Made by a program: the position numbers and the translations under genes. A model generated the notes under the pieces. It ran no database searches. It saw only the letters and a program-made list of their open reading frames with translations, and was not told where the DNA came from. From the NCBI GenBank assembly GCA_963775425.1, contig CAVZJB010000009.1, positions 272,616 to 336,615 of the forward strand: a DNA stretch of 64,000 nt. The letters are read 5' to 3'. The stretch is from an uncultured delta proteobacterium (GTDB taxonomy: Bacteria > Myxococcota > UBA727 > VGSZ01). Below, piece after piece: positions 1 through 64,000 of the stretch (position 1 is its first letter; each line of letters begins with the position of its first letter).

Positions 1-2
1 CG

Positions 3-1412
3 TGCACCCTGCCGCAGCTCGCCGAGATCGCGCGCAGCGGCGCGTTCCTCAACCGCGTCACCCTGTTCGGGAGCGAGGCGGCGGCGCGCGGCGTGTTCGC
101 CGCCATCCTCCTGCTGTTCGCGGGCGGGCTGCTCTACTACCTCTGGCGCGCCGGGCGCGATCCGCTCCTGCACGCGGCCGCCATCCTCTTCGCGCTCTCC
201 ACGCTCGCCAAGGGCCCCGTCGGCGTCGGCGTCTGCGGCCTCACGCTCCTGTGCACCATCGCCGTGCTCGGCGAGTGGGAGCGGATGCTGCGCCCGGCCG
301 CCGTCTCGTGCACCGCGCTGTTCCTCGCCATCTGCGCGCCGTGGCCCATCGTGATGACGTTCTTCACCGGGCTCGACGAGGAGCGAAAGACCTGGGTGCA
401 GCGCTTCATCTTCTACGACCTCCTCGGCCGCATCGGCCCCGGCGCCCACGGCGACCGCGGCTCGTTCAACTATTATGTGGAATACGCCGGCTTCGGCATG
501 TTCCCGTGGACGGGCCTGGTCCCGCCCGCGCTGTTCTCCGCCGCGGGCGCCCGCGCCGCGCCGCGAAACAAGGGCGAGCGCTTCACGGTGCTCGTCGCGC
601 TGTGGGCGGTGATCACCTTCGCCTTCTTCGCCGCCACGACGACCAAGTTCCACCACTACATCTTCCCGCTGTGCGTCCCCTGCGCGCTGCTCATCGGGCG
701 CTACCTCGACAAGCTGGTGTCCGAGCCCAAGCTGCGGGTGGCGCCGGTGGTGGCGTTCTTCGCGGTGACGCTGGCGGCGCTCATCGGCCGGGATCTCGTC
801 ACGGAGCCCTGGCAGCTCATCGACCTCTTCACCTACCACTACAAGAGCTACAAGCCTGCCTATTACTTCCCTTCAGATGAGGAGTGGCGGGTCGGTCTCA
901 GCATCGCGTGTTTTGGCGCCACCCTCGTCGTGGCCGCCGGCGCGGTGTGGGACATGGTGCGTCCGCCGCCGGAGGGCGAGCACAAGACCTGGCTCGGCTC
1001 GCTGGTCTTTTCCCGTCGCTGCGCCAGCGAGGGCTTCATCACCGCCTATCTCGCGGCTGCGATCTTGTTTGCGGTGTTTGCGGTGCAGGTCCACTTCAAC
1101 CGCGCCTCGCAGCACTGGAGCCAGCGCGAGATCTTCGATACCTACTATTCGATGAGAAAGGGTGACGAGCCCATCATCGCTTTCCAGATGGATTGGAAGG
1201 GTGAGACCTTCTACGGGAAGAACCAGGACATCCAGATCAAGCGCTCCGGCAGCGAGCTGAAGAAGGCCGTCGAGCGCCCGGGGCGCGAATTCGTCCTCGT
1301 CCAGACCGATCGCTACGGCAGCTTGAAGAGCGCGCTCGGCAAGGACTACGAATCACGCATCAAGGTCGTCGATCGAAGCAATCAAAAATGGTACCTGGTG
1401 CTGGTCGAGTGA
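3..1412 (+). CDS. ArnT/PMT-like (GT39-type) membrane glycosyltransferase, 5'-truncated by window edge
   Basis: The frame of ORF 93..1412 stays open back to position 3. Multi-TM hydrophobic N-terminal part plus soluble C-terminal domain. High third-position GC. The last ~15 codons show a GC3 drop. Confidence 0.55.
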   Translation, partial: CTLPQLAEIARSGAFLNRVTLFGSEAAARGVFAAILLLFAGGLLYYLWRAGRDPLLHAAAILFALSTLAKGPVGVGVCGLTLLCTIAVLGEWERMLRPAAVSCTALFLAICAPWPIVMTFFTGLDEERKTWVQRFIFYDLLGRIGPGAHGDRGSFNYYVEYAGFGMFPWTGLVPPALFSAAGARAAPRNKGERFTVLVALWAVITFAFFAATTTKFHHYIFPLCVPCALLIGRYLDKLVSEPKLRVAPVVAFFAVTLAALIGRDLVTEPWQLIDLFTYHYKSYKPAYYFPSDEEWRVGLSIACFGATLVVAAGAVWDMVRPPPEGEHKTWLGSLVFSRRCASEGFITAYLAAAILFAVFAVQVHFNRASQHWSQREIFDTYYSMRKGDEPIIAFQMDWKGETFYGKNQDIQIKRSGSELKKAVERPGREFVLVQTDRYGSLKSALGKDYESRIKVVDRSNQKWYLVLVE

Positions 1413-1422
1413 CGGGCCGCGC

Positions 1423-2106
1423 TCAATACGGCATGGCTTGCGCGTCGGGGTGGCCGGGGGAGAGGAAGCCGGGCGCGCCGGTGCCGTCGTCGCCGTCGTG
1501 CTTCTTCTCGGCGGTGAGGGCGTAGGAGACGGGGACGGCGGCGACGCCGACGGCCGCGACGGCGGCGCCGGCCACGACGAGCCCGTAGAGCGCGGGATCG
1601 CCGGCGCCGCCGCCGCCGCCGCCGGCGAGGAGGGTGTAGAGCGTGGCGGCGCTGACGACGCCTGCGACGGCGGCGACGTACGACGCGACGACGGGCCAGA
1701 GCGCGGGCGCGCGGCTCGGGCCGAGCCGATCGCCGAGGATGGTGGCGGCGTAGCCGCTGGCGGCTGGCAGCAGGCACGCGACGCAGGCGCCGCCGGGCAC
1801 CACGGCGGCGATGATCAGCGCGCAGGGCATGCCGACGACGCTGACGCTGCAGGGCACGAGCGCTTGCAGGCACCCCACGAGGACGGGGTCGAGGGGCGCC
1901 GGCGCTCTCCGCTCGTCCGGCCGCACGGGCCGCGGCCGCGGTGTCGGTGTCGGTGTCGGTGTCGACGCCGGCGGCGGGGCGCGCGCCGCGGGGACGCGCT
2001 CCGAAGACCCATCGAGCAACGGCGGCGGCGGCGGCAGTGGATCGACCGGGGTCGCTCCGACCGGGGCCTGGGCCAACGCGGCGACCGTGACGACCAGCCC
2101 GAGCAC
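1423..2106 (-). CDS. hypothetical membrane/secreted protein with (TP)n proline-rich linker
   Basis: N-terminal signal-like hydrophobic segment, PPPPP and TPTPTPTP linker encoded by a (GTGTCG)n repeat, C-terminal hydrophobic region. Convergent with the upstream gene. Confidence 0.45.
   Translation of the reverse strand: MLGLVVTVAALAQAPVGATPVDPLPPPPPLLDGSSERVPAARAPPPASTPTPTPTPRPRPVRPDERRAPAPLDPVLVGCLQALVPCSVSVVGMPCALIIAAVVPGGACVACLLPAASGYAATILGDRLGPSRAPALWPVVASYVAAVAGVVSAATLYTLLAGGGGGGAGDPALYGLVVAGAAVAAVGVAAVPVSYALTAEKKHDGDDGTGAPGFLSPGHPDAQAMPY
1921..1965. repeat. (GTGTCG)n hexanucleotide tandem repeat (encodes TPTPTP on the minus strand)
   Basis: gtgtcggtgtcggtgtcggtgtcg seen directly. Confidence 0.6.
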
Positions 2107-2198
2107 GGCGCCACTCTACCTGCCTGCGCGCCATGGCGCCCGTCACTACGACCTTCCGACGCCGCGGCTATCATCGAGCGACGTCCGCGAGGTTCTTC

Positions 2199-3140
2199 AT
2201 GAGCGACCAGAGATGTGAAAACTGCGGCTGTGGGCTCGGCGACGCCGCTGCGTGTCCCGCGTGTGGCCTCGCGCGCATCGGCGCCAGCGTCGGCGCCGTC
2301 GCCGAGAGGCGCTACGACGTCGCGCCGCTCCCCGCCGGCCCCTACGAAGTGGAGCTCGGCATCGGCGACACGCTCTCGTGGACGTTCAAGATGTGGTGGG
2401 ACAACCTGCCGCGCCTCATGGCGCTCGGCTTCGTGCCGTACGCCCTCATGTTGCCGTTCGTCATCCTGGGCGGCGGGCTCGCGCTCAGCCCGCGCTGGGC
2501 CGAAGAGCTGTTCAGCCCGCAAAACCTCGTGTGGCTGGTGCCCGCGGGCTGCGTGCTCTTCGTGGTCTTCATCGTCGCCGGCCTGAGCGCGGCGGGGGGC
2601 GTCGTGCACCTGGTCGACGAGCAGCAGCACGGGGTGCGCGTCGGCGCCTTCGCCGCGCTCCTGACGGGGGCCCGCCACGTCGGGTGGCTCGGCCTCGGGT
2701 GGCTGCTCTTCTCGGCGCTCATGATCTTCGCCGTGGCCGGCCCCGCGCTCCCCATCGCCGTCGCCCTGGATCGCTCGGAGGCGCAAACGGCGCTGTTCGC
2801 GCTCCCGGGTCTCGCCACCGTCGTCGTCGCCATGGTGATCGGCGCGCGCCTCGCGCCCGCGTTCCCGGCGATCATCGTCGAGGACATCGGGCTCGGGCAG
2901 GCGATGTCGCGCGCCTGGTCGTTGACGCGCGGCCGCACGCTGACCGTGCTCGGCGCGTCGGTGCTGTTCATGGTGGCCTACTTCGCCATGAGCATGACGG
3001 CCGGCCTGGTGGGCATCGTGCCCATCCTCGGGCTGGTCGCGCAGCTCGCCATCTCGGCGATGATGGCGCCGCTCACCTACGTCTTTCCGTTCGCCGTCTA
3101 CGCCGGCTGCGTCCGCGCCGAGCAGCGCGCTCAGCGGTAG
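2199..3140 (+). CDS. hypothetical polytopic membrane protein with N-terminal zinc-ribbon (CENCGCG...CPACG)
   Basis: ATG at residue 23 of ORF 2133..3140 (MSDQRCENCGCG). Two CxxC pairs, then about 6 TM segments. High GC3. Confidence 0.55.
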   Translation: MSDQRCENCGCGLGDAAACPACGLARIGASVGAVAERRYDVAPLPAGPYEVELGIGDTLSWTFKMWWDNLPRLMALGFVPYALMLPFVILGGGLALSPRWAEELFSPQNLVWLVPAGCVLFVVFIVAGLSAAGGVVHLVDEQQHGVRVGAFAALLTGARHVGWLGLGWLLFSALMIFAVAGPALPIAVALDRSEAQTALFALPGLATVVVAMVIGARLAPAFPAIIVEDIGLGQAMSRAWSLTRGRTLTVLGASVLFMVAYFAMSMTAGLVGIVPILGLVAQLAISAMMAPLTYVFPFAVYAGCVRAEQRAQR

Positions 3141-3562
3141 ATCGCCGCCCAGCCCGCCGGGTCCTTGAACAGCCGCACGCAGCGGATGGTCTTTTTGTCC
3201 GTGAGCTCGAAGCGGTGGTGTTTGCCCTTGGGGACGACGATCAGGTCGCCGGGCTCCACCACCACGCGCATCCACCTGTCGTCGTTGCTGCGGATGTCGA
3301 AGACGCCCTCGCCCTCGAGGACGAAGCGCACCTCGTCATCGTCGTGGTGGTGCTCCGGATCGAACTTGGCGAGCAGGCCCTCGAGGTTCGCCGTGTCGGG
3401 GCGCAGGGCCACCTCGTCCTGCGTGATGTAGCCGCGGCGCTTGGTGAGCTCGTCGAGCGCGGGCTGGTGCGCGCCGAGGGGCAGGTCGCGATAGATGACA
3501 CCGTTTTCCTCGAGGAGGTTCCCGTCGATGGCCTCGTTGGTGTCGCGGAAGAAGGCTCTCAT
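3131..3562 (-). CDS. mtnD: acireductone dioxygenase (1,2-dihydroxy-3-keto-5-methylthiopentene dioxygenase), cupin
   Basis: MRAFFRDTNE...HHHDDDEVRF...KGKHHRF cupin His cluster typical of ARD. The ATG overlaps the mtnB stop (ATGA). Confidence 0.85.
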   Translation of the reverse strand: MRAFFRDTNEAIDGNLLEENGVIYRDLPLGAHQPALDELTKRRGYITQDEVALRPDTANLEGLLAKFDPEHHHDDDEVRFVLEGEGVFDIRSNDDRWMRVVVEPGDLIVVPKGKHHRFELTDKKTIRCVRLFKDPAGWAAIYR

Positions 3563-4242
3563 GGCTGCGTCTCCGAGGGGTGACGTCGCATGTGTACGGC
3601 GACGTCGAAGAGGTAGTCGTAGCACTCGGCGTGGCGCTTGGCTTCGCGCCAGTCCGCGCCCCACACGTAGACCCCGTGGCGGCGCACGAGGACCGCGTGC
3701 GCGTCGGGGTATCCGGCGACGGCGGCGCTCAGGGAGTCCGCCAGGTCGCACTCGCGGGCCGTGTTTTCGATGACGGGCACGCGGTGGACGTCGTCGTAGC
3801 CGACGCCGCGCAGGCCCTTCATCATCTCGAGCTTCGTGAGCACGACCTCGCGATCGAACGCGAGGGTGGCGAAGAGCGCGCGCTTGCTGTGTGTGTGGAT
3901 GACGGCGCCGGCGCCGCGGAGCTTCATGGCCGCGAGGAACAGCGGGCGGCACTGCGAGACGGTGAAGCCCGACGACGCCGGCGGCCCCGCCTTCACCTCA
4001 CCGTCGTCGTCGAGCTCGAAGATGACGTCGGGCGTGAGCAGCTCCTTTTGCACCCCCGACGGCGCCATGAAGGTGCGCCCGTCGTGGCGGATGGAGATGC
4101 CGCCGCCGGTGCCGCTCACCCAGCCCTGCGTATAGAAGCGCCGGCCGAGCGCGCAGATGACGCGCTTGGCGTCGTCCGCGGAGCCGACCGGCTTGTCCTC
4201 GAGGTCCACACGGAGAGCTTGCCCGGCCGCCGCGCGCCCCAC
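3559..4242 (-). CDS. mtnB: methylthioribulose-1-phosphate dehydratase (class II aldolase/adducin family)
   Basis: Class II aldolase fold motifs (GTGGGISIR, HTHS). Translationally coupled to mtnD. Confidence 0.85.
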   Translation of the reverse strand: MGRAAAGQALRVDLEDKPVGSADDAKRVICALGRRFYTQGWVSGTGGGISIRHDGRTFMAPSGVQKELLTPDVIFELDDDGEVKAGPPASSGFTVSQCRPLFLAAMKLRGAGAVIHTHSKRALFATLAFDREVVLTKLEMMKGLRGVGYDDVHRVPVIENTARECDLADSLSAAVAGYPDAHAVLVRRHGVYVWGADWREAKRHAECYDYLFDVAVHMRRHPSETQP

Positions 4243-4259
4243 AAGCCGGCCCGCGGGCC

Positions 4260-6701
4260 CTATTGCACGACGGCGGCGAGGTTGTCGGTGCAGGCGTAGC
4301 TGTCGTCGAAGCTGCTCTGGTCGTAGGTCGGGTTCAGGCCGCCGCCCACCGAGAGGGTGTCGCCGTCGACGGTGATGGTCCCCGAGATCTGGTTGGTGAC
4401 GCCGTCGAGGCTGCCGTTGACGGCGCTCAGGTCGGTGTCGGGGATCTCGATCTCGAAGGTCTTGCCCTGCGCCTCGAGCGTGGCGTGGGCGTTTCGCAGG
4501 TGCACGTTGGAGATGCGCGCCACCGGCGTCGGCACGTCGAAGGTCTGGGTGTCGTCGGCGCGGGCGCCGGTCGCGGGCTCCACCGTCGCCGACAGCGTGC
4601 CGTCGTGGATGGTGAGCTTGCCGATGGGCTCGCTCTCGCCCGCCGCCAACGGATACGTAACGAACTCGTGGAGCGCCGTGTTGTCGAGCCAGATGGTCAC
4701 GCTCTCGTCGTTGCGCGGCTCGATGGCGTCGATGATCAGGAACTGGGTGGTGCGCTCGCCGAGGACGGTGCGCGTGGCGTTCACGTCAGCGGTGCCCTGG
4801 TAGAACGTCGCGCCGCCGCTGCAGTCCTCGCTGAGCGTCTGCAGGTTCGGGTCGCCGACGGTGCAGCCGGAGACGTCCCACGTCATCGAGCCCATGTCTC
4901 CCGGGTTGCCCTGAACGTCGCTCGGGAAGATCAACACGCCGAGCTGGTCCTCGAAGCCGCAGTTGCTGTCGCCGTTCACCATGGTCGCCACCGTGCCCAC
5001 CGTCTGGATCACCAGGCGCGCGGCGCCGTCGGCGATGACCTGGTGGAAGTTGCACTGCGCGTCGCTCGCCGGCACCGCCATGTTGGGCGTGCAGGCGTAG
5101 CTCGCGTTGAACGCGGCGGCGTCGTAGTTGGGGTCGAGGATGGGGGCGCCCTCGAGGGGGATCTGGTAGTCGGTGCCGTTGACGGTGATGTCGCCGGCGA
5201 GCTTGTTCTCCACGCCGTCCTTGTTGCCGTTTTGCGCCGAGAGGCTGCTGCCGTCGATGTCGATGCGCAGCGCGTTGCCCGCGGCGCGCACGATGCCCAC
5301 CGCGCCGGGCTGCCACGCCAGGTCGTCGAACGTGGACACGGGCGTGGGGATGCTGCACGCGCCGGTGAGCGTGTCCTGCGCCATGCGCGGCTCCATCCGT
5401 CCGTCGATGCCGCCCTCGACGACCTCGAGGGATTGGTCGGAGACGCTGTCGGTGACGCGAAAGTTCTGGAAGTCGATGTGGAACGTGAACGACGCAGGGT
5501 CGCGTGACGTCGGGATCACCGGCTGCGACGGGTCGCCGCTCAGGCGGCCGCGCAGGCGCATGGTCCCCGTGATGAGCGCGGTGCCCTCGGCGTAGGTGGT
5601 CTTGCCCGAGCAATCGCGCGCGACCTCGGTGGGCGTGGGGAACACCAGCGCGCAGGGTTGATCGATGCGGAACACGGCCTCGCCGCCCTCGTGGCCGACG
5701 TCGCCGGTGATCTGGGCGTTCGCGATGACGCCGGGGCTCATGAAGCCGCAGCGGGTGTCGGCGGCGGCGACGGAGATCACGTTGCCCACGTTGTTCACCG
5801 TGAGCTTGGCGGCGCCGTCGGCGAGCTGCGGCGTGAGGTCCTTGCAGACGTACTCCACGGGCAGCTTGAGGTCGTCGACGCAGGCGAACGAGTTGGCGAA
5901 CTCGTCGGCCTTGTAGTCCGGGTCGAGCACGTGGTCGTCGTTGAGGTCGACGTCGCTGTCCCAGACCGTGATCTTGCCCTCGAGGTAGTTCTCGAAGTCG
6001 CCGTAGACGCCGAGCTGCGCCTTCTCCTCGAGCGACGGGACGTCGACGTCGAAGATGTGGCCGTCGTCGTCGACGGTGTAGGTGGCGTCCGTGACCTTGA
6101 TGCTGTTGAGCGTGACGTCGCTGGTGGGGACGCCGCAGACGCCGAGCGAGATGTTCTGCGCGAGGTGGATGCTCGCGCTCTCGTCGACGTGGCCCGTATG
6201 CATGGTCAGGCCGGTGGTCTTGTCGCTCAAGCGGATCTGGTAGTCCTGCACGTCGGCGCTGACGGTGATGGCGACGGCGTCCGGGGACGACGGGATCACG
6301 GGGTTTTCGGGGTTGCCGGTGAGGGTGCCGGTGACGGTGCGGGTGGCGCTCAAGGTGACCTTGCCGCTCACCGTGGTCTTCTCCCCGTTGCAGTCTTCGC
6401 TGGGGGCCCCGCCCGGGACCAGCGTGTCGCCGAAGTCCATGACGCAGTTGTCGACGGTCCAGGTGACGGTGCCGGGGCCGCCGAGCTCACCGTCCTCGAC
6501 GTAGTTGTCCTGCACGTGCTTCGAGGAGAAGCCGCAATTCGTGTCGGCGTCGGCGAGCGCGATGAGCTTCACCGCGTTTCGCACCGTGAGGCGCGCGGCG
6601 CCGGCGCCGACGTCCTTGGGAAAGAATTGCTCGATCTCGCACCCGCCGCCGAGCGCCACGGCGGAGAAGGTGAAGACCAGGATGATGCAGCGCGTAAGCA
6701 T
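4260..6701 (-). CDS. large secreted lipoprotein with three ~250-aa internal repeats
   Basis: Start MLTRCIILVFTFSAVALGGGC (lipobox LGGC), preceded by GGGAGGGA about 7 nt upstream. Three repeats each carry ADGAAKL..NCGF..DCSGKTT..GTA. The rest of the 1578-aa ORF upstream of this start is a frame artefact. Confidence 0.7.
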   Translation of the reverse strand: MLTRCIILVFTFSAVALGGGCEIEQFFPKDVGAGAARLTVRNAVKLIALADADTNCGFSSKHVQDNYVEDGELGGPGTVTWTVDNCVMDFGDTLVPGGAPSEDCNGEKTTVSGKVTLSATRTVTGTLTGNPENPVIPSSPDAVAITVSADVQDYQIRLSDKTTGLTMHTGHVDESASIHLAQNISLGVCGVPTSDVTLNSIKVTDATYTVDDDGHIFDVDVPSLEEKAQLGVYGDFENYLEGKITVWDSDVDLNDDHVLDPDYKADEFANSFACVDDLKLPVEYVCKDLTPQLADGAAKLTVNNVGNVISVAAADTRCGFMSPGVIANAQITGDVGHEGGEAVFRIDQPCALVFPTPTEVARDCSGKTTYAEGTALITGTMRLRGRLSGDPSQPVIPTSRDPASFTFHIDFQNFRVTDSVSDQSLEVVEGGIDGRMEPRMAQDTLTGACSIPTPVSTFDDLAWQPGAVGIVRAAGNALRIDIDGSSLSAQNGNKDGVENKLAGDITVNGTDYQIPLEGAPILDPNYDAAAFNASYACTPNMAVPASDAQCNFHQVIADGAARLVIQTVGTVATMVNGDSNCGFEDQLGVLIFPSDVQGNPGDMGSMTWDVSGCTVGDPNLQTLSEDCSGGATFYQGTADVNATRTVLGERTTQFLIIDAIEPRNDESVTIWLDNTALHEFVTYPLAAGESEPIGKLTIHDGTLSATVEPATGARADDTQTFDVPTPVARISNVHLRNAHATLEAQGKTFEIEIPDTDLSAVNGSLDGVTNQISGTITVDGDTLSVGGGLNPTYDQSSFDDSYACTDNLAAVVQ

Positions 6702-6708
6702 GCAGGAA

Positions 6709-6716
6709 TCCCTCCC
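6709..6716 (-). promoter_or_regulatory. Shine-Dalgarno (GGGAGGGA) for the repeat lipoprotein
   Basis: tcccgggaGGGAttcctgcATG on the minus strand. Confidence 0.5.
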
Positions 6717-6749
6717 GGGAACGACTTGGGTCATGTATCGCACCTGCAT

Positions 6750-7934
6750 ATGCGACCGTTGCCTACATGGTCTGACCATCGGGCGTTTGACCGAGATCTG
6801 CGCGAGATCTCGTCGACGACGCAGGGGCGCGCGGCCCCGGCGTCGGGCGCCCCCTCCCCGGCGGGCCGCGGGGTCACGCGCCGCTTCTACTGGGAGCTGG
6901 TCTCGCTGCGGCGATCCGGGGGCCCGCAGGCGGCGGCGGTGCTCGCGGACCGGCGCATGGACGTGGCCCTCTCGGCGCTGCGCGCGGCCCGGCCGGAGGA
7001 GCCGCTGCGCATCGCCTGCGTGCTCGAGCTCGCCGACGAGATGGACGTGGCGCCGCTGTTGCGCGCGCGCGCGGCCCTGGCCCGCCACGAGATCGCGCTC
7101 GATCTCTGGCCGCAGCTCGCCGGCGCCGAGCGCTTCCTGAACACGGGCACCGCCGAGATCTTCCAGCAGCGGTTGCTGCCGCTCCTCGACGTGCTCGCCC
7201 GCAGCGACGATGGCTGCGACATCGGCGTCGCCCTCGACCTCGAGCCCAACGAGGCGCTCGCGCGGGCGGCGTGGGAGATGCGGGCGCCGGGCTCCTCGCT
7301 CTTCGAGCGCGCGCGCGCGCTCGGTCGCATCGCGAGGAGCGTGGGCGGCAGCGTGGCCATGGCGCGCCAGGGGCGCCGGGACCTCGCCGAGCTCGCGCGC
7401 GACCTGCAGGCGCGCGATCTCCCGGTGCACGTCGCGGTGATGCCGCCGCTGTCGTCGTCCACGAGTGACACGCTGCGCGCGTGGGCGCTCGGCTGCCCCG
7501 CCGTCGACGACGACGGCCGGCCGCTCTTCGGCCTTCAGGCCGCCATGTGCTACGCGTCGCTCACCCGGCGGCTGCCGGAGCGCCTGCGCGCCAGGGTGGA
7601 CCCGCGGCCCCTCGACGACGACGACGACGACGCGCGCGACGCGGACCGCCGCCGCGACAAGGACACGCTCGCCTTGTGGGCGGCCCGCCACCGCACCGCC
7701 TTCGACGCCGTCGTCGTCGGCATGACCGCCACCGGCATCCTCGGCGACGAGCCCGTCTACGAAGACCCCGCGGTGCTCGCCGAAGACGTGCGCGCCATGG
7801 AGGCCCTCGGCTTCTCGGACGTCGCCCTCTACGCGCTCGAGGGCCTGTTCTTCGGCCCCGCCGGCCCCGGCGACGACCTTGCGCTCCGCCCCGACGTCGA
7901 GCGCTGGCTCGGCGCCGCGTTCGGCGAGGCCTGA
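6750..7934 (+). CDS. hypothetical protein with poly-Asp tract (start uncertain: ATG 6750 / TTG 6759 / GTG 6939)
   Basis: Codon GC3 becomes coding-like from about 6798. Divergent from the lipoprotein gene. Contains DDDDDARDADRRRD. No recognisable domain. Confidence 0.45.
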   Translation: MRPLPTWSDHRAFDRDLREISSTTQGRAAPASGAPSPAGRGVTRRFYWELVSLRRSGGPQAAAVLADRRMDVALSALRAARPEEPLRIACVLELADEMDVAPLLRARAALARHEIALDLWPQLAGAERFLNTGTAEIFQQRLLPLLDVLARSDDGCDIGVALDLEPNEALARAAWEMRAPGSSLFERARALGRIARSVGGSVAMARQGRRDLAELARDLQARDLPVHVAVMPPLSSSTSDTLRAWALGCPAVDDDGRPLFGLQAAMCYASLTRRLPERLRARVDPRPLDDDDDDARDADRRRDKDTLALWAARHRTAFDAVVVGMTATGILGDEPVYEDPAVLAEDVRAMEALGFSDVALYALEGLFFGPAGPGDDLALRPDVERWLGAAFGEA

Positions 7935-7948
7935 GGAGACGGCCGCAC

Positions 7949-8881
7949 CTACGGGCCGATGGACCAGGCGGCGAACGAGTCGAACGACGTCACCATGCGG
8001 TTGGACCGGAGCACGACGCCGCCGGCGGGCGTGGCGGTGGCGTCGACGACGGTGGCCACGCCCTCGAGCTGGCACTGCAGCGAGCCGTCGAGCACCGCGC
8101 GCAACAAGAGCGTGGGTCCGACGATCTGATCGGGGCTCGCGAGGTCGCTCGACGCGCGGAATTCGCTGGCGTCGTTGTTCACCAGCCCGTCGATGACGAG
8201 CGCCTGCGCGCCGTCGCCGATGACGGGGAAGCACATCACGCCGTCGGCGTCGCCGGTCATGCCGACGCCGATGCCCGCGCTCGCCGTGTTGAACTGGCCG
8301 CCGAGCTCGAAGCTCTCCACGGTGAAGCGGAGCTCGACGACGATGTGGTCGGTGGGGGCGATGTCGGTGCGCCGCAGGATCTCGGCGTCGGCGGTGGCCG
8401 TGTGATGAAGCTGATCGTTCGAGAGGCTCCATGAGCCGGCGCCGGTCCACGCCGACGAGAGCACCACGCCGTCGAACGCGTCGAACGCGATGAGCACGTC
8501 GCCGCCCTGGTCGGGCCGTGGGTCGCACGCGTCGCCGACGCCGTCGCCGTCGCTGTCGGCCTGGGCCGCGTCCGAGGTGGTGGGGCAGTCGTCGCAGCGG
8601 TCGGCGACGCCGTCGTTGTCCTCGTCGTGGGTGCCGCAGGGATCGCCTTCGCCTTCGCCCTCGCCGCCTTCGCCCTCGCCCTCGCCCTCGCCGAAGTCGG
8701 TGATGCAGTGTCCGTCGCGGCAGACGTGGCCTACGAAGCAGTCGCTGTCGGCGTTGCAGATGACGCCGCTGTCGTCGGGCGGGCAGCCGCTCGTCGCCAC
8801 GATCGCCACGAACACGAGCGCGGCGCGCGCGAGCGCCGCTACGGGCGCGGTGGCGAGGCCGGAGACCGGGGGGCGGCGCAT
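7949..8881 (-). CDS. lipoprotein with thrombospondin type-3-like Ca-binding repeats and (GE)n linker
   Basis: MRRPP...LVFVAIVATSGC lipobox; GEGEGEGEGGEGEGEG; DEDNDGVADRCDDC and DSDGDGVGDACD (DxDxDG) repeats. Start placed at residue 100 of ORF 7949..9178. Confidence 0.7.
   Translation of the reverse strand: MRRPPVSGLATAPVAALARAALVFVAIVATSGCPPDDSGVICNADSDCFVGHVCRDGHCITDFGEGEGEGEGGEGEGEGDPCGTHDEDNDGVADRCDDCPTTSDAAQADSDGDGVGDACDPRPDQGGDVLIAFDAFDGVVLSSAWTGAGSWSLSNDQLHHTATADAEILRRTDIAPTDHIVVELRFTVESFELGGQFNTASAGIGVGMTGDADGVMCFPVIGDGAQALVIDGLVNNDASEFRASSDLASPDQIVGPTLLLRAVLDGSLQCQLEGVATVVDATATPAGGVVLRSNRMVTSFDSFAAWSIGP
8641..8692. repeat. (GGCGAG)n-type hexanucleotide repeat encoding a GE linker
   Basis: gccttcgccctcgccgccttcgccctcgccctcgcc seen directly. 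Confidence 0.5.
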
Positions 8882-8946
8882 GCGCCGAGGATAGCGCGCC
8901 GCAGGCGGGGTCGCCGTCTCCGTCGAGAGCCCTACGCGGCCGCGGT

Positions 8947-9300
8947 TCACTTGCAGGCGGCTTCGACCTTGTCGAGCGTCCACGTGTCGGGGCCATAGCG
9001 GCCGAGCACCACGCCGTCGGCGTCGATGAGCCACGCGCCCTTCACGCCGACCTTCACCATGTAGCCGGCCTCGGGCTTCCGGGCGGTCACGGTGGCGCCG
9101 TCGAGCGTGCCCCGCAGGACGCGCGCGACGTCGAGCACCAGCTCCTGTGAGGGGTTCAGCGTCCCCTTGTCGCTCCACGTCGCCGGTTTGTCGGGCGGCG
9201 GCGGCGTCGGCCCCGTGGCGGTGACCTCTTTGACCGTGGCTTCGACGACGAGCGTGGCGAGCGGGATGATCTCGTGGAGGGGCTCGGGGGGCTTGGCCAT
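8947..9300 (-). CDS. small hypothetical protein (117 aa)
   Basis: Uniformly high GC3. Sits between the calpain-like gene and the TSP3 lipoprotein gene on the same strand with short gaps. Confidence 0.5.
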   Translation of the reverse strand: MAKPPEPLHEIIPLATLVVEATVKEVTATGPTPPPPDKPATWSDKGTLNPSQELVLDVARVLRGTLDGATVTARKPEAGYMVKVGVKGAWLIDADGVVLGRYGPDTWTLDKVEAACK

Positions 9301-9319
9301 GCCGGACGTTATCCCGTCG

Positions 9320-11155
9320 TCAGGACACGCTCCACAGGACCGAGTACCACTTGGGCATGTCGTCGAGCTTGAGCTCGAAGATGCCGTCGTTCTTCCCGTT
9401 GCCGCGCGGCTCGGACTCGCCCCAGGGGTTCCTGAGCTTCACCATCTTCACGCCGTTTTTCTCGTAGGCGTCGACGACGGTGTAGGTGTGGTCGCCGTAG
9501 ACGCCGGTGTTGGCGAACAGCGCCTCGTGGCCCGCGTCGTCCTTGGTGCCGAGGCACACCGGGAGCTTGTGCGCGAGCTTGTCCTTGATGATGCGGAAGC
9601 ACGCGTCCTTGTTGCGCGCCGAGAAGTCCTTCTCGAGCGCCGGCCGGCCGAGGACCGCTTCGAAGAGGTCGGCGGAGCTGCCGCCGTCGCCGATGTCGTT
9701 GTAATCGCCGTTGAGCTGCGCCCACGCTTTCTCGAAGAGCGGGAACCACAGCTCCATCTTGTCGCGCGCGGTGGAGTTGGCCGACGAGCCGTACAGCGGG
9801 CCGCCCCAGGAGCGCGTGTAGAGGTCGGCGTCGACGGCCTCAAGGTGCTTCTTCGCGTACCCGTCGCGGTCACGCTTGAGCTCGACGACGTAGAACGTGC
9901 CGTTCGCCGGCAACGGCGGCTCGCCGCGCTTCTTCCTGTCCGCGTTCACGGTCTTCCGGTCGGCGTCGGTGGCCACGCGGATGATCTGCGTGAGCAGGTC
10001 GGGGCGCACGAGCGCGAGCGCCGCCGCCCCCGCCGGCGTGTAGCAGTCGCCGAGGTTGCCCTGCACCACGTCTTCCATGGCGGCGCCGTCCTTGAACAGC
10101 GGCCCCGTGTAGTTCTTGAGGTCGTAGCGCGAGCTGCCGTCGGGCTTGCGATCGTCCTTGTGCGGCTTGGGATCTTCGATCTCCACGGGAGCGCCCGTCG
10201 CGCCGCCCGCGCCGAGCACCGCCGAGGTGCCGGCGATCTCCTTGAAGTCCGTGTTGTTGCGGCCGTCGGTGGCCGCCACCTGGAACGTGTCGCCGGGCTT
10301 GCCGTTCAGCTTGGGGACGCCGGGGAAGCGCCCGGTGTCGTCCATGGTGATGTCGGTCTTTTCGCCGGTGCGCTCATTTTCGAAGCGCAGCACCGCGTAG
10401 GGCTCCGAGATCGGGCGGGAGTTGTTGTTGTTGGCGACGGCGATCTTGCCGCGTCCGGCGTCGGACAGCTCGATGCGCATGAGCGCCACTTCGGCGCCGC
10501 GCTTGTCGGCGCCGAGCTGGTCGGCGCGGATCACCATCCAGGCCGAGGCGTTGCCGTGCGCGTCCCGGGTGCGCACGCGCAGCCAGTCGCCGCCCTTCAG
10601 GTCGGTGGTGCCGGTGAGCCGGCCGGTGGCGTCGGTCTTTCCGAGGACGAAGGTGTCGTCGTCGTGAAGGCGCATCGCGGGGATGGCCGAGAGGTTCAGC
10701 GCCTCCACCGTCACGTTCGGCCCGGCGCTCCCTTCGATCTTCACCTTGCCGCGCACGAGCCTCATGTCGGTGATGTTGACGGGGCCGCTTTGCGGGTTCA
10801 CCGGCGCGCGGCCGACGAGCTGCTCGAGGAAGCGCTGCGCGTCGTCGGCGAGGGGGACGGCGCCGCCGTCGAGGATGGCCTCGACGTCCTTCTTCTCACG
10901 CTTGCTCAAGCCCTCGCGCACGATGGACATGAGCTCCTGCTTGGACACCGCGTTGTCGAGCTGGTCCCGCGCGCTCGTCATCGCGAGGCCGCTGCGGTCG
11001 GCGATGTCGGCGAGGAGGGCCTTCAGATCGTCGAGGCCGGCCTTCTTCGAGCCCGTGAAGGCGCGCGCGAGCTTGTCGACCTCGGCGCGGATGGAGCGGT
11101 CGCGGATGGTGACGGGCATCGGGACTCCCGGACGAGATGCCCCGTTATCGGTCAC
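9320..11155 (-). CDS. calpain-like cysteine protease (peptidase family C2) with unknown N-terminal domain
   Basis: Catalytic-triad motifs: Cys in VQGNLGDCY, His in GDHTYTVVDAY, Asn in KLRNPWGESE. No signal peptide. 4-nt overlap with the upstream gene. Confidence 0.8.
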   Translation of the reverse strand: MTDNGASRPGVPMPVTIRDRSIRAEVDKLARAFTGSKKAGLDDLKALLADIADRSGLAMTSARDQLDNAVSKQELMSIVREGLSKREKKDVEAILDGGAVPLADDAQRFLEQLVGRAPVNPQSGPVNITDMRLVRGKVKIEGSAGPNVTVEALNLSAIPAMRLHDDDTFVLGKTDATGRLTGTTDLKGGDWLRVRTRDAHGNASAWMVIRADQLGADKRGAEVALMRIELSDAGRGKIAVANNNNSRPISEPYAVLRFENERTGEKTDITMDDTGRFPGVPKLNGKPGDTFQVAATDGRNNTDFKEIAGTSAVLGAGGATGAPVEIEDPKPHKDDRKPDGSSRYDLKNYTGPLFKDGAAMEDVVQGNLGDCYTPAGAAALALVRPDLLTQIIRVATDADRKTVNADRKKRGEPPLPANGTFYVVELKRDRDGYAKKHLEAVDADLYTRSWGGPLYGSSANSTARDKMELWFPLFEKAWAQLNGDYNDIGDGGSSADLFEAVLGRPALEKDFSARNKDACFRIIKDKLAHKLPVCLGTKDDAGHEALFANTGVYGDHTYTVVDAYEKNGVKMVKLRNPWGESEPRGNGKNDGIFELKLDDMPKWYSVLWSVS

Positions 11156-12372
11156 ATGTGGGATACGGTGCTACATCCCCGCGCGGCCCGCGCCGCGGGG
11201 AGCACCTTGGCGCCAACCGCGCGGATCTCCGCGACTTCCGCGCTGTGACCGGCCTCCCACGCCAGGAAGCGGGTGCGGATCGCGGCGGCGCGATCGGGGC
11301 CGGCGACCCAGGCCGCGGCGGCGGCGTCGCCGCGCAGGAGCGCATCGAGCACGCGCTCCCCGAGCAGCGCCTTGGCGTGAGACGACTCCCACCACGAGCC
11401 TGCGTCGGGCGCCTCGTCGAAGGCGAGGCCCTGGAAGTCGAGCAGCACGACGTCGAGGCCCTCGCGGCGCTCTTTGTCGACGATGCGCTCGATGGTGGCC
11501 TTCCACCGATCCTGCGCGTCGAGCAGCCCGGCCTGCTCGATGACCTCGAGGTGACGCGCGTGCACCGGCGAGAAGTAGAGGCGCACGCGGGTGTGTCCGC
11601 GCCGCGCGAGCTCGAGCAGGCGCGCGAGGTCGCGGAGCCCGCGCGTGTCCTCGACGGGCTCGCCGTGGATGGCGAGCGGGTTCGCGCAGGAGTAGTTGCC
11701 GAAGTAGTCCTTCTCCGACGCGCGGAAGTACGCGAGCGGGCCGCCGGCGCGCGCGCGATCGCGCTCCTGGAAGCGCGGGTCGCGTTGGCCGAGCTGCGTG
11801 AAGTAGCTCGGGTCGTGGCGGCGCCGGAGGGTGGACAGCGACGAGCGCAGCGCGTCTTCGGACAGGACGGTGGAGCCGAAGTCGCTCCAGGCGGACCAGC
11901 GCTGCGGCGCGCCGCTGCTGTCCACGGCGTAGCGGGCCTCGTCGAGCGTGGCGGGGATCTTGGCGGCGGCGTCGAACGCCAGGAGATCGAGGCCGACGAC
12001 GATGAGCTTCTGCGGGACGAGGGCGTTCGCGTGTTGGTACAGGCGCACCCAGTCGTAGGGCTGCGAGCCGTTGACGGCGGCGTTCACCACGTGGAGGCCG
12101 CCGAACGCGGGGCTCTGTGGATCGAGCATCACCTGCGCGCGCGACGTCCCGAGGATGATCCCCTCGGGCTTCTCGCTGCGCACCAGGTGGACCTTGAAGA
12201 GGCGATCGTGTCCCTCCTGCGCCGGGCGGTTGGGGAGCCAGGGCGTGTGAACGATGCGCAGGACGTCGTAGGGATCGATGACGACGTTGATGCCGGCGAC
12301 GACGCCGACGCCGAAGAGCAGCAGCGCGACGAACGCGAGCAGGAAGCGCTCCGGCTGGTGCAGGCGAATCAC
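11152..12372 (-). CDS. membrane-anchored hypothetical protein (N-terminal TM, large extracytoplasmic/cytoplasmic domain)
   Basis: MIRLHQPERFLLAFVALLLFGVGVVAG TM anchor. High GC3. ATGA overlap with the calpain-like gene. Confidence 0.6.
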   Translation of the reverse strand: MIRLHQPERFLLAFVALLLFGVGVVAGINVVIDPYDVLRIVHTPWLPNRPAQEGHDRLFKVHLVRSEKPEGIILGTSRAQVMLDPQSPAFGGLHVVNAAVNGSQPYDWVRLYQHANALVPQKLIVVGLDLLAFDAAAKIPATLDEARYAVDSSGAPQRWSAWSDFGSTVLSEDALRSSLSTLRRRHDPSYFTQLGQRDPRFQERDRARAGGPLAYFRASEKDYFGNYSCANPLAIHGEPVEDTRGLRDLARLLELARRGHTRVRLYFSPVHARHLEVIEQAGLLDAQDRWKATIERIVDKERREGLDVVLLDFQGLAFDEAPDAGSWWESSHAKALLGERVLDALLRGDAAAAAWVAGPDRAAAIRTRFLAWEAGHSAEVAEIRAVGAKVLPAARAARGCSTVSHM

Positions 12373-12635
12373 GCGGCCAGCGTAGCCCGCCTCCGCCGCG
12401 GACGACGAGCGCTTCCGGCACGGGATCGTCTCGAGTCACGACGTCTGTGCGCGCCCACGCGAGCGCGCCGGCGTCCGCACCGCGCGCGCCATGTTCGTGC
12501 CGTGACCGTGCGAGGGCACCTGGCCCCGTTCGCCGCGCTGCTCCTGTGCGGCTGCCCGCTCGACGTGTCCCTGCAGGGGAAGCCGTGCGACGCCGGCCAC
12601 GCCTGCGCCGGCGGCTTCCGCCTGGCGCCGTAGGG

Positions 12636-14304
<1,669 letters not shown>

Positions 14305-14482
14305 GGCGGCGCTTTTACTGCGATTCGCACGGCGTGACGACCGGCTGCTGCGGCGCCGGCGCGCGAGGCATGAGCGAGAAGGCGCTGTGCGAAATCGCCG
14401 GCTGTCTCACGACGATGAGGTGGGTTTCTGCGTGCTACTGCCGAGATGAACGACCGCGCGCATCGCGCGCCACGAGGATTCG

Positions 14483-15691
<1,209 letters not shown>

Positions 15692-15839
15692 AAGGCTGAC
15701 GAAAAGCAAGGCTCGTAGCAGCACTCGGCGAAGCCGCCCACAAGGTGGCTCGCCGCGCGGAGTACGTGGCGAGGCACGTCGGCGCGCAAGAACCGCTTCG
15801 CGCCGCTTGTGTCACGCGCCTTCGCGGCGCGGGCCGCGT

Positions 15840-16171
15840 GCGCCGCATCGGAGATCTCCGGATTGTCGGCATCGGCGAGCACCGCGAGGACATCGGTGAG
15901 GAGCTTGTCGAACGCGGCGCGGTGATCGACGCGGAACCTGGCGAGGACGTCATGACTCGGGCGCAGATCGCCGACGATAAAACGGAAGGCGTCGTCGTTC
16001 GTCGTCAGCCGCGCGATCTCCCGGCCGCTCCCGATCCCTTGGCCTATCGCGTACAGCCACAGCGTCAGGAGCATCCGCGGGCTCGTCATCGGGCGCCCAC
16101 GTGAACCCGTCGAGGTCGAGCACACGGTCGATCAGGCGAGCCGGGTGCTCGGGGCCGATGAGGTCGTCCAC
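15840..16171 (-). mobile_element. IS5/IS1182-family transposase N-terminal remnant (frameshifted, DDE domain missing)
   Basis: Two overlapping frames read LIGPEHPARLIDRVLDLDGF and PRMLLTLWLYAIGQGIGSGREIARLTTNDDAFRFIVGDLRPSHDVLARFR, matching the InsH-type N-terminal region. No catalytic domain follows. Confidence 0.6.
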
Positions 16172-16413
16172 GGCCTGGGTCTTCAGCTTGGGCGCTCGGA
16201 ATCAGCGAAGGCGAGACAACGTCGCCACCGCCGGAGCTCCTTTCCGCTCCGCCGTGTGGCCGTAGCACCGGCCCCTTCCGGGTGGCTCGGATCAACACGT
16301 TACGCGTCAGCCCTGAGCCGAGCGGCGCTACGACATCCGGTGCGCCCGGATCGACCGGCGGTCCACGGCGGGGTGAGACGCCAGGCTTGCGTTGTTCCGC
16401 AACGGGAGCTCGC

Positions 16414-17763
16414 ATGCGCACGCGCGTCGTCGCAGTCGTCTTCGCCACCGTCGTCGTCGCCGGTGTCACGCTCGGCGCCACCGATCCGCCGCCGACGCGG
16501 ATCGCGCCGCACGGCGCGCAGGTCATGGCCGATCAGATCGCGGCGTTCGACGCGCTGAAGACCGACGTCACGGGCGAGGTGATCCCCACCGACCGGGCCT
16601 ACTGGAACACGCTCGTCCCCGAGGACAACGCCGCCACGCCCGCGCGCATCGCCCTCGGCAAGAAGCTCTACTTCGACCCGCGGCTGTCGCGCGACGGCAC
16701 CGTCGCGTGCGCGACCTGCCACGACGTCAGCCGCGGCTTCACCGACCGGCGCCCCGCGTCCGAGGGCATCGGCGGGCGCATCGGACGCAGAAACGCGCCC
16801 ACCACGTTGAACGCGGCGTTCTTCTCGTCGCAGTTCTGGGACGGGCGCGCCAAGACCCTGGAGGACCAGGCGAGGCTGCCGCCGCTGAACCCCGTCGAGA
16901 TGGGACAGCCCAACGGGGACGCGGTCGTCGCCGTGCTCACAGCGGACGCCGACTACCCGCGGCTGTTCCACGAGGCCTACGGACACCCGCCCAACTACGA
17001 AGACTTCGGCCGCGCCATCGGCGCCTTCGAAAGGACGCTCATCTTCCTCGACGCGCCCTTCGACCGCTTCATGAACGGACAGGTGGACGCCATCGACGAC
17101 GACGCCAAGGCCGGCATGGTGCTCTTCTTCGGCAAGGCGCGCTGCGCCTCGTGCCACACCCTGAGCGCCGTGAACCCCGTCGGCACCGACAACCGCTTCC
17201 ACAACATCGGCGTCAGCGCGCGGCACCAGGACTTCGAGAAGCTCGCGCGGCAGGCGGTGGCGGCGCTCGACAAGACGGGCGGCGGGGACCGCGCCGTCGA
17301 CGAGCTCGCGCTCTCCAGCGATCTCGCCGAGCTCGGCCGCTTCGTCGTCACCAAGCACCGAAGCGACATCGGGGCGTTCAAGACGGAGCAGTTGCGCAAC
17401 GTCGGGCTCACGCCGCCGTACATGCACGACGGCTCCATGCAGACGCTCTGGGACGTCGTCGACCACTACAACAAGGGCGGCGAGGCGAACCCGTACCTCG
17501 ACGGCGGCATCGAGCCCCTCGACCTGAGCGAGCAGGAGGTGAACCAGCTCGTCGCCTTCATGTTCACGCTCACCGACGCGCGCTTCGCCGATGACAACCG
17601 CACGCAATTCAATGAGCAGCGGGCGAAGGCGCAGAAGTCGCGCCCGTTCCGCGACGACGAGCTCGCGCACAGGACAGTGCTGCCGTTTCAGCAACGCCTG
17701 GCACGCGAGGACCGCGCGGCGGGCTCCGTCGACGGCGGGACGCGAGGGAAGGGGGCGCCATGA
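16414..17763 (+). CDS. ccpA: di-haem cytochrome c peroxidase (CcpA/MauG family)
   Basis: Signal peptide MRTRVVAVVFATVVVAG. Two CxxCH motifs (CATCHD, CASCHT). GGGAG about 7 nt upstream of the ATG. The low-GC3 upstream part of the ORF is rejected. Confidence 0.85.
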   Translation: MRTRVVAVVFATVVVAGVTLGATDPPPTRIAPHGAQVMADQIAAFDALKTDVTGEVIPTDRAYWNTLVPEDNAATPARIALGKKLYFDPRLSRDGTVACATCHDVSRGFTDRRPASEGIGGRIGRRNAPTTLNAAFFSSQFWDGRAKTLEDQARLPPLNPVEMGQPNGDAVVAVLTADADYPRLFHEAYGHPPNYEDFGRAIGAFERTLIFLDAPFDRFMNGQVDAIDDDAKAGMVLFFGKARCASCHTLSAVNPVGTDNRFHNIGVSARHQDFEKLARQAVAALDKTGGGDRAVDELALSSDLAELGRFVVTKHRSDIGAFKTEQLRNVGLTPPYMHDGSMQTLWDVVDHYNKGGEANPYLDGGIEPLDLSEQEVNQLVAFMFTLTDARFADDNRTQFNEQRAKAQKSRPFRDDELAHRTVLPFQQRLAREDRAAGSVDGGTRGKGAP

Positions 17764-18872
17764 AGGGCTGGAAGAGCGTTGAGACCAGGTACCTCGAGAA
17801 GCGCGAGCGCGCGTTGCGCGCGCTGGCCGGCCTAAACCGCCGCGGCTTCCTCAAAGCGTCGGCCGCGGCGGCCGCGGCGGCGGCGGGGCTCGTGTACCCG
17901 CGCAGCTTCCAGCCCATCGCCATCGCGCGCGCCGCGGAGCTCGACGGTGCGCCCTTCCGAATCGCGTACATCTCGGACTCGCACCTGTACGAGACCAGCC
18001 TCAACCCGCGCTTCGTCAACGCCATCATGCGCGCCGTCGACGACGTCAACGCGCTCGATCCGCAGCCGGACTTCGTCATCTTCGGCGGCGACCTGGCGCA
18101 GCTCGGCCAGGCCAAAGAGCTCGAGCTGGGCGCGCAGATCTTGAAGGAGCTGAAGGCGCCGCTGCACGTCATGGTGGGCGAGCACGACTGGTACTTCGAC
18201 CTGGGCGAGAAGTGGCGCGACCTGTTCGGCGAGCCCACCTACTCGTTCGACCACCGCGGCGTGCACTTCGTGGTGCTCAACAGCGTCATCGAGGACGACT
18301 TCTGGACCGCGCGCAAGCTCACGCCCATGGAGCGGATGCGCACCGTGGCCGGGCTCGACGACAAGATCCAGTCGCGTTTCCAGGTCGGCGCGAAGCAACG
18401 CGCGTGGCTCGAGAAGGACCTGGCCCACCTGCCGGCGTCGACGCCGCTCGTCGTCTTCTCGCATTCGCCGCTCTACAAGCTCTACCGCCCCTGGAACTTC
18501 TGGACGGAGGACGCCGAAGAGGTGCAGGCGCTCCTCAAGCGCTTCTCGCACGTGAGCGTCATCCACGGGCACACGCACCAACTTCTCTTGAATCACGTCG
18601 ACAACATCAACTTCTACGGGATGCTGTCGACGGCGTGGCCCTGGCCGTACGCGCCCGAGGGGCTGCCGCCGCTCACCGTGCAGATGGGCCGCGCCGATCC
18701 ATTCGATCCGCAGGACGGCTGCGGCGACGGCACGTTCTCCCTGTCCGACGACGGCGTGGTCGAGAGCATCTACGACCTCTGGAATCGGAACCCGATCACC
18801 GTGCGCGCGAGCTACCTGTCGTCGAACGGCAAGGTCGACGTCCCGCCCGCGCCTGCTCTCGTCAGCTACTGA
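17760..18872 (+). CDS. Tat-exported calcineurin-like metallophosphoesterase
   Basis: Twin-arginine motif NRRGFLKASAAAAAAAAG. Phosphoesterase motifs DSHL, GGDL, GEHD, GHTH. ATGA overlap with ccpA. Confidence 0.8.
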   Translation: MKGWKSVETRYLEKRERALRALAGLNRRGFLKASAAAAAAAAGLVYPRSFQPIAIARAAELDGAPFRIAYISDSHLYETSLNPRFVNAIMRAVDDVNALDPQPDFVIFGGDLAQLGQAKELELGAQILKELKAPLHVMVGEHDWYFDLGEKWRDLFGEPTYSFDHRGVHFVVLNSVIEDDFWTARKLTPMERMRTVAGLDDKIQSRFQVGAKQRAWLEKDLAHLPASTPLVVFSHSPLYKLYRPWNFWTEDAEEVQALLKRFSHVSVIHGHTHQLLLNHVDNINFYGMLSTAWPWPYAPEGLPPLTVQMGRADPFDPQDGCGDGTFSLSDDGVVESIYDLWNRNPITVRASYLSSNGKVDVPPAPALVSY

Positions 18873-18897
18873 ACGTCGCGCCGCGCAGGGGGTCTTC

Positions 18898-19557
18898 ATG
18901 TCGCGTCAGCGTCTCTTCATCGTCACCGCGCTCGCCGGCGCCGTCTCCGTCTGCGCCACGCTCGCGGGTTGCCGCGCGCCCCCGCCGCCGCCGCCGGCCG
19001 GCAAGGAGGGCGTCGAGGTGCTCCTGTGCGACGGAAAGACGAAGACCGTGATGCCCACGGGTACGCCCGGCACGGCCATCGCGGGCGCGCTGATGAGCCA
19101 GTGGCTGCGCAATAACCCCACGAAGGACTGGGACGTGGCGGAGGCCGACGCGCACACCCTCGTGCCCGCGTACGACAACGCGTCGCTCGTCGGCGATCCG
19201 CAGGGCGCGACGTACGGCGGCGTCACCAAGGACGACGTCGCCCTGTGGAAGAGCGAGAGCGAACGCTTCGCGCGCGCCGGCTCACGCGTGTTCCACAGCG
19301 CCGATGAGCTCGGCAGCACCATCGGCGTCTCCTGCGACATGTGTCACCCGAACGGATCGAACACGCACCCGGAGACCTTCCCGAAGTACGAGCCGCAGGT
19401 CGGCCGCGTCACCCTGCTGCGCGACATGATCAACTGGTGCATCGAGCACCCGGTGAAGGGCAAGGCGCTCGCGGGCGACGACCCGCGCATGCGCGCCCTC
19501 GAGGCGTACATCCTCGCGCAGCGCTCCGGCGTGCCGCTCGCCTACGGCAAGCGCTGA
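18898..19557 (+). CDS. c-type cytochrome lipoprotein (single CxxCH)
   Basis: Lipobox TLAGC, poly-Pro linker, haem motif VSCDMCHPNG. Confidence 0.7.
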   Translation: MSRQRLFIVTALAGAVSVCATLAGCRAPPPPPPAGKEGVEVLLCDGKTKTVMPTGTPGTAIAGALMSQWLRNNPTKDWDVAEADAHTLVPAYDNASLVGDPQGATYGGVTKDDVALWKSESERFARAGSRVFHSADELGSTIGVSCDMCHPNGSNTHPETFPKYEPQVGRVTLLRDMINWCIEHPVKGKALAGDDPRMRALEAYILAQRSGVPLAYGKR

Positions 19558-19598
19558 TCGCGCCGCGCGGTCGCGGCGCTCGTCGGCGCCGCGCGTCT

Positions 19599-20090
19599 TC
19601 AGTTGAGGTCGATGTCGGGGACGGGGATCTTGGCGAACGGCACGCCCTCGTCGACGAGGCGCTGCTCTTCCTCGGCGGTGGACGTGCCGTGGATGGGCCG
19701 CGCCTCCTCCTCGCCGTGGTGGATGGCCAAGGCGCGGCTGGCGAACGTGTCGCCGACGTCCTCGGCGTGGGTCCGCACGGCGCGGAGCAGGCGGGAGAGC
19801 GCGCGCTGCACCTCCAGCGGCATCGTCGCGTCGGGCACCGGCCGCTGCGCGTCGGGCGCCGGCCGCGGCGCGTCGGGGGCCGGCGCGGGGGTCTTGTCCG
19901 GCGCCGTCGAGCCCCGCGTGGCGATGCCGCGGAAGCTCGGGCGCTGCGCGACGTCGCCGCTGCCACACGTGGGGCAACAGAGCTCACCGCCGTCGCGCGC
20001 GCCTTCGAAGGCGGCGGCGTTGTCGTACCACCCCTCGTAGAGGTGTCCGGCGGCGCAGGCGAGGTCCACGACGAACATCGGTACGAGCAT
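19599..20090 (-). CDS. DUF1178-like zinc-ribbon protein
   Basis: MFVVDLACAAGHLYEGWYDN...LCCPTCGS arrangement typical of DUF1178. Confidence 0.55.
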   Translation of the reverse strand: MLVPMFVVDLACAAGHLYEGWYDNAAAFEGARDGGELCCPTCGSGDVAQRPSFRGIATRGSTAPDKTPAPAPDAPRPAPDAQRPVPDATMPLEVQRALSRLLRAVRTHAEDVGDTFASRALAIHHGEEEARPIHGTSTAEEEQRLVDEGVPFAKIPVPDIDLN

Positions 20091-20124
20091 ACGGTTCGCG
20101 ACCCCGGCGCGACCACCGGGGGCG

Positions 20125-21036
20125 TCACAGCATGCGGCGCCACAGCACGTTGCCGGCGTGCACGTCGACGGCGAGGACCCCCGCGCCCGCCGCCTCGCGC
20201 GCGACGACGAGGATCAGGCTGTCGCCCTCGAGGTGCGCGGCGGCGAGCGCCGCGCCCGGCAGGTCGGGTGCCAGGACCACGTCCCACAGCCGCGCGCCGT
20301 CGGCGGTGCGCACGCCGGCCACGGCCTGCTGCGAGGCGTGGCCCTTGCGGTCCATCTTGTCGTCGTGCCGGAAGAACGCGATGGCGCCGTCGTCCGCCGT
20401 GAGCTGCGCGCTGCTCGCGGCGTCGCCGACGACCTTGGCGTGGATGTACTCCTCGTCGCCGTAGGGCTTCTCCTCGCCCCCGGGCCCGCGCAACAGCCGC
20501 GCGCGCGCCTCGTGACCGGGCTCCACGAGCTCGCCGCCGGGCATCTCGAGGGAGTCGCGGTCAAAGCGCGGCGGCGCCCGGGTCACCCGCACCGCCGACG
20601 TCCGCACCTGCTCGGCGCGTCCGGTGCCGTCCACGCGCCAAGAGGTGCCGCCGGTGGTGGCGTAGTACGCGGCGCCGGTGTCGTCGTCGACGATCGGCGC
20701 GTGGTCCATGAGGTCCTCGAGGTGCACGCCGCGCTGCGCGAGGGTGTCGTCGTCGACGGCGACGGCGCGGGTGGCCGTGGAGAGCGCGTACACCGCGTCC
20801 TTGCGATCCTTGCACCACACGAGCCCGCGCGCCGGGCGGCTGCACTTGAGCGCCGCGGGGATGACGACGGCCACAGGCGCGCTTCGCCCGTCGAGCGGCA
20901 CGAACGATACGCGCGTGGCGTTGCGGCCGGAGCGGCCGAAAGGCTGGTCGCCGGAGCGAACGTGCTCGACGACCGTCGCGAGCGGCGGGTCCTCGGTGAA
21001 CCAGACCGCCTGGACGCGTCCGTGCAGGTGGAACAC
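20125..21036 (-). CDS. hypothetical protein (start unresolved; frame stays open upstream through a TM-like segment)
   Basis: High GC3. The upstream in-frame sequence reads GGPALLLLGIVAAAAWNFAPFGW with no ATG/GTG/TTG, so the true start may be a non-canonical codon or hidden by a sequence error. Confidence 0.45.
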   Translation of the reverse strand: MFHLHGRVQAVWFTEDPPLATVVEHVRSGDQPFGRSGRNATRVSFVPLDGRSAPVAVVIPAALKCSRPARGLVWCKDRKDAVYALSTATRAVAVDDDTLAQRGVHLEDLMDHAPIVDDDTGAAYYATTGGTSWRVDGTGRAEQVRTSAVRVTRAPPRFDRDSLEMPGGELVEPGHEARARLLRGPGGEEKPYGDEEYIHAKVVGDAASSAQLTADDGAIAFFRHDDKMDRKGHASQQAVAGVRTADGARLWDVVLAPDLPGAALAAAHLEGDSLILVVAREAAGAGVLAVDVHAGNVLWRRML

Positions 21037-21154
21037 GCGCGTCTCCCAGCCGAACGGCGCGAAGTTCCACGCGGCGGCGGCGACGATGCCGAGCAGCAGC
21101 AGCGCCGGACCGCCAATCGCAGCTTGTCGGCGAGATCCCCGCGTCCCGCGTTGC

Positions 21155-22690
21155 TCACGGGCCGACCTCGACGGCGCCCGCGGTGCACGACGACGCCTCG
21201 CGCGGGTGCCCGAGCGCGTCCGCCGCGGGGCAGTCCGCGCCCGCGCCGACGGCGGGGGAGCCCGCGGCGGGCGCGCGCACGGGGACGACGCCGCTGTCGT
21301 CGATGTCGCTGAGGGTGACGTCCTTTACCGTGACGTCCGGTGCGCACAGCGCGTCGGGGTCGTCGCTGCCGCCGCCGCTGCGCTCGACGGGGAACTGGAA
21401 GCTGCCGGCGCCGCCGTCGAGGGCGGTGGTGCAGCTCACGGGGTTGAAGCCGTTGCCCGCGACCGAGTCGAGGACGAGCGTGTTCCTCATCGTCACGCCG
21501 GCGCCGTTGCCGACGATGGCGCCGCCGAACGCGACGTCGCCGGGTGCGGCGTTGCCGGCGAAGGTGCAGTTGACCACGGCGCCGCCGAGGACGCCGTCGA
21601 GGAAGACGCCGCCGCCAAGGCCGGCGCTGGCGGTGTCGTCGAGGAAGCTCGTGTTTTCGAGGTTCACCGTGGCGCCCGGGCCGAAGTACGCGCCGCCGGC
21701 GGCGCGCGCGGTGCAGCCGACGACGGTGGAGGCGCTCATGGTGACGACGGTGCCCTGCAGGTAGAGGCCGCCGGCCATGGAGGGGTCGTGGTCGTCGATG
21801 ACGGCGCCATCGACGACGGTGCGGTCGATGTCGGTGGGCTCGGTGAAGTCGTACGCGACGCGAAAGACGGCACCGCCGAAGGCGTTTGCCCTGGAGCGCG
21901 TGATGTGGACGCCGCAGAGCGTGACGCTGCGGCCCTCGCCGTCGATGGAGAGGGTGCCGCCGTTGCCGCCGTCGCCGGGGTTTCCGCCGGTGCCGGTGGC
22001 CTGGTTGTCGTCGAAGTCGGAATTGACGACGACGAGGTCGTTGCCGAGGTTGCCGAGCGCCCCGCCGTTGCTGCAGCGGTTGCCCGAGAAGGTGGTACCG
22101 ACCACGGTGGTGAAGCCGCCGCCCTCGGAGAAGATGGCGCCGCCCGCGGTGTCCTGGCCGTCGACGTTGCCGACGTCGTCGACGAAGGAGCAGGCGATGA
22201 CGTCGAGGGTGCCGCCGACGCGGGCGATGGCCGCGCCGCCGCCGCCGAGGTCGGTGCCGGACGCGCTGCCGTCGGCGAAGCCGAGGCGCTGGACGACGAC
22301 GTGGGGCGTGTCGCGGTCGAAGGTGGAGTCGATGCGCAGGATGCGCGTGCTGCCGCCGCCGGAGAGCGTGACGGTGCCGCCGCCGTCGATGACGACGTCC
22401 TCGGTGAGGACCTTCTCGGCGGTGACGGTGACGGTGACGGGGGCGGGGCCGCAGTCGAAGCGGATCTTGGCGGCGTGCTGCCCGAGGGCGGCGTCGAGGG
22501 CGGCCTCGGTGCAGGAGGCTGCGCCGCCGTCGCCGACGACGACGGCGTCGCCGACCTCGACGGGCTCGAGCGGGGCGGGACAGACGACGGCGGCCCCCGC
22601 GCCCGGCGAAGGCGGAGGCGAAGGCGCCGGCCCGCAGGCGATTGCGAGGGCGGTGGCGAGCAGGCCGGCGGCGGAGCGGGCGAGCGGCAT
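21155..22690 (-). CDS. secreted lipoprotein with right-handed parallel beta-helix repeats
   Basis: Lipobox LATALAIAC. Repeated G-rich beta-helix turns (GGAIF.., NCTFAGN.., VVNSDFDDN..). Confidence 0.7.
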   Translation of the reverse strand: MPLARSAAGLLATALAIACGPAPSPPPSPGAGAAVVCPAPLEPVEVGDAVVVGDGGAASCTEAALDAALGQHAAKIRFDCGPAPVTVTVTAEKVLTEDVVIDGGGTVTLSGGGSTRILRIDSTFDRDTPHVVVQRLGFADGSASGTDLGGGGAAIARVGGTLDVIACSFVDDVGNVDGQDTAGGAIFSEGGGFTTVVGTTFSGNRCSNGGALGNLGNDLVVVNSDFDDNQATGTGGNPGDGGNGGTLSIDGEGRSVTLCGVHITRSRANAFGGAVFRVAYDFTEPTDIDRTVVDGAVIDDHDPSMAGGLYLQGTVVTMSASTVVGCTARAAGGAYFGPGATVNLENTSFLDDTASAGLGGGVFLDGVLGGAVVNCTFAGNAAPGDVAFGGAIVGNGAGVTMRNTLVLDSVAGNGFNPVSCTTALDGGAGSFQFPVERSGGGSDDPDALCAPDVTVKDVTLSDIDDSGVVPVRAPAAGSPAVGAGADCPAADALGHPREASSCTAGAVEVGP

Positions 22691-22825
22691 GGGACGACGC
22701 TACTGCGCGGCCGGGGCGACCGGGATCACAGGCCGGACCCGGCCGACACGGATCCGGGCGGGTGGCGCCAAGCCCCGGGCAAGTCCGCGCGGCAGCCCCG
22801 CGCCAACCCCCATGAGGTCCTTTCC

Positions 22826-23614
22826 ATGTCCATGAACGTCCTCGGCCAAAGCGAACGCCCGGCAGGCGCCCTGGCGCTCCCGCTGGCCATCACCGCCCTG
22901 CTCGCGCTCGCCGCTTTGTCGGCCCCCGGCTGCATCGTCTACGACGACCGCGGCGGCGGCAACGACTGGAGCTGGAACGGCGGCGACTGCGGCGCGTGCA
23001 CCGCGAGCGACGACGCCGACGGCGACGGCCTGCCGGACGCCGACGAGCCCGGGTGCAACCTCGACCCCAACAACCCCGACACCGACGGCGACGGCGTCCT
23101 CGACGGCGACGAGGACCTCGACGGCGACGGCTTCACCACGTCGCAGGAGCTGGCCTTCGGCTCCAACTGCGCCGACGGCAGCGACTTCCCCGGCAGCGCC
23201 GGCGAAGGCGAGGGCGAGGGCGATGTCGACGGAGACGTCGACCAGGACGGCGACGGCATGACGGCGAGCGAAGAGGACGAGTGCGGCACGAGCGACTGGT
23301 TCTCGGACAGCGACAACGACGGCGTGCTCGACGTCGACGAGGACCTCGACGGCGACGGCTACAGCAACGCCTGGGAGATCGCGGCCGGGACGAGCTGCTG
23401 GGATCCGACGAGCCACCCGCCGGCGGGCAGCCAGCCCCCCGACGGCGTCGACCCGCCGCCCGCGGACAGCGACCAGGACGGCGTGTCCGACGCCGACGAG
23501 GCCGCCCGCGGCACCGACCCCAACAACCCCGACACCGACGGCGACGGCCAGTGCGACGCCGCCGAGATCGAGTGCGGCAGCTCTCCGCTCGACCCGTTCA
23601 TCACCTGCACCTGA
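22826..23614 (+). CDS. lipoprotein with thrombospondin type-3 (DxDxDG) calcium-binding repeats
   Basis: MSMNVLG...LAALSAPGC lipobox. Multiple DADGDG/DTDGDG/DLDGDG/DSDNDG repeats. gagg SD about 8 nt upstream. Start is residue 717 of ORF 20678..23614 (coordinate arithmetic checked). Confidence 0.75.
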   Translation: MSMNVLGQSERPAGALALPLAITALLALAALSAPGCIVYDDRGGGNDWSWNGGDCGACTASDDADGDGLPDADEPGCNLDPNNPDTDGDGVLDGDEDLDGDGFTTSQELAFGSNCADGSDFPGSAGEGEGEGDVDGDVDQDGDGMTASEEDECGTSDWFSDSDNDGVLDVDEDLDGDGYSNAWEIAAGTSCWDPTSHPPAGSQPPDGVDPPPADSDQDGVSDADEAARGTDPNNPDTDGDGQCDAAEIECGSSPLDPFITCT

Positions 23615-23680
23615 CCCGGGCGGGCCGCGCCCCGCGAACAGACCGAGCGCCAGCCGCCAGCCGCCAGCCGTCAGCCGTCG

Positions 23681-24023
23681 TCACCGGCGGCGGCGGCGGC
23701 GGCGCATGGCGTCGACGTCGCGCAGGGCGGCGGCGAGGACCTCGGGATCGCCGGCGACGAGCCGCAGCCGGCGGGCCCGATCGAGCTTCTTCAGGGCGAC
23801 CTCGAGGCGGCGCGCCTTGGTCTCCGAGCGCAGCGGGTGCGCGAACGCGAGGGCGACCGGCCGCCGGCACCGCGTGTACGAGCCGCCGCGCCCCGCGTTG
23901 TGGGTGGCGAGGCGCTTGTCGAGAATCGTTGGTGACGCCGACGTAGAGCGAGTCGTCGGCGCAGCGTACGAGGTAGACGGTCCACACGCGCGCGGCGCTA
24001 GCGTCCTCGTCCCCGGCCCACAA
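23681..24023 (-). CDS. GIY-YIG (UPF0213/YhbQ-like) nuclease-family protein, frameshifted
   Basis: Frame 1 reads VWTVYLVRCADDSLYVGVTND. Frame 2 continues (I)LDKRLATHNAGRGGSYTRCRRPVALAF...KARRLEVALKKL. Junction at gat|t|ctc, about 23924. Confidence 0.6.
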
Positions 24024-24056
24024 GGCACGCCGCGCGGTTCACGCAAGAGACGGGCG

Positions 24057-27000
24057 TCAGGCCGCGGAGACGTCGACGCGGCTCTTGCCGCCGCCGAGCG
24101 GGACCACGCGGACCTGCGCGCCGATGCGCTCGGCGAGCGCGGGCAGGTGCGAGATGACGCCGATCTGCCGGCCGGTGGCGCGCAGCGCCTCGAGCGCCGC
24201 CAGCGCCGCCTCGAGGGTCTCCGGGTCGAGGCTCGAGAAACCCTCGTCGATGAACAGGGACTCCACCGGCGTCCGCGCCGCCGACAGCGCCGACAACCCC
24301 AGCGCCAAGGACAGCGACACCAAGAAGGTCTCTCCGCCCGACAGCGAGCCCACCGCGCGCGGCTCGTCGCCGCTTTCGCAATCGACGACGACGAGATCGA
24401 GGTCGAAGCGCGCGCGCTTGTCGCCGCCGCCGGCGCGCTCGAGGCGGTAGCGCGGCGCGAGCATCGCGAGCTGCGCGTTGGCGTGCACGAGCAGCGCGTC
24501 GAGCGTGAGGCTCTGCGCGAACACGCGGAAGCGCGCGCCGTCGGCGGAGCCAATCACGTCGCTCAAGCGCTCCCAGGTGAGCGCCCGTGCGCGCTGCGCC
24601 TCGAGCCTCGGGAGGAGCAGCCCCGCGCGCCGCCGCGCATCGTCGTCGCGCGCGAGCGCCGCGCGGGCGCCGGCCCAGCGCTCGGTCGCGACGGCGAGCG
24701 CCGCCCGCGCGTCGTCGACGGTGTCCGGCGCCTGCGCCGGCGCGCCCTCGCCGTGCGCCTGCGCCGCCGACGCGCGCTCCGCGAGCACGGCCTCCGCGCG
24801 GGCGACGGCGTCGTCGAGCGCGCGCACCGCGGCGCGGGCGCGCTCGAGGGCGCCGTCGTCGAGAGCGCAGGCGCGGGCGAGCGCGTGATCGTCGTCGACG
24901 TCGCTGACGTCGCTGACGTCGCTGACGCGCGGCCCGGCGGCGCCGAGGCCCCCGTCGGGGACGGCGGGCCCCCCTCGGGCGAGCCGCCCACCGGGGCGCG
25001 CCGCGCGGCGGGCCGCCTCGAGCGCGGCGCGGGCGTCGTCGTGCGCGCGGCGGGCGCGCTCGTCGCCGTCGAGGGCGCCGGCGCGCCCGGCCTCGGCCTG
25101 GCCGCAGCGCACCTCGGCGGCGGCCAGGGCGACGGCGGCCTCGGCCGCGGCGGCGCGCGCCTCGTCGAGGGCGGCGGTCAGGCGCCCGCGGACCTCGGCG
25201 ACCGACGCGCCGTCGAACAGCGCCGCGCGGGCCCGCAACAGCTCCGCCTCGTGCGCCCGCGCCTCCGCCGCGCGTGACGCCAGCGACGCCTCGCGCTCGG
25301 CGGCGGCGGCGCGGCGCTGCTCGAGCGCGCGCAGGGCGGGCTCGCTGTGCGCGAGCGCGGCCCGGGCGCGCAGCGCGATCTGCTGTTGCGCGCGCAGCCC
25401 CTCGACGCGCGGCTGCAGCGCGCGCAGCAAGGCGCGCGGCGAGGCGAGCGCATCGGCGGACGCGGCGCGCGCGTCCCCCTCCGCGCCGCCGTGCGGATCC
25501 AGGCGCGCGCGCAGAGACGCCGCGCGCTCGTCGCGGGCGACGACGCGGCCCTCGACGTCGTGCACGCGCAGGGCGAGGGCCTGCTCGTCCGCGGCGACCG
25601 CGGCCCCGGCGTCTGCCAACGCGCGCTCCATCGATCGGACGCGCTCGTCCGCGGCGCGCGCCCGGGCGAGCGCCGCGCGGCCGCGGGCGAGGGCGTCTTC
25701 GTCGAGGGCCGGCCCGCGCCGCTCGGCTTCGAGCCGCGCGACGTCCTCGTCGACGCGCGCCTGCTCGCCCGCCGCGTGCGCCAGCGCGCGCTCGATCTCG
25801 GCGGCGCGCGCCCGGGCCGCCGCGGCGCGCTCGCCCTGCCCACGCGCCGCGTCCTCGAGCGCCTCCAGCGGCGCGGCGGGCGCGTCGACCGCGGCGTCGT
25901 CCATCGGCGCGCCGTCGACGGCGGGGTGCGCGCGGCTCCCGCACAGCGGACACGGCTCGCCGTCGCGCAGCCGCGCGCGCCGCGCGCACGAGAGCGCCTC
26001 GCTCGCGCGGGCGCGCGCCTCGTCCGCGGCGCGCGCCTCGTCGACGGCGGCCGCGCGATCTGCGCGCAAGGCCGCGGCGCGGCTGAGCACACGCGCCCGC
26101 TCGGCGTCGAGCGCGCGGCGGTGCATCAAATCGGCCGCGGCCCCGGCGAGGATGCCGGCGGCGTCGTCGACGTCGCCGTCGCCCACCACCGCCGCGAGCG
26201 CCGCGCGCGCCTGGCCCAGCTCCGCGCCGGCGGCCGCGAGGCTCGCCGCCGCTTCGTCGCGCGCCGCGCGGGCCTCGTCCCGGTTGCGGGCCGCCGCGGC
26301 GGCGAACGCGCGCGCGCCCTCGAGCTCGGTGTCGAAGCGCGCGAGCTTGTCGAGGTCTGCCGCCAGCGCCTCCCACGACGGGATCAGCGCCACCAACGAC
26401 GGCTCGCGGGCGAGCACCTCTTCGGCGCGGTGGAGATCGCCGGCCGCCACCGCGCGGCTGACGGTCAGCTCGGCGAGCTCGCGCTCCACGCCGGCGAGCT
26501 CGTCCGCGGCGCGCGCGTGCGCGTCGACGGCGGCGGCGGTGCCGGCGCGCACGATCTGTTCGTCGAGCCGCAGCGCGCGCTCGAGCTCCGGCTCCGCGTC
26601 GGCGAGCACGCGGGCATGGTGGACGAACGCCTCGTCGGCGCGTGCGCGCCGCTCGCGCGCGCTGGCGACGTCGCCGCGCGCCCGTCGCTCGTCGTCACGC
26701 GCGCGCTCCGCCGCCCGCGCCGCACGCTCCGCCGCCGCCCGCGCCGCGCGCTCCGCCGCCGCGGGCGCCCGCAGCGGCCACACCCGCTCGAGCTCCGCGA
26801 GCTCCTGCGCCGCGGGGGCGCTCGCGCGGGCGCGCCGGGCGGCGTCGACGTCGACGGCCGCGGCTGCGGCGGCGCGCTCGAGCTCCAGCGCGCGCTCGTC
26901 GTGCCGCCGGCGCGCCTCGGCCGCCTCGAGCGCCCCTGCGGCGGCGGCGCGCGCGGCGTCGGCGTCGGCGTCGGCGCTCTCGAGGCACCGGCGCTCGTCG

Positions 27001-27687
27001 TCGCCGGCCGGCGGCATGGCGCGCAGCTCGTCCTCGAGGGAGCGCAGCGCGCGCGCCTCCTCCTTGCTGCGCTCGTGGGCCTGCACGGAGAGCGTCGAGT
27101 ACAGATCCGTGCCCGTGATCTTTTCGAGGAGCGCCGCGCGGTCGTCGGCGCGCGCCTTCAAGAAGCTCGCGAAGCCGCCCTGGGCGAGCAGCACCGAGCG
27201 GCAGCACTCGTCGAAGGTGAGGCCGAGGCGGGCGCGGATGTGCTCGAGCGTGTCCTCCTTGCCGTCGCCGGCGCGCTCGCCGGTGACGACGTCATGAAGC
27301 GTGAGCACCTCTTCCTGCAGGCGGCCGAAGGCCTGGCCGCGGGCGCGCCGCACCGTCCAGCGCGCGCGCCACACGCGCCCGTCGACGCCGCTGAAGTCCA
27401 CCTCGGCGAACGCGGTGGCGGCCATCCGGCGCACGAGGCTCTTGGGATCGTTGGCGCGCAGCGACGCGCCGTCCTTCTTGAGCGGAGATCCGCCGCGCCC
27501 CGACAGCCGCGGCGTGCGGTTGAAGAGCGCGAGGCACATCGCGTCGAGGAGCGTGGACTTGCCCGAGCCGACGGGGCCGGCGATGGCGAACAGGCCGAGG
27601 TGGCACAGCGGCGGCTGCGCGAGAATCGACGGCGAAGCCGCCCTTGAGCGACGCGAGGTTGGCGCCGCGGATGGCGAGGATCCTCAC
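24057..27687 (-). CDS. sbcC: SbcC (Rad50-like) ATPase subunit of the SbcCD nuclease, with 1-nt insertion frameshift about 20 codons after the start
   Basis: N-terminus VRILAIRGANLASLKGGFAVD, then after the shift LAQPPLCHLGLFAIAGPVGSGKSTLLDAMCLALF (Walker A). Long coiled coil with CPLCGS zinc hook. C-terminus has SLSGGETFLVSLSLALGL and DEGFSSLD (signature/Walker B). GTGA overlap with sbcD. Confidence 0.85.
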
Positions 27688-28973
27688 GGCCGCTCCCCCT
27701 CGTCGGCGGCCCTCGCCGGCACGGTGGACGGCGGCACCGTGGACGGCGGCACCGTCGACGACGGCGCGACGGCCTCCATCAGCTCGAAGAAGGCGCCGCG
27801 GATGTCGTCCGGGACGGCGCCGCCGTAGGTGCGCTCGTAGAGCCGCTCGAGCACGTGAACGGGCTCGATGTCCTGCAGCGAGGCGGCGGCGGCGACGTCG
27901 GCGAGGGGGCCGCCGTCGCCGGCGAGCGCCCGGTGCACGCGCACGAGCCGCACCGGCTTCCCCTCGAGCGCCGCCTCCACGCGCGCGCGCAGGTCGGGGC
28001 ACGGGGCGTCGAGCTTGACGCGCACCTCGAGGAGCGGCCGCGCGTCGACGGGGGCGTCCGGGAGATCGAGCGCGCGCAGGCGGGCGAGGACGTCGTCGAC
28101 GCCGGCGGCGGCCTCGGGGACGCGCAGCAGGTCGACGGCGCGCGGGACGAAGAGCGGGCGGACGCGGGCCTCGGGGAGGTCGACGACGAGCACCTGGTGG
28201 CGGTAGGCGCGCTCGGTCATCGACAGCGGGATGGGCGAGCCGCTGTAGCGGACGTTGTCGCGGCCGGCGACGTCCTGCGCGAGGTGGAGGTGGCCGAGCG
28301 CGACGTAGTCGACGTCGTCGGGGAAGATGTCGGCGGGGAGCGCGTGGACGTTGCCGAACACGGGGCGCTCGCTGTCCTCCGTGAGGCGCCCGCCCTGCAT
28401 GTGGCAGTGCCCGAGCGCGACGAGCGACTGCCCGGGGTGGCGCCGCGCGCGCGCGTGGTCCAGCACGCGGGCGTAGGCGTCGGCGACGCCGGCGACGACG
28501 GCGTCGCTGACGTCGGCGGGCTGGGGCGCGAGGTCCGCCATGCGCAGGAAGGGCAAGGCGGCGCACCACGCCTCGACGTCGCCGCCGTCACCGGTGAGCG
28601 GAACGACGCAAGACGCCGCGTCCACCTCGCCGGACGCGCGGGGCAGGGCCCCAACGACGTGCACGTCGAGCTCGCGCAGGATGGGGCCGGGCGCATCGAG
28701 GCGCGGCGCGGCGTCGTGGTTTCCGCCGATGACGACGATGTCGAGCCGCGGGAAGCGGCGCCGCGCCTCGGCGAGCCAGCGGTAGTACTGCGACTGCGCG
28801 GACGCGGGGGCGTTGCCGGTGTCGAAGACGTCGCCGCAGACGACGACGGCGTCGGCGCGCTCGTCCTCGATGCGATCGAGCAGCCACGCCATGAAGCGCT
28901 GGTGCTCCACGGCCCGCGAGAAGCCGCCGAGGGTCTGCCCCAGGTGCCAGTCGCCGGTGTGGATCAGCCGCAA
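27684..28973 (-). CDS. sbcD: SbcD (Mre11-like) nuclease subunit
   Basis: MRLIHTGDWHLG, GNHD, GHxH phosphoesterase motifs. C-terminal STVPPSTVPPSTVP repeat. Confidence 0.85.
   Translation of the reverse strand: MRLIHTGDWHLGQTLGGFSRAVEHQRFMAWLLDRIEDERADAVVVCGDVFDTGNAPASAQSQYYRWLAEARRRFPRLDIVVIGGNHDAAPRLDAPGPILRELDVHVVGALPRASGEVDAASCVVPLTGDGGDVEAWCAALPFLRMADLAPQPADVSDAVVAGVADAYARVLDHARARRHPGQSLVALGHCHMQGGRLTEDSERPVFGNVHALPADIFPDDVDYVALGHLHLAQDVAGRDNVRYSGSPIPLSMTERAYRHQVLVVDLPEARVRPLFVPRAVDLLRVPEAAAGVDDVLARLRALDLPDAPVDARPLLEVRVKLDAPCPDLRARVEAALEGKPVRLVRVHRALAGDGGPLADVAAAASLQDIEPVHVLERLYERTYGGAVPDDIRGAFFELMEAVAPSSTVPPSTVPPSTVPARAADEGERP
27711..27755. repeat. 3 x 15-nt tandem repeat (accgtggacggcggc) within the sbcD 3' end
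   Basis: Seen directly; encodes (STVPP)3. Confidence 0.6.
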
Positions 28974-29106
28974 CGCGCCCTCCTATGAGGACATCCGCGC
29001 GACCCCCTCGAAATTTGCGCCGGATCCGCCACAGCGCCTGTAAATCTGATCCACGCCGCTCATTTTTGGAAGCGTGAAAGTGACCGGCGGGCTACCGGCG
29101 CCCGGC

Positions 29107-30258
29107 TCACCGCTCGTTCCAGTCCTTGGTGCCGTCGTCGGCGACGGCCCAGGTGCCGACCCAGCGCTTGCGCGCCTCGTCGATGACGCTCAGGTACTGC
29201 TCCGACTCTTCCTCCACCTGCCGCAGCACGGCGACGCTGCCGCTTTGGCGATCGCGGACGACGGTGAGGAGGCCCTTGTTGTCGAGCCGCGTGATGCTCG
29301 AGCCGGAGTTGTCGCGCACGGCGTGCAGCAGGGTCTTGGCGCCCGGGATGGAGCGGAGCTCGGCCACCGAGAGCTTCTCGAGGGAGCCGTCCTTGAGGCC
29401 CTTGTCGAGGTCAAAGGCGCCGTCGGCCCTCGAGAAGCGCTTGCCCCACGCGCTGCGGACCGCCTTGGTCTTGGTCGACGGCTGCTTGCCCGCGTCGCCG
29501 TAGTCGTTGACCTCGTCGAGGGTGACGTCGAGGGTGAGGAAGGGCTTTCGGGCGTTGCCCTTGACGAGCCCGATCTTCTCCGTACCCGCGCGCAACAGCG
29601 AGCCCGCGTCCGCCGACGAAAAGCCGCTCATCCCGTTGTCTCGTTGGATCCACGTGTCCGCGGGGAGCTTGCCCTCGCGCGGCGAGACCACGAGCCAGTA
29701 GGGCGGCAGGTCGGGGCGCGCGAGCGGCGGATCGAGGCGCGACGCGGTGATCATCACCTTGTCGGTGAGCGCGAGGACGACGTCCTTGGCGGTGGCGCCG
29801 GCGAGCGCCTCCTTGAAGTCGATGTCGACGGCGACGTGCCCGCGCGACTCCTTCACCGTCACGCCGGACACCGCCGTGCCCGCCTTCGACGGGATCTTGA
29901 GGCCCGTGATGCGCTCGTAGTCCGCGCGAAAGGCCTGCGGCAGGAAGCGGGCGGACTGCGGCGTCAAGACGCCGCCCGTCGCCTTGGCCGCCTGCTCCGC
30001 CGCCTCCGTCGCCAGCGCCGCGTCGGTGTCGTACGCCTTCGACAGCGGGAGCGCGCCGCGCGCGGTGTCCTCGATGGCCTTGAGGTTGTCGAAGATGAGC
30101 GCGACGTCGGGATCGCGCTGCTTCGCCGACGCCTCGAAGTGCAGCTTGCTCGACAGCGATCGCGCGCCGACGCCCTGCGCGAGCGGCCCGACGATGCCTT
30201 CGAAGAGCTGCCGGTGGGCCTGGCCGAACGCGGAAGGGGAGAGAGACTTCAGACCCAT
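29107..30258 (-). CDS. hypothetical cytoplasmic protein (383 aa)
   Basis: Uniform high GC3. Start MGLKSL chosen because ccggaGGcacattccATG gives a good SD. No signal peptide or recognisable domain. Confidence 0.5.
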   Translation of the reverse strand: MGLKSLSPSAFGQAHRQLFEGIVGPLAQGVGARSLSSKLHFEASAKQRDPDVALIFDNLKAIEDTARGALPLSKAYDTDAALATEAAEQAAKATGGVLTPQSARFLPQAFRADYERITGLKIPSKAGTAVSGVTVKESRGHVAVDIDFKEALAGATAKDVVLALTDKVMITASRLDPPLARPDLPPYWLVVSPREGKLPADTWIQRDNGMSGFSSADAGSLLRAGTEKIGLVKGNARKPFLTLDVTLDEVNDYGDAGKQPSTKTKAVRSAWGKRFSRADGAFDLDKGLKDGSLEKLSVAELRSIPGAKTLLHAVRDNSGSSITRLDNKGLLTVVRDRQSGSVAVLRQVEEESEQYLSVIDEARKRWVGTWAVADDGTKDWNER

Positions 30259-30382
30259 GGAATGTGCCTCCGGGACGTACATGTAGGTCTTCGGAGCAAA
30301 TCTTCCGAAGTTGCGCGATCCCGGGGATTTCCCCTGCTGCGTCGGACGCTTGGACGATGTCTTGCCCGCCGGCGCCGCCTGG

Positions 30383-31381
30383 TCAGATGCGGTAGCCGAA
30401 CGCCCGCAGGACGTCGACGTGGTAGGTGTGCCGCGACTCGGCGGCGCCCTTCTTCACGACGTAGCGGCCGCCGTCGGCGGGGTCCCAGCGCACGCTGTCG
30501 ATGTCGTGGCCGCCGCGCTTGAGCGCGTTTTCGATGAGGAATGCCGCGAGGACGTCGGGCTTGTCGTAGTGCTGCACGCTGCCGCCGACGTCGAGCTTGT
30601 AGCGTCCCGCGTCGAACGACACCGGCCACGGCAGGCTCAAGGTCTCCCGGGAAAAGAGGTTGAGCACGTGCGAGCCGCGCAGCGTGCAGGGGCGGCCGCG
30701 GTTGAGCTCGAGGTCTTCCTTGTAGTGCACGCCGACGTGGCGATAGGTCTCCTCGGCCGCCGCCTGCATCGCCTCGAAGCCGCCCGCCGCGTAGTCGGAG
30801 CGCTTGGTGGTCTGGGCCCAGTAGCTGAGCTGGTAGGTGTCGTAGGGGTGGTCGCCGGCGCCGACCTTGAGCGCGCGCACCTCGTCGGCGGTGACGTTGC
30901 CGCGGCGGAGCAGCTCGCGCATGGCGTGGTCGATGTCGATGCTGCGGTTCGTCGAGAAATTCGCGAGCGCGGCCTTGGCGTCAGGCGTGGTCCTGGCCGC
31001 GAGCAGCGCGGCGAAGACGCTCACGCGCTGCTTGCCCGAGACCCCGCTGCCCTTGCCCACCTCGCTCAGCACGGCGAGCGCGTCCTTGAGGTCGACGATG
31101 CCGTCGTCCTTCTCGAGCTTGTCGAGGAGCTTGGCGGGCTTGCCGCGCAGCGCGGTGAGGAACACCTCGAGCGCCTCCTTGTCCTTGGGCGCGCCCGCCT
31201 GCGTCTTCACGCCCTCGAACGTGTCGAACAGGTCCTTGCGATCGGTGTCGCTCAAACGGCCGATGTCGCCGACGAGCCCGGCGACCTCGGACGTGCTGTT
31301 CTTCCCGTCGGCGACCATCTCGCGCGCGCGGCGCAAAACGTCGACCACAGGCGGGCTCAGCGAAGAAGGGATCTGGGACAC
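30383..31381 (-). CDS. hypothetical cytoplasmic protein (332 aa)
   Basis: GTG start 5 nt after a GGAGG. High GC3. The Ser/Arg-rich ORF N-terminal extension is rejected. Confidence 0.5.
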   Translation of the reverse strand: MSQIPSSLSPPVVDVLRRAREMVADGKNSTSEVAGLVGDIGRLSDTDRKDLFDTFEGVKTQAGAPKDKEALEVFLTALRGKPAKLLDKLEKDDGIVDLKDALAVLSEVGKGSGVSGKQRVSVFAALLAARTTPDAKAALANFSTNRSIDIDHAMRELLRRGNVTADEVRALKVGAGDHPYDTYQLSYWAQTTKRSDYAAGGFEAMQAAAEETYRHVGVHYKEDLELNRGRPCTLRGSHVLNLFSRETLSLPWPVSFDAGRYKLDVGGSVQHYDKPDVLAAFLIENALKRGGHDIDSVRWDPADGGRYVVKKGAAESRHTYHVDVLRAFGYRI

Positions 31382-31433
31382 ATCTACCTCCGGGGCTCGA
31401 GCGTAGGTCGCGTGGCCGCGCCCCGTCGACGGG

Positions 31434-32897
31434 TCAATACGAGCACGCGTCACCTTCGGCGACGAGCAGCGTGGAGCCGCCGATGTCGGCGCTCGCGTCG
31501 AAGTGCACGGTGCAGCCGACGATGGCCGAGACGCCCGGCTCGACGGGGACGCAGCGGTCGCCGTCGAGCGTGCACACCAGCGCGTCGTTCGGCGTGCACG
31601 CCGGCACAAAGACCTCGTCGAGCGGCTGCAGGATGCGCGCGGCGACGGCGGCGAGGACGTCGCCGCGGCCGGCGAAGTCGCATATGGAGCCGGACACGCC
31701 GAAGTTGGCGTCGACCACCGACTGCACGGCGCCGTCGACGCCGGAGGGAGAGCAGTCCTCGTTGGGGCCGGCGTTGGCGAGGGCGTGGACGCGGACCGAG
31801 AGCGTGCGCCCGTCGACGACGAGCTGGTCGAGCGCCGTCTGCGCCTGCGACGGCGTGAGGTTCGGGGTCTGGTCGGGGCTGTCACCGATGTACACGATGT
31901 GCAGTTGCGCGTCGGGCCGCAGGAACTCCCCGGTGTCGGTGGGGTACGCGGGCGCCGAGAAGTAGCCCGTCATGGAGCCGAGCGGCGTCTCGGTGCCGGA
32001 GCCGGCGAAGCTGCCGGCGTCCCAGAGCTGGCTCACGGCGCAGTCGAGATCCGTGCGAGCGTCGCTGGAGGTCTCGTCGACGAAGGGGGTGTTGCACAGC
32101 CGCGGGTCGCCGAAGGGGCCGACGGCGGCGTTGTTGAAGTCGTCGGTGTCGGTGACGGCGAAGCGCAGGTCGGCGCTGCGGGCGAAGACCGCGTCGAAGT
32201 GCGCGCCGATGGTGCCGATGATGTTGCCCTTGTCCGACATGGAGCCGGAGGCGTCGAGCACGTACAGCACGTCGTGACGCGCGCTGGGCGGCACGTTGAT
32301 CAGCACCGACGACGACGTGCTCACGCTGAAGTGGACGGGGATGGCGAAGTTGCCGCCGCCGACGTTGTCGTGGACGAGGACGCTGCCGGTGACGCCGGGC
32401 GGCGCGCCGACCTCCCAGGTGACGTTGAGCGTGGCGCCGCCCCCCTGGGCCAGCGCGAGGGTGGCGGGGGACACGCCGAGCACGGCGCGTGACGTCGTCA
32501 ACGTGAGGTCGACGTCGGCGAGCGCGGTGACGGCGACGCCGACCGAGAACGTGTGGCCCGCGCACATCGCGGGCTGCGCGGCGGCGGTGATCTCGGCGAC
32601 CGTGTCGATGAGGTCGACGGGCGGCTCGCCCTCTCCCTCGCCCTCGCCCTCGCCCTCGCCCTCTCCCTCGCCCTCGCCCTCGCCCTCGCCCTCGCCCGGC
32701 TCGCCCTCTCCCTCGCCGGGCTCGCCCTCCCCCTCGGCGCGGTCGCGGCACAGGCCGCCGTGGCAGATGCCGAAGCCTACGCAGTCGCCGTCGTCGGCGC
32801 ACTCGACCTGGCCGCGCAGCAGGCGGCACCCGGCGCCGCCGGCGACCAAGCACGCCAGGAGCAGGAGCGCGACCCCGGGGAGCAGCTCGCGGGTCAC
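31434..32897 (-). CDS. lipoprotein with (GE)n linker and von Willebrand factor A (MIDAS DxSGS) domain
   Basis: VTRELLPGVALLLLACLVAGGAGC lipobox. AEGEGEPGEGEGEPGEGEGEGEGE... linker. VLYVLDASGSMSDKGN MIDAS motif. GTGA overlap with the upstream gene. Confidence 0.7.
   Translation of the reverse strand: MTRELLPGVALLLLACLVAGGAGCRLLRGQVECADDGDCVGFGICHGGLCRDRAEGEGEPGEGEGEPGEGEGEGEGEGEGEGEGEGEGEGEPPVDLIDTVAEITAAAQPAMCAGHTFSVGVAVTALADVDLTLTTSRAVLGVSPATLALAQGGGATLNVTWEVGAPPGVTGSVLVHDNVGGGNFAIPVHFSVSTSSSVLINVPPSARHDVLYVLDASGSMSDKGNIIGTIGAHFDAVFARSADLRFAVTDTDDFNNAAVGPFGDPRLCNTPFVDETSSDARTDLDCAVSQLWDAGSFAGSGTETPLGSMTGYFSAPAYPTDTGEFLRPDAQLHIVYIGDSPDQTPNLTPSQAQTALDQLVVDGRTLSVRVHALANAGPNEDCSPSGVDGAVQSVVDANFGVSGSICDFAGRGDVLAAVAARILQPLDEVFVPACTPNDALVCTLDGDRCVPVEPGVSAIVGCTVHFDASADIGGSTLLVAEGDACSY
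32619..32738. repeat. (GGCGAG)n-type repeat array (GE linker coding, minus strand)
   Basis: ctcgccctcgccctcgccctctccctcgccctcgcc... seen directly. Confidence 0.55.
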
Positions 32898-33718
32898 GAT
32901 CCCCCCAGCAGCGCGCCGGCGCCGGCGAGCGCGAGGCCGACGACGGCGGCGCCGCCCGCGACGGCGGCGGTGAAGACGACGGGCGGGCCGATGTCGAGCG
33001 CCTGGCGCTTGTCGCTCGGCGTGGCGCCGCTCCCCGCGGCGAGGCGGTCGTCGAGGACGAGGGCGAAGACGCCGGCGCCGACGGCGGCGAGGCCGGCCAC
33101 CCCGGCGAGGCCGCCGCCGCCGACGAGGAGCACGCCGGGGAGCACCGGCGCGTCGCCGCCGGCCGGCTTGGCGGGCGCGGCGCTCGAGGCCACCGACGCC
33201 GGCACCAGCGGGTGGAGCACGCGGGCGGCGAGCTCTCCCAGGCGCGGCGTGAGCGCGCCCGCCGAGGGCGCCGTGACGCTCGCGCGCTCCAGCGTCTGGC
33301 TGCCGCCGACGTCGAAGAGCCACACCTGCAAGACGCGCTCGTCGCCGAGCTTGCCGAGCGTGCCGGTGACGACGTAGTGAGCGCCGAACGCACCGGCGAT
33401 CTCGGCGAGGCAGCCGGCGTCGTTGCAGCCGGCGGCGGCCTTGTTGGCCTCGAGCGTGATGAGCGTGCGGATGTCGTTGCCGGTGGCGACCTTCGGGCGC
33501 GCCGCCGCCGGCCACCCCTTCACCGCCGTGCCCACCGCCTCGGCGAACAGCCCGTCGACGACGCGCGCCTCGTCCTCGTCGACGCCGACCGGCTTGAGGT
33601 CGAGCACGAGCAGGTCCGCCGCGCCGGCGCTCTCCGCGCCGGCGCTCTCCGCGACGACGGGCGACCCGGGGCCGGGGGCGCCGGCGGCGAGCAGGGCGGC
33701 GAAAGTGGCGGGCAGCAT
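32894..33718 (-). CDS. secreted hypothetical protein with C-terminal hydrophobic/Gly-Ala-rich anchor
   Basis: Signal peptide MLPATFAALLAAGAPG, ESAGAESAGA repeat, C-terminal GGGGLAGVAGLAAVGAGVFALVL. Translationally coupled to the VWA lipoprotein gene. Confidence 0.5.
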   Translation of the reverse strand: MLPATFAALLAAGAPGPGSPVVAESAGAESAGAADLLVLDLKPVGVDEDEARVVDGLFAEAVGTAVKGWPAAARPKVATGNDIRTLITLEANKAAAGCNDAGCLAEIAGAFGAHYVVTGTLGKLGDERVLQVWLFDVGGSQTLERASVTAPSAGALTPRLGELAARVLHPLVPASVASSAAPAKPAGGDAPVLPGVLLVGGGGLAGVAGLAAVGAGVFALVLDDRLAAGSGATPSDKRQALDIGPPVVFTAAVAGGAAVVGLALAGAGALLGGS

Positions 33719-33802
33719 CGGGGCGACCTTAGCGCGGCACCGTGGGTCTTCCTGCAACCTTGATCACAGCGGCGTGCCCGACGACGACGGCGGCGCGGCG
33801 GA

Positions 33803-34126
33803 TCACGAGCCGCGGTAGGTGGAGTAGCCGAAGGGCGACAGCAGGAGCGGCACGTGGAAGTGCTGGGCTGCGTCCTTCACCACGAACGTGATCTGGGCGT
33901 GGGGATAGAACGTGTCCTGCCCGCTCTTTGCGTAGTGCGCGCCGACATCGAACGTCAGGCGGTGCGTCCCGGCGCCGACCTCGGCGAACGTCTTCACGCG
34001 GCCGTCGTCGTCGGTGACGGCGCTCTGCCTGTCCCCGAGCGTTGCGCCGCTCTCCAGCGTGACGGCGACGCCGGCGGCGGGCTGGCCGCGCGAGATGTCG
34101 AGGACGTGGGTGGTGATGCGGGCCAT
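33803..34126 (-). CDS. hiuH: 5-hydroxyisourate hydrolase (transthyretin-like)
   Basis: MARITTHVLDISRG...C-terminal YRGS signature. 107 aa. Confidence 0.85.
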   Translation of the reverse strand: MARITTHVLDISRGQPAAGVAVTLESGATLGDRQSAVTDDDGRVKTFAEVGAGTHRLTFDVGAHYAKSGQDTFYPHAQITFVVKDAAQHFHVPLLLSPFGYSTYRGS

Positions 34127-34247
34127 GCGTCGTCTCCGGTCCGTGGTGATGGTGCCGACAAGAGTGCCTCGACGGGACGATAGCGCGCCGGCAAGCTCGA
34201 GCGGACGGTCCGGCGTCGCGCGCGTCCCCCTCGTTGGCCTCGAGGCG

Positions 34248-34930
34248 ATGCGAGGCGCGTGCGCCGCACCCTGCGTGCTCAAGCAGCGCACCGCGCTCAT
34301 CGGCGTGGCCGCCTGGTGCATCGCCGCGTGGTGCGGGTGCGACCGCCCCGCGCACGGGGGCGCCTGCAACGAGGACTCGGATTGCGCGGGCGCCTCCTGC
34401 GTCCTCGGCGCGTGCGTGGTCCCGGCCGTGGTGTGCGGAGACGGCAAGCTCGACGCGGGCGAGCAGTGCGACGACGGCGCGCGCGCAGCCGGTGACGGCT
34501 GCGACGCCCGCTGCCTGATCGAGGCGGGCTGGGACTGCGGCGGCGCGCCGAGCGTCTGCCAGCGCTGTGGCGACGGGGTGCAACAGGGCACCGAGGCGTG
34601 CGACGACGGCGGGCTCGCGCCCGGCGACGGCTGCACCGCGGCGTGCTCCGTCGAGAGCGGCTACGCCTGCGCCGGCGCGCCGAGCGCGTGCGCCCCGGTG
34701 TGCGACGACGGCACGGCGACGCCGGCGACGGCTGCGACGAGAGCTGCGCGGTCGAGACGGGCTTTGCCTGCGACGACGGCGAGCCCTCGACGTGCATGGC
34801 CGTCTGTGGCGACGGGCTCGTGCGCGGCGCCGAGGGCTGCGACGACGCCAACGCCGCCGCCGGCTGCGACGCCGGCTGCACCCCGACCGTCGGCTTCGCG
34901 TGCGACGCCTCCGAGCCGTCGGTCTGCCGG
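34248..34930 (+). CDS. secreted Cys-rich repeat protein (Myxococcus-type CGDG..GExCDDG..GDGC repeats); frameshifted, 3' end unresolved
   Basis: Signal/lipobox IAAWCGC. Repeats CGDGKLDAGEQCDDGARAAGDGCDARC and CGDGVQQGTEACDDGGLAPGDGCTAAC. The third repeat breaks frame at about 34722 (G-run ccggcg vs expected ccgggcg) and continues in another frame as GDGCDESCAVETGFACDDGEPSTC.... Confidence 0.55.
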
Positions 34931-35131
34931 ACCTTGCAACGGGCGCGACCGCCTTGCACGGCGTCGACGCGAGCGAGCTTGTGCTCACGCCGACGGGCGC
35001 AACGCGATCCCCCCTCCCCGCGGTGGTCGCCGCCGCCGGTGCGCACGAGAGCCCTCCACACCGCTGCGAAGTCGCCACAGCGACACCGCTCCCAATTCCG
35101 TTTCGACTATTCCGCTATGCGGATCACTTCT

Positions 35132-36652
35132 CTAGGCGAGCCTGGCCAACCGAAGCGCGGTGATCCTCTTCTGCTCCTCGGCCGCGTTCTTGATCTCGGC
35201 GTCGCGGTCGTTCTTCACGCGCTCCTCGAGGATGGCGAGCATCTCCGCCGCCGACTTCCCCGACGCCATCACGATGAAGATGAAGCCGTGCTTGGCGAAA
35301 TACGCGTCGTTTTGCGCGGCGAGGCGCGCCTTGACGTCGTCGACGGCGCCGCCGACGGCGCGCTGCTCGTCGTCGGACCACGCGCGGGACGCTGCCGTCG
35401 CTGCCGCGGCCGCTCCGCCGCCGATGCGCGGGTGCGCCGCGAAAGCCTCGAGCCAGTCGTCGGTGACGAGGGCGTTGAACGCGGCGCGCACCGACTCGTC
35501 CAAGGCGCTCGGCGCGAGGAACGGCCGCGCCGCCAGCATCTTCTTCGCCCACGTGCATGAGCCGCAGCAGGAGAGGAACGCCGCCTCCGCCTCGGCGGGC
35601 GGCATGGCGTTCAGGCGCTTGACGCGCAGGGCCGCGCGCTCGTCGTCGTCGACGCGGGCGAACACGCGGAAGCGCGCGACGCCGCCGTCGGGGTGGACGC
35701 GGAGGCGAACGTGCGACACCGCCGGTTGCGCGCCCGACAAGGGGAACACGTGCCGCGTGTGCGGCCGCAGTTGCGTGCGCGGGAACAGCTCGCGCCACTC
35801 GCCGTCTGCGGAGCTGCCGGCGTCGACCGCGAAGCTCTCGGGGCAGTTGCCCTTGAAGTGCGACGTGTCGACGACGAGCCGCGTGGGCGTCGACCGCGCG
35901 CCGAGCTTCACGACGGCCCAGTCGTAGCCCGCGCGGCGCGCGCGGCGGGTCTCCCACCCGTCGTGCATGCCGCCGCTGTGCCCGGGGAAGAGCAGGTTGT
36001 GGCGGGAGCCGAAGAACATGTCGCTGCAGGCGAGGACGACGCCACCGAGCTCGGCGCCGGACACCTCGAGCTCGCCGTCGAGGCCGCCGTGGAGACGGAA
36101 GTCGGGCAGGGGCTCGCCGTACACACGCAGCCGCGCGACGCCGCCGTCGGGGAAGATGCGCAGGCGCACGTGGGTGAAGCGGTACGGCGACGACACCGCG
36201 AAGTCGTTCTTGGCGTTGCCGAGGAGGGGCGAGCGCGGCAACAGCGGGAACCACTCCGCGTGCTTGGCGATCTCTTGCGCGCTCGGGTAGCCGTCCACGC
36301 TCGTGCCCTCGAGCGCGCAGTGCGACGGGAAGTTGCCGCGGAAGAACGCGGTGTCGACGACGACGCCGCGGATGACGCCCGGTGCCCCGAGCCGCACCAC
36401 GCAGAAGTCCTCGTGCCACTCACCGTCGCGCGCGCCGCTGTTCTCGCGGTGGCTGCGCCGGCTCTCCCAGCCGTCCATCCACTTGCCGCGGTCGGTGTAC
36501 GCGTCCTCGTCCCAGACGGGCTCCTTGGCCTTCACGAGGTTTTCCATGCCGGCGAAGAAGTCGTCGCTGCACACCACGGCGGCGCCGCCGAGCCGCTCGT
36601 TGGCCAGGTCGACGAGGTCCTCGAACGAAGCGATGGCGTGCGTCGTCGTCAT
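35132..36652 (-). CDS. alc: bifunctional allantoicase (two allantoicase repeats) / OHCU decarboxylase (UraD-like C-terminal domain)
   Basis: Duplicated allantoicase repeat (FFAGMENLV.., VDTAFFRGNFP / VDTSHFKGNCP). C-terminal HPRIGG...FIFIVMASGKSAAEMLAILEERVKND matches the OHCU decarboxylase signature. Confidence 0.8.
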   Translation of the reverse strand: MTTTHAIASFEDLVDLANERLGGAAVVCSDDFFAGMENLVKAKEPVWDEDAYTDRGKWMDGWESRRSHRENSGARDGEWHEDFCVVRLGAPGVIRGVVVDTAFFRGNFPSHCALEGTSVDGYPSAQEIAKHAEWFPLLPRSPLLGNAKNDFAVSSPYRFTHVRLRIFPDGGVARLRVYGEPLPDFRLHGGLDGELEVSGAELGGVVLACSDMFFGSRHNLLFPGHSGGMHDGWETRRARRAGYDWAVVKLGARSTPTRLVVDTSHFKGNCPESFAVDAGSSADGEWRELFPRTQLRPHTRHVFPLSGAQPAVSHVRLRVHPDGGVARFRVFARVDDDERAALRVKRLNAMPPAEAEAAFLSCCGSCTWAKKMLAARPFLAPSALDESVRAAFNALVTDDWLEAFAAHPRIGGGAAAAATAASRAWSDDEQRAVGGAVDDVKARLAAQNDAYFAKHGFIFIVMASGKSAAEMLAILEERVKNDRDAEIKNAAEEQKRITALRLARLA

Positions 36653-36709
36653 GGCCGGGTTGTCGGCCGCGCCGGGGGAAATGACAAGGCACTATCGCGT
36701 GCGGACGGG

Positions 36710-38164
36710 TCAACCGCGGCCGAGGATCAGCCGGCCGTCGCGCGCGGTGACGTCGTCGCCGCGGCGAAAGACCTGTTGCCCGCGCAGCCACGTGGAGCGC
36801 ACCACGCCGAACAGCTCGCGGCCGTGGTACGGCGTGAGCTTGTTCTTGTGCGCGAGCTTCTCCTGGTCGACGACGAAGGTCGCGTCGGGGTCGATGACGG
36901 CGAAGTCGGCGTCCTTGCCCTTGGCGATGCTCCCCTTGCGAGAGAGCCCCGCGAGGAGCGCGGGCTCTTCGCTCATCCAGCGCGCCACGTCGACGAGCGT
37001 CCGTCCGCGGGCGCGCGCGCCGGTCCACGTGGCGGGCAGCGTGAGCTGGAGCGAGGAGATGCCGCCCCACGCGGCGTCGAAGTCGCCGCGCTCGACCTGC
37101 TTGAGAGCGACGGTGCACGGCGAGTGGTCGCTGACCACGCTGTCGAGGACGCCGCGGGCGAGCGCGTCCCAGAGGGCGTCCTGGTTTTCGCGCTCGCGGA
37201 TGGGCGGCGTGCACTTGAACCAGGTGGCGCCGTCGTCGATCTCCTCGGCGCAAAACGACAGGTAGTGCGGGCAGGTCTCGACGGTGAGCGGCAGGCCGTC
37301 GTCGCGCGCGTCCTCCAGCAGGGCCAGGGCCTCCGACGACGAGTGATGCACGATGTGCACGGGCCCACCGCGGGCGCGACACATGCGGACCATGAGCTCG
37401 ACGGCGGCGTTCTCCGACGCCTTGGGCCGGCTCTCGAGGTGGAAGCGATAGCTCCGCCGCGACAAGGCGCCGGAGGCGAGGGCGGCCTCGAGCGCGTGCG
37501 CGGCCTCGTCGATGGGCCCCTGCAATTCGGCGTGGGCGAGCAACGGGGCGCGCGCGTCCCGCAGGATCCCGAGGGAGCGATCCAGGTCCGCCTCGGAGAC
37601 GTTCTTGAACTCGGGGACGCCCGAGTCGATGAGGAAGCACTTGAAGCCGAGCACGCCGCGCTCGACCAGCGGGACCAGGTCCTCGTGGTTCCCCGGCACC
37701 ACGCCGCCCCAGAAGCCGACGTCGACGGCGAGCTGGTTCTTGGCGGCGTCGAGCTTGTCCTCGAACGCGGCGACGCTCGTGGTGGGCGGCAGGGAATTGA
37801 GCGGCATGTCGACGAGGGTGGTGACGCCGCCGCGCGAGGCCGCTTGCGTGGCGGTGGCGAACCCCTCCCACGCCGTGCGCCCGGGCTCGTTCACGTGCAC
37901 GTGGCTGTCGACGAGGCCGGGCATCACGAGCGAATCGAGGAAGTCCACGACGTCGACGCCGACGGGCACGCGGCCGCGCTCAACGACGTCTACGATCGCG
38001 CCGCCGTCGTCGACGAGCACCGCCGCCGGCCGCACGGCGCCGCCGGTGACCACGCGCGTCGACGTGAACGCCCGCGCGATCCCCCCGGCGGGCGCGCCGC
38101 CGCGCCACGCCGAGCGACCCTCGTCGTGGCGTGGGGGCTTGTTGTCGCTCGCCCCCGTCGTCAC
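36710..38164 (-). CDS. allB: allantoinase (cyclic amidohydrolase)
   Basis: VDSHVHVNEPGRT, FKCF, HAE, DHSP metal-ligand motifs. The GTG start at 38164 overlaps the puuD stop (GTGA) and the 37-codon extension has coding-like GC3. Alternative GTG at 38053. Confidence 0.8.
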   Translation of the reverse strand: MTTGASDNKPPRHDEGRSAWRGGAPAGGIARAFTSTRVVTGGAVRPAAVLVDDGGAIVDVVERGRVPVGVDVVDFLDSLVMPGLVDSHVHVNEPGRTAWEGFATATQAASRGGVTTLVDMPLNSLPPTTSVAAFEDKLDAAKNQLAVDVGFWGGVVPGNHEDLVPLVERGVLGFKCFLIDSGVPEFKNVSEADLDRSLGILRDARAPLLAHAELQGPIDEAAHALEAALASGALSRRSYRFHLESRPKASENAAVELMVRMCRARGGPVHIVHHSSSEALALLEDARDDGLPLTVETCPHYLSFCAEEIDDGATWFKCTPPIRERENQDALWDALARGVLDSVVSDHSPCTVALKQVERGDFDAAWGGISSLQLTLPATWTGARARGRTLVDVARWMSEEPALLAGLSRKGSIAKGKDADFAVIDPDATFVVDQEKLAHKNKLTPYHGRELFGVVRSTWLRGQQVFRRGDDVTARDGRLILGRG

Positions 38165-39807
38165 GGCGCCCCCGCGGCCGCGGGGCCGAAGGCGAAGTCG
38201 GCGGTGACCTCGCCGCCGGCGGGCACCGTCACGTGCACCGTCTTCTTGCCGCCGGCGTCGCTCCACGCGGTGAGCTCGACGTCGCCGGCGGGGACGCCGT
38301 CGAGGACGAAGGCCCCGTCGTCCTTGGTGACGGCGAACCACGGGTCGTCGACGACGCCGATGTGGTTGATCATCCACGGGTGGATGTCGCAGCGCGTCTC
38401 CACCATCAGCTCGGGCGCACGGAACACCTTGGTGTCCCGCTGCCCCTGCGCGGGCTGGTTGATGCTGAAGGTGTCGTTGTTTTGCGCCACCGAGCGGATG
38501 TTGTGAAAGACCGGGTCGGTGTTCACGAAGGTGACGGGCTGTCCCACGCGCACGCCGCTCACGCGCGGCTGGTAGAGGCACCCCTTCTGCTCGACGGTGA
38601 CCTCGCCCTGCGGCGCGGGGATGGCGTACTTGTCGACGCCGCCGGTGACGGCGACGAACGCCTCCGCGAGCTTTCCGTCATGAACGACCGCGGCGGGGAT
38701 GGACAGCGGCCCGTCGTGGCCGGCCTCACAGCCGCCGTAGAGCGCCACCTCGCGTGGCGCGGGGACGTCCCCCTGCCATGTGACGCTGCCGCGGATGCGG
38801 CCGGTGGCCGTGATGGGCGTGCCCGTCTTGGCTGCGTTCACGACGGGCGCGGCGCGGTCGTGGTCCGAGGCCAGCGTGCCCGCGACGGACGCGACGATGG
38901 TGACGACGACGAGCGTGCCGAGGAAGCCGAGCATGACCGTGGCCGGCGGGTCCACCTTGTTCATCCACCACTTCACGCCGGCGCCGGCGCAGCAGACCAC
39001 GACGAGGATCACCCAGTTCCACCCGATGGTGGTGCCGGCCACGTGGGCGGCGGCGCCGTAGGTGAACGGGAAGTGGTTGGAGATCATGATGAAGATGACC
39101 GGGTAGGTCATGTAGTGGTTGTGCTTGCTGCGGCGCTTGGCCGAGTACGCCTTGGCCGCGTCGGGCTCCTTGCCCGTCTTCACGCTCTCGACGAGGTTTC
39201 GCTGCGCCGGGATGATGCGCATCCAGACGTTGGCCACCATGCACGTGCCCATCACCGCCGCGGTGTGGATGTACGCCGCGCGGCCCGACAGGAGGTGCGT
39301 GAACGCGAAGGCGATGGCCGCGAGGCCGATGACCGAGATGGCCACCGTGAGCGGCGGGTTCTGCGACGCGGCGCCGGCGAGCCGGGAGGACCACAGGAGG
39401 TCGTAGGCGACCCAAGCGACGACGAGCGTGCCCATGCAGATGGCGGTGGCCACCTGATGCGAGACCACCGGGTGAGCGGCGTCGACGAGGAGGACGCCGC
39501 CGCCGAGGTGGTAGAGCACGATGAGGAGGAAGAAGCCGGTCATCCAGGTGAACGCGGCCTCCCACTTGAACCAGTGAAGCGTCGACGGCAGCGCGCTCGG
39601 CGCCACCAGCTTCTTTTCGACCTCGTAGAAGCCGCCGGAGTGCACCATCCACAGGACTCCCTCGAGCCCCTCCCGCTTCTCCTTGGGCTTCTCCATGTGG
39701 CTGTCGAGCCAATGGAAGAAGATGGACGAGCCGATCCACATGATGCCGGCGATGAGGTGCGCCCAACGCAGGACGAGGTTCAAGCCTTCACTGACGAGCG
39801 GATTCAT
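38161..39807 (-). CDS. puuD: PuuD-like membrane urate hydroxylase N-terminal domain fused to a C-terminal cupredoxin (type-1 copper) domain
   Basis: About 300-aa polytopic membrane domain matching the urate-oxidase N-terminal family. C-terminus has a His...Cys-x2-His-x2-Met blue-copper ligand pattern (VFHNIRS...RCDIHPWM) instead of a cytochrome c. Confidence 0.7.
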   Translation of the reverse strand: MNPLVSEGLNLVLRWAHLIAGIMWIGSSIFFHWLDSHMEKPKEKREGLEGVLWMVHSGGFYEVEKKLVAPSALPSTLHWFKWEAAFTWMTGFFLLIVLYHLGGGVLLVDAAHPVVSHQVATAICMGTLVVAWVAYDLLWSSRLAGAASQNPPLTVAISVIGLAAIAFAFTHLLSGRAAYIHTAAVMGTCMVANVWMRIIPAQRNLVESVKTGKEPDAAKAYSAKRRSKHNHYMTYPVIFIMISNHFPFTYGAAAHVAGTTIGWNWVILVVVCCAGAGVKWWMNKVDPPATVMLGFLGTLVVVTIVASVAGTLASDHDRAAPVVNAAKTGTPITATGRIRGSVTWQGDVPAPREVALYGGCEAGHDGPLSIPAAVVHDGKLAEAFVAVTGGVDKYAIPAPQGEVTVEQKGCLYQPRVSGVRVGQPVTFVNTDPVFHNIRSVAQNNDTFSINQPAQGQRDTKVFRAPELMVETRCDIHPWMINHIGVVDDPWFAVTKDDGAFVLDGVPAGDVELTAWSDAGGKKTVHVTVPAGGEVTADFAFGPAAAGAP

Positions 39808-40495
39808 CGACGATCTCTTTCGCGCTGAAGGTGTTGTCTGCCCAGGTATGCACGGGCACGCGGCGCGCGTCGAGGAGCGCGGTGCGCACCGGGTGGGCGA
39901 TGGCGCCGTCGGCGCCCGCGACGCCGTAGACGTTGAAGAGCGACGCGAACGCCTCCACCACGTCGGGCGCGCCCGTGGCGAGGGTGAACCCCGCGTCGCC
40001 GGCGACCGCGAAGCGCGCCGCGTACGCGCGCAGCGCCGCCGGCGTGTCCCGCGCCGGATCGAGCGTGACGACGAGGACGCGGGCGCCGTCGCGGCGTGCC
40101 TCGGCGAGCTTCTTCATGGTGAGCGGACACATGGTCTCGACGGGGCAGTGCGTATAGACAAAGCCCACGGCGACGGGCCCGGCGACGTCACCAAGCTCGA
40201 ACGCTTGCCCGTCCTGGTCGACGAGCGGAAACGACGGCACCGGTTGTCCGGGCCGCCACGCGGCGACGTCGGCGCGCCAGGCGTCGTGGCTGCGACAGGA
40301 CGTGAGCGCGAGCGCGGCGCCGAGGAGCGCGGCGCACACCGTCGGCCACGAGGCACGTTCGTCAGGGCGCACCTGGGGGCCAATAGCGGCGATGACGGCG
40401 GGTGCCAACGGCGGGGGCGCGCGGCGCCGTGAGGTCGGAGGCAACACGAGCGCGCCCACGCTGTGACGGTAGCGCGCCCGAGCGGGCGTGGGCAT
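39788..40495 (-). CDS. SCO1/SenC-family copper chaperone (thioredoxin-like), probable lipoprotein
   Basis: YTHCPVETMCP (CxxxC) motif. LALTSC lipobox. 20-nt overlap with the puuD start. Upstream start uncertain. Confidence 0.6.
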   Translation of the reverse strand: MPTPARARYRHSVGALVLPPTSRRRAPPPLAPAVIAAIGPQVRPDERASWPTVCAALLGAALALTSCRSHDAWRADVAAWRPGQPVPSFPLVDQDGQAFELGDVAGPVAVGFVYTHCPVETMCPLTMKKLAEARRDGARVLVVTLDPARDTPAALRAYAARFAVAGDAGFTLATGAPDVVEAFASLFNVYGVAGADGAIAHPVRTALLDARRVPVHTWADNTFSAKEIVDESARQ

Positions 40496-40560
40496 TGACG
40501 GTCCGTCCGGCGGGAAGGAAACGGGCTGATGATCCTCTGCACGCCTTCCCCGGTCGGCCC

Positions 40561-41922
40561 ATGAGCAACACGTCGCTGCCCCCCACGTTCCTCGCCGAGA
40601 CCACCGCGCGCCTGCGGGCCGCCAACGAGCCCGTCACCCGTCGCTTCGTCGGCGAGAGCGCCTCACGCCAGCCGGTGCACACGGTCTACGGCGGGGCGCA
40701 GCTCTTCAAGAAGGACGCGGCGTGGAAGCTCGGCCGCGGCGCGCTCAAGGCGCTCGACGAGTACGCGCCCTCGGCGGACGTGTTCGCGCGCGCCGCGGGC
40801 ATCCGCGCCGACGTCGCCGGCGTCGTGTACGAGCGCGTGCGCGAGAAGCTCGTGCGCGAGCCCGTCGAGGACATGCGCATCGACTTCGAGGACGGCTACG
40901 GCAACCGCCCCGACGACGAAGAAGACGCCGAGGCGGTGCGCTGCGCGCACGAGGTGGCCGCCGGCATGAAGGATCCGCGCGCGCCGGGCAGCGGGCTGCC
41001 GCCGTTCATCGGCATTCGCATCAAGACCTTCTCGGACGAGCTGTTCGCGCGCGCGGTGCGCACCCTCGACCTTTTCGTGAGCGCGCTCGTCAAAGACACC
41101 GGCGGTAAGCTGCCGGACGGCTTCGTCATCACGCAGCCGAAGATCACCACGGCCGAGCACGTCGCCGTCCTCGCCGACGTCCTCGAAGCGCTGGAGGAGC
41201 GCCTCGGCCTGTCGTCGGGGGCGTTGCAGCTCGAGGTGATGATCGAGGCGACGCAGTCCATCCTGGACATCGACGGCAGGATCGCCCTGCCCAGGATCCT
41301 CGACGCCGCGCGCGGCCGCTGCGTGGCCGCGCACTTCGGGACCTACGACTACACCGCGTCCAACAACATCACCGCCGCGTACCAGTCCATGGAGCACGCG
41401 GTCTGCGACTTCGCCCGCACCTTCATGTTGCAGGCGTACGCGGGCACGGGCGTGTGGCTCAGCGACGGAGCCACCAACGTGATGCCGGTGCCGGTGCACC
41501 GCGCGGCCGACGGCCACGCGCTCACCGCCGCGCAGGTCGCCGAGAACGTGTCGGTGGTGCACGCGGCGTGGGCGCTGCACGTGCGCCACATCCGCCACTC
41601 GCTGGAAAACGGCTACTACCAGGGCTGGGACCTCCACCCCGCGCAGCTCCCCACGCGCTACGGCGCGCTCTACGCGTTCTTCCTCGAGGCGCTCCCCGCG
41701 GCGAGCGAGCGCCTGAAGAACTTCGTGCAGAAGGCCGCGCAGGCCACGCTCGTGGGCGACGTCTTCGACGACGCCGCCACGGGCCAGGGCCTGTTGAACT
41801 TCTTCCTGCGCGGCATCAACTGCGGCGCCCTCAAGGAGGACGAGGCCCTCGCCACGGGCCTCACCCTCGACGAGCTGCGCGGCCGCAGCTTCGTCAAGAT
41901 CTTGAAGAACCGTCGGGGTTGA
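40561..41922 (+). CDS. HpcH/HpaI aldolase - citrate lyase beta (CitE)/malyl-CoA lyase-like family protein
   Basis: IDFEDGYG, FVITQPKITTAEHV, LQLEVMIEATQSILDIDGRIALPRI...HFGTYDYTASNNI parallel the CitE-fold DLEDAV / LPKVES / IRLWAMIET...GTNDL blocks. Confidence 0.55.
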   Translation: MSNTSLPPTFLAETTARLRAANEPVTRRFVGESASRQPVHTVYGGAQLFKKDAAWKLGRGALKALDEYAPSADVFARAAGIRADVAGVVYERVREKLVREPVEDMRIDFEDGYGNRPDDEEDAEAVRCAHEVAAGMKDPRAPGSGLPPFIGIRIKTFSDELFARAVRTLDLFVSALVKDTGGKLPDGFVITQPKITTAEHVAVLADVLEALEERLGLSSGALQLEVMIEATQSILDIDGRIALPRILDAARGRCVAAHFGTYDYTASNNITAAYQSMEHAVCDFARTFMLQAYAGTGVWLSDGATNVMPVPVHRAADGHALTAAQVAENVSVVHAAWALHVRHIRHSLENGYYQGWDLHPAQLPTRYGALYAFFLEALPAASERLKNFVQKAAQATLVGDVFDDAATGQGLLNFFLRGINCGALKEDEALATGLTLDELRGRSFVKILKNRRG

Positions 41923-41932
41923 AGGCAGCGGC

Positions 41933-42943
41933 ATGCCCGTCGCCAATCCGGTCCAGTTCGCCGTGGTGCGCGAGGATCCCGTCGTCGAGCTCTCGCTCCT
42001 CGCGGACGTCCGGCGCGGCGCTTCGACCGCGGCGCTGCTCATCGCCTCGGGCGGCTGCACGGCGCTCACGGTCGCGGCGGCGCGCCCCGACGTGGCGCTC
42101 ACGCTGCTCGATGCGAACCCCGCCCAGCTCGCCCTCGTCGAGCGAAAGCGCGCCGCGCTCGCCGCGCACGCGCCGGGGTCGGCCGCGCGGCGGCGCACCT
42201 TCGGCGTCGACGCGGACGACGCGGCGTCCCTGTCGGGGTGCGGCAACTTCGAGTCGCTGTTTCGCGGGCTGCGCGCCGTGCTCGATGACCTGGTGATGCC
42301 GGCGGCCGAGCGGCGCGCGCTCCTCGCGGGCGACGGCGGCGCGGGCGCGCTCACCGGCAACAGGTACTGGCCGGTGGCGTTCGAGATGTTCTTCTCCGAC
42401 GCCATGCTCGAGGCCATGTTCGGGCCCGAGGCCACGCAGCACGCGGACAAGGGCTCGTACCCGGCGTACTTCCGCCGCGTCGTCGAGCGCGCCCTCGCCG
42501 GCGGCGCGGGGGGAGCGCCGGCGCGCGCGAACCCGTATCTTCACCACGTGTTGCTCGGCCACTACCTCGACGGCGCTCTGCCGGCGTTCCTGGAGCGCAT
42601 GACATGCGCGCAGGCGGAGGGCGCGCGCTTCAATCTCGTCGAGGGGAGCGTGACGCGGGGGCCGTCCTTCTCGGCGTTCGACCTCGTGTCGCTGTCGAAC
42701 CTCTTCGACTGGATGAGCGACGACGACGTGGCCGCGACGTGCGCGCGCCTCGCCGCCGAGTCCAAGCCCGGCGCCGTCGTGGTCTTGCGCCAGCTCAACA
42801 ACCGCGCTCCGGTCGAGCGCTTCTTCGGCGACGCGTTCCGCTTCGACGACGCACGCGCCGCGGCGCTCCTCGCCCGCGACCGCAGCATGTTCTACGAGCG
42901 CCTCGTGGTCGGCACGCGGGTCGCCGGCGGGGGTGGCGCATGA
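41933..42943 (+). CDS. DUF3419 (BtaA-like) protein with SAM-binding Rossmann motif
   Basis: IASGGCTALTVAAARPDVALTLLD (GxGxG plus acidic residue) and LSNLFDWM resemble the BtaA N-terminal/DUF3419 family. 4-nt overlap with the next gene. Confidence 0.5.
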   Translation: MPVANPVQFAVVREDPVVELSLLADVRRGASTAALLIASGGCTALTVAAARPDVALTLLDANPAQLALVERKRAALAAHAPGSAARRRTFGVDADDAASLSGCGNFESLFRGLRAVLDDLVMPAAERRALLAGDGGAGALTGNRYWPVAFEMFFSDAMLEAMFGPEATQHADKGSYPAYFRRVVERALAGGAGGAPARANPYLHHVLLGHYLDGALPAFLERMTCAQAEGARFNLVEGSVTRGPSFSAFDLVSLSNLFDWMSDDDVAATCARLAAESKPGAVVVLRQLNNRAPVERFFGDAFRFDDARAAALLARDRSMFYERLVVGTRVAGGGGA

Positions 42944-43689
42944 GCGCGGCGGCGCCCCCGGAGAGCGCGGGTCGCTCGGCTGCCTCGCCGGAGCTCGTGC
43001 GGCTCATCGACGACGTGCTCGCCGACGTCGACTACGCCGAGAACCCCTACTTCACCGCGCTGCGCGACGGGAGCTTTTCGCGCGAGGACTTCCTCGAGAC
43101 GCAGCTCCAATTCCACGCGGCGGTGACGTTCTTCTCGCGGCCCATGGCGGCGCTGGCGGCCAAGATCCCGTCCGCGGAGCTGCGCGTGGAGATCGTGCGC
43201 AACGTGTGGGAGGAGCACGGCGAGGGCGATCCCGCGCGCATGCACGGCGCCACCTTCGTCGAGCTCCTGGCGCGCCTCACCGGCGGCGCCGCCGACGAGG
43301 TGCGGCGGGAGATCGAGCGCCGCCCCCTCTGGCCGGAGGTGCGCGCGTTCAACACCCTCCTCGCCGGCGTCTGCGTGCTCGACGAGTACCTCGTGGGCGT
43401 CGGCTGTATGGGCATCGTCGAGCGGATGTTCGCCGAGATCTCCGGCTGGATCGGAAACGCCATCGTCGCCCGCGGGTTCCTGCCCGCCGACCGGATGATC
43501 CACTACAGCCTTCACGAGTCCCTCGACGTCAAGCACGCGTCCGACTTCTTCGCCGTGCTCGACGCCGCCTGGGGCGCCGCCGACGAGCGCTACCGCATCG
43601 AGCAAGGCCTGCGCATGGGCGCCATCGCGTTCGACCAGCTCTACGCGCGCCTGTACCGCTGCCGCGACCGCCGCTGGGTGCGCCCGTGA
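42940..43689 (+). CDS. haem-oxygenase-like di-iron oxidase/oxygenase (HDO; PqqC/CADD-like 'iron-containing redox enzyme' family)
   Basis: ENPYFTALRDGSFSREDFLETQLQFHAAVTFF...IVRNVWEEHGEG...HYSLHESLDVKHA: the E/H-rich helices typical of this family. Confidence 0.6.
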   Translation: MSAAAPPESAGRSAASPELVRLIDDVLADVDYAENPYFTALRDGSFSREDFLETQLQFHAAVTFFSRPMAALAAKIPSAELRVEIVRNVWEEHGEGDPARMHGATFVELLARLTGGAADEVRREIERRPLWPEVRAFNTLLAGVCVLDEYLVGVGCMGIVERMFAEISGWIGNAIVARGFLPADRMIHYSLHESLDVKHASDFFAVLDAAWGAADERYRIEQGLRMGAIAFDQLYARLYRCRDRRWVRP

Positions 43690-44846
43690 CGCGCCCGCGT
43701 CGTCGACCGCGCGCGGGGCGCCCGCCCACGGGCCGGTGGGCCGCCGCGCCCGTCACCGCCCTCGTCCTCGCCGTCACCGGCGCGCTCGCGGGCTGCCCCG
43801 CGCCGGCGAGCGAGGATCCGTTCGAGCTCGTCATCGCCGCCAAGAAGGCGGCCGCCGACGTGCGCGCCGACGGCGCCCGCGTCGCCTACACCGACGGCCT
43901 GGAGGCGAGCAGCGACGGCCAGGGGGTCGGGGTCGACGTCGTCGTCGCCGAGCGCGGCGAGGAGATCCTGCGCGCGCCGGCCGACGTCGCCGTGCGCGGG
44001 ATGGCGCTCGGCAAGACCTCCGTGGCCACGCTCGAGCTCGCCGAGGCCGCCGCCGTCAATCAGCACGTGGTCATCCGTCCCCTCGACGGCGGCGACGCCA
44101 TCGATGTCCCTCGCACGGACGCGCCCCTCGCCCTCGCCGCCGTCGACGACGGCGCCGGCTACCTCTGGATCGAAGCGCGCCTCGACGGCACCGACGACAC
44201 CGGCGGCGGCGTCGACGGCCTCTATGTGCTCACGCTCGTCGAGGCCGGCGAGGACGGTGTGGTGACCAGGCGCACGCCCTTCGACGCCGGAGAGATCCGC
44301 GCCCCCGCCGCCGTCCTCGAGCTGTTCCCGCGCCCCTTCGGCGTGCTCGTCGCCGGTGACGACGTCTACTTCGGCTGGGACTCCGACCTCTGCCGCGGCG
44401 GCTCCGTGCTCTACCGCGTGAGCCGCGCCGACGGCCACGGCGTCGCGGAGTGGCGCGGGCGCGTCGCCGCCGTCGGCCCCGTCGACGGCACGACGTGCGA
44501 GTGCGACACCACCGTCGCCGACAACGTCACGGACCGCGGCCAGGCCGTCGCGCTGGACGCGGGGACACCGGTGGTGGTGGGCGGTGTCTTCGACTGCGCC
44601 TCCGTGAGCGCGGAGCGCGGCTTCGTGCGTGACGGCGAGGACAGCGCCGAGGTCGAAGACGCGCTCCGCTTCGCGGGCTTCTCGTCGAGCGGCGTCACGG
44701 CCACCACGCCCACGGGAGTGGTGAAGCTCGTCGGCGTCGGCGAGGGCGCCGTCGTGAACGCCCACTCGCGCGTGACCGGCCTCGCGGTGGACGGCGGCGA
44801 CGTGTTCTTCAGCCTCGAGGACGGCGTCTACCGCCTCACGCCGTGA
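43686..44846 (+). CDS. lipoprotein of unknown function
   Basis: GTG start overlapping the upstream stop (GTGA). RPRRRPRAGR n-region, VTALVLAVTGALAGC lipobox. High GC3. Confidence 0.55.
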   Translation: MTRPRRRPRAGRPPTGRWAAAPVTALVLAVTGALAGCPAPASEDPFELVIAAKKAAADVRADGARVAYTDGLEASSDGQGVGVDVVVAERGEEILRAPADVAVRGMALGKTSVATLELAEAAAVNQHVVIRPLDGGDAIDVPRTDAPLALAAVDDGAGYLWIEARLDGTDDTGGGVDGLYVLTLVEAGEDGVVTRRTPFDAGEIRAPAAVLELFPRPFGVLVAGDDVYFGWDSDLCRGGSVLYRVSRADGHGVAEWRGRVAAVGPVDGTTCECDTTVADNVTDRGQAVALDAGTPVVVGGVFDCASVSAERGFVRDGEDSAEVEDALRFAGFSSSGVTATTPTGVVKLVGVGEGAVVNAHSRVTGLAVDGGDVFFSLEDGVYRLTP

Positions 44847-44906
44847 CGCGGCGGTCCGGCCGCCGTTGACCGCGAGCGCCCGGCGCGGTCTCACTGCACC
44901 CAGGGC

Positions 44907-45707
44907 ATGCGCTTCTTCAAGATCACCCGCGAGATCCTGCCGCGCTGGCAGGAGAAGCTCGAGGCGCTCGAGCAACTGAGCGTCTATCCCCTCGGCGCCG
45001 ACGCCTTTCGCCTCACGCACGGCGCGGACTACTTCGCGTTCTTCGAGCGCATGGGCGAGGTCCACTACTACGCGATCGAGGAGGGCGGCGCGCTCGCCGC
45101 GGTCGCTTGCGGCGTGTTGCGGCCGGCGTCGGTGCGGGCGCCGCGTCGCTGGTACGCCGCGGACCTGAAGGTGCACCCGGCCTTTCGTGGGAGACACCTG
45201 CCGATCACGCTGCTCCGCCGCGCGTTCCTCCAAAACTGGCTCCGCTGCGGGCGCGGGTACGCGGTGGCGATGGACCCGTCCGACGGGCGCGTGCCTCCGG
45301 GGGTGCGGCTGATGGCGCACTTCAAGTGGATCCCGATGTCATTGATGGCGCTCGCCAAGATCGACGTCTACGCCGCCGACGAGCACGGGATGAAGCGCGC
45401 CGCGCCGCTCATCGCGCGTGGAGGCGTGCGGCCTCGATACGTATCGCTCGCAGGGGTCAAGGACCTCGTGCTCGAGAGCTCCAAGGCGCCGCTCGATCTT
45501 CTTCACGTGTCGTTTGCGCCCACCGGCGACGACCGGGTCTACGAGGCGCCGCAACGCGGGGCCACGCACATGTGGTGCGTGCCACGTGAGCACGCGCTGG
45601 CCGGCGCGCTCGCCGCCGAGGGCTTCACGCCCACGGCGAGCGCGACGCTCTTGCACCACCGGCTCGCGCGTATGGATTGGGCGACGCTCGAGACCTGCGA
45701 GATCTGA
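44907..45707 (+). CDS. GNAT-fold acyl-CoA N-acyltransferase-like protein
   Basis: YAADLKVHPAFRGRHL resembles GNAT motif A. 266 aa. Confidence 0.45.
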   Translation: MRFFKITREILPRWQEKLEALEQLSVYPLGADAFRLTHGADYFAFFERMGEVHYYAIEEGGALAAVACGVLRPASVRAPRRWYAADLKVHPAFRGRHLPITLLRRAFLQNWLRCGRGYAVAMDPSDGRVPPGVRLMAHFKWIPMSLMALAKIDVYAADEHGMKRAAPLIARGGVRPRYVSLAGVKDLVLESSKAPLDLLHVSFAPTGDDRVYEAPQRGATHMWCVPREHALAGALAAEGFTPTASATLLHHRLARMDWATLETCEI

Positions 45708-45709
45708 AC

Positions 45710-47662
45710 GTGTGCGGCATCGTCGCCGTCCTGCGCCTCGGCGAGCGTCCGCTGCCCGGGGACGACGCGGTACGCGCGATGACCCGAGCCATCGCTCACC
45801 GCGGCCCCGACGGCGAAGGCTTCCATCGCGACGACGACGTCGCGCTCGGCGTGGTGCGGCTGGCGGTCGTCGACGTCGGGCACGGGCGGCAGCCGGCGCG
45901 CGGCTGCCGCGGCGCCGGGCCCGTGTCCGTCGTGAACGGCGAGCTCTACGAGCACCGCCCGCTGCGCGCGGAGCTCGCCGCGCGGCACGAGATCGTCGAC
46001 GCGTGCGACGCCACGCTGCTGCCGCATTTGTACGAGGACCACGGCGCCAACATGGTGCTGCACATGCACGGCATGTTCGCCTTTGCGCTGTGGGACCGGC
46101 GCGAGCGCACGCTGCTCCTCGGCCGCGACCGCCTCGGCATCAAACCGCTCTTCTTCGCCGTCACGCCCGACTTCCTCGTTGCTGCGTCGGAGGCAAAGGC
46201 GATCTTCGCCTCCGGCCTCGTCCAGCCGCGCATCGATCGCGACGCCGTCGACGACCTCTTCTCCCTGGGGTACCCGTGCCCGCCGCGCACGATGTTCGCC
46301 GGCGTCACTGCGGTGCCCCCGGGGCACACGGTGACGGCTCGCGCGGGCGGCGGCGCACAGCGAGGCCGCGTCGACGCCGCTCGCCGCTACTGGCGCGCGC
46401 CGCTGTCTCCGCCGGCGCACACCGGCCAACGAGGGTCGCCCGCGGGGTCGGCCGCCGACGTCCACGACGCCCTCGCCGCCGCCTTGCGCACGCACCTCGA
46501 CGCCGACGTCCCCGTGGCCACGTGGCTGTCCGGAGGGCTCGACTCGTCCGCGGTCTCGGCGCTCGCGCGCGAGGCCGCCGGCGCGCCGCTCCCCGCGTTC
46601 GCGCTCACGTTCCCGGGAGACCCCGAGGGGCTCGACGAGAGCGCACCCGCGCGCGCCGTCGCCCGCTTCCTCGGCGCGGACCTGGACGAGGTGCCCATGG
46701 GAGCTCCGGCGGCTTCGTTGCTCGAGCGCATGACGTGGCACCTCGAGCTCCCGCTCCTCGTCCCCGGCGCGCTCGGCGGCCTCCTGCTCTCCGAGCGGCA
46801 GCGCGCGCGAGGCTTCAAGGTCACGCTCACCGGCGACGGTGCCGATGAGGTGCTCGGCGGCTACGACGTGTTTCGCGCGAGCCGCGCGCGCCGGCTCCTC
46901 GGGGCGCGCGCGTTCTCCGCCGCCGTCGTCGCGGGCGACGCGCTCGGCCTCCTCTCGCCGCGCGGCATCGGTGCGTTCCTCGCGCAAAACGCCCGCGCGC
47001 CACGGACGGACATCGTCGCCCGCGCGTACGGCGGCGTGCGCCCACCCTGGCTCGAGCAGTGGGCGCTCCTCGACGTCGAGCGCGCGGCGCTCCTGTCGCC
47101 CGACGGCAGGCGCGTGCGCCCGATCGAAGAGGCGCCCGCGGGCTTCGCCGCTTTGGTGCGCGAGGACGCCGTCGCGCTCGATCCGCTCGACGCCGAGATC
47201 GCGCTGGAGCTGGAGACGCGCCTGCCCGCGTGGATCCTGGTCATCGGTGATCGCTCATCGATGGCCCACGGGGTCGAGGCCCGCTTGCCGTTCCTCGACG
47301 ACGACGTCGTGCGCACGCTCCTCGCCGTCCGGCCGGCGCTGAAGATGCGCGGGATGCGCGAGAAGGCCGTGCTGCGCGACGCCGTCGCGGGGCTGCTGCC
47401 GCGCGCCATCGTGCGGCGCAGGAAGCAGCCGTTCATGACGCCGATCGCGCCGTGGTTCTTCCCGCCGGGAGCTACGCCGCCCGCCCTGACGCGCGCGCGG
47501 CTCGAGGACGCCGGGCTGTTCGACGCCGCCGTCGTCGCGCGGCTCCTCACGCGTCTGCACACCTCGCGCCCCGGGACGCTCGAGCGCGTCCGGCTGGAGA
47601 TGGTGCTGATGCTCGTCCTCGGGACGCAGCTCCTGCACGCGTCTTTCGTGGCCAGGGCTTAG
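45710..47662 (+). CDS. asnB: asparagine synthetase (glutamine-hydrolysing), AsnB family
   Basis: GTG-Cys start (V/MCGIVAV) for the N-terminal nucleophile. SGGLDSS PP-loop. Conserved C-terminal synthetase domain. Confidence 0.85.
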   Translation: MCGIVAVLRLGERPLPGDDAVRAMTRAIAHRGPDGEGFHRDDDVALGVVRLAVVDVGHGRQPARGCRGAGPVSVVNGELYEHRPLRAELAARHEIVDACDATLLPHLYEDHGANMVLHMHGMFAFALWDRRERTLLLGRDRLGIKPLFFAVTPDFLVAASEAKAIFASGLVQPRIDRDAVDDLFSLGYPCPPRTMFAGVTAVPPGHTVTARAGGGAQRGRVDAARRYWRAPLSPPAHTGQRGSPAGSAADVHDALAAALRTHLDADVPVATWLSGGLDSSAVSALAREAAGAPLPAFALTFPGDPEGLDESAPARAVARFLGADLDEVPMGAPAASLLERMTWHLELPLLVPGALGGLLLSERQRARGFKVTLTGDGADEVLGGYDVFRASRARRLLGARAFSAAVVAGDALGLLSPRGIGAFLAQNARAPRTDIVARAYGGVRPPWLEQWALLDVERAALLSPDGRRVRPIEEAPAGFAALVREDAVALDPLDAEIALELETRLPAWILVIGDRSSMAHGVEARLPFLDDDVVRTLLAVRPALKMRGMREKAVLRDAVAGLLPRAIVRRRKQPFMTPIAPWFFPPGATPPALTRARLEDAGLFDAAVVARLLTRLHTSRPGTLERVRLEMVLMLVLGTQLLHASFVARA

Positions 47663-47820
47663 GGCCCCCGAATGAACAACTCGATCGCCCTCGCGGCCGA
47701 TCCATCGCCGCTGGCTTCGTTGCTCGTCGGTCACGTGGCGACGGCCACGCTCCCTCCTCGCGCCTCGCCATCGGCGCGCCTCGACCGCGATCATCGACCG
47801 ACTTGTTCATTCGAGGGCCC
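47663..47820. mobile_element. MITE-like non-autonomous element: about 158 bp, 17-18-bp terminal inverted repeats (GGCCCCCGAATGAACAA / TTGTTCATTCGAGGGCCC) flanked by direct TTAG
   Basis: Seen directly between the convergent asnB and NRPS stops. The interior is also partly self-complementary. A TTAG (YTAR) duplication would fit an IS5-family target. Confidence 0.5.
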
Positions 47821-47828
47821 TTAGCCCT

Positions 47829-50800
47829 CTAGATCGCGTCGGCCGCGCCGACGTCGGCCTGCGGGGCGGCGGCGAGGGAGCGCGGACGCGCGGGGCGCTT
47901 GTCGACGACCTCGTCGATGAGGCCCGTGATGCACGTGGCCATGCGCTCGATGTTCTCGCTCCGAAACAGCTCGAGGTGCGAGCCCTTCACCGTGACGACG
48001 TCGATGCGACCCTTGACCCAGCGGCGCCAGCCGTTGGTGGGATCGTCCATGCGCGTGGCCGGCCAGCGGAAGGGATGCTCGGCGACAAAGAGCAGGAGCG
48101 GCGCCGTCTCTCCGTTCTGTTTGGGCATGTACGCGAGCTGGGCCTGCGTGAGGATGGCCCAGATCTGCTTCATGCGATCTTCGCGCTCACGGTCGGCGCC
48201 GTCGACGGCGGGCGCGAGCAGCTCGCCGAGGCCGAGCTTGAAGAGCAAGCGGCGGCGCACGTTGTCGATGCGATCCTTCACGTAGTTGAAGCGGCCCAAG
48301 GCGTCACGCCTGCGCAGCTCCTCGACATGCGCGAGCGCGCGCTCCATGCGCGGAAGCTTCTCGGGATAGCCGGGCGCGAAGGCGTCGAACGCGACGATGG
48401 CGCCGACGTTCTTCCCGCGCCGGCGCAGCCGGTGCGCGAGCTCGTAGGCGACCATGGCCCCGAAGCTGTAGCCGCCGACGACGAGCTGCTGCCCCGACAG
48501 CCCGCGCGCGTCGAGCTCGCGCTCGTAGGCCGCGGCGATCTCCTCGACCGACTCGCGTGGCAGGTCTTCGCCGTCGGCGCCGATGGCGGTGAAGGCGTAG
48601 ACGGGTTGATCGGGCCCGAGCCGCTGCGCGAGCTCGCGAAAGATGAACACCTGGCCGCCCGCGCCGGACACGATGAGCAGCGGCGGGCGCGTCCCGTGCG
48701 CGTTCAACACGACGAGGTGGCTCTGCGGCTCGGACGTCGCGCGCTCGCCGTCGCCGAGGCTCTGCGCGAGCGCGGCGATGGTGGGCTTCGCCAGGATGCG
48801 CGACAGCGGGACGTTGATGCCCAGCTCCTTCTTCAGCCGCGACACCACCACGACCGCGAGCAGCGAGTGGCCGCCCATGTCGTCGAAGAAGTCGTCGTGA
48901 ACACCCACCGGCGCGCGCAAGACGTCGCTCCACAGGGCGACGAGCTTCTCCTCGAGCGGGGTGCGCGGTGGGGACAGCGCGCGCCGCTCGAGGACGAGCG
49001 CCGGATCAGGGAGCGCCGCGCGGTCGAGCTTGCCGTTGGAGGTGACCGGCAGGCGGTCGAGCCGCACCAGGGCCGAAGGCACCATGAAGTCCGGCAGCGC
49101 CGCAGCCACCGCCGCCTTCAACGACGGCGCGTCGAAGGGCTGCGCCGCATGGAGCGGCACGACGTACGCCACCACGGCCTTCGCGCCGGAGGCGTCGGGG
49201 CGCGCGACGCACACGACGTCGCGCACGCCGGGCTGCTTGCGCAGCACGGCTTCGATCTCGCCGAGCTCGACGCGGAAGCCGCGCACCTTCACCTGGAAGT
49301 CGGCGCGCCCGAGGAACTCCATGGTGCCGTCGTCCCAGAAGCGCGCGAGGTCGCCCGTCTTGTAGATGCGCTCGCCCGGGAGGAACGGATCGGGGAGGAA
49401 CCGCTCGGCGGTGAGCTCCTCGCGGTTGAGGTAGCCGTCGGCGAGGCAGAGGCCGCCGATGTAGAGGTCGCCGGCGATGCCGGTGGGCGCCGGGCGCATG
49501 TGGCGATCGAGGATGTAGTAGCGGGCGTTGTCGATGGGACGGCCGTAGGGGATGGAGCGCCACGACGGGTCTACGTGGCCGATGCGGTGGAAGTTCGACC
49601 AGATGGCGGCCTCGGTGGCGCCGCCGAACGACACGGGTTCCACACCCTCGAACACCTCGCGCAGGTGGTCGGGCAGCTTGACCGGGATCCAGTCGCCGGA
49701 CATGAGCGCGAGCCGCAGCGTCGACGACGGCGCGCGCGCCGGAAAGAACGGCGCGAGCCGCGCCAGCGCCGGCGGCGCGGAGTCCCAGATGGTGATGCCG
49801 GGCGCGGTGAGCTTCTTCACCAGGAGCTCCGGCTCGCGCAGCGTCTCCACCGAAGCGATCTCGACGACGGCGCCGGCGCCGAGCGCGCCGAAGACGTCGT
49901 AGACGGACAGGTCGAAGCTCGGGGACGTGACGAACAAGAGCTTGTCGCGCGGGCCGACGCTGAAGGTGCGGTTCACCCACTGCAGCGTGTTCGTCACCGC
50001 GCGGTGCGTGAGCACCACGCCCTTGGGCCTGCCGGTGCTGCCCGACGTGTAGATGGCGTAGCTCACGTCCCTCGAGGCGGCGACGCGCGCGGGCCGGGTG
50101 TCGGGAGCGCCCTGCACGTCCGCGCCGTCGACGCCCAGGATGGGGATGCCCGGCGGCGGCGCGCCGTCGCCGTGGCCCCACGGCAGCGACGACGACGTCA
50201 CCACCGCCACCGCTCGCGCGTCTTCGACCATGAAGCGCGCGCGCTCTTCGGGGTAGCCCGGGTCCACGGGCACATATGCCGCACCGGACTTGGCGATGCC
50301 GATCATCGTGGTGACGAGGTCGAAGTTGCGGTCGAGCAGGAACGCCACGTATTGGCCGGGCTTCACCCCGCGGGCGCGCAGCGCGTGGGCGAGGCGGTTG
50401 GCGCGCCGCTCCACCTCGGCGAAGGTGAGCGTCTCTCCCTCGAATTCCAGGGCGACGTCGTCAGGCCGCGCGTCCACCTGCTCCTCGAAGAGCGTGTGGA
50501 TGAGGATCTCGTCTGAAAACGGCGCGGCCGTGTCGTTCCAGCCGAAGACCTGCCGCTTGCGGGTCTCGTCGTCGAGGAGGTCGACGCGCGCGAGGGGCTT
50601 TTCGGGATCCGCCGCGACCTGCGCGCACACCGCGGAGATCTGCTCCACCAGCGCGCGCACGCGGGGCGTGTCGACCGCGCCTTCGTCGACGACGAGCGAC
50701 GCCTGTCCGCCGCTCAGGCGCAGCGCCAGGACCGCGCCCGGCGGGAGGGCCTCGCCGTCGTCGAGCAGGACGGCCACGCACGACAGCGCGCTCGTCTGGA

Positions 50801-52202
50801 GCGCGCGGCTGGGGGAGAGCACAGGGGTACGCGCGACGAGGTCGACGAGGTAGCCGCCGCGGCGGCGGAGCTCGTCGAGGTCCTTTCGCACCGCGCGCAC
50901 CAGCTCCGCGAAGCCGCGCCCCGCGTCCAGGCCGACGAACAACGGGACGGTGGGCGCCAACAAGGCCGAGGCGGCTTCGAAGCGCTTGCGCACGGGGCCG
51001 TCTACGAGGGCGACGCACAGCTCGTCGCGGTCGCACAGCGTGGCCATGGCGAAGGAGAACGCGGCGGTGGCTGCGGCCTCGATGTCATCGGCGAAGCGCG
51101 AGCGCAGCTCGGGCAGGGGGAGCGAGTGCACCGACGTTTGTCCCGGCGGCCCCGCCGCCGACAAGAACGGCACCGCCGGCGACTCCGCGCGCGCGAGGCG
51201 CTTGACGAAGAACGGCTCGGCCTCGGCGATCTCGCGGGTGATCGCCGCGCGGCCCTCGCGTCCGGGATCGACGATCTGTCCACCGGGCTTGAGTCCCAGG
51301 TAGTGCAGCGCCTCCTCGACGGAGATCTCGACTCCGCTCAGGAGCGACGTCCGCTCCACGCGCAGCGCCCCCTGGGCGCACGCCACCACGAAGGAGCGGG
51401 CGTCGGCCTCGAGGACGGTGCCCGGGCCCCCGCCCGCGCCGGACACCGACGCCTCACGCACGACCACCGCGCGCTCCCCCGCCGACGTCTTGTGCACGAG
51501 CTTGGCGAGGGCGAAGCGGTTGATGTACGGGCCCCAGTCGCAGGCGCGCACGAGCCGGTCGAGCTCGGCGGCCGTCTGGCTCCAGTCGAGAGTGGCCAGG
51601 GCCGCGGGGCGATCGTGACGCGAGAAGATCAGCCGCTCGCCGCCGGGGTTCGTCCCCTTCGGCTGGGGGATGCCCGGCGGCGCGCCGTGCTCGAGCTTCT
51701 CGACGAGAGACTTGAAGGCGTCGAGCGCGAGCGCGGCGTTCTTGATGTTGAGGGAGACGGAGCTCTCGCGCTCCTCGATGTCGACGTCGCGGCGCTCGAG
51801 GATGTCGCCGGTGTCGATGCCGTCGGCGAGGCGATGCCACACCACGGCGTGCGTGCGCTCGCCGCGCAGGAGCGCCCACGCCGAGCCGTGAATGCCCGCG
51901 TAGCGGGGCAGCGGTCCGTCGTGGAAATTGACGGCGTCGATGCGCGCCTTGGTGAAGTGCTCGGCCTTGAGGATGGCGGGGTACGTGATGGACAAGAGGA
52001 CGTCGATGTCGCCGGCGGCCATGAGCTCACCGATGCGCGCGCGCCCGTAGACCGGCACGTCCTTGCCCCGCGCCCACTCGGCGAGGGCCGGGTTGAGCGT
52101 GACGAGGCCGGCGAGGGCGTGCCCCCGCTCCAGGAGGAGCTCGCCGCACGAGACGGCGAGCGGCTCTTCTCCGAGGACGAGGCAGCGAAGGTGCGCGGGC
52201 AC
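47829..52202 (-). CDS. single-module non-ribosomal peptide synthetase: formyltransferase (F) - degenerate C-like region - A - T(PCP) - TE
   Basis: N-terminus Fmt-like (NFHDGPLPRYAGIHGSAWALLRGERTHAVVWHRLADGIDTGDIL). A-domain cores (YTSGSTGRPKGV, FDLSVYD, YKTGDL, GRADFQVKVRGFRVELGEIE, LPVTSNGKLDR). PCP FFDDMGGHSLLAV. TE GYSFGAMVAYE. Confidence 0.9.
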   Translation of the reverse strand: MPAHLRCLVLGEEPLAVSCGELLLERGHALAGLVTLNPALAEWARGKDVPVYGRARIGELMAAGDIDVLLSITYPAILKAEHFTKARIDAVNFHDGPLPRYAGIHGSAWALLRGERTHAVVWHRLADGIDTGDILERRDVDIEERESSVSLNIKNAALALDAFKSLVEKLEHGAPPGIPQPKGTNPGGERLIFSRHDRPAALATLDWSQTAAELDRLVRACDWGPYINRFALAKLVHKTSAGERAVVVREASVSGAGGGPGTVLEADARSFVVACAQGALRVERTSLLSGVEISVEEALHYLGLKPGGQIVDPGREGRAAITREIAEAEPFFVKRLARAESPAVPFLSAAGPPGQTSVHSLPLPELRSRFADDIEAAATAAFSFAMATLCDRDELCVALVDGPVRKRFEAASALLAPTVPLFVGLDAGRGFAELVRAVRKDLDELRRRGGYLVDLVARTPVLSPSRALQTSALSCVAVLLDDGEALPPGAVLALRLSGGQASLVVDEGAVDTPRVRALVEQISAVCAQVAADPEKPLARVDLLDDETRKRQVFGWNDTAAPFSDEILIHTLFEEQVDARPDDVALEFEGETLTFAEVERRANRLAHALRARGVKPGQYVAFLLDRNFDLVTTMIGIAKSGAAYVPVDPGYPEERARFMVEDARAVAVVTSSSLPWGHGDGAPPPGIPILGVDGADVQGAPDTRPARVAASRDVSYAIYTSGSTGRPKGVVLTHRAVTNTLQWVNRTFSVGPRDKLLFVTSPSFDLSVYDVFGALGAGAVVEIASVETLREPELLVKKLTAPGITIWDSAPPALARLAPFFPARAPSSTLRLALMSGDWIPVKLPDHLREVFEGVEPVSFGGATEAAIWSNFHRIGHVDPSWRSIPYGRPIDNARYYILDRHMRPAPTGIAGDLYIGGLCLADGYLNREELTAERFLPDPFLPGERIYKTGDLARFWDDGTMEFLGRADFQVKVRGFRVELGEIEAVLRKQPGVRDVVCVARPDASGAKAVVAYVVPLHAAQPFDAPSLKAAVAAALPDFMVPSALVRLDRLPVTSNGKLDRAALPDPALVLERRALSPPRTPLEEKLVALWSDVLRAPVGVHDDFFDDMGGHSLLAVVVVSRLKKELGINVPLSRILAKPTIAALAQSLGDGERATSEPQSHLVVLNAHGTRPPLLIVSGAGGQVFIFRELAQRLGPDQPVYAFTAIGADGEDLPRESVEEIAAAYERELDARGLSGQQLVVGGYSFGAMVAYELAHRLRRRGKNVGAIVAFDAFAPGYPEKLPRMERALAHVEELRRRDALGRFNYVKDRIDNVRRRLLFKLGLGELLAPAVDGADREREDRMKQIWAILTQAQLAYMPKQNGETAPLLLFVAEHPFRWPATRMDDPTNGWRRWVKGRIDVVTVKGSHLELFRSENIERMATCITGLIDEVVDKRPARPRSLAAAPQADVGAADAI

Positions 52203-52237
52203 GTCGTCGGATTATCACGACCTGCGGCGCCCGCGCA

Positions 52238-54094
52238 TTATCGGTAGCCACGTGCCTGCAGATCGAACATCTCGGCGTAACGACCGCGCTTGCTCATGAG
52301 CGTGTCGTGCGTGCCGCGCTCGACGACCCGGCCCCTCTCGAGCACGACAATCTGATCTGCCGTGCGCACCGTGGAGAACCTGTGCGAAATCACGATGCCG
52401 ATTCGCCCGCGCAACAGACCGCGCAGCTCGGCGAAGATTTCTGCCTCCGCGGCCGGGTCGAGGTTCGCCGTGGGCTCGTCGAGGACCCACACGTCGGCGT
52501 CGCGGTAGATGAGGCGTGCGAGCGCGAGGCGTTGCCATTGGCCCCCGCTCAAGTCGTGCCCTCCCTCGAACAAGCGGCCGACGACGGACCCCAGTCCGTG
52601 CCCGATCTCGTCGACGATGCCGTCCGCGCGCGCGGACGCGAGCGCGCGTTCCGCCCGCTCCCGGTCGAACGGCAAGGAGATCCGGCCGAAGCGCAAGACG
52701 TCCTGCACCTCGAGCTCGTAGGCGCCGTAGTCTTGGAACAGCACCCCGATCCTGTCGCGCAGGCGCTCGGGGTCGGCGGCGCGCGCGTCGACGGCGACGT
52801 CGACGCCGTCGACGGGGCCCGAGAAGACGATCCGCCCCTCGTCGGGATCGAAGAAGCGGCACAGGAGCTTCACCAGGGTGCTCTTGCCGGCGCCGTTTTC
52901 GCCCACCAGCGCGAGGATCTCGCCGGCGCGCACCTCGAGGTCGACGCCGGCGAGCGCGCCCCGCTCCTCGTCGTGGCCCGGGTACCGGAACGACACGTTC
53001 TCGAGCGCCACCCGCGTGATGCGCTCGGGGAGGGCCTTCGCGACGGCCGGGGCGCGAACGGTGGGCTCGATGGCGAGGAAGCTGAAGTAGTCGTCGATGA
53101 ACTGCGCGTGCTCGTCGACGGTGACCAGCGAGCCGAGCGTGGCGCCGAGGTTGCTCGTCAGGGCGGTGAAGGCGCCGAAGATCGCGGCGACGTCGCCGAT
53201 GCTGAGGGTGCCGCGGGTGCCGGCGCCGGCGATGAAGATGTAGGCGACCAACAAGAGCGAGGCGGAGCCGGCGCCGCCGAGGAGGTCGAGGACGTTGGCG
53301 TCGCGGTAGAGCCGCCGCTTTTGCTCGAGCCGATCGAGCGACATGGCCTTGGCCCGGTCGACCACGTGCTGCGCCAGGCCGAACGCGCGCACGTCCTTGG
53401 CGAAGTGCGGCTCCGACGCCACCTGCACCATGTAGTCGTGCTCGCGCTCGCGGCGGGTGGTGCGCCAGAAGAGCTCGTAGAAGCGGCGGTTGGTGCGGAG
53501 CTTCATCAACGCCACCGGCAGCACGGAGAGCACGCCGAGGGGGACGAGCCGCGCGTCCAGGACGAACAGCGCGGAGCACAGGGTGACGAGCGTGATCGTC
53601 GACGAGAAGATGTGGATGAGCGTGAGCGTGAGGTTGTACGGGCGCCAGCCCACGTCGGCGCGGGCGCGCTGCAGCCTGTCGTGCCACGCGGGGTCGTCGA
53701 GGAGCGCGAGGTCGGCGGTGGCGACGTGCAGGAGGAACTTCTTGTGGGCGGACATCCAGACGCGGTCGGAGAACACGTCGTGGACGCGCCCGGTGAACGC
53801 CTGCAGCGATTGATTGAGGACGGCGAGGCCGCCGAGCGCGAGCACCGGGAAGAGCACCCGGTGATCCCGCCACGACGACGGGTGCGCCGCGATGCCGTCG
53901 ATGAGCCTGCCCGTGGCGAGGAGCGTCAGCGGCGTCAGCACGGCGCTCACCACGGTGAGCGCGAGGACGGTGCCCATCTGCCGCGGCGCCGCCTCCCAGG
54001 CGAGCGCCAGCGTGGCGCGCACGTTCCGCCAGATGCGCGCGGGTCGCGGCAGCATCTTGCGCACGGGCGGCGTCTCCTGGGCAGGCGCGGTCAT
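52238..54094 (-). CDS. ABC transporter, fused permease/ATP-binding exporter (MsbA/ABCB-type)
   Basis: Six-TM N-terminal half. Walker A GENGAGKST, signature LSGGQWQRLALAR, Walker B VWVLDEPT. The upstream Arg-rich part of the 951-aa ORF is rejected. Confidence 0.85.
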   Translation of the reverse strand: MTAPAQETPPVRKMLPRPARIWRNVRATLALAWEAAPRQMGTVLALTVVSAVLTPLTLLATGRLIDGIAAHPSSWRDHRVLFPVLALGGLAVLNQSLQAFTGRVHDVFSDRVWMSAHKKFLLHVATADLALLDDPAWHDRLQRARADVGWRPYNLTLTLIHIFSSTITLVTLCSALFVLDARLVPLGVLSVLPVALMKLRTNRRFYELFWRTTRREREHDYMVQVASEPHFAKDVRAFGLAQHVVDRAKAMSLDRLEQKRRLYRDANVLDLLGGAGSASLLLVAYIFIAGAGTRGTLSIGDVAAIFGAFTALTSNLGATLGSLVTVDEHAQFIDDYFSFLAIEPTVRAPAVAKALPERITRVALENVSFRYPGHDEERGALAGVDLEVRAGEILALVGENGAGKSTLVKLLCRFFDPDEGRIVFSGPVDGVDVAVDARAADPERLRDRIGVLFQDYGAYELEVQDVLRFGRISLPFDRERAERALASARADGIVDEIGHGLGSVVGRLFEGGHDLSGGQWQRLALARLIYRDADVWVLDEPTANLDPAAEAEIFAELRGLLRGRIGIVISHRFSTVRTADQIVVLERGRVVERGTHDTLMSKRGRYAEMFDLQARGYR

Positions 54095-55056
54095 CAATAT
54101 CCCGCGGCGACGTCGACCACGCCGAGGAGCGGCTCCCGCGCGGCGTAGCGGCGGACGTTGTCGCGCACGCGCTCCTTCAGGAGCGGCACCGCCATCTCGG
54201 GCGTGTTCCCGACGTGCGGCGTGATGACGCAGCGCTCGCTGCGCCACAGGGGGTGATCCTCCGGGAGCGGCTCGGGATCGGTGACGTCGAGCGCGGCGCC
54301 GCCGATGACGCCGCGCGCGAGCGCGTCGACGAGGGCGCCGGTGTCGACGAGGGCGCCGCGCGCGACGTTCACGAGCCAGGCGTGCCGGGGCATGCACGCG
54401 AGCTCCGCGGCGCCGATCATCCCCCGCGTCTCCGGCGTCAGCGCCGCGGCGAGGAACACGACGTCCGCCCCGGCGAACGCCTCGCGCCGCGCTTCGAACG
54501 TCACCGTCCGCACCAGACCGTCGCCGCCGGCGAACGGGACGCTCCGGCGCCTGACGACGGTGAGCGCGCAGCGAAACGGCGCCAGCAGCGCGACCAGGCT
54601 CCGGGCGATGCCGCCGGCGCCGACGATGACGACCTTCCCGCCGAGGAGCGAGAGCCCATCCGCGGGCCCGCCGTTCGGCCGCACCCAGGAGCGCGCGAGC
54701 GCGCGTGCCTTCAGGTTGCGCAGCCCGGCGAGCGCCAGGGCGAGCGCGTGCTCGGCGACGGGGGCGGCGTACACGCCCTGTCCCGCGGTGAAGCGGTGGT
54801 TGTCGTCGAGGACGCTGAGGAACGGCTCGATGCCCGCCCACGGCAACTGCACCCAGCGGATGTTGTCGTGCAGATCGAGGAGGGCGCGCAGGTCGGCGGC
54901 CCCCGTCGAGCTCGCCCAGACGAGACCCTCGGCGTCCTCGGGGGAAGCGAGCGCGGCGCCGCCTTCGACGACGGCGTCCTCGAGGAACGGGCGCACGCCC
55001 TTCGGCGCCACGCAGACCTTCAGCGCGCTCACGGCGCCGATGATGCACGGCGCCAC
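54094..55056 (-). CDS. D-isomer-specific 2-hydroxyacid dehydrogenase (NAD-binding)
   Basis: VGAGGIARSLV dinucleotide fold. Catalytic R..E..H pattern (ARG..VD, PHVGNTPE). 1-nt stop/start overlap (TGATG) with the ABC gene. Confidence 0.8.
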   Translation of the reverse strand: MAPCIIGAVSALKVCVAPKGVRPFLEDAVVEGGAALASPEDAEGLVWASSTGAADLRALLDLHDNIRWVQLPWAGIEPFLSVLDDNHRFTAGQGVYAAPVAEHALALALAGLRNLKARALARSWVRPNGGPADGLSLLGGKVVIVGAGGIARSLVALLAPFRCALTVVRRRSVPFAGGDGLVRTVTFEARREAFAGADVVFLAAALTPETRGMIGAAELACMPRHAWLVNVARGALVDTGALVDALARGVIGGAALDVTDPEPLPEDHPLWRSERCVITPHVGNTPEMAVPLLKERVRDNVRRYAAREPLLGVVDVAAGY

Positions 55057-55138
55057 CGGCCGCGGGAAGCGCGGAAGCGAAAGCGCGCCCCACGGGGGGC
55101 GCGCGCAGATCAGCGACCGGAGGGAGCGGCCGCGCAGA

Positions 55139-57064
55139 TCACAGGGTCTTGAGGAACGCGACGAGGTCGGCCTTGTCCTGGAAGGACAGGTTGGAGCCGT
55201 GGCCCATCTTGTCGGTGGCCACCAGGCGCTCGACGACGTCCTCGAGCGTGGCCGCGGAGCCGTCGTGCAGGTACGGCGCGCTCTCGATGAGCCCGTGCAG
55301 CACCGGCGTGGCGAACTCCGAGGACCAATCGAGGTTGTCGCCGCCGGTGCCGACGCTGTGGGTGAGGTTGTCGGTGAAGGCGTCGCCGGCGTGGCACTGG
55401 CCGCAGCCGGCGCTGCCGTAGAACAGCTCCTCGCCGTGGGCGACGGCCTGCGCGTCGAGGCCGCTCGGCGGCATGGGTGCCGGGATCTGGTCGAGGAATT
55501 TGCCGACCTTGTTCATGGCGGTGGCGTCGAGGCCGTTGCCGCCCATGCGGCCCACGATGGTGACGTCGCTGATGCCGGCCATGTTCGGCACGCTCTGATC
55601 CCAGTGGAAGGGCTCGGTGCCGAGGATGCCGCCCCACAGCGCGGGCGCGTTGCGCGGGCCCTCGGCGAAGTGCCAGGTGGTGCCGTCGGGGCCGCCGCCC
55701 GGGTGGCAGGAGTCGCAGGAGATGGCGCCGAACTTCGTGAGGTCGTCGTTGACGCTGTAGAAGAGCACGCGGCCCTCACGCACGTCGGCGGGCAGCACGG
55801 GCGCCGCAACGGTGAACGTGTTGTCGACGGAGATCTTCTTGAGCGCGCCGGCGCTGCCCCCGGCGTAGCGAGACTTGGCCGAGGCGTCGGCCGGCACCGC
55901 GAAGCTCGAGATGGTGTCGTCGAAGGCGTTGTAGACGTACGCCGTGGTCCCGTCGGGGGAGACCTGGATGGACTCGACGCCGACCTTCAGCGGCACCACC
56001 GCGACGATGGACGGCTCGCCCTCGCCGATCACCGGCCGGCGCACGATGACGTTGCCCGAGCCGCGCGCGACCACGAGCTGGAGCTTGCCGCCGTCGACGG
56101 TGGCGATCTCCTGCGGCCCGTTGAAGGTCTCGTCGTGCAGGAGGTTGCGGTTGAGCGCGTCGACCACGGGCGCGGCGTCACCGGCGTGCTCGGGGGCGCT
56201 GCCGTTGGCCTCCTCGAGGGGCCGGTTCTCGTCGGACAAGAGCGAGCCCGACGCCGGGTCCACGCGGCTGACGGCCGGGTTCACCGCCGGGTAGCCCGTG
56301 GGGCCGTCGACGTAATACGTGACCGAGGGCTGACCGGCGAAGTTGGTGCCGCCGAGGAACTGGGCCGGGTCGTTGTTGCACTCGACGTGGGGGACGACGA
56401 CGCCGTCGCCGTCCGCGCTCGCGGTGATGCTCCCCATCTGGTTGGGGAAGAAGAACTGCTTGGAGGGCAGGTGCATGTCGACGTCGGCCGCGACGTTGTC
56501 GCCGTCGATGATGGACACGTAGCCCGCGGTGAAGTGGGTGACGGCGACGCGGCCGTCCTCGAGGCGCACGATGCCGCGCGGGTCGCCGTGGTGGAGCGTG
56601 ATGCGCGAAGCGACGCGCGTCGGATCCGCGAGGTCGATGCGCGCGAGGTCGCCCTCGCCGGCGACGGCGACGAGCACGGCGTGACCGACCTGAACGAGGC
56701 CGAAGGGATCGCTGCCGACGTCGGCGGTGCCGTCCACGGTGCCCTTCTCGACGTTCACCACCGAGACGGTGCCGGCGTAGCGCGCGCTCACGGCGACGCG
56801 GCCGTCGTCGAGGACGGTGAGGCGGTGGGGATACCCGGGCACCGCGACCTCGCCGAGCTTGGCGCCGCTGTGGGCGTCGACGGCGCGCACCAGGTCATGG
56901 TCGGCGAGGGCGACGTAGAGAGTCTTTCCGTCCTTGGAGATCTGCATGCGGCCGGTCTGCGGCGCGCTCGCCGGACCGATCTTCACGTCGGGCTCGCAGC
57001 CCGATGCCAGCGAGAGGGAGAGCAGCGCGATGGGTACGGCGACGGCGAGGTGTCGAACGAGCAT
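55139..57064 (-). CDS. lipoprotein: beta-propeller (YVTN-type repeats) fused to C-terminal di-haem cytochrome c peroxidase-like domain
   Basis: Lipobox LSLASGC. Repeated LYVA / VAVS / VSVVNV beta-propeller strands. Two CxxCH motifs (CDSCHPG, CGQCHAG) about 90 aa apart. Confidence 0.7.
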   Translation of the reverse strand: MLVRHLAVAVPIALLSLSLASGCEPDVKIGPASAPQTGRMQISKDGKTLYVALADHDLVRAVDAHSGAKLGEVAVPGYPHRLTVLDDGRVAVSARYAGTVSVVNVEKGTVDGTADVGSDPFGLVQVGHAVLVAVAGEGDLARIDLADPTRVASRITLHHGDPRGIVRLEDGRVAVTHFTAGYVSIIDGDNVAADVDMHLPSKQFFFPNQMGSITASADGDGVVVPHVECNNDPAQFLGGTNFAGQPSVTYYVDGPTGYPAVNPAVSRVDPASGSLLSDENRPLEEANGSAPEHAGDAAPVVDALNRNLLHDETFNGPQEIATVDGGKLQLVVARGSGNVIVRRPVIGEGEPSIVAVVPLKVGVESIQVSPDGTTAYVYNAFDDTISSFAVPADASAKSRYAGGSAGALKKISVDNTFTVAAPVLPADVREGRVLFYSVNDDLTKFGAISCDSCHPGGGPDGTTWHFAEGPRNAPALWGGILGTEPFHWDQSVPNMAGISDVTIVGRMGGNGLDATAMNKVGKFLDQIPAPMPPSGLDAQAVAHGEELFYGSAGCGQCHAGDAFTDNLTHSVGTGGDNLDWSSEFATPVLHGLIESAPYLHDGSAATLEDVVERLVATDKMGHGSNLSFQDKADLVAFLKTL

Positions 57065-57331
57065 GGTGTGAAGTCTCCCCAGATGACGAACGTCGGACGA
57101 ACAGAAGCCGGCAAGGCGCGCTCAGAGAACCAAAACACGTGCCATGCGCTCGTGTGCTGTGCCACCGCGCACGGACGCGATCCTGGATCACCCCCCGGCG
57201 TGTGGGGCGAAATCCATGTGTGACAATTGTGTCGTGCGACGAAGATCTGTGGCGCGGATTCAATGGGTCGCGGGAGTGTCAGGTGCCGGTTCCCGGACGA
57301 GCTGCACGCAACCGTCGGGCGGCCGGTCGAA

Positions 57332-58552
57332 TCAGTCCGCCTGCGGCGGTTCCTCTTCGCTCGCCCGCCGCGTGCGCACCCAGGCGTCGGAGCGCTTCCA
57401 GGGACGGGCGACCACGAGCTTCCACAAGACGTACGCCGGCGCCGTCAGCAGAGCGAAGAGGCCGGCGACGCCGGTGCCGGAGAACGCCACGCCGCGCAGG
57501 ACGTAGGCCGCGAGCGACAGCGTCGACAGCGCCCACAGCGGCCACGCCGGCGACGGCCCGCCGGCGACGAAGACGTGGGCGCCCTCGACGGCGAGGCCGG
57601 CGACGACGACGAGCGCGGGGTACGAGATCGGCGGGACCATGAGGTCGCAGGCGAGATTGAAGAGCAGCAGCGAGCGCTGCGCCACCGCCGCCTTCAGCAC
57701 GCGCGGGAGGAGCGTGCGCATCAGGCCGAAGCGGCCGCCCTCCCAGCGGCGCCGCTGCGACAGCGCGGTCCCGGCGCTCACCGGCGCGTCGGAGCGGATC
57801 CACGTCTCCGGAGCGAACGCCACGCGGACGCCGTTCATCCCGAGCCGCACGCCGTACTCGACGTCCTCGACGACGCCGTACACCTCGTGCGGCACGCGCT
57901 CGAGGCACTCCCGTGAAAAGGCCATGCCCGTGCCGCGCAGCCCGACCGAGAGGCCGAGCCGCTCGCGCCCGAGCGAGCGCACGCCGTTGATCATCGCCAT
58001 CGCGATGGCCTGCAGGCGCGGCCGCCAGCCCGCGCCCGGGTTCTTCACGGCGTTTTCGACCTGCATCGCGAGGTCGCCGGCGACCACGCGGGCGCCCACC
58101 GCGCGCCAGAGGTTGCCGGCGACGATGGTGTCGGCGTCGACGACGATGACGCCCTCGACGCGCTCGTCGCCCTCGAGCGCCAGCGCGTGCGCGAACGCGG
58201 CCTCGAGCGCGTAGCCCTTGCCGCGGCGCACGTCGTCCCTGCGCTCGAGCACGCGGGCGCCGGCCTCGCGGGCGAGGGTGGCGGTGTCGTCGGTGCAGTT
58301 GTCGGCGACGACGAGGACGATCTTCTTGTCCGCGGGCGCGTCCGCGGCGAGCAGGCTCTTCACCGTGGCCGCGATGCCGTCCTTCTCGTTGTGCGCCGGC
58401 ACCACGCAGACGAGGCGCGGCGTGTCTGCGTCGGCGGGGGCCGGCGGAGGCCGCTTGCGCCACGACAGGAGCGTGAGGAACCCGAGGTACAGCCACACCG
58501 GCAACACGGCGACGGCGAGCACCCACGAGAGGACCTCGAGCGCCGCCGGCAT
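57332..58552 (-). CDS. family 2 glycosyltransferase, membrane-integrated (processive GT2-like)
   Basis: CVVPAHNE, VVADNCTDDT, VVDADT (DxD) motifs. N- and C-terminal TM segments. Start MPAAL is residue 19 of ORF 57332..58606. Confidence 0.75.
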   Translation of the reverse strand: MPAALEVLSWVLAVAVLPVWLYLGFLTLLSWRKRPPPAPADADTPRLVCVVPAHNEKDGIAATVKSLLAADAPADKKIVLVVADNCTDDTATLAREAGARVLERRDDVRRGKGYALEAAFAHALALEGDERVEGVIVVDADTIVAGNLWRAVGARVVAGDLAMQVENAVKNPGAGWRPRLQAIAMAMINGVRSLGRERLGLSVGLRGTGMAFSRECLERVPHEVYGVVEDVEYGVRLGMNGVRVAFAPETWIRSDAPVSAGTALSQRRRWEGGRFGLMRTLLPRVLKAAVAQRSLLLFNLACDLMVPPISYPALVVVAGLAVEGAHVFVAGGPSPAWPLWALSTLSLAAYVLRGVAFSGTGVAGLFALLTAPAYVLWKLVVARPWKRSDAWVRTRRASEEEPPQAD

Positions 58553-58599
58553 CACCGCACGTTCTCGTCGAGGCCGTGTGCGCGCCGCATGGCGGGAGC

Positions 58600-59721
58600 A
58601 TGCCATCGGCCGGCGCGGCGCGGAAACGAGAAGCGCGCGGTGTCCGCGACGGCGGCGGGGCGTCGGGCACGGCGTGGTACGCTCGCGCGGTGGGGCACGG
58701 CACCGTCGTCGCGATCGTGGCCGTCGTCGTCGCCGGCGAGGGCTGCGCGGGCTGCAACGGCACGTTCACCCTGTCGTGCGCCGCCTCCACCGACTGCCCC
58801 GACGGCCTGTCCTGCGCCCCCGACGACATCTGCCGCCCCCATGACGCCGGCTCCGGCGACGGCGGCCCCCCCGTCGACACAGGCCCCACGGGCGACGGCG
58901 GCTCCCCCGGCGACGGCGGCCCCGTCGACGGCGGGCCCCCCGTCGACGGCGGCGAGGGCGAGGGAGAAGGAGAGGGCGAGGGGGAAGGCGAGCAGAGCGC
59001 CGCGAGCTGCGCCGCCGCGCTCGCCGCCGACCCGGCCGCGCCGAGCGGCATCTATCGCATCGGCGGCGCCGGCGTCGAGTGCGACATGACCACAGCGGGC
59101 GGCGGCTGGGCGCTCTTGTTCCGCTTCGACGCGCAGACGGACGACTGCCCCGCGGGGCTCGTCCGCGACGCCGCCAGCGGGGGCTGCGGACGCCCGCTGG
59201 ACGCGGCGCAGACGTCGCTGTTCCTGCCCGCGCCCGAGCCCTTCACGGAGCTGCGCGGCGAGGTCCGCGCGCTCGGCTTCGGCTCGCCCGACGCGTTCTT
59301 CGACACCGCGCCCACCATCGACGGCAACTACGGCGACGGCATCAGCTTCACCGTGGACTCGCCGCGCGTCCACGTCTTCACCCTCGCCCACGCCATCGCC
59401 GACGGCGCGAGCGGGTTCACCGTCCATCGCTGTCCGTGCGCGGGCGGAGATCCCCCGCCGGGCTTCGTCGGCACCGCCTACCTCTGCGAGGCGGCCACCA
59501 CCGCGTTCGTCGGCGGCGCGCGCACGCTCGACACCACCGACGTCCTGTGGGACGGGGCCGATCTCTTCCCGGGATGCGAAGGCGCGCCCGAGTCCGCGCC
59601 CGACTTCCAGGTCGCGCTCGCGGCCGAGGACCCCGGCCCCGTCGAGTTGCGCATCCTCCACAACGAGGTGAGCAGCGACGAGGACACGTACATCACCCGC
59701 GCGGAGCTCTGGGTGCGCTGA
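58600..59721 (+). CDS. secreted protein with (GE)n linker and fibrinogen-related-like domain
   Basis: Signal VVAIVAVVVAGEGCAGC. GGEGEGEGEGEGEGEQ linker. IYRIGGAGVECDMTTAGGGWALLFRF resembles the FReD core (YCDM.TDGGGWTV). Start ambiguous (58576/58600/58693). Confidence 0.55.
   Translation: MPSAGAARKREARGVRDGGGASGTAWYARAVGHGTVVAIVAVVVAGEGCAGCNGTFTLSCAASTDCPDGLSCAPDDICRPHDAGSGDGGPPVDTGPTGDGGSPGDGGPVDGGPPVDGGEGEGEGEGEGEGEQSAASCAAALAADPAAPSGIYRIGGAGVECDMTTAGGGWALLFRFDAQTDDCPAGLVRDAASGGCGRPLDAAQTSLFLPAPEPFTELRGEVRALGFGSPDAFFDTAPTIDGNYGDGISFTVDSPRVHVFTLAHAIADGASGFTVHRCPCAGGDPPPGFVGTAYLCEAATTAFVGGARTLDTTDVLWDGADLFPGCEGAPESAPDFQVALAAEDPGPVELRILHNEVSSDEDTYITRAELWVR
58951..58992. repeat. (GGCGAG)n repeat encoding a GE linker
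   Basis: ggcgagggcgagggagaaggagagggcgagggggaaggcgag seen directly. Confidence 0.5.
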
Positions 59722-59989
59722 CATACGCGCGCTGCGCGGCCTGCGCCGACGACGCGCGGCCGAGCTGCTCCCGCAGCGTCCGCTCCGCCGCGCCGGCGGC
59801 GACGGTGCACGCGTGGACGAGCCGGAGCAGCACCGTCCGGTCCTCGAGCGTGAGGCGGCAGAGGCCGGCCTGCGCGCACGCGGTGGTCGCGGCCTCGAGC
59901 GCTTCGCCCGCACCGACGACGTCGCCCTCGGCGAGCTTCTGCTGTGCGTGCGCGAGCCGATCGCGCAGGTGCTCCTCGACGCGCGTCAT
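59693..59989 (-). CDS. small helical hypothetical protein in the fliT position of the flagellar operon
   Basis: ATGA overlap with the fliS stop. 98 aa, Ala/Leu-rich. High GC3. Confidence 0.4.
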   Translation of the reverse strand: MTRVEEHLRDRLAHAQQKLAEGDVVGAGEALEAATTACAQAGLCRLTLEDRTVLLRLVHACTVAAGAAERTLREQLGRASSAQAAQRAYVSAPRAPRG

Positions 59990-60366
59990 GGTTGCGGTCG
60001 CCCGGCGCGCGCGACCGCCTCTTCGAACGCCTCGGCGATCGGGTTGAAGGTGCGACGCGCGTCGTCGAGGGCGGCGCGGTCGCCGCGCAACGAGACGTAG
60101 AGCCGGGTGAGAACGAAGCCGTAGACGTCGTCGAGCATGGTGCACAGCTCGGGGGCCTTCGACGGATCGAGCGTGGACCGGAGCTCGTGCACGATGTCGA
60201 TGGCCTTGCGCACCGGCGTCGCCGCCTGCGCGGCGCGACCGAGGGCGAGCTCGCCGTCGGCGAGGAACATCTGCTTGCGCGCACCCGCGAGCAAGAGGAG
60301 CAGCACGCGCTCCTTCGACGCAGTGGCCGTCTGAGTTTCTTGATAGCGCGCCGACGGCAACATCAC
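59986..60366 (-). CDS. fliS: flagellar export chaperone FliS
   Basis: RYQETQTATASKERVLLLLLAGARKQMFLADGELALGRAAQAA...IDIVHELRSTLD matches FliS. ATGA overlap with fliD. Confidence 0.8.
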   Translation of the reverse strand: MMLPSARYQETQTATASKERVLLLLLAGARKQMFLADGELALGRAAQAATPVRKAIDIVHELRSTLDPSKAPELCTMLDDVYGFVLTRLYVSLRGDRAALDDARRTFNPIAEAFEEAVARAGRPQP

Positions 60367-61700
60367 CCACCTCCGTTGTTCTTGCTCGCGGTCTCCTGGC
60401 TGGTGAGGAAGTTGCCGATGGCCTTCAGGCCGCTCAGCACCTTCTCCATCGCCGCGAACTGCGCGACGAGTCGCGCGCGGTACTGATCCGCGCGGTCCTG
60501 CAGTTGCGTGATCTGATCGCCGACGCGCTTCTTCTTGTCCGCGAGGCCCTGGCTGCGCACCGTGAGCGCGCCGTTGACCGAGTCGGTGAACGCGTTGACG
60601 AGGTCGTCGGCGGCGGGCTTGAGCCCGGCGAGGATGCGATCGGCGGCGCCGGGATCCGACGCGACCGCCTTGTCGAACGCCGCGTCGTCGATGGTGACCT
60701 TGCCGTCGCGGTCGCTCTTGAGCCCCAGGTCCGCGAGCGTACGCATCCCGGTCGAGCCCACCGCCGTCGTCAACAGCGCCTGCATGCGCGCCTGCACCAG
60801 GCGCATGGTGGGGTCGCCGCCGAGGGTCTTCGTGCGGTCCGTGTTGGCGTGGATGTCGAGCTCACCCTGCACCGCGCCGACGATGGTGTTGTAGGCGTCG
60901 ACGAGCTTCTGCAGCGAGGCTTTGGTCTGGTCGCCGTCGTCGGCGATGACGATGTCCTCGGGACCGGTGCTGACCTGTTTGAGCGAAAGCGTGGCGCCGG
61001 GGAGGGCGTCGTCGATCTCGTTGGTGCGGCGCTCGAAGGCGAGGCCGTCGAGGGTGAGCTTGGCGTTTTGCGCCGTCACCACCGTCGAGAAGCCGAGCGC
61101 GTCGGCGGTGGTCCCCGAGAGCGTGAGGGCGCTGTCGGGCGTGGAGCCGACCTCGAAGCCCGACGTCGTGCGCGCCACGCTCAGGTAGTCGCTGGTGCCG
61201 TCGTTGAGGACGTTGGCGGTGACGGGCGCGCCGCTCGCGCGGATGGCGGAGGCGAGGTCACCGAGGCTCATGCCGTCGGTCACGTCGATGTCGTAGCCGG
61301 TGCCGTCGGCGTCGATGTGCAGCGTGCCTGCCGACAGGAGGGCCGACGTGCTCTGCGCCGCGCTCCGGCTCTTGGCCGCTTGCGCGAGCTGCGAGACCTC
61401 GAGGGTGGTGCGGCCGGCGCTCGCGCCGGGGGACGCGGTGACGTCGGCGGCGGCGGGCGCCTGCGCGACGCGCGCGCCGTGCGCGCCGGTGTCGACGAGA
61501 CCGTGGAGCGCGGTCTGGAAGGCGAGGAGGTTCGAGCGGAGCGACCCGATCGACGAGATCTGCACGTCGATGGCGGTCTGGCTCTGCTGGAGGGTGGCGA
61601 TCGGCTTGCTTTGCAGAGAGACGAGCTGATCCACGATGGACGCGGTGTCGATCCCGGACGCGAGGCCGCTCGCTTGGAATGACGGAATCGTCGTGGACAT
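60363..61700 (-). CDS. fliD: flagellar filament cap protein FliD (hook-associated protein 2)
   Basis: MSTTIPSFQASGLASGIDTASIVDQLVSLQ N-terminus and C-terminal coiled-coil segments typical of FliD. Confidence 0.85.
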   Translation of the reverse strand: MSTTIPSFQASGLASGIDTASIVDQLVSLQSKPIATLQQSQTAIDVQISSIGSLRSNLLAFQTALHGLVDTGAHGARVAQAPAAADVTASPGASAGRTTLEVSQLAQAAKSRSAAQSTSALLSAGTLHIDADGTGYDIDVTDGMSLGDLASAIRASGAPVTANVLNDGTSDYLSVARTTSGFEVGSTPDSALTLSGTTADALGFSTVVTAQNAKLTLDGLAFERRTNEIDDALPGATLSLKQVSTGPEDIVIADDGDQTKASLQKLVDAYNTIVGAVQGELDIHANTDRTKTLGGDPTMRLVQARMQALLTTAVGSTGMRTLADLGLKSDRDGKVTIDDAAFDKAVASDPGAADRILAGLKPAADDLVNAFTDSVNGALTVRSQGLADKKKRVGDQITQLQDRADQYRARLVAQFAAMEKVLSGLKAIGNFLTSQETASKNNGGG

Positions 61701-61778
61701 GGCGCTCTCCAAGAGGGGTGAACGAGGACGAAGCCGCCGCACGGATCACCCGGGTCCGTGCGGCGGCTTCAGGAGCGC

Positions 61779-62645
61779 TCAGCCGAGGAGCTTGAGGGCG
61801 AGCTGGGGCGCCTGGTTCGCCTGGGCGAGCACCGAGACGCCGGCCTGCACGAGGATCTGCGCGCGGCTCATCTCCGCCGTCTCCGAGGCGACGTCGACGT
61901 CGCGGATGCGGCTGTTGGCGGCGGACACCGACTCGGACGCGCTGGCGATGGTCGACAGCGCGCTCGTGAGGTGGTTGGCGGAGGCGCCGAGGTCGGCGCG
62001 GAAGCCGGAGACCTCGTTGATGGCCTGGTCGATGACCGCGAGCGCGGACTGCGACTGCGTCGCGCTGGTGGCGAGGTCGGCCGCGCCGCCCGTCTTCAGG
62101 GTCGCGATCGCCGAGCCGCCGCCGCCGGTGCCGAGGGCCGCCGTGGTGACCGCCATGCCGGTGGTGTCCACCTTGATGACGTCGTTGGCGGTGCCGCGGA
62201 TGCCGACCTGGAACTGGAACGCCGCCGCGGCGCCGTAGACCTTCACGCCGTTGAACTCGGTGGTGGCGCCGATGCGGTCCACCTCGGCGAGCAGCGAGTC
62301 CGCCTCGCTCTGGATGTAGCCCCGCTCGGTGGTGCCGATGCCGTCCGAGGCCGACTGCATGGCGAGCTCGCGGACGCGGGTGAGGATGTTGGTCACCTCG
62401 TTGAGCCCTGCCTCGGCGGTCTGCGTGACCGAGATGCCGTCGTTGGCGTTGCGCGAAGCCTGGTCATAGCTCTTGAGCTGCGCGGTCATGTTCGCGCTCA
62501 CGCCGAGGCCGGCTGCGTCGTCGGACGCCTTGGTGATGCGGTAGCCGGAGGAGAGCTTGGCGAGCGAGGAATCGAGCGAGCTCTGATTCATCATCAAGCT
62601 GTGCTGCGCGGCGAGGGACGAGAGGTTGCTGCGGATGGACATCAT
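61779..62645 (-). CDS. fliC: flagellin
   Basis: Conserved flagellin N- (MMSIRSNLSSLAAQ...LSSGYRI) and C-terminal (SRAQILVQAGVSVLAQANQAPQLALKLLG) helices. gaaggag SD about 8 nt upstream. Confidence 0.9.
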   Translation of the reverse strand: MMSIRSNLSSLAAQHSLMMNQSSLDSSLAKLSSGYRITKASDDAAGLGVSANMTAQLKSYDQASRNANDGISVTQTAEAGLNEVTNILTRVRELAMQSASDGIGTTERGYIQSEADSLLAEVDRIGATTEFNGVKVYGAAAAFQFQVGIRGTANDVIKVDTTGMAVTTAALGTGGGGSAIATLKTGGAADLATSATQSQSALAVIDQAINEVSGFRADLGASANHLTSALSTIASASESVSAANSRIRDVDVASETAEMSRAQILVQAGVSVLAQANQAPQLALKLLG

Positions 62646-62831
62646 GGCGGGGCTCCTTCTTTCTGCTGAGCATTTCGTTCGTGTGTGCTCACGGAGAGGT
62701 TCGTCACGGCGCGGGCCCTGATTAAGATCTGCGTCGCCGGATCAACCCGCGCGGACGAATTCGCCGCACAAAAGAGCGCAAGGACGGAGCGAGCCCCGTC
62801 CTCATCACCGCGGCGCGGACCCGCGGGGTCA

Positions 62832-63708
62832 CAGCTTGTCGAGGATGGTGAGCTGGAAGCTCTTGGCGCTCACGGTCAGCGCGGCGTCGAGCGAGCGCTC
62901 GGCGAACGCGAGAATCCGTCGCCGCCTTCGCGATGTCGGCGTCGGTCAGGCCGGCGCGCCTGCCGTCGGCCGCGTCCGCCACGTCGCCCGCGGCGGTCTG
63001 CGCGGCGTCCAGGCCGAGCTCGATGCCGCCGGCGTCGGCGCGGCCGGCGCCGACCTGCGCGATGCCCGAGCGCAGCGTGTCGATGCTCGCGCGCAGCCCC
63101 GTGGTGTCGTTGGTGGACAGCGCGGTGGCCAGGTCGCCGAGGGCCTGGAGGACGTCGACGCCGCCGCCGGCGCCCTTGATGACGACGTCGGCGCGCACGG
63201 ACACGCCCTGCACCACGCCGGGCGCGACCTCGATCTGCCGGACGCCGGCGTCGCCGGTGTAGCTGCCGTCGGCCTGGAACGGGGCCGCGTTGTCGACGGT
63301 GCCGCCCATGACGAAGCGGCCGCCGACGTCGATGTTCAACGCGCTCACGGCTTCGGCCAGCATCTGCGTCGCCTGGCTCGCGGCGCTCGCGCGATCCGCG
63401 CTGTTGTAGGTGCCGTTCGACATCTGGATCGCGAGCTGCTGCGCGCGCGAGAGCGTGTTGATCACCGACGACAGCGCGCCGTCGGCGGCGTTGACGTCGT
63501 CAAGCGCCCGTGACGTCGTGGTCGAGATGCCCGAAGCGCGCACCGCGGCGAAGCGCTCGCGCGCGATCTGCCCCGCGGAGTCCGTCTCCCAGGGGTGCCG
63601 CACGGAGACGCCGGTGGAGGCGCGGTCGGTGGCCTTCTCGTAGCGCTCGCGCGCGGTCTGCGTCGCGGCGTTCGCGTTGGCGAAGATGGAGCTATCAGTG
63701 ACGCGCAC
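62832..63708 (-). CDS. flgL: flagellar hook-associated protein 3 FlgL, disrupted by 1-nt insertion near the 3' end
   Basis: N-terminus MRVTDSSIFANANAATQTAR. After ...AKAATD the listed ORF reads junk (SRVRRALARRR...), but removing one T at gat|t|ctc gives the canonical C-terminus LAFAERSLDAALTVSAKSFQLTILDKL* ending at about 62832. Confidence 0.8.
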
Positions 63709-63711
63709 GGG

Positions 63712-64000
63712 CTACCTCAACTCCAGGAGGCCTTTGAGCATGTCGTCCGCCGTGGACAACACCTTGCCCACGGCGTCGAACACGCGCTGCGCCTTCGTCA
63801 TCTCGATCATCTCTTCGTCGATGGAGACACCCGACGCCGACTCGCGCAGGGACAACAGTTGATCGCGCGCGGCCGCCGACGCGTCGCGCTCGCTGAGCGC
63901 GCTCCTGGCGACGGCGCCGAAGTCGTCGATGGCGGAGGCGACCGTGCTCACGGTGGCGTCCTCGCCGGCGAGGAGCGCGAGCGCCTGGCTGCCGTCGCCT
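63712..64000 (-). CDS. flgK: flagellar hook-associated protein 1 FlgK, C-terminal part (gene continues beyond window end)
   Basis: C-terminus ...EEMIEMTKAQRVFDAVGKVLSTADDMLKGLLELR* is FlgK-like. The frame is open to the window edge. Confidence 0.6.
   Translation of the reverse strand, partial: GDGSQALALLAGEDATVSTVASAIDDFGAVARSALSERDASAAARDQLLSLRESASGVSIDEEMIEMTKAQRVFDAVGKVLSTADDMLKGLLELR

Follow-up and report, generated by a model that had tools for sequence, protein, structure and literature searches.

The formylating-module paradigm in non-ribosomal peptide synthetases (NRPSs) rests on LgrA, whose initiation module (F-A-PCP) joins an N-terminal formyltransferase (F) fold to a pair of adenylation (A) and carrier (PCP or T) domains, and for which formylation of the PCP-bound first residue with formyl-tetrahydrofolate has been demonstrated (Schoenafinger 2006, as summarised in PMC4504003 and PMC10510592). 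The F-A-PCP loading modules of the oxazole polyketides (OzmO, CongA, rhizopodin) likewise begin their product with an N-formyl amino acid (PMC4504003); these modules load glycine and feed a polyketide synthase (PKS). ArnA and Fmt are formyltransferases with UDP-Ara4N or Met-tRNA as substrate, which exist either as free-standing enzymes or in fusion with a decarboxylase, and LctF, an Fmt-like enzyme, makes formyl-CoA, i.e. it formylates a thiol (PMC11730586). The locus described here encodes a one-module synthetase whose head is a complete Fmt-type formyltransferase joined to one half of a condensation domain (F-½C), an arrangement that LgrA does not have.

The locus lies in a 64-kb window, i.e. 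the whole stretch of DNA that was analysed. Three genes on the minus strand form one operon: a D-isomer-specific 2-hydroxyacid dehydrogenase (54094..55056), an MsbA-like ABC half-transporter of 618 aa with a TMD-NBD organization (52238..54094) and, directly downstream of the latter, a single-module NRPS of 1457 aa (47829..52202; GC3 0.94) with the organization F-½C-A-T-TE. The stop codon of the dehydrogenase gene shares 1 nt with the start codon of the ABC gene (TGATG at 54092-54096), and a gap of 35 nt separates the ABC stop (52238) from the GTG start of the NRPS (52202). Co-transcription with an exporter and a dehydrogenase, which had been proposed from these same spacings, is supported by the recurrence of the trio in three other metagenomic contigs (L028, L169 and L170), with the 1-nt overlap kept in L169 and L170. 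A terminator-like GC hairpin with 9 GC pairs and a T-rich tail (55083..55104, minus strand), located between the dehydrogenase and the gene for a di-haem protein, is probably the upstream limit of the operon. The synthetase stands alone, as predicted: the 64-kb window contains no further C, T or TE domain, nor any other NRPS or PKS domain, and it yielded neither a phosphopantetheinyl transferase nor an MbtH-like gene. An origin as an assembly fragment of a larger multi-module NRPS was ruled out, as homologues of the same length occur on about 20 contigs.

The domain order F-(C*)-A-T-TE of the original prediction is borne out by Pfam and by profile and structure matches. Formyl_trans_N (aa 60-155; 45.0 bits, cut-off 26.1) and Formyl_trans_C (aa 203-297; 35.6 bits, cut-off 21.1) are followed by about 274 aa without any Pfam match (aa 298-571), and then by AMP-binding (aa 572-925; 257 bits), AMP-binding_C (aa 982-1058), PP-binding (PF00550; aa 1085-1147; 55.1 bits) and Thioesterase (PF00975; aa 1174-1422; 86.4 bits); the adenylation domain also matches TIGR01733 (408.9 bits, cut-off 317.4). 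Condensation (PF00668) gave no Pfam match at E<0.01, and HHxxxDG is absent from the synthetase. Pfam and alignment together place the carrier domain at aa 1078-1151 (48750..48971, minus strand; GGHS1113L) and the type I thioesterase at aa 1169-1430 (47913..48698, minus strand; GYS1246FG, D1273, H1409). The catalytic residues are intact, including the A10 lysine (K1058) and H94 and D130 of the F domain, and none of seven positions (D764, K1058, S1113, H1409, N92, H94 and D130) varies among 20 homologues. At the TE nucleophile, about half of these homologues have Ser, like the window enzyme, and the others have Cys. Judged by sequence, the A, T and TE features of a termination module are present and a catalytic condensation domain is absent.

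The formyltransferase domain (aa 1-305; 51288..52202, minus strand) was delimited by Pfam, PDB profile and Foldseek and comprises two subdomains of the Fmt/ArnA type. Its best matches in both sequence and fold are Fmt and the N-terminal domain of ArnA, with both subdomains and the catalytic triad aligned: the PDB profile search gave E 2e-25 for ArnA, 5e-22 for Fmt and 1e-6 for LgrA, the last over profile positions 42-155 only, and Foldseek gave TM 0.8-0.88 to Fmt/ArnA. The domain is thus Fmt/ArnA-like and not LgrA-like, but it is fused to an NRPS. In LgrA, F is a small domain of 193 residues (about 24 kDa) that directly adjoins the A domain, whereas the window enzyme has an F domain of about 305 residues and a half-C of about 250 residues; a compact LgrA-type F domain (about 190 aa) fused directly to A was not found here. 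On the other hand, the A domain of LgrA is a good match to that of the window enzyme (316-324 bits). LgrA has several modules and a reductase at its end, whereas the window enzyme consists of a single module with a terminal TE. The N92/H94/D130 triad aligns to N102/H104/D140 of ArnA (NLH...DAG motif) and sits in the invariant motif NxHDGPLPRYAG...LDxG, in which HDGPLPRYAG replaces the canonical folate motif HxSLLPxxRG; owing to this change from SLLP to DGPLP, the formyl donor or acceptor could differ. The fold and triad agree with the description of the domain as Fmt-like, and N-formylation is its predicted activity.

The half condensation domain (aa 320-565; 50508..51245, minus strand) was recognized by profile and by AF2/Foldseek as a C-terminal lobe only. 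In a family profile, the region at aa 298-571 matches residues 242-470 of Txo2 (E 8e-9), and the top 50 Foldseek matches of an AF2 model of the half-C region (pLDDT 90) were all C-domain-containing NRPSs or the teicoplanin X-domain. Acinetobacter AB3403 (PDB 4zxh), which has a C-A-T-TE layout, is among the matches of both the C-lobe and the TE. The region ends in the WNDT C-A linker motif (W555, N556), and it cannot condense because it has neither an N-lobe nor HHxxxDG. The original prediction of a degenerate C-like region of about 300 aa was right as to the likeness and the missing motif, but what is present is one lobe and not a degenerate whole domain. F and half-C travel together as one unit in the homologues.

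The adenylation domain (aa 571-1066; 49005..50492, minus strand; Pfam and TIGR01733) carries FDLS as F763-D764-L765-S766, with D764 equivalent to Asp235, in agreement with the alpha-amino pocket that had been proposed. Its 10-residue specificity code, DLYDLSFIWK, has no match in the searchable literature. It departs from the cysteine code DLYNLSLIWK (DLYN(L/M)SLIWK being assigned to Cys in PMC12283262) at two positions, Asn278Asp and Leu322Phe, and the substrate is therefore considered Cys-like. The solved structures nearest to the pocket segment are three A domains from Cy-A modules (FmoA3, E 8e-33; BmdB, 2e-32; PchE, 1e-30), and it has the SGDWIP and GGATEAxIWS motifs in common with them. 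Throughout F-type and C-type relatives the code is DLYD(M/L)S(L/F)IWK, with the canonical DLYN(L/M)SLIWK in some family members. From these sequences we infer that the substrate is one small polar amino acid of the Cys/Ser type, in contrast to the glycine of the OzmO, CongA and rhizopodin modules, which also differ in feeding a PKS, the window enzyme having a TE of its own. A large sister family with the F-½C head appears analogous to the OzmO/CongA loading modules, as it combines a glycine code with a downstream PKS. Its A domain is split by a luciferase-like monooxygenase of about 400 aa and has the code DILQLGMIWK, which likens it to the A domains of the MtaG/MelG type with their inserted monooxygenase and the same glycine code (PMC12283262); the window enzyme has no inserted monooxygenase and a different code. 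This sister family occurs in cultured bacteria.

A close likeness to the whole locus is found in a Myxococcota family of stand-alone, single-module C-A-T-TE enzymes (L169, P0242-P0361), which shares the A-T-TE chassis, the code DL(Y/F)D(M/L)SLIWK, the Ser/Cys dimorphism of the TE, the operon partners and a variant fused to a family 2 glycosyltransferase (GT2), but whose head is a full LCL-like C domain with HHxxxDG instead of F-½C. With a whole C domain, these enzymes would therefore attach a carrier-bound acyl group and not formyl. In the L169 orthologue, a normal condensation domain stands in place of F-½C on an A-T-TE that is 70-72% identical and has the same code; the alignment marks the pair as a head swap that occurred naturally close to the C-A linker. 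As the swap took place on an orthologous chassis in the same operon, it constitutes a natural experiment on the recombination point at this linker. Members of the C-A-T-TE family are named only 'adenylation domain-containing protein'.

The F-½C head is present in at least 1669 protein clusters, including multimodular synthetases, in which it is N-terminal, and always directly precedes an A-T pair with an Asp235-type pocket. It is also found in cultured strains of Phaeobacter, Ruegeria, Hyphomicrobium and Myxococcus, which makes its chemistry directly testable, and the one-module enzymes are small enough for complete reconstitution in vitro. No description of the head or of its enzyme family was found in the literature. 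The closest F-C*-A-T relative (L008, 55% identity) has no TE and feeds a docking-domain C-A-T-TE subunit; this hand-on and the N-terminal place in multimodular NRPSs suggest that the head may serve as an initiation unit. Two linked readings would follow the head and the chassis further. In one, F-½C would be a new and widespread class of initiation head, in which a formyltransferase replaced the donor-side lobe of a C domain and the resulting cassette moves about, swapping with complete C domains at the C-A linker. In the other, stand-alone (C or F-½C)-A-T-TE enzymes with a partner or fused GT2 would make a new class of N-acylated Cys-like amino-acid conjugates, e.g. a low-molecular-weight thiol with a formyl cap, or a sugar or surface glycan that has been aminoacylated, comparable with mycothiol/bacillithiol or with Dlt-type modification. 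These two linked readings are unlikely, if worth entertaining.

The best explanation of the operon, which stands at about an even chance, is that it makes an N-formyl amino acid that is released by the TE and exported by the ABC transporter. The A domain would adenylate one small polar amino acid and load it onto the phosphopantetheine arm of the T domain, and the Fmt/ArnA-like head would formylate the tethered alpha-amine with N10-formyl-tetrahydrofolate, as the LgrA F domain does. The half-C would act as a structural bridge that keeps a C-A-type platform between head and A domain, and the Ser-Asp-His TE would release the N-formyl-aminoacyl group to water or to a small nucleophile, after which the half-transporter would export it. 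The predicted product is a Cys-like amino acid that carries an N-formyl or N-acyl group and possibly a sugar.

Around other family members, genes were found for glycosyltransferases (in two cases fused to the TE), for membrane acyltransferases and for exopolysaccharide production; such neighbours point to glycan transfer rather than hydrolytic release. The TE could then be an acyltransferase that moves the N-formyl-aminoacyl group onto a sugar, glycolipid or exopolysaccharide in a Dlt-like manner, with the ABC protein flipping or exporting the resulting conjugate, an alternative to be taken seriously, though less likely. In its favour, a GT2 of about 340 aa, not ArnC-like, is fused to the TE in the F-type P0012 and the C-type P0341 and stands beside F-head NRPSs in at least 36 loci; an MBOAT and a 414-aa protein directly follow the NRPS in L010; AMP-binding+Acyl_transf_3 fusions occur in L001, L002, L088 and L132; and Wzy_C, WecG, GT4 and exosortase EpsH/EpsI genes are among the family neighbours. 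The PDB relatives of the window TE include that of Pks13, which reportedly transfers acyl groups to trehalose. In the window itself, an EpsU-like membrane GT2 is encoded 5 kb upstream (57332..58606, minus strand), syntenic in L169 and L170, and at about 10 other loci a member of this GT2 family lies no more than 10 kb from an F-head NRPS. However, the window operon has neither a membrane acyltransferase nor the partner GT2, the terminator-like hairpin lies between it and the pair formed by the EpsU-like GT2 and the di-haem peroxidase gene, this pair is on the other strand in L170 and absent from L028, and several family members (L004, L006) have no such neighbours at all.

The head might instead be an inactive scaffold, or act on something else such as the pantetheine thiol or, like ArnA, a sugar amine, so that the product would be other than an N-formyl amino acid, in line with its greater closeness to ArnA/Fmt than to the only characterised NRPS F domain, with its altered SLLP folate motif and with the thiol formylation that LctF shows to be within reach of Fmt-like enzymes. 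This is improbable, since the N-H-D triad and about 60 further head positions are invariant in 20 homologues and the head motif is conserved in at least 600 loci, an invariance that argues for catalysis; the constant place before an A-T pair with an Asp235-type pocket and the substitution in L169 of a catalytically intact C domain, another N-acylating device, also speak against it. It is equally hard to credit that the enzyme works iteratively or in trans, be it as a loading module for a synthetase encoded elsewhere in the genome or through a TE that oligomerises several N-formyl-aminoacyl units or forms a strained ring. The TE-less L008 relative does feed a second subunit, oligomerising TEs such as Vlm2 are among the PDB relatives of the window TE, and half of the family has a Cys nucleophile, as do ObiF and SulM, TEs that form beta-lactone and beta-lactam rings; yet an N-formylated amine is not N-terminally extendable, oligomerisation would need a side-chain nucleophile, and the window enzyme has its own Ser TE, no docking domain and no NRPS/PKS partner domain within 64 kb. 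The N-formyl amino acid remains the preferred product, and a siderophore or signalling role for it is pure conjecture.

With regard to export, the ABC protein has intact NBD motifs and is best matched by the MsbA-type model TIGR02203, at 247 bits and hence below the equivalog cut-off of 602, and it scores 18.1 against a cut-off of 28 for ABC_membrane (PF00664). The label 'MsbA-type exporter' is thus appropriate for the architecture but not for an MsbA equivalog. Likewise, the exporter is an operon partner of the NRPS but not strictly dedicated to it, as a 70%-identical orthologue occurs without an NRPS in L168. The dehydrogenase scores 147.5 bits for the NAD-binding domain 2-Hacid_dh_C (PF02826; cut-off 25.1), and its translation contains NVARG, DPEP and TPHVG, which we take to hold the Arg/Glu/His catalytic residues of the 2-hydroxyacid dehydrogenase family. 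Among its structural relatives are McyI-type dehydrogenases, which supply precursors in NRPS clusters. Both dehydrogenase and exporter also accompany the C-head orthologue in L169, and they are therefore independent of formylation; our guess is that the dehydrogenase would most likely act on the amino-acid or acceptor side, making a 2-oxo or 2-hydroxy acid precursor or co-substrate, and not on the formyl side. Beyond the hairpin, a gene whose lipoprotein product combines a beta-propeller with a MauG/MbnH-like di-haem peroxidase domain (2x CxxCH; 55139..57064, minus strand) is syntenic in L169 and L170, and its functional link to the operon is uncertain.

On the downstream side, the suggestion that the NRPS operon forms one cluster with the neighbouring HDO/DUF3419 cassette found no support: the two are convergently transcribed, no homologue of the DUF6986, DUF3419, HDO, 386-aa or GNAT cassette proteins was found near any of about 170 related loci, and the syntenic L169 has unrelated genes after the NRPS. 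Between the two convergent stops, the space is filled by an intergenic element of 175 bp (47654..47828) with imperfect inverted-repeat ends of 34 nt (47654-47687 and 47795-47828; 88% complementary). This element had been called a MITE; the terminal inverted repeats agree with that name, and with a single copy within the 64-kb window it is a putative MITE.

The window (G+C ~72%) encodes on its minus strand, at 47829-52202, a non-ribosomal peptide synthetase (NRPS) of 1457 aa whose reading frame has a GC3 of 0.94. Pfam places Formyl_trans_N at residues 60-155, Formyl_trans_C at 203-297, AMP-binding at 572-925 (AMP-binding_C is also matched), PP-binding at 1085-1147 and Thioesterase at 1174-1422, with no domain matched in residues 298-571, and the NCBIfam amino-acid adenylation model scores 408.9 bits (cut-off 317.4). 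The same architecture is found in ~20 full-length homologues with 44-52% identity to the window NRPS, mainly from Myxococcota/Polyangia-type metagenome bins. Invariant among them are N92, H94 and D130 of the formyltransferase (motif NxHDGPLPRYAG...LDxG), D764 and K1058 of the adenylation (A) domain, S1113 of the carrier (T) domain and H1409 of the thioesterase (TE); as nucleophile the TE has Ser in the half of the family that includes the window NRPS and Cys in the other half. The 64-kb window holds no other condensation (C), T or TE domain and no second NRPS partner, its sole other adenylate-forming gene (12436-14406) being weakly similar. Because these residues are invariant and no further C, T or TE domain is present in the window, the core lysine of the A domain and the catalytic residues of the formyltransferase are in place and the protein is no fragment, the three points at which the original prediction had allowed that it might fail. 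The synthetase is thus intact and a member of a family, and the domain and operon description given in that prediction is accurate by Pfam, NCBIfam and gene spacing.

The head of the protein is formed by the formyltransferase (F) domain and a half condensation domain, of which only the C-terminal lobe is present (½C). A profile built on residues 1-570 was compared with the sequences of solved structures. Both formyltransferase subdomains were spanned by the matches to the ArnA formyltransferase domain (E 2e-25) and to Met-tRNA formyltransferases (E 5e-22 and weaker), while the match to the F domain of LgrA (E about 1e-6) was confined to profile positions 42-155. An AlphaFold model of residues 1-570 (pLDDT 90.3, pTM 0.87) superposes on Fmt and ArnA with a TM of 0.8-0.88. 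The ½C region corresponds to residues 320-565 (250 residues); its profile matches ordinary C domains (Txo1/2, McyB, TycB, BacC and SrfA-C), with alignments to Txo2 242-470 (E 8e-9), McyB, TycB and SrfA-C that include a C5-like motif. When a separate AlphaFold model of ½C (pLDDT 90.3) was submitted to Foldseek, the top 50 structures all contained an NRPS C domain or were the C-domain-like teicoplanin X-domain, and the model spans about 35-41% of isolated C domains. The N-lobe that bears HHxxxDG is missing from the window NRPS. The ½C region cannot catalyse condensation, and its likeliest role would be structural. Descent of ½C from a heterocyclisation (Cy) domain, which would cyclise N-formyl-Cys to a thiazoline, was also considered and ruled out, since the profile of this region gave no Cy-domain match, even though the searched set included BmdB, PchE and FmoA3. 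The F domain of LgrA has 193 residues and directly contacts the A domain through an interface smaller than the C-A platform (PMC10510592); compared with it, the F-½C head of the window NRPS is a different solution.

The ten Stachelhaus positions were read by the FDxS and GxTE anchors, and alignment to solved structures with HMMER served as a check. The pocket segment is nearest to the A domains of FmoA3 (E 8e-33), BmdB (2e-32) and PchE (1e-30), which we take to belong to heterocyclising modules activating alpha-methyl-Ser, Cys and Cys, respectively. The code of the window A domain is DLYDLSFIWK and the family consensus DLYDMSLIWK, with DLYN(L/M)SLIWK carried by three family members. Known Cys-activating codes include DLYNLSLIWK and DLYNMSLIWK (PMC12283262), and no match to the Asp278 code variants was found in the literature searched. 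An alpha-amino acid in the size class of Cys and Ser is predicted as substrate, with Cys as first candidate and Ser and 2,3-diaminopropionate as open alternatives.

The head appears to have been exchanged as a unit. In one syntenic locus (L169) the NRPS is a C-A-T-TE protein with an intact HHILLDG motif, and the A, T and TE domains of the window NRPS are 70, 72 and 72% identical to it, as against 58-68, 38-61 and 20-44% to other proteins with the F-½C head (F-type). The window head is similar to F-type heads (45-55%), unlike the C domain of L169. In a neighbour-joining tree of A-T-TE, which has no bootstrap support, the window protein is nested among proteins headed by a whole C domain (C-type), and the F-type proteins split into four groups. 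By sliding identity, similarity to L169 first equals or exceeds that to F-type heads near residue 540, just ahead of the conserved WNxT motif of the C-A linker, so F and ½C are transferred jointly. An XUC-like scenario would leave the C-lobe with its own A domain; it was ruled out because window residues 300-540 resemble F-type heads. The stand-alone C-type C-A-T-TE family (at least 81 members) is larger than the F-type and shares with it the code DL(Y/F)D(M/L)SLIWK and the Ser/Cys dimorphism of the TE. In both single-module families roughly half of the nucleophiles are Ser (GxSxG) and half Cys (GLCAGG), as read from the alignment columns around residues 1244-1248 of the window NRPS, for P0012-P0021 and for the C-type proteins P0242-P0361.

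Beyond these single-module proteins, head-motif scans retrieved at least 600 loci in reference genomes and at least 600 in metagenomes, and the head HMM yielded 1669 clusters (50% identity) at E<=1e-30; the best 150 of these all cover the whole head, and some matches are NRPSs of 3-6 thousand residues. Most retrieved loci encode an F-½C-A-T protein with an A domain split by a ~400-aa luciferase-like monooxygenase and with the glycine code DILQ(L/M)GM(I/V)WK, followed downstream by a KS-AT-KR-DH-ACP-TE PKS, a ~340-aa GT2 and a PPTase. This sister family (L014, L034, L040, L049, L053, L054, L072, L073 and about 100 more loci) occurs in cultured Phaeobacter, Ruegeria, Hyphomicrobium, Porticoccus and Myxococcus strains, among others. 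Some other heads precede A-domain codes that we take to be those for Ser, Asn and Ala. The closest relative of the window head and A-T (55% identity) lies in a Sorangium bin (L008, 2194-9959) and is without a TE; after its F-½C-A-T protein comes a TubC-docking C-A-T-TE subunit, so that the system there has two modules. From this hand-on, and from the heads before varied codes, the F-½C head is predicted to be a general initiation device.

The NRPS gene is preceded on the minus strand by an ABC half-transporter gene (52238-54094), with a gap of 35 nt, and by a D-2-hydroxyacid dehydrogenase gene (54094-55056), the TGA of which shares one base with the ABC ATG; no riboswitch (e.g. THF) was found before the operon at E<=1. 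Upstream, at 55139-57064 on the same strand, lies the gene of a predicted lipoprotein (LASGC lipobox), likened to MauG/MbnH/hydrazine-synthase-gamma; its N-terminal part is a beta-propeller, and CxxCH haem motifs occur twice, at residues 450 and 554. The gene is parted from the dehydrogenase gene by a strong, GC-rich terminator-like hairpin (55083-55104, minus strand; 9 GC pairs, a 4-nt loop and a T-rich tail), so the core transcription unit is dehydrogenase-ABC-NRPS. L169 keeps the gene order of the window (GT2, 77% identity; di-haem, 61%; dehydrogenase, 66%; ABC, 69%; NRPS) and has a separately called 105-aa ORF matching the N-terminus of the window di-haem protein. In L170, dehydrogenase (66%) and ABC (74%) genes are followed by the start of an F-type NRPS (63%) at the contig end, with GT2 (76%) and di-haem (67%) genes nearby on the other strand; in L028, dehydrogenase (58%), ABC (57%) and F-type NRPS genes lie downstream of unrelated genes, and L168 has a lone ABC orthologue (70%). 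In each of the window, L169 and L170 the di-haem gene stands beside an EpsU-like GT2; the relevance of this syntenic pair to the operon is uncertain. In L170 a FlgM gene adjoins the GT2. The closest matches of the dehydrogenase are D-2-hydroxyacid and phenylpyruvate reductases of broad specificity, and McyI is another of its matches. Its reading as a formate dehydrogenase feeding a formyl pool was ruled out by the better D-2-hydroxyacid match (144.7 vs 84.6 bits) and is countered by its retention beside the C-head orthologue in L169; since it accompanies either type of head, a part in formylation is unlikely.

The best-supported model is one of loading, formylation, release and export. The A domain would load a Cys-like amino acid onto the T domain, the Fmt-type head would N-formylate the T-bound amino acid, the TE would release the formylated amino acid and the ABC protein would export it. 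The main rival holds that the TE would pass the acyl group on to an acceptor such as a sugar or a glycan, and it draws on the surroundings of the wider family. A ~340-aa GT2 is fused to the TE C-terminus in one F-type protein (P0012; L003, 10001-15439) and one C-type protein (P0341; L171, 10001-15370), the two GT2 domains being 55% identical, and this same GT2 family adjoins F-head NRPSs in at least 36 loci. AMP-binding+Acyl_transf_3 fusions lie in three F-type TE loci (L001, L002, L088). In a Nannocystaceae bin (L010, 14201-16921) the genes after the F-type NRPS encode an MBOAT acyltransferase and a protein of 414 aa with no Pfam match. Wzy_C and exosortase/EPS genes also occur in F-type TE loci, and some such loci have no suggestive neighbours. 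The GT2 upstream in the window is itself EpsU-like (E 5e-108), but the window operon accompanies its NRPS with an exporter and a dehydrogenase only. A pairing of formyltransferase and polyprenyl-phosphate GT2 after the manner of ArnA/ArnC was ruled out: the matches of the ~340-aa partner GT2 are weak, to MftF and a rhamnosyltransferase, and it is not ArnC-like. A homologue (31% identity) of the 414-aa protein is encoded at 11152-12435 of the window, 35 kb from the NRPS, adjoining the stand-alone AMP-binding enzyme at 12436-14406.

The original prediction had further joined the NRPS in one cluster with the cassette across the intergenic element, and this found no support. The compact plus-strand cassette (40402-47662) encodes DUF6986 (malate-synthase/HpcH-like), DUF3419 (BtaA-like), a PF14518 haem-oxygenase-like diiron protein (HDO; 42937-43689), an unassigned protein of 386 aa (43686-44846), a GNAT and an AsnB-like amidotransferase. 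Homologues of these six products were found near none of the related loci, AsnB-like genes, a common feature of EPS regions, being the one exception; the HDO gene near another NRPS (P0003, L004) has no detectable similarity to that of the window. With no co-occurrence, membership of the NRPS cluster was rejected as unsupported. The cassette may represent a separate small-molecule pathway, and next to it lie genes of purine catabolism (urate oxidase, 38161-39807; allantoicase/OHCU decarboxylase, 35132-36691). The intergenic element, a putative MITE (47654-47828, 175 bp), occupies the whole space from one convergent stop codon to the other. It has 34-nt inverted ends (88% complementary) but is present in one copy within the 64-kb window.

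Both NRPSs that bear a formylation domain and NRPSs of a single module are already known in kind. The F-½C head, its cassette-like swap with whole C domains and the stand-alone family with a Cys-like code all appear undescribed in the literature searched. Since related loci are present in cultured strains, the system is readily testable. Elsewhere in the window, a 381-aa gene without Pfam match, predicted from its codon-position G+C signal (58576-59721, plus strand), diverges from the GT2 gene, and beyond it lie FliD and two flagellin genes (60363-63708, minus strand). The segment at 24057-27683 reaches 79-81% G+C; open frames of 1209 codons (minus strand) and 790 codons (opposite strand) are present there, and GC3 is high in both.

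What the first reader, a model, noticed from the sequence alone, without database searches (positions are those of the whole stretch)
58576..59721. Fibrinogen-related-domain-like secreted protein in a bacterium
After a signal peptide and a GEGEGE linker, the protein contains IYRIGGAGVECDMTTAGGGWALLFRF. This closely resembles the FReD core (vYCDMeTDGGGWTViQrR) of animal fibrinogen, ficolin and tenascin C-terminal domains. FReDs are uncommon in bacteria and can mediate glycan or host binding.

The gene sits divergently next to a membrane GT2 glycosyltransferase.
Basis: partly seen in the sequence, partly recalled or inferred. Interest (0 to 1): 0.5.

Follow-up and report, generated by a model that had tools for sequence, protein, structure and literature searches.

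The report
Fibrinogen-like cap on a beta-sandwich head
This bacterial gene encodes an exported protein whose first ~45 domain residues really are related to animal fibrinogen-type domains, but the other ~80% of the domain is predicted to be a different, cysteine-stabilised beta-sandwich, so it is an already-catalogued but uncharacterised kind of surface binding protein and not a true fibrinogen-related domain.

Summary
ORF 58576-59721(+) encodes a hydrophobic N-terminal segment, one Cys-rich repeat, a Gly/Pro/Asp plus (GE)n linker and a 242-aa C-terminal domain containing IYRIGGAGVECDMTTAGGGWALLFRF.

The motif is not chance. NCBIfam NF040941, "fibrinogen-like YCDxxxxGGGW domain", scores 40.5 bits against a cutoff of 30.

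- Pfam Fibrinogen_C gives no hit.
- Sequence similarity to FReDs, intelectins and collagen C-propeptides stops after about 40-65 residues.

The whole domain defines a large family that Pfam does not cover. The bacterial members appear to be mostly Myxococcota-like. Other members look eukaryotic and sit on collagen or coiled-coil stalks. Fusion partners found were adhesin or lectin modules plus one proprotein-convertase P-domain; no catalytic domain was found.

The GT2 neighbour is real and EpsU-like, but none of three homologue contexts has a GT2 next to the gene.

Most likely function: a surface-displayed ligand-binding head, probably for a glycan. This is inferred, not shown.

The parts
58576..59721 (+). 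CDS of the exported 'fibrinogen-like YCDxxxxGGGW' protein. It is 381 aa from GTG 58576. Alternative starts are ATG 58600 (373 aa) and GTG 58690 (343 aa). The stop codon is 59719-59721.
   Evidence: ORF list and DNA. GAGG lies 4 nt upstream of GTG 58576. Homologues P0001-P0004 share 34-57% identity. It is the only copy in the window.
58705..58740 (+). Hydrophobic N-terminal segment TVVAIVAVVVAG (residues 44-55): a signal peptide or membrane anchor, followed by EGCAGC.
   Evidence: Kyte-Doolittle 9-residue maximum is 3.7 and there is no canonical lipobox. Of 47 bacteria-like relatives with an N-terminal extension, 37 have such a stretch and 26 have a loose lipobox-like Cys. Export is inferred, not predicted by a dedicated tool.
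58744..58833 (+). Cys-rich stalk repeat (residues 57-86, CAGCNGTFTLSCAASTDCPDGLSCAPDDIC).
   Evidence: Weak match to TIGR04201 Myxo_Cys_RPT (E 0.63, below cutoff). The same C..DC..G..C....C unit occupies the same position in P0002-P0004 and many relatives.
58834..58992 (+). Low-complexity acidic Gly/Pro/Asp plus (Gly-Glu)n spacer (residues 87-139).
   Evidence: 33-36-nt repeats at 58836-58953 and (GGCGAG)7 at 58951-58992. Homologues have GEGEGE- or DAG-type linkers of variable length.
58993..59130 (+). N-terminal 'FReD-type' module of the C-terminal domain (residues 140-185; domain positions 1-46). It comprises a helix, two short strands and the GGGW strand, and contains C145 and C169 (domain C6 and C30).
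   Evidence: NF040941 scores 40.5 bits against a cutoff of 30 on residues 144-181. PDB profile hits to intelectins, FReDs and COLFI are confined to profile positions about 2-65. hhalign gives 59 columns with human intelectin-1 and 38 columns with COLFI. Secondary structure H6-12, E19-23, E26-31, E39-46.
59131..59718 (+). Body of the domain (residues 186-381): a jelly-roll beta-sandwich with six further conserved cysteines and the invariant or near-invariant residues Y113, D115, G116, H127, R220, E230 (domain numbering).
57332..58606 (-). Divergent neighbour: a GT2 glycosyltransferase, EpsU-like. Its likely true start is ATG 58552. It is context only and is probably not part of the same functional unit.
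   Evidence: Pfam Glyco_tranf_2_3 1.7e-22. NCBIfam EpsU 361.7 bits (cutoff 700), aligned from residue 29 to profile position 6. No GT2 was seen beside the homologues P0003, P0001 or L002.

Best explanation
The gene encodes an exported, probably cell-surface-tethered or secreted, modular protein. From N to C terminus it has a hydrophobic leader, one disulfide-knotted Cys repeat, a flexible acidic Gly/Pro/Asp/Glu spacer and a 242-residue globular head.

The head is a composite. Its first ~45 residues are a small disulfide-clamped module homologous to the N-terminal piece of fibrinogen-related domains, intelectins and fibrillar-collagen C-propeptides. The other ~195 residues are predicted to form a jelly-roll beta-sandwich. 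Three further disulfides probably hold it together: C52-C65, C147-C165 and C149-C195 in domain numbering.

The protein belongs to the family NCBI names 'fibrinogen-like YCDxxxxGGGW domain-containing protein'. It is not a canonical FReD.

The most likely mechanism is that the spacer holds the head away from the cell and the head binds an extracellular ligand, most probably a polysaccharide or glycoconjugate. A cluster of invariant polar residues (Y113, D115, H127, R220, E230) may form the binding or metal site. The N-terminal module would then be a structural cap rather than the binding site.

Shown: the domain architecture, the extent of homology, the predicted fold, and the family's breadth and fusion partners. 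Inferred: export, disulfide pairing, ligand binding and ligand class.
For: Architecture and conservation.

Membership of NF040941: 40.5 bits against a cutoff of 30. 47 of 51 family members also match at E<=0.001.

Homology is limited to the N-terminal module:
- Pfam Fibrinogen_C and COLFI matches in relatives, where printed, cover only profile positions 2-58 and 9-73. 22 and 8 of 51 members hit these two families.
- PDB profile matches stop at position ~65.
- hhalign aligns 59 columns with intelectin-1 and 38 with COLFI.

Fold:
- AF2 pLDDT 94.2, pTM 0.91, with all five models at 91.8-94.2.

Extracellular binding role:
- Relatives carry the domain at the C-terminal end of proteins with C-type lectin, Laminin_G_3, Big_9, cadherin-like, PKD, TSP type-3 and MopE Cys-repeat modules. 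One carries a proprotein-convertase P-domain. No catalytic domain was found.
- Eukaryote-like members place it after collagen triple-helix repeats and coiled coils. To my knowledge this is the position the recognition heads occupy in ficolins and C1q-type proteins.

Eight conserved cysteines, all present in 99 of 102 sequences, fit an oxidising extracytoplasmic location.

The window protein lacks a canonical lipobox or a predicted cleavage site, and its start codon is ambiguous.

There is no conserved gene neighbourhood to suggest a pathway.

The head could instead act mainly in oligomerisation, as COLFI does.
Confidence: 0.6

Rival explanations
1. It is a bona fide fibrinogen-related domain (a ficolin- or tenascin-type lectin domain) acquired from animals.
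For: The YCDM...GGGW segment is significantly similar to FReDs. The family profile finds tachylectin-5A, tenascins, angiopoietins, ficolins and fibrinogen beta and gamma chains at 4e-6 to 1e-2. 22 of 51 family members hit Pfam Fibrinogen_C.
Against: - This protein gives no PF00147 hit at E<=1.
- The FReD matches printed cover only the first ~45-58 of 221 positions.
- In a crude NJ tree the diverse bacteria-like sequences form the deep backbone, and the eukaryote-like ones form a single derived clade. That argues against recent import from animals.
Confidence: 0.04
2. It is a bacterial counterpart of the fibrillar-collagen C-propeptide (COLFI/NC1). On this view the N-terminal module plus a beta-sandwich body would serve mainly to oligomerise (trimerise) chains.
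For: - 8 of 51 members hit Pfam COLFI, best 3.7e-10.
- hhalign against a COLFI alignment gives E 1.1e-9.
- Some eukaryote-like members follow collagen repeats.
Against: - Sequence similarity covers only 38 columns and ends before the GGGW strand.
- The Z and TM values are no better than for unrelated jelly rolls.
- The window protein has no collagen or coiled-coil stalk to assemble.
- This protein gives no COLFI Pfam hit.
Confidence: 0.15
3. It works together with the divergently transcribed EpsU-like GT2, for example by binding, anchoring or sensing the exopolysaccharide that enzyme makes.
For: The two genes are adjacent and divergent, and their longest ORFs share a 5' region. The GT2 resembles the M. 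xanthus EPS enzyme EpsU. The head has a CBM-like fold.
Against: None of three homologue contexts has a GT2 next to the gene. P0003 lies next to lectin-type genes and a radical-SAM gene. P0001 lies among two-component and efflux genes. L002 lies next to rpoC and a NUDIX gene. On its other side the window gene is convergent with fliS.
Confidence: 0.12
4. It is a toxin or predation effector whose beta-sandwich is a receptor-binding domain, like those of Cry, Vip and binary toxins or of phage baseplate proteins.
Against: To my understanding those hits fall on the CBM-like receptor-binding domains of the toxins. No pore-forming or enzymatic module is present in this protein or in the relatives scanned.
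Confidence: 0.07

Closest known systems
NCBIfam NF040941 (GGGWT_bact), 'fibrinogen-like YCDxxxxGGGW domain-containing protein'
   Same: The window protein scores above the curated cutoff (40.5 against 30 bits). So do most of its family: 47 of 51 match at E<=0.001. NCBI already gives this name to homologue P0004.
   Different: The model covers only 46 residues. It says nothing about the ~195-residue body, which no Pfam or NCBIfam model covers. I found no publication or function for it.
Intelectins / X-type lectins (human ITLN1, Xenopus XEEL)
   Same: This is the best sequence match of the N-terminal module: E 2.8e-10 to 2.6e-9 for the profile, and hhalign E 5e-11 over 59 columns, running through the strand after GGGW to the next Cys. 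The design principle is the same: a short fibrinogen-related segment followed by a different C-terminal glycan-binding body (PMC8213764).
Canonical fibrinogen-related domains (ficolins, tachylectin-5A, tenascin, angiopoietin, fibrinogen beta/gamma C; Pfam PF00147)
   Same: The helix, the two short strands, the Cys...YCDM disulfide positions and the GGGW strand are shared.
   Different: The B and P subdomains, which to my knowledge carry the Ca2+ site and ligand pocket in FReDs, are replaced by a jelly roll.
Fibrillar procollagen C-propeptide (COLFI/NC1; PDB 5k31, 4ae2, 6fzv)
   Different: Only 38 columns align by sequence. The window protein has no collagen stalk. The structural scores are marginal.
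Jelly-roll carbohydrate-binding modules (a porphyran-binding CBM 8xmz, CBM16 2zew, CBM36, CBM22, CBM6)
   Different: Identity is 4-12% and no sequence-family match exists. The fibrinogen-type cap and the four disulfides are extra. The domain is not appended to any glycoside hydrolase in the relatives scanned.

Membership tests
Fibrinogen-related domain (Pfam PF00147 Fibrinogen_C) | Significant match to the PF00147 profile over most of its 221 positions | tested here: not met
   No hit at E<=1 for the window protein. In relatives the matches printed cover only positions 2-58.
Fibrinogen-related domain (Pfam PF00147 Fibrinogen_C) | N-terminal A-subdomain signature: Cys, then ~20-25 residues, then (Y)CDM, then GGGW(T) strand | tested here: met
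   Residues 145-184. NF040941 E 2e-10. The profile matches about 50 FReD chains at 4e-6 to 1e-2. The predicted helix plus three strands fit.
Fibrinogen-related domain (Pfam PF00147 Fibrinogen_C) | B and P subdomain fold carrying the Ca2+ site and ligand pocket | tested here: not met
NCBIfam NF040941 GGGWT_bact | Score above the curated cutoff of 30 bits | tested here: met
   40.5 bits for the full protein and 40.7 bits for the domain.
Intelectin / X-type lectin | Fibrinogen-like N-terminal segment | tested here: met
   XEEL E 0.009 with the single sequence and 2.8e-10 with the profile. hhalign against ITLN1 gives E 5e-11 over 59 columns.
Intelectin / X-type lectin | Intelectin C-terminal Ca2+-dependent glycan-binding body | tested here: not met
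COLFI / fibrillar collagen NC1 (Pfam PF01410) | Significant match to PF01410 over the domain | tested here: not met
   No hit for the window protein. Relatives match only positions 9-73 of 233. hhalign against a 24-sequence COLFI alignment covers 38 columns.
COLFI / fibrillar collagen NC1 (Pfam PF01410) | Same body fold | tested here: inconclusive
COLFI / fibrillar collagen NC1 (Pfam PF01410) | Lies C-terminal to a collagen triple helix | tested here: not met
   No collagen repeats in the window protein. They are present in the eukaryote-like relatives P0181 and P0072.
Carbohydrate-binding module (jelly-roll type) | Beta-sandwich jelly-roll fold | tested here: met
Carbohydrate-binding module (jelly-roll type) | Sequence membership of a described CBM family | tested here: not met
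   No Pfam CBM hit in the window protein or in 51 relatives.
Carbohydrate-binding module (jelly-roll type) | Demonstrated carbohydrate binding | not testable with these tools
   This needs glycan arrays or binding assays.
Bacterial lipoprotein | Lipobox [LVI][ASTVI][GAS]C after a hydrophobic leader | tested here: inconclusive
   The window protein has ...VVVAGEGCAGC, with no strict or loose lipobox at that position. 10 of 47 relatives have a strict lipobox and 26 of 47 a loose one. No LipoP or SignalP was available.

The most novel reading that the evidence does not exclude
The ~45-residue 'YCDM-GGGW' unit may be an independently mobile cap module of bacterial origin, not a fragment of the fibrinogen domain. 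Evolution would then have joined it to at least four different bodies: FReD B/P, the intelectin body, the collagen C-propeptide, and the Cys-rich jelly roll seen here. On this reading the jelly-roll family is a previously undescribed, ancient extracellular recognition domain. It would be shared between Myxococcota-type bacteria and marine-invertebrate-like eukaryotes, which mount it on collagen or coiled-coil stalks as they do ficolin and C1q heads.
Probability: 0.3. Interest if true: 0.6.

Novelty: new member of a known kind. Interest (0 to 1): 0.35.

Why it matters
For this window the result is mainly corrective. The gene should be annotated as a 'fibrinogen-like YCDxxxxGGGW domain-containing' exported protein, not as a ficolin-like FReD. 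Lectin specificity cannot be inferred from the motif.

At family level it is more interesting.
- The whole 242-residue head defines a large family. 429 representatives of 50%-identity clusters score E<=1e-30, although some of the best scores come from giant proteins that repeat only the N-terminal module.
- No Pfam model covers the body, and it has a confidently predicted fold.
- Its partners are adhesin and lectin modules.
- It seems to occur in both Myxococcota-like bacteria and eukaryotes.

The family bears on how FReDs, intelectins and collagen C-propeptides came to share one N-terminal module. It also offers a tractable, small, disulfide-stabilised candidate lectin for structural and glycan-array work.

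Tried and rejected
Searches that failed or found nothing:
- afdb50 fold search: the library was not available. No comparison with AlphaFold DB annotations was possible.
The 5-sequence alignment worked, but it uses only two peptide patterns, so its counts are lower bounds.
- Exact look-ups of the window protein with three alternative starts found nothing on record. The source organism therefore remains unnamed.
- The word-indexed protein search found only 4 and then 14 relatives, with almost no names. The exhaustive profile search was needed.
- Literature searches for bacterial FReD-like proteins, myxobacterial fibrinogen-like proteins, the GGGWT motif and the COLFI fold found nothing specific. 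Doolittle et al. 2012 is not held.

Ideas tested and rejected:
- Homology of the body to COLFI or intelectin. Profile-profile alignments stop at 38 and 59 columns.
- A conserved operon with the GT2.
- A second copy in the window.
- A promoter or terminator around the gene. The consensus scans were uninformative at 76% GC.

Limits:
Disulfide pairing and the putative site rest on conservation and co-loss only.

Full report
**1. What is in the sequence**

Counted from the first GTG, the product is 381 aa.

Its parts, from N to C terminus:
- A long N-region, followed by a very hydrophobic stretch, TVVAIVAVVVAG (residues 44-55; Kyte-Doolittle 3.7).
- One Cys-rich unit, C..C.......C.....C.....C.....C (residues 57-86). 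It weakly resembles the myxococcal Cys repeat TIGR04201 (E 0.63, below cutoff).
- A low-complexity spacer of GDGGPPVD-type repeats and (Gly-Glu)7. The spacer is encoded by 33-36-nt repeats at 58836-58953 and (GGCGAG)7 at 58951-58992.
- A 242-residue C-terminal domain that begins ...SCAAALAADPAAPSGIYRIGGAGVECDMTTAGGGWALLFRF.

The start codon is ambiguous. GTG 58576 has GAGG 4 nt upstream. ATG 58600 and GTG 58690 are the alternatives. The longest ORFs of this gene and of the divergent GT2 overlap by 31 nt at their 5' ends. The GT2 therefore probably starts at ATG 58552, because its EpsU alignment begins at residue 29 against profile position 6.

The window is 70-81% G+C. It has Myxococcota-like features:
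- the closest relatives of the target come from MAGs labelled Deltaproteobacteria or Myxococcota;
- the GT2's best match is EpsU;
- a neighbouring gene gives weak hits to MXAN-type models.

**2. Is the motif more than chance?**

Yes.
- NCBIfam NF040941 (GGGWT_bact, "fibrinogen-like YCDxxxxGGGW domain-containing protein") matches residues 144-181 at E 2.1e-10 and 40.5 bits, above its curated 30-bit cutoff.
- With the single sequence, the best solved-structure match is the Xenopus intelectin XEEL (E 0.009, residues 136-182). Tenascin-R follows at E 2.5.
- With a 51-sequence family profile, intelectins reach 2.8e-10 to 2.6e-9. About fifty FReD chains (tachylectin-5A, tenascins, angiopoietins, ficolins, FIBCD1, MFAP4, fibrinogen beta and gamma) reach 4e-6 to 1e-2. 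Procollagen C-propeptides reach about 8e-3.

**3. How far does the similarity go?**

It covers only the first 40-65 residues of the domain.
- Pfam Fibrinogen_C gives no hit to the window protein even at E<=1.
- In relatives that do hit PF00147, the matches printed cover positions 2-58 of 221. Several of the same stretches also hit COLFI, at positions 9-73 of 233. Of the 51 aligned members, 22 hit Fibrinogen_C and 8 hit COLFI.
- Every PDB match with the profile ends by profile position ~65.
- Profile-profile alignment gives 59 columns with human intelectin-1 (E 5e-11), 38 columns with the COL1A1 C-propeptide (E 1e-6), and 38 columns with a 24-sequence COLFI alignment (E 1.1e-9).

The shared element is therefore a small module: a helix, two short strands, the Cys...CDM disulfide positions and the GGGW strand. 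It is not a whole fibrinogen domain.

**4. Fold of the rest**

The first AlphaFold run used 5 sequences and was confident only for residues 1-95 (pLDDT 61 overall).

An exhaustive profile search then found the family to be large. It returned 7114 cluster representatives at E<=1e-3, which includes true FReDs matched through the module. 429 scored E<=1e-30, and about 100 of the top 150 match the whole domain.

With a 51-sequence alignment (A3) the model reached pLDDT 94.2 and pTM 0.91. All five models scored 91.8-94.2.

The topology is H6-12, E19-23, E26-31 and E39-46 for the module, followed by nine more strands.

- Reelin sub-repeats, phage baseplate proteins and the CBM-like domains of Cry and Vip toxins.

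Foldseek against the PDB found nothing at E<=1e-3. The best TM-scores are to procollagen C-propeptides (0.40, probability 0.96). Ficolins score 0.25-0.27.

**5. The family**

In the 102 full-domain sequences aligned:
- The eight cysteines (domain positions 6, 30, 52, 65, 147, 149, 165, 195) are all present in 99.
- G116 and H127 are invariant.
- Y113, R220, D115, W39 and E230 are nearly invariant.
- The only two sequences lacking C149 also lack C195, which suggests that these two pair.

By analogy with FReDs (my own knowledge), C6-C30 is the module disulfide. That leaves C52-C65 and C147-C165. This pairing is inferred.

No Pfam model matches the body in any of 51 members. NF040941 matches 47 of 51, through the module only.

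Fusion partners:
- In bacteria-like relatives: C-type lectin, Laminin_G_3, Big_9, cadherin-like, PKD, thrombospondin type-3 repeats, MopE-type Cys repeats and a proprotein-convertase P-domain.
- No catalytic domain was found.

Of 47 bacteria-like members with an N-terminal extension, 37 have a hydrophobic leader and 26 have a lipobox-like Cys.

A second subgroup looks eukaryotic. The evidence is as follows:
- It has 14 or more cysteines, N-glycosylation-type sequons, classical signal peptides, and collagen triple-helix repeats (P0181, 69 bits) or coiled coils ahead of the domain.
- It sits on contigs of 0.7-2 Mb at 37-40% G+C. One of these carries four tandem paralogues.

Its taxonomy could not be confirmed.

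In a crude midpoint-rooted NJ tree, the window protein groups with P0002, P0003 and P0010. The diverse 8-10-Cys bacteria-like sequences form the deep backbone. The eukaryote-like sequences form one clade beside a 12-Cys bacteria-like subgroup. This pattern does not suggest recent import of an animal gene into this bacterium. However, labels were assigned by amino-acid composition and the tree has no support values.

**6. Context**

The divergent neighbour 57332-58606(-) is a GT2 resembling EpsU. Downstream, and convergent with the target, lies fliS (Pfam FliS 1.1e-20). It is followed by ORFs that read like fliD, flagellin, flgL and flgK (these were not scanned).

None of three other contexts of family members has a GT2 next to the gene:
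- P0003 lies after a MopE plus C-type-lectin gene and before a radical-SAM gene.
- P0001 lies among two-component and efflux genes.
- L002 lies between a NUDIX/SnoaL gene (itself next to rpoC) and unannotated ORFs.

I therefore treat the GT2 adjacency as probably coincidental.

**7. Mechanism**

Shown:
- a modular architecture with a hydrophobic leader, and a Cys-rich, disulfide-type head at the end of a flexible acidic spacer;
- a head fold of the CBM/lectin jelly-roll class, capped by a module shared with three extracellular families, two of which (FReDs and intelectins) are lectins;
- relatives whose other modules are adhesin or lectin modules, or trimeric stalks.

Inferred:
- the protein is displayed on, or released from, the cell surface;
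- its head binds an extracellular ligand, most probably a glycan;
- the invariant polar cluster (Y113, D115, H127, R220, E230) is the candidate binding or metal site;
- the N-terminal module is structural.

In FReDs and intelectins the ligand sites lie outside this module (my own knowledge; PMC8213764 describes intelectin as a fibrinogen-related domain plus a C-terminal glycan-binding domain). I put the structural classification at about 0.85 and the ligand-binding role at about 0.5. Overall confidence is 0.6.

**8. Comparison and novelty**

The protein is a member of the catalogued but uncharacterised NF040941 group. NCBI already names homologue P0004 this way.

It is not a member of PF00147, of the intelectins or of COLFI, because defining features of each were tested and not met.

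It works like a lectin or adhesin head and is built on the same plan as intelectin and COLFI: a shared cap on a different body.

For the window itself this is a new member of a known kind. At family level the Pfam-uncovered jelly-roll body, and its apparent presence in both bacteria and eukaryotes, are moderately interesting.

Noticed in passing
P0005 (4522 aa), P0006, P0007, P0017, P0083, P0095: Giant proteins carry 9-15 copies of only the ~50-residue N-terminal module, mostly spaced ~200-280 residues apart. Each copy hits Pfam Fibrinogen_C or COLFI only at the N-terminal profile positions (best printed stretches 4-58 and 24-70). P0007 is from the amoebozoan Phalansterium solitarium (EukProt). 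The sequence between the modules was not identified.
   Followed up: partly
L082:1372-9008 (ENA ERZ25072724, 2.0-Mb contig, 37% GC): Four tandem, apparently intronless paralogues of the full domain family lie ~2.5 kb apart in gene-sparse, low-GC DNA. This looks like a eukaryotic gene-family expansion. L081 holds a collagen-repeat plus coiled-coil plus domain gene next to a DDE_1 transposase-like ORF.
   Followed up: partly
window 24057-27539 (-) and 27684-28973 (-): The G+C peak of 79-81% at 24-28 kb coincides with a 1160-aa ORF that reads like SbcC, with a very long Ala/Arg/Glu-rich coiled coil. It is followed by an SbcD-like nuclease ORF. Both were identified by reading the translations only.
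   Followed up: no
window ~22800-23614 (+), C-terminal part of ORF 20678-23614: Another probable lipoprotein (leader ...LSAPGC) has Asp-rich DxDxDG repeats of thrombospondin type-3 style and a GEGEGEGD linker. The same acidic Gly-Glu spacer style is thus used in other exported proteins of this genome. On the opposite strand, 21155-22690 encodes a lipoprotein-like ORF with beta-helix-type repeats.
   Followed up: no
window 59986-63951 (-): A flagellar filament cluster lies convergent with the target gene. fliS is confirmed by Pfam. ORFs reading like fliD (60363-61742), flagellin (61779-62645), flgL (62722-63708) and the end of flgK follow. This is notable in a genome whose other features look Myxococcota-like, a group not usually flagellated.
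   Followed up: partly
window 55139-57064 (-): A 641-aa exported protein combines a beta-propeller (YVTN/PQQ-like repeats) with a C-terminal di-haem cytochrome c peroxidase/MauG-like region. It gives weak matches to hydrazine-synthase subunits and MbnH-family models, all far below their cutoffs.
   Followed up: partly
window 58552-58606: The longest ORFs of the target gene (+) and the GT2 (-) overlap by 31 nt at their 5' ends. The EpsU alignment suggests the GT2 starts at ATG 58552. That would leave a divergent intergenic region of 23 to 137 nt, depending on the target's start.
   Followed up: partly
context of P0003 (JGI 3300047160): The closest full-length homologue lies directly downstream of a 519-aa MopE-repeat plus C-type-lectin protein and a 540-aa protein with no Pfam hit. 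This hints at small clusters of eukaryote-like lectin genes in these bacteria.
   Followed up: no
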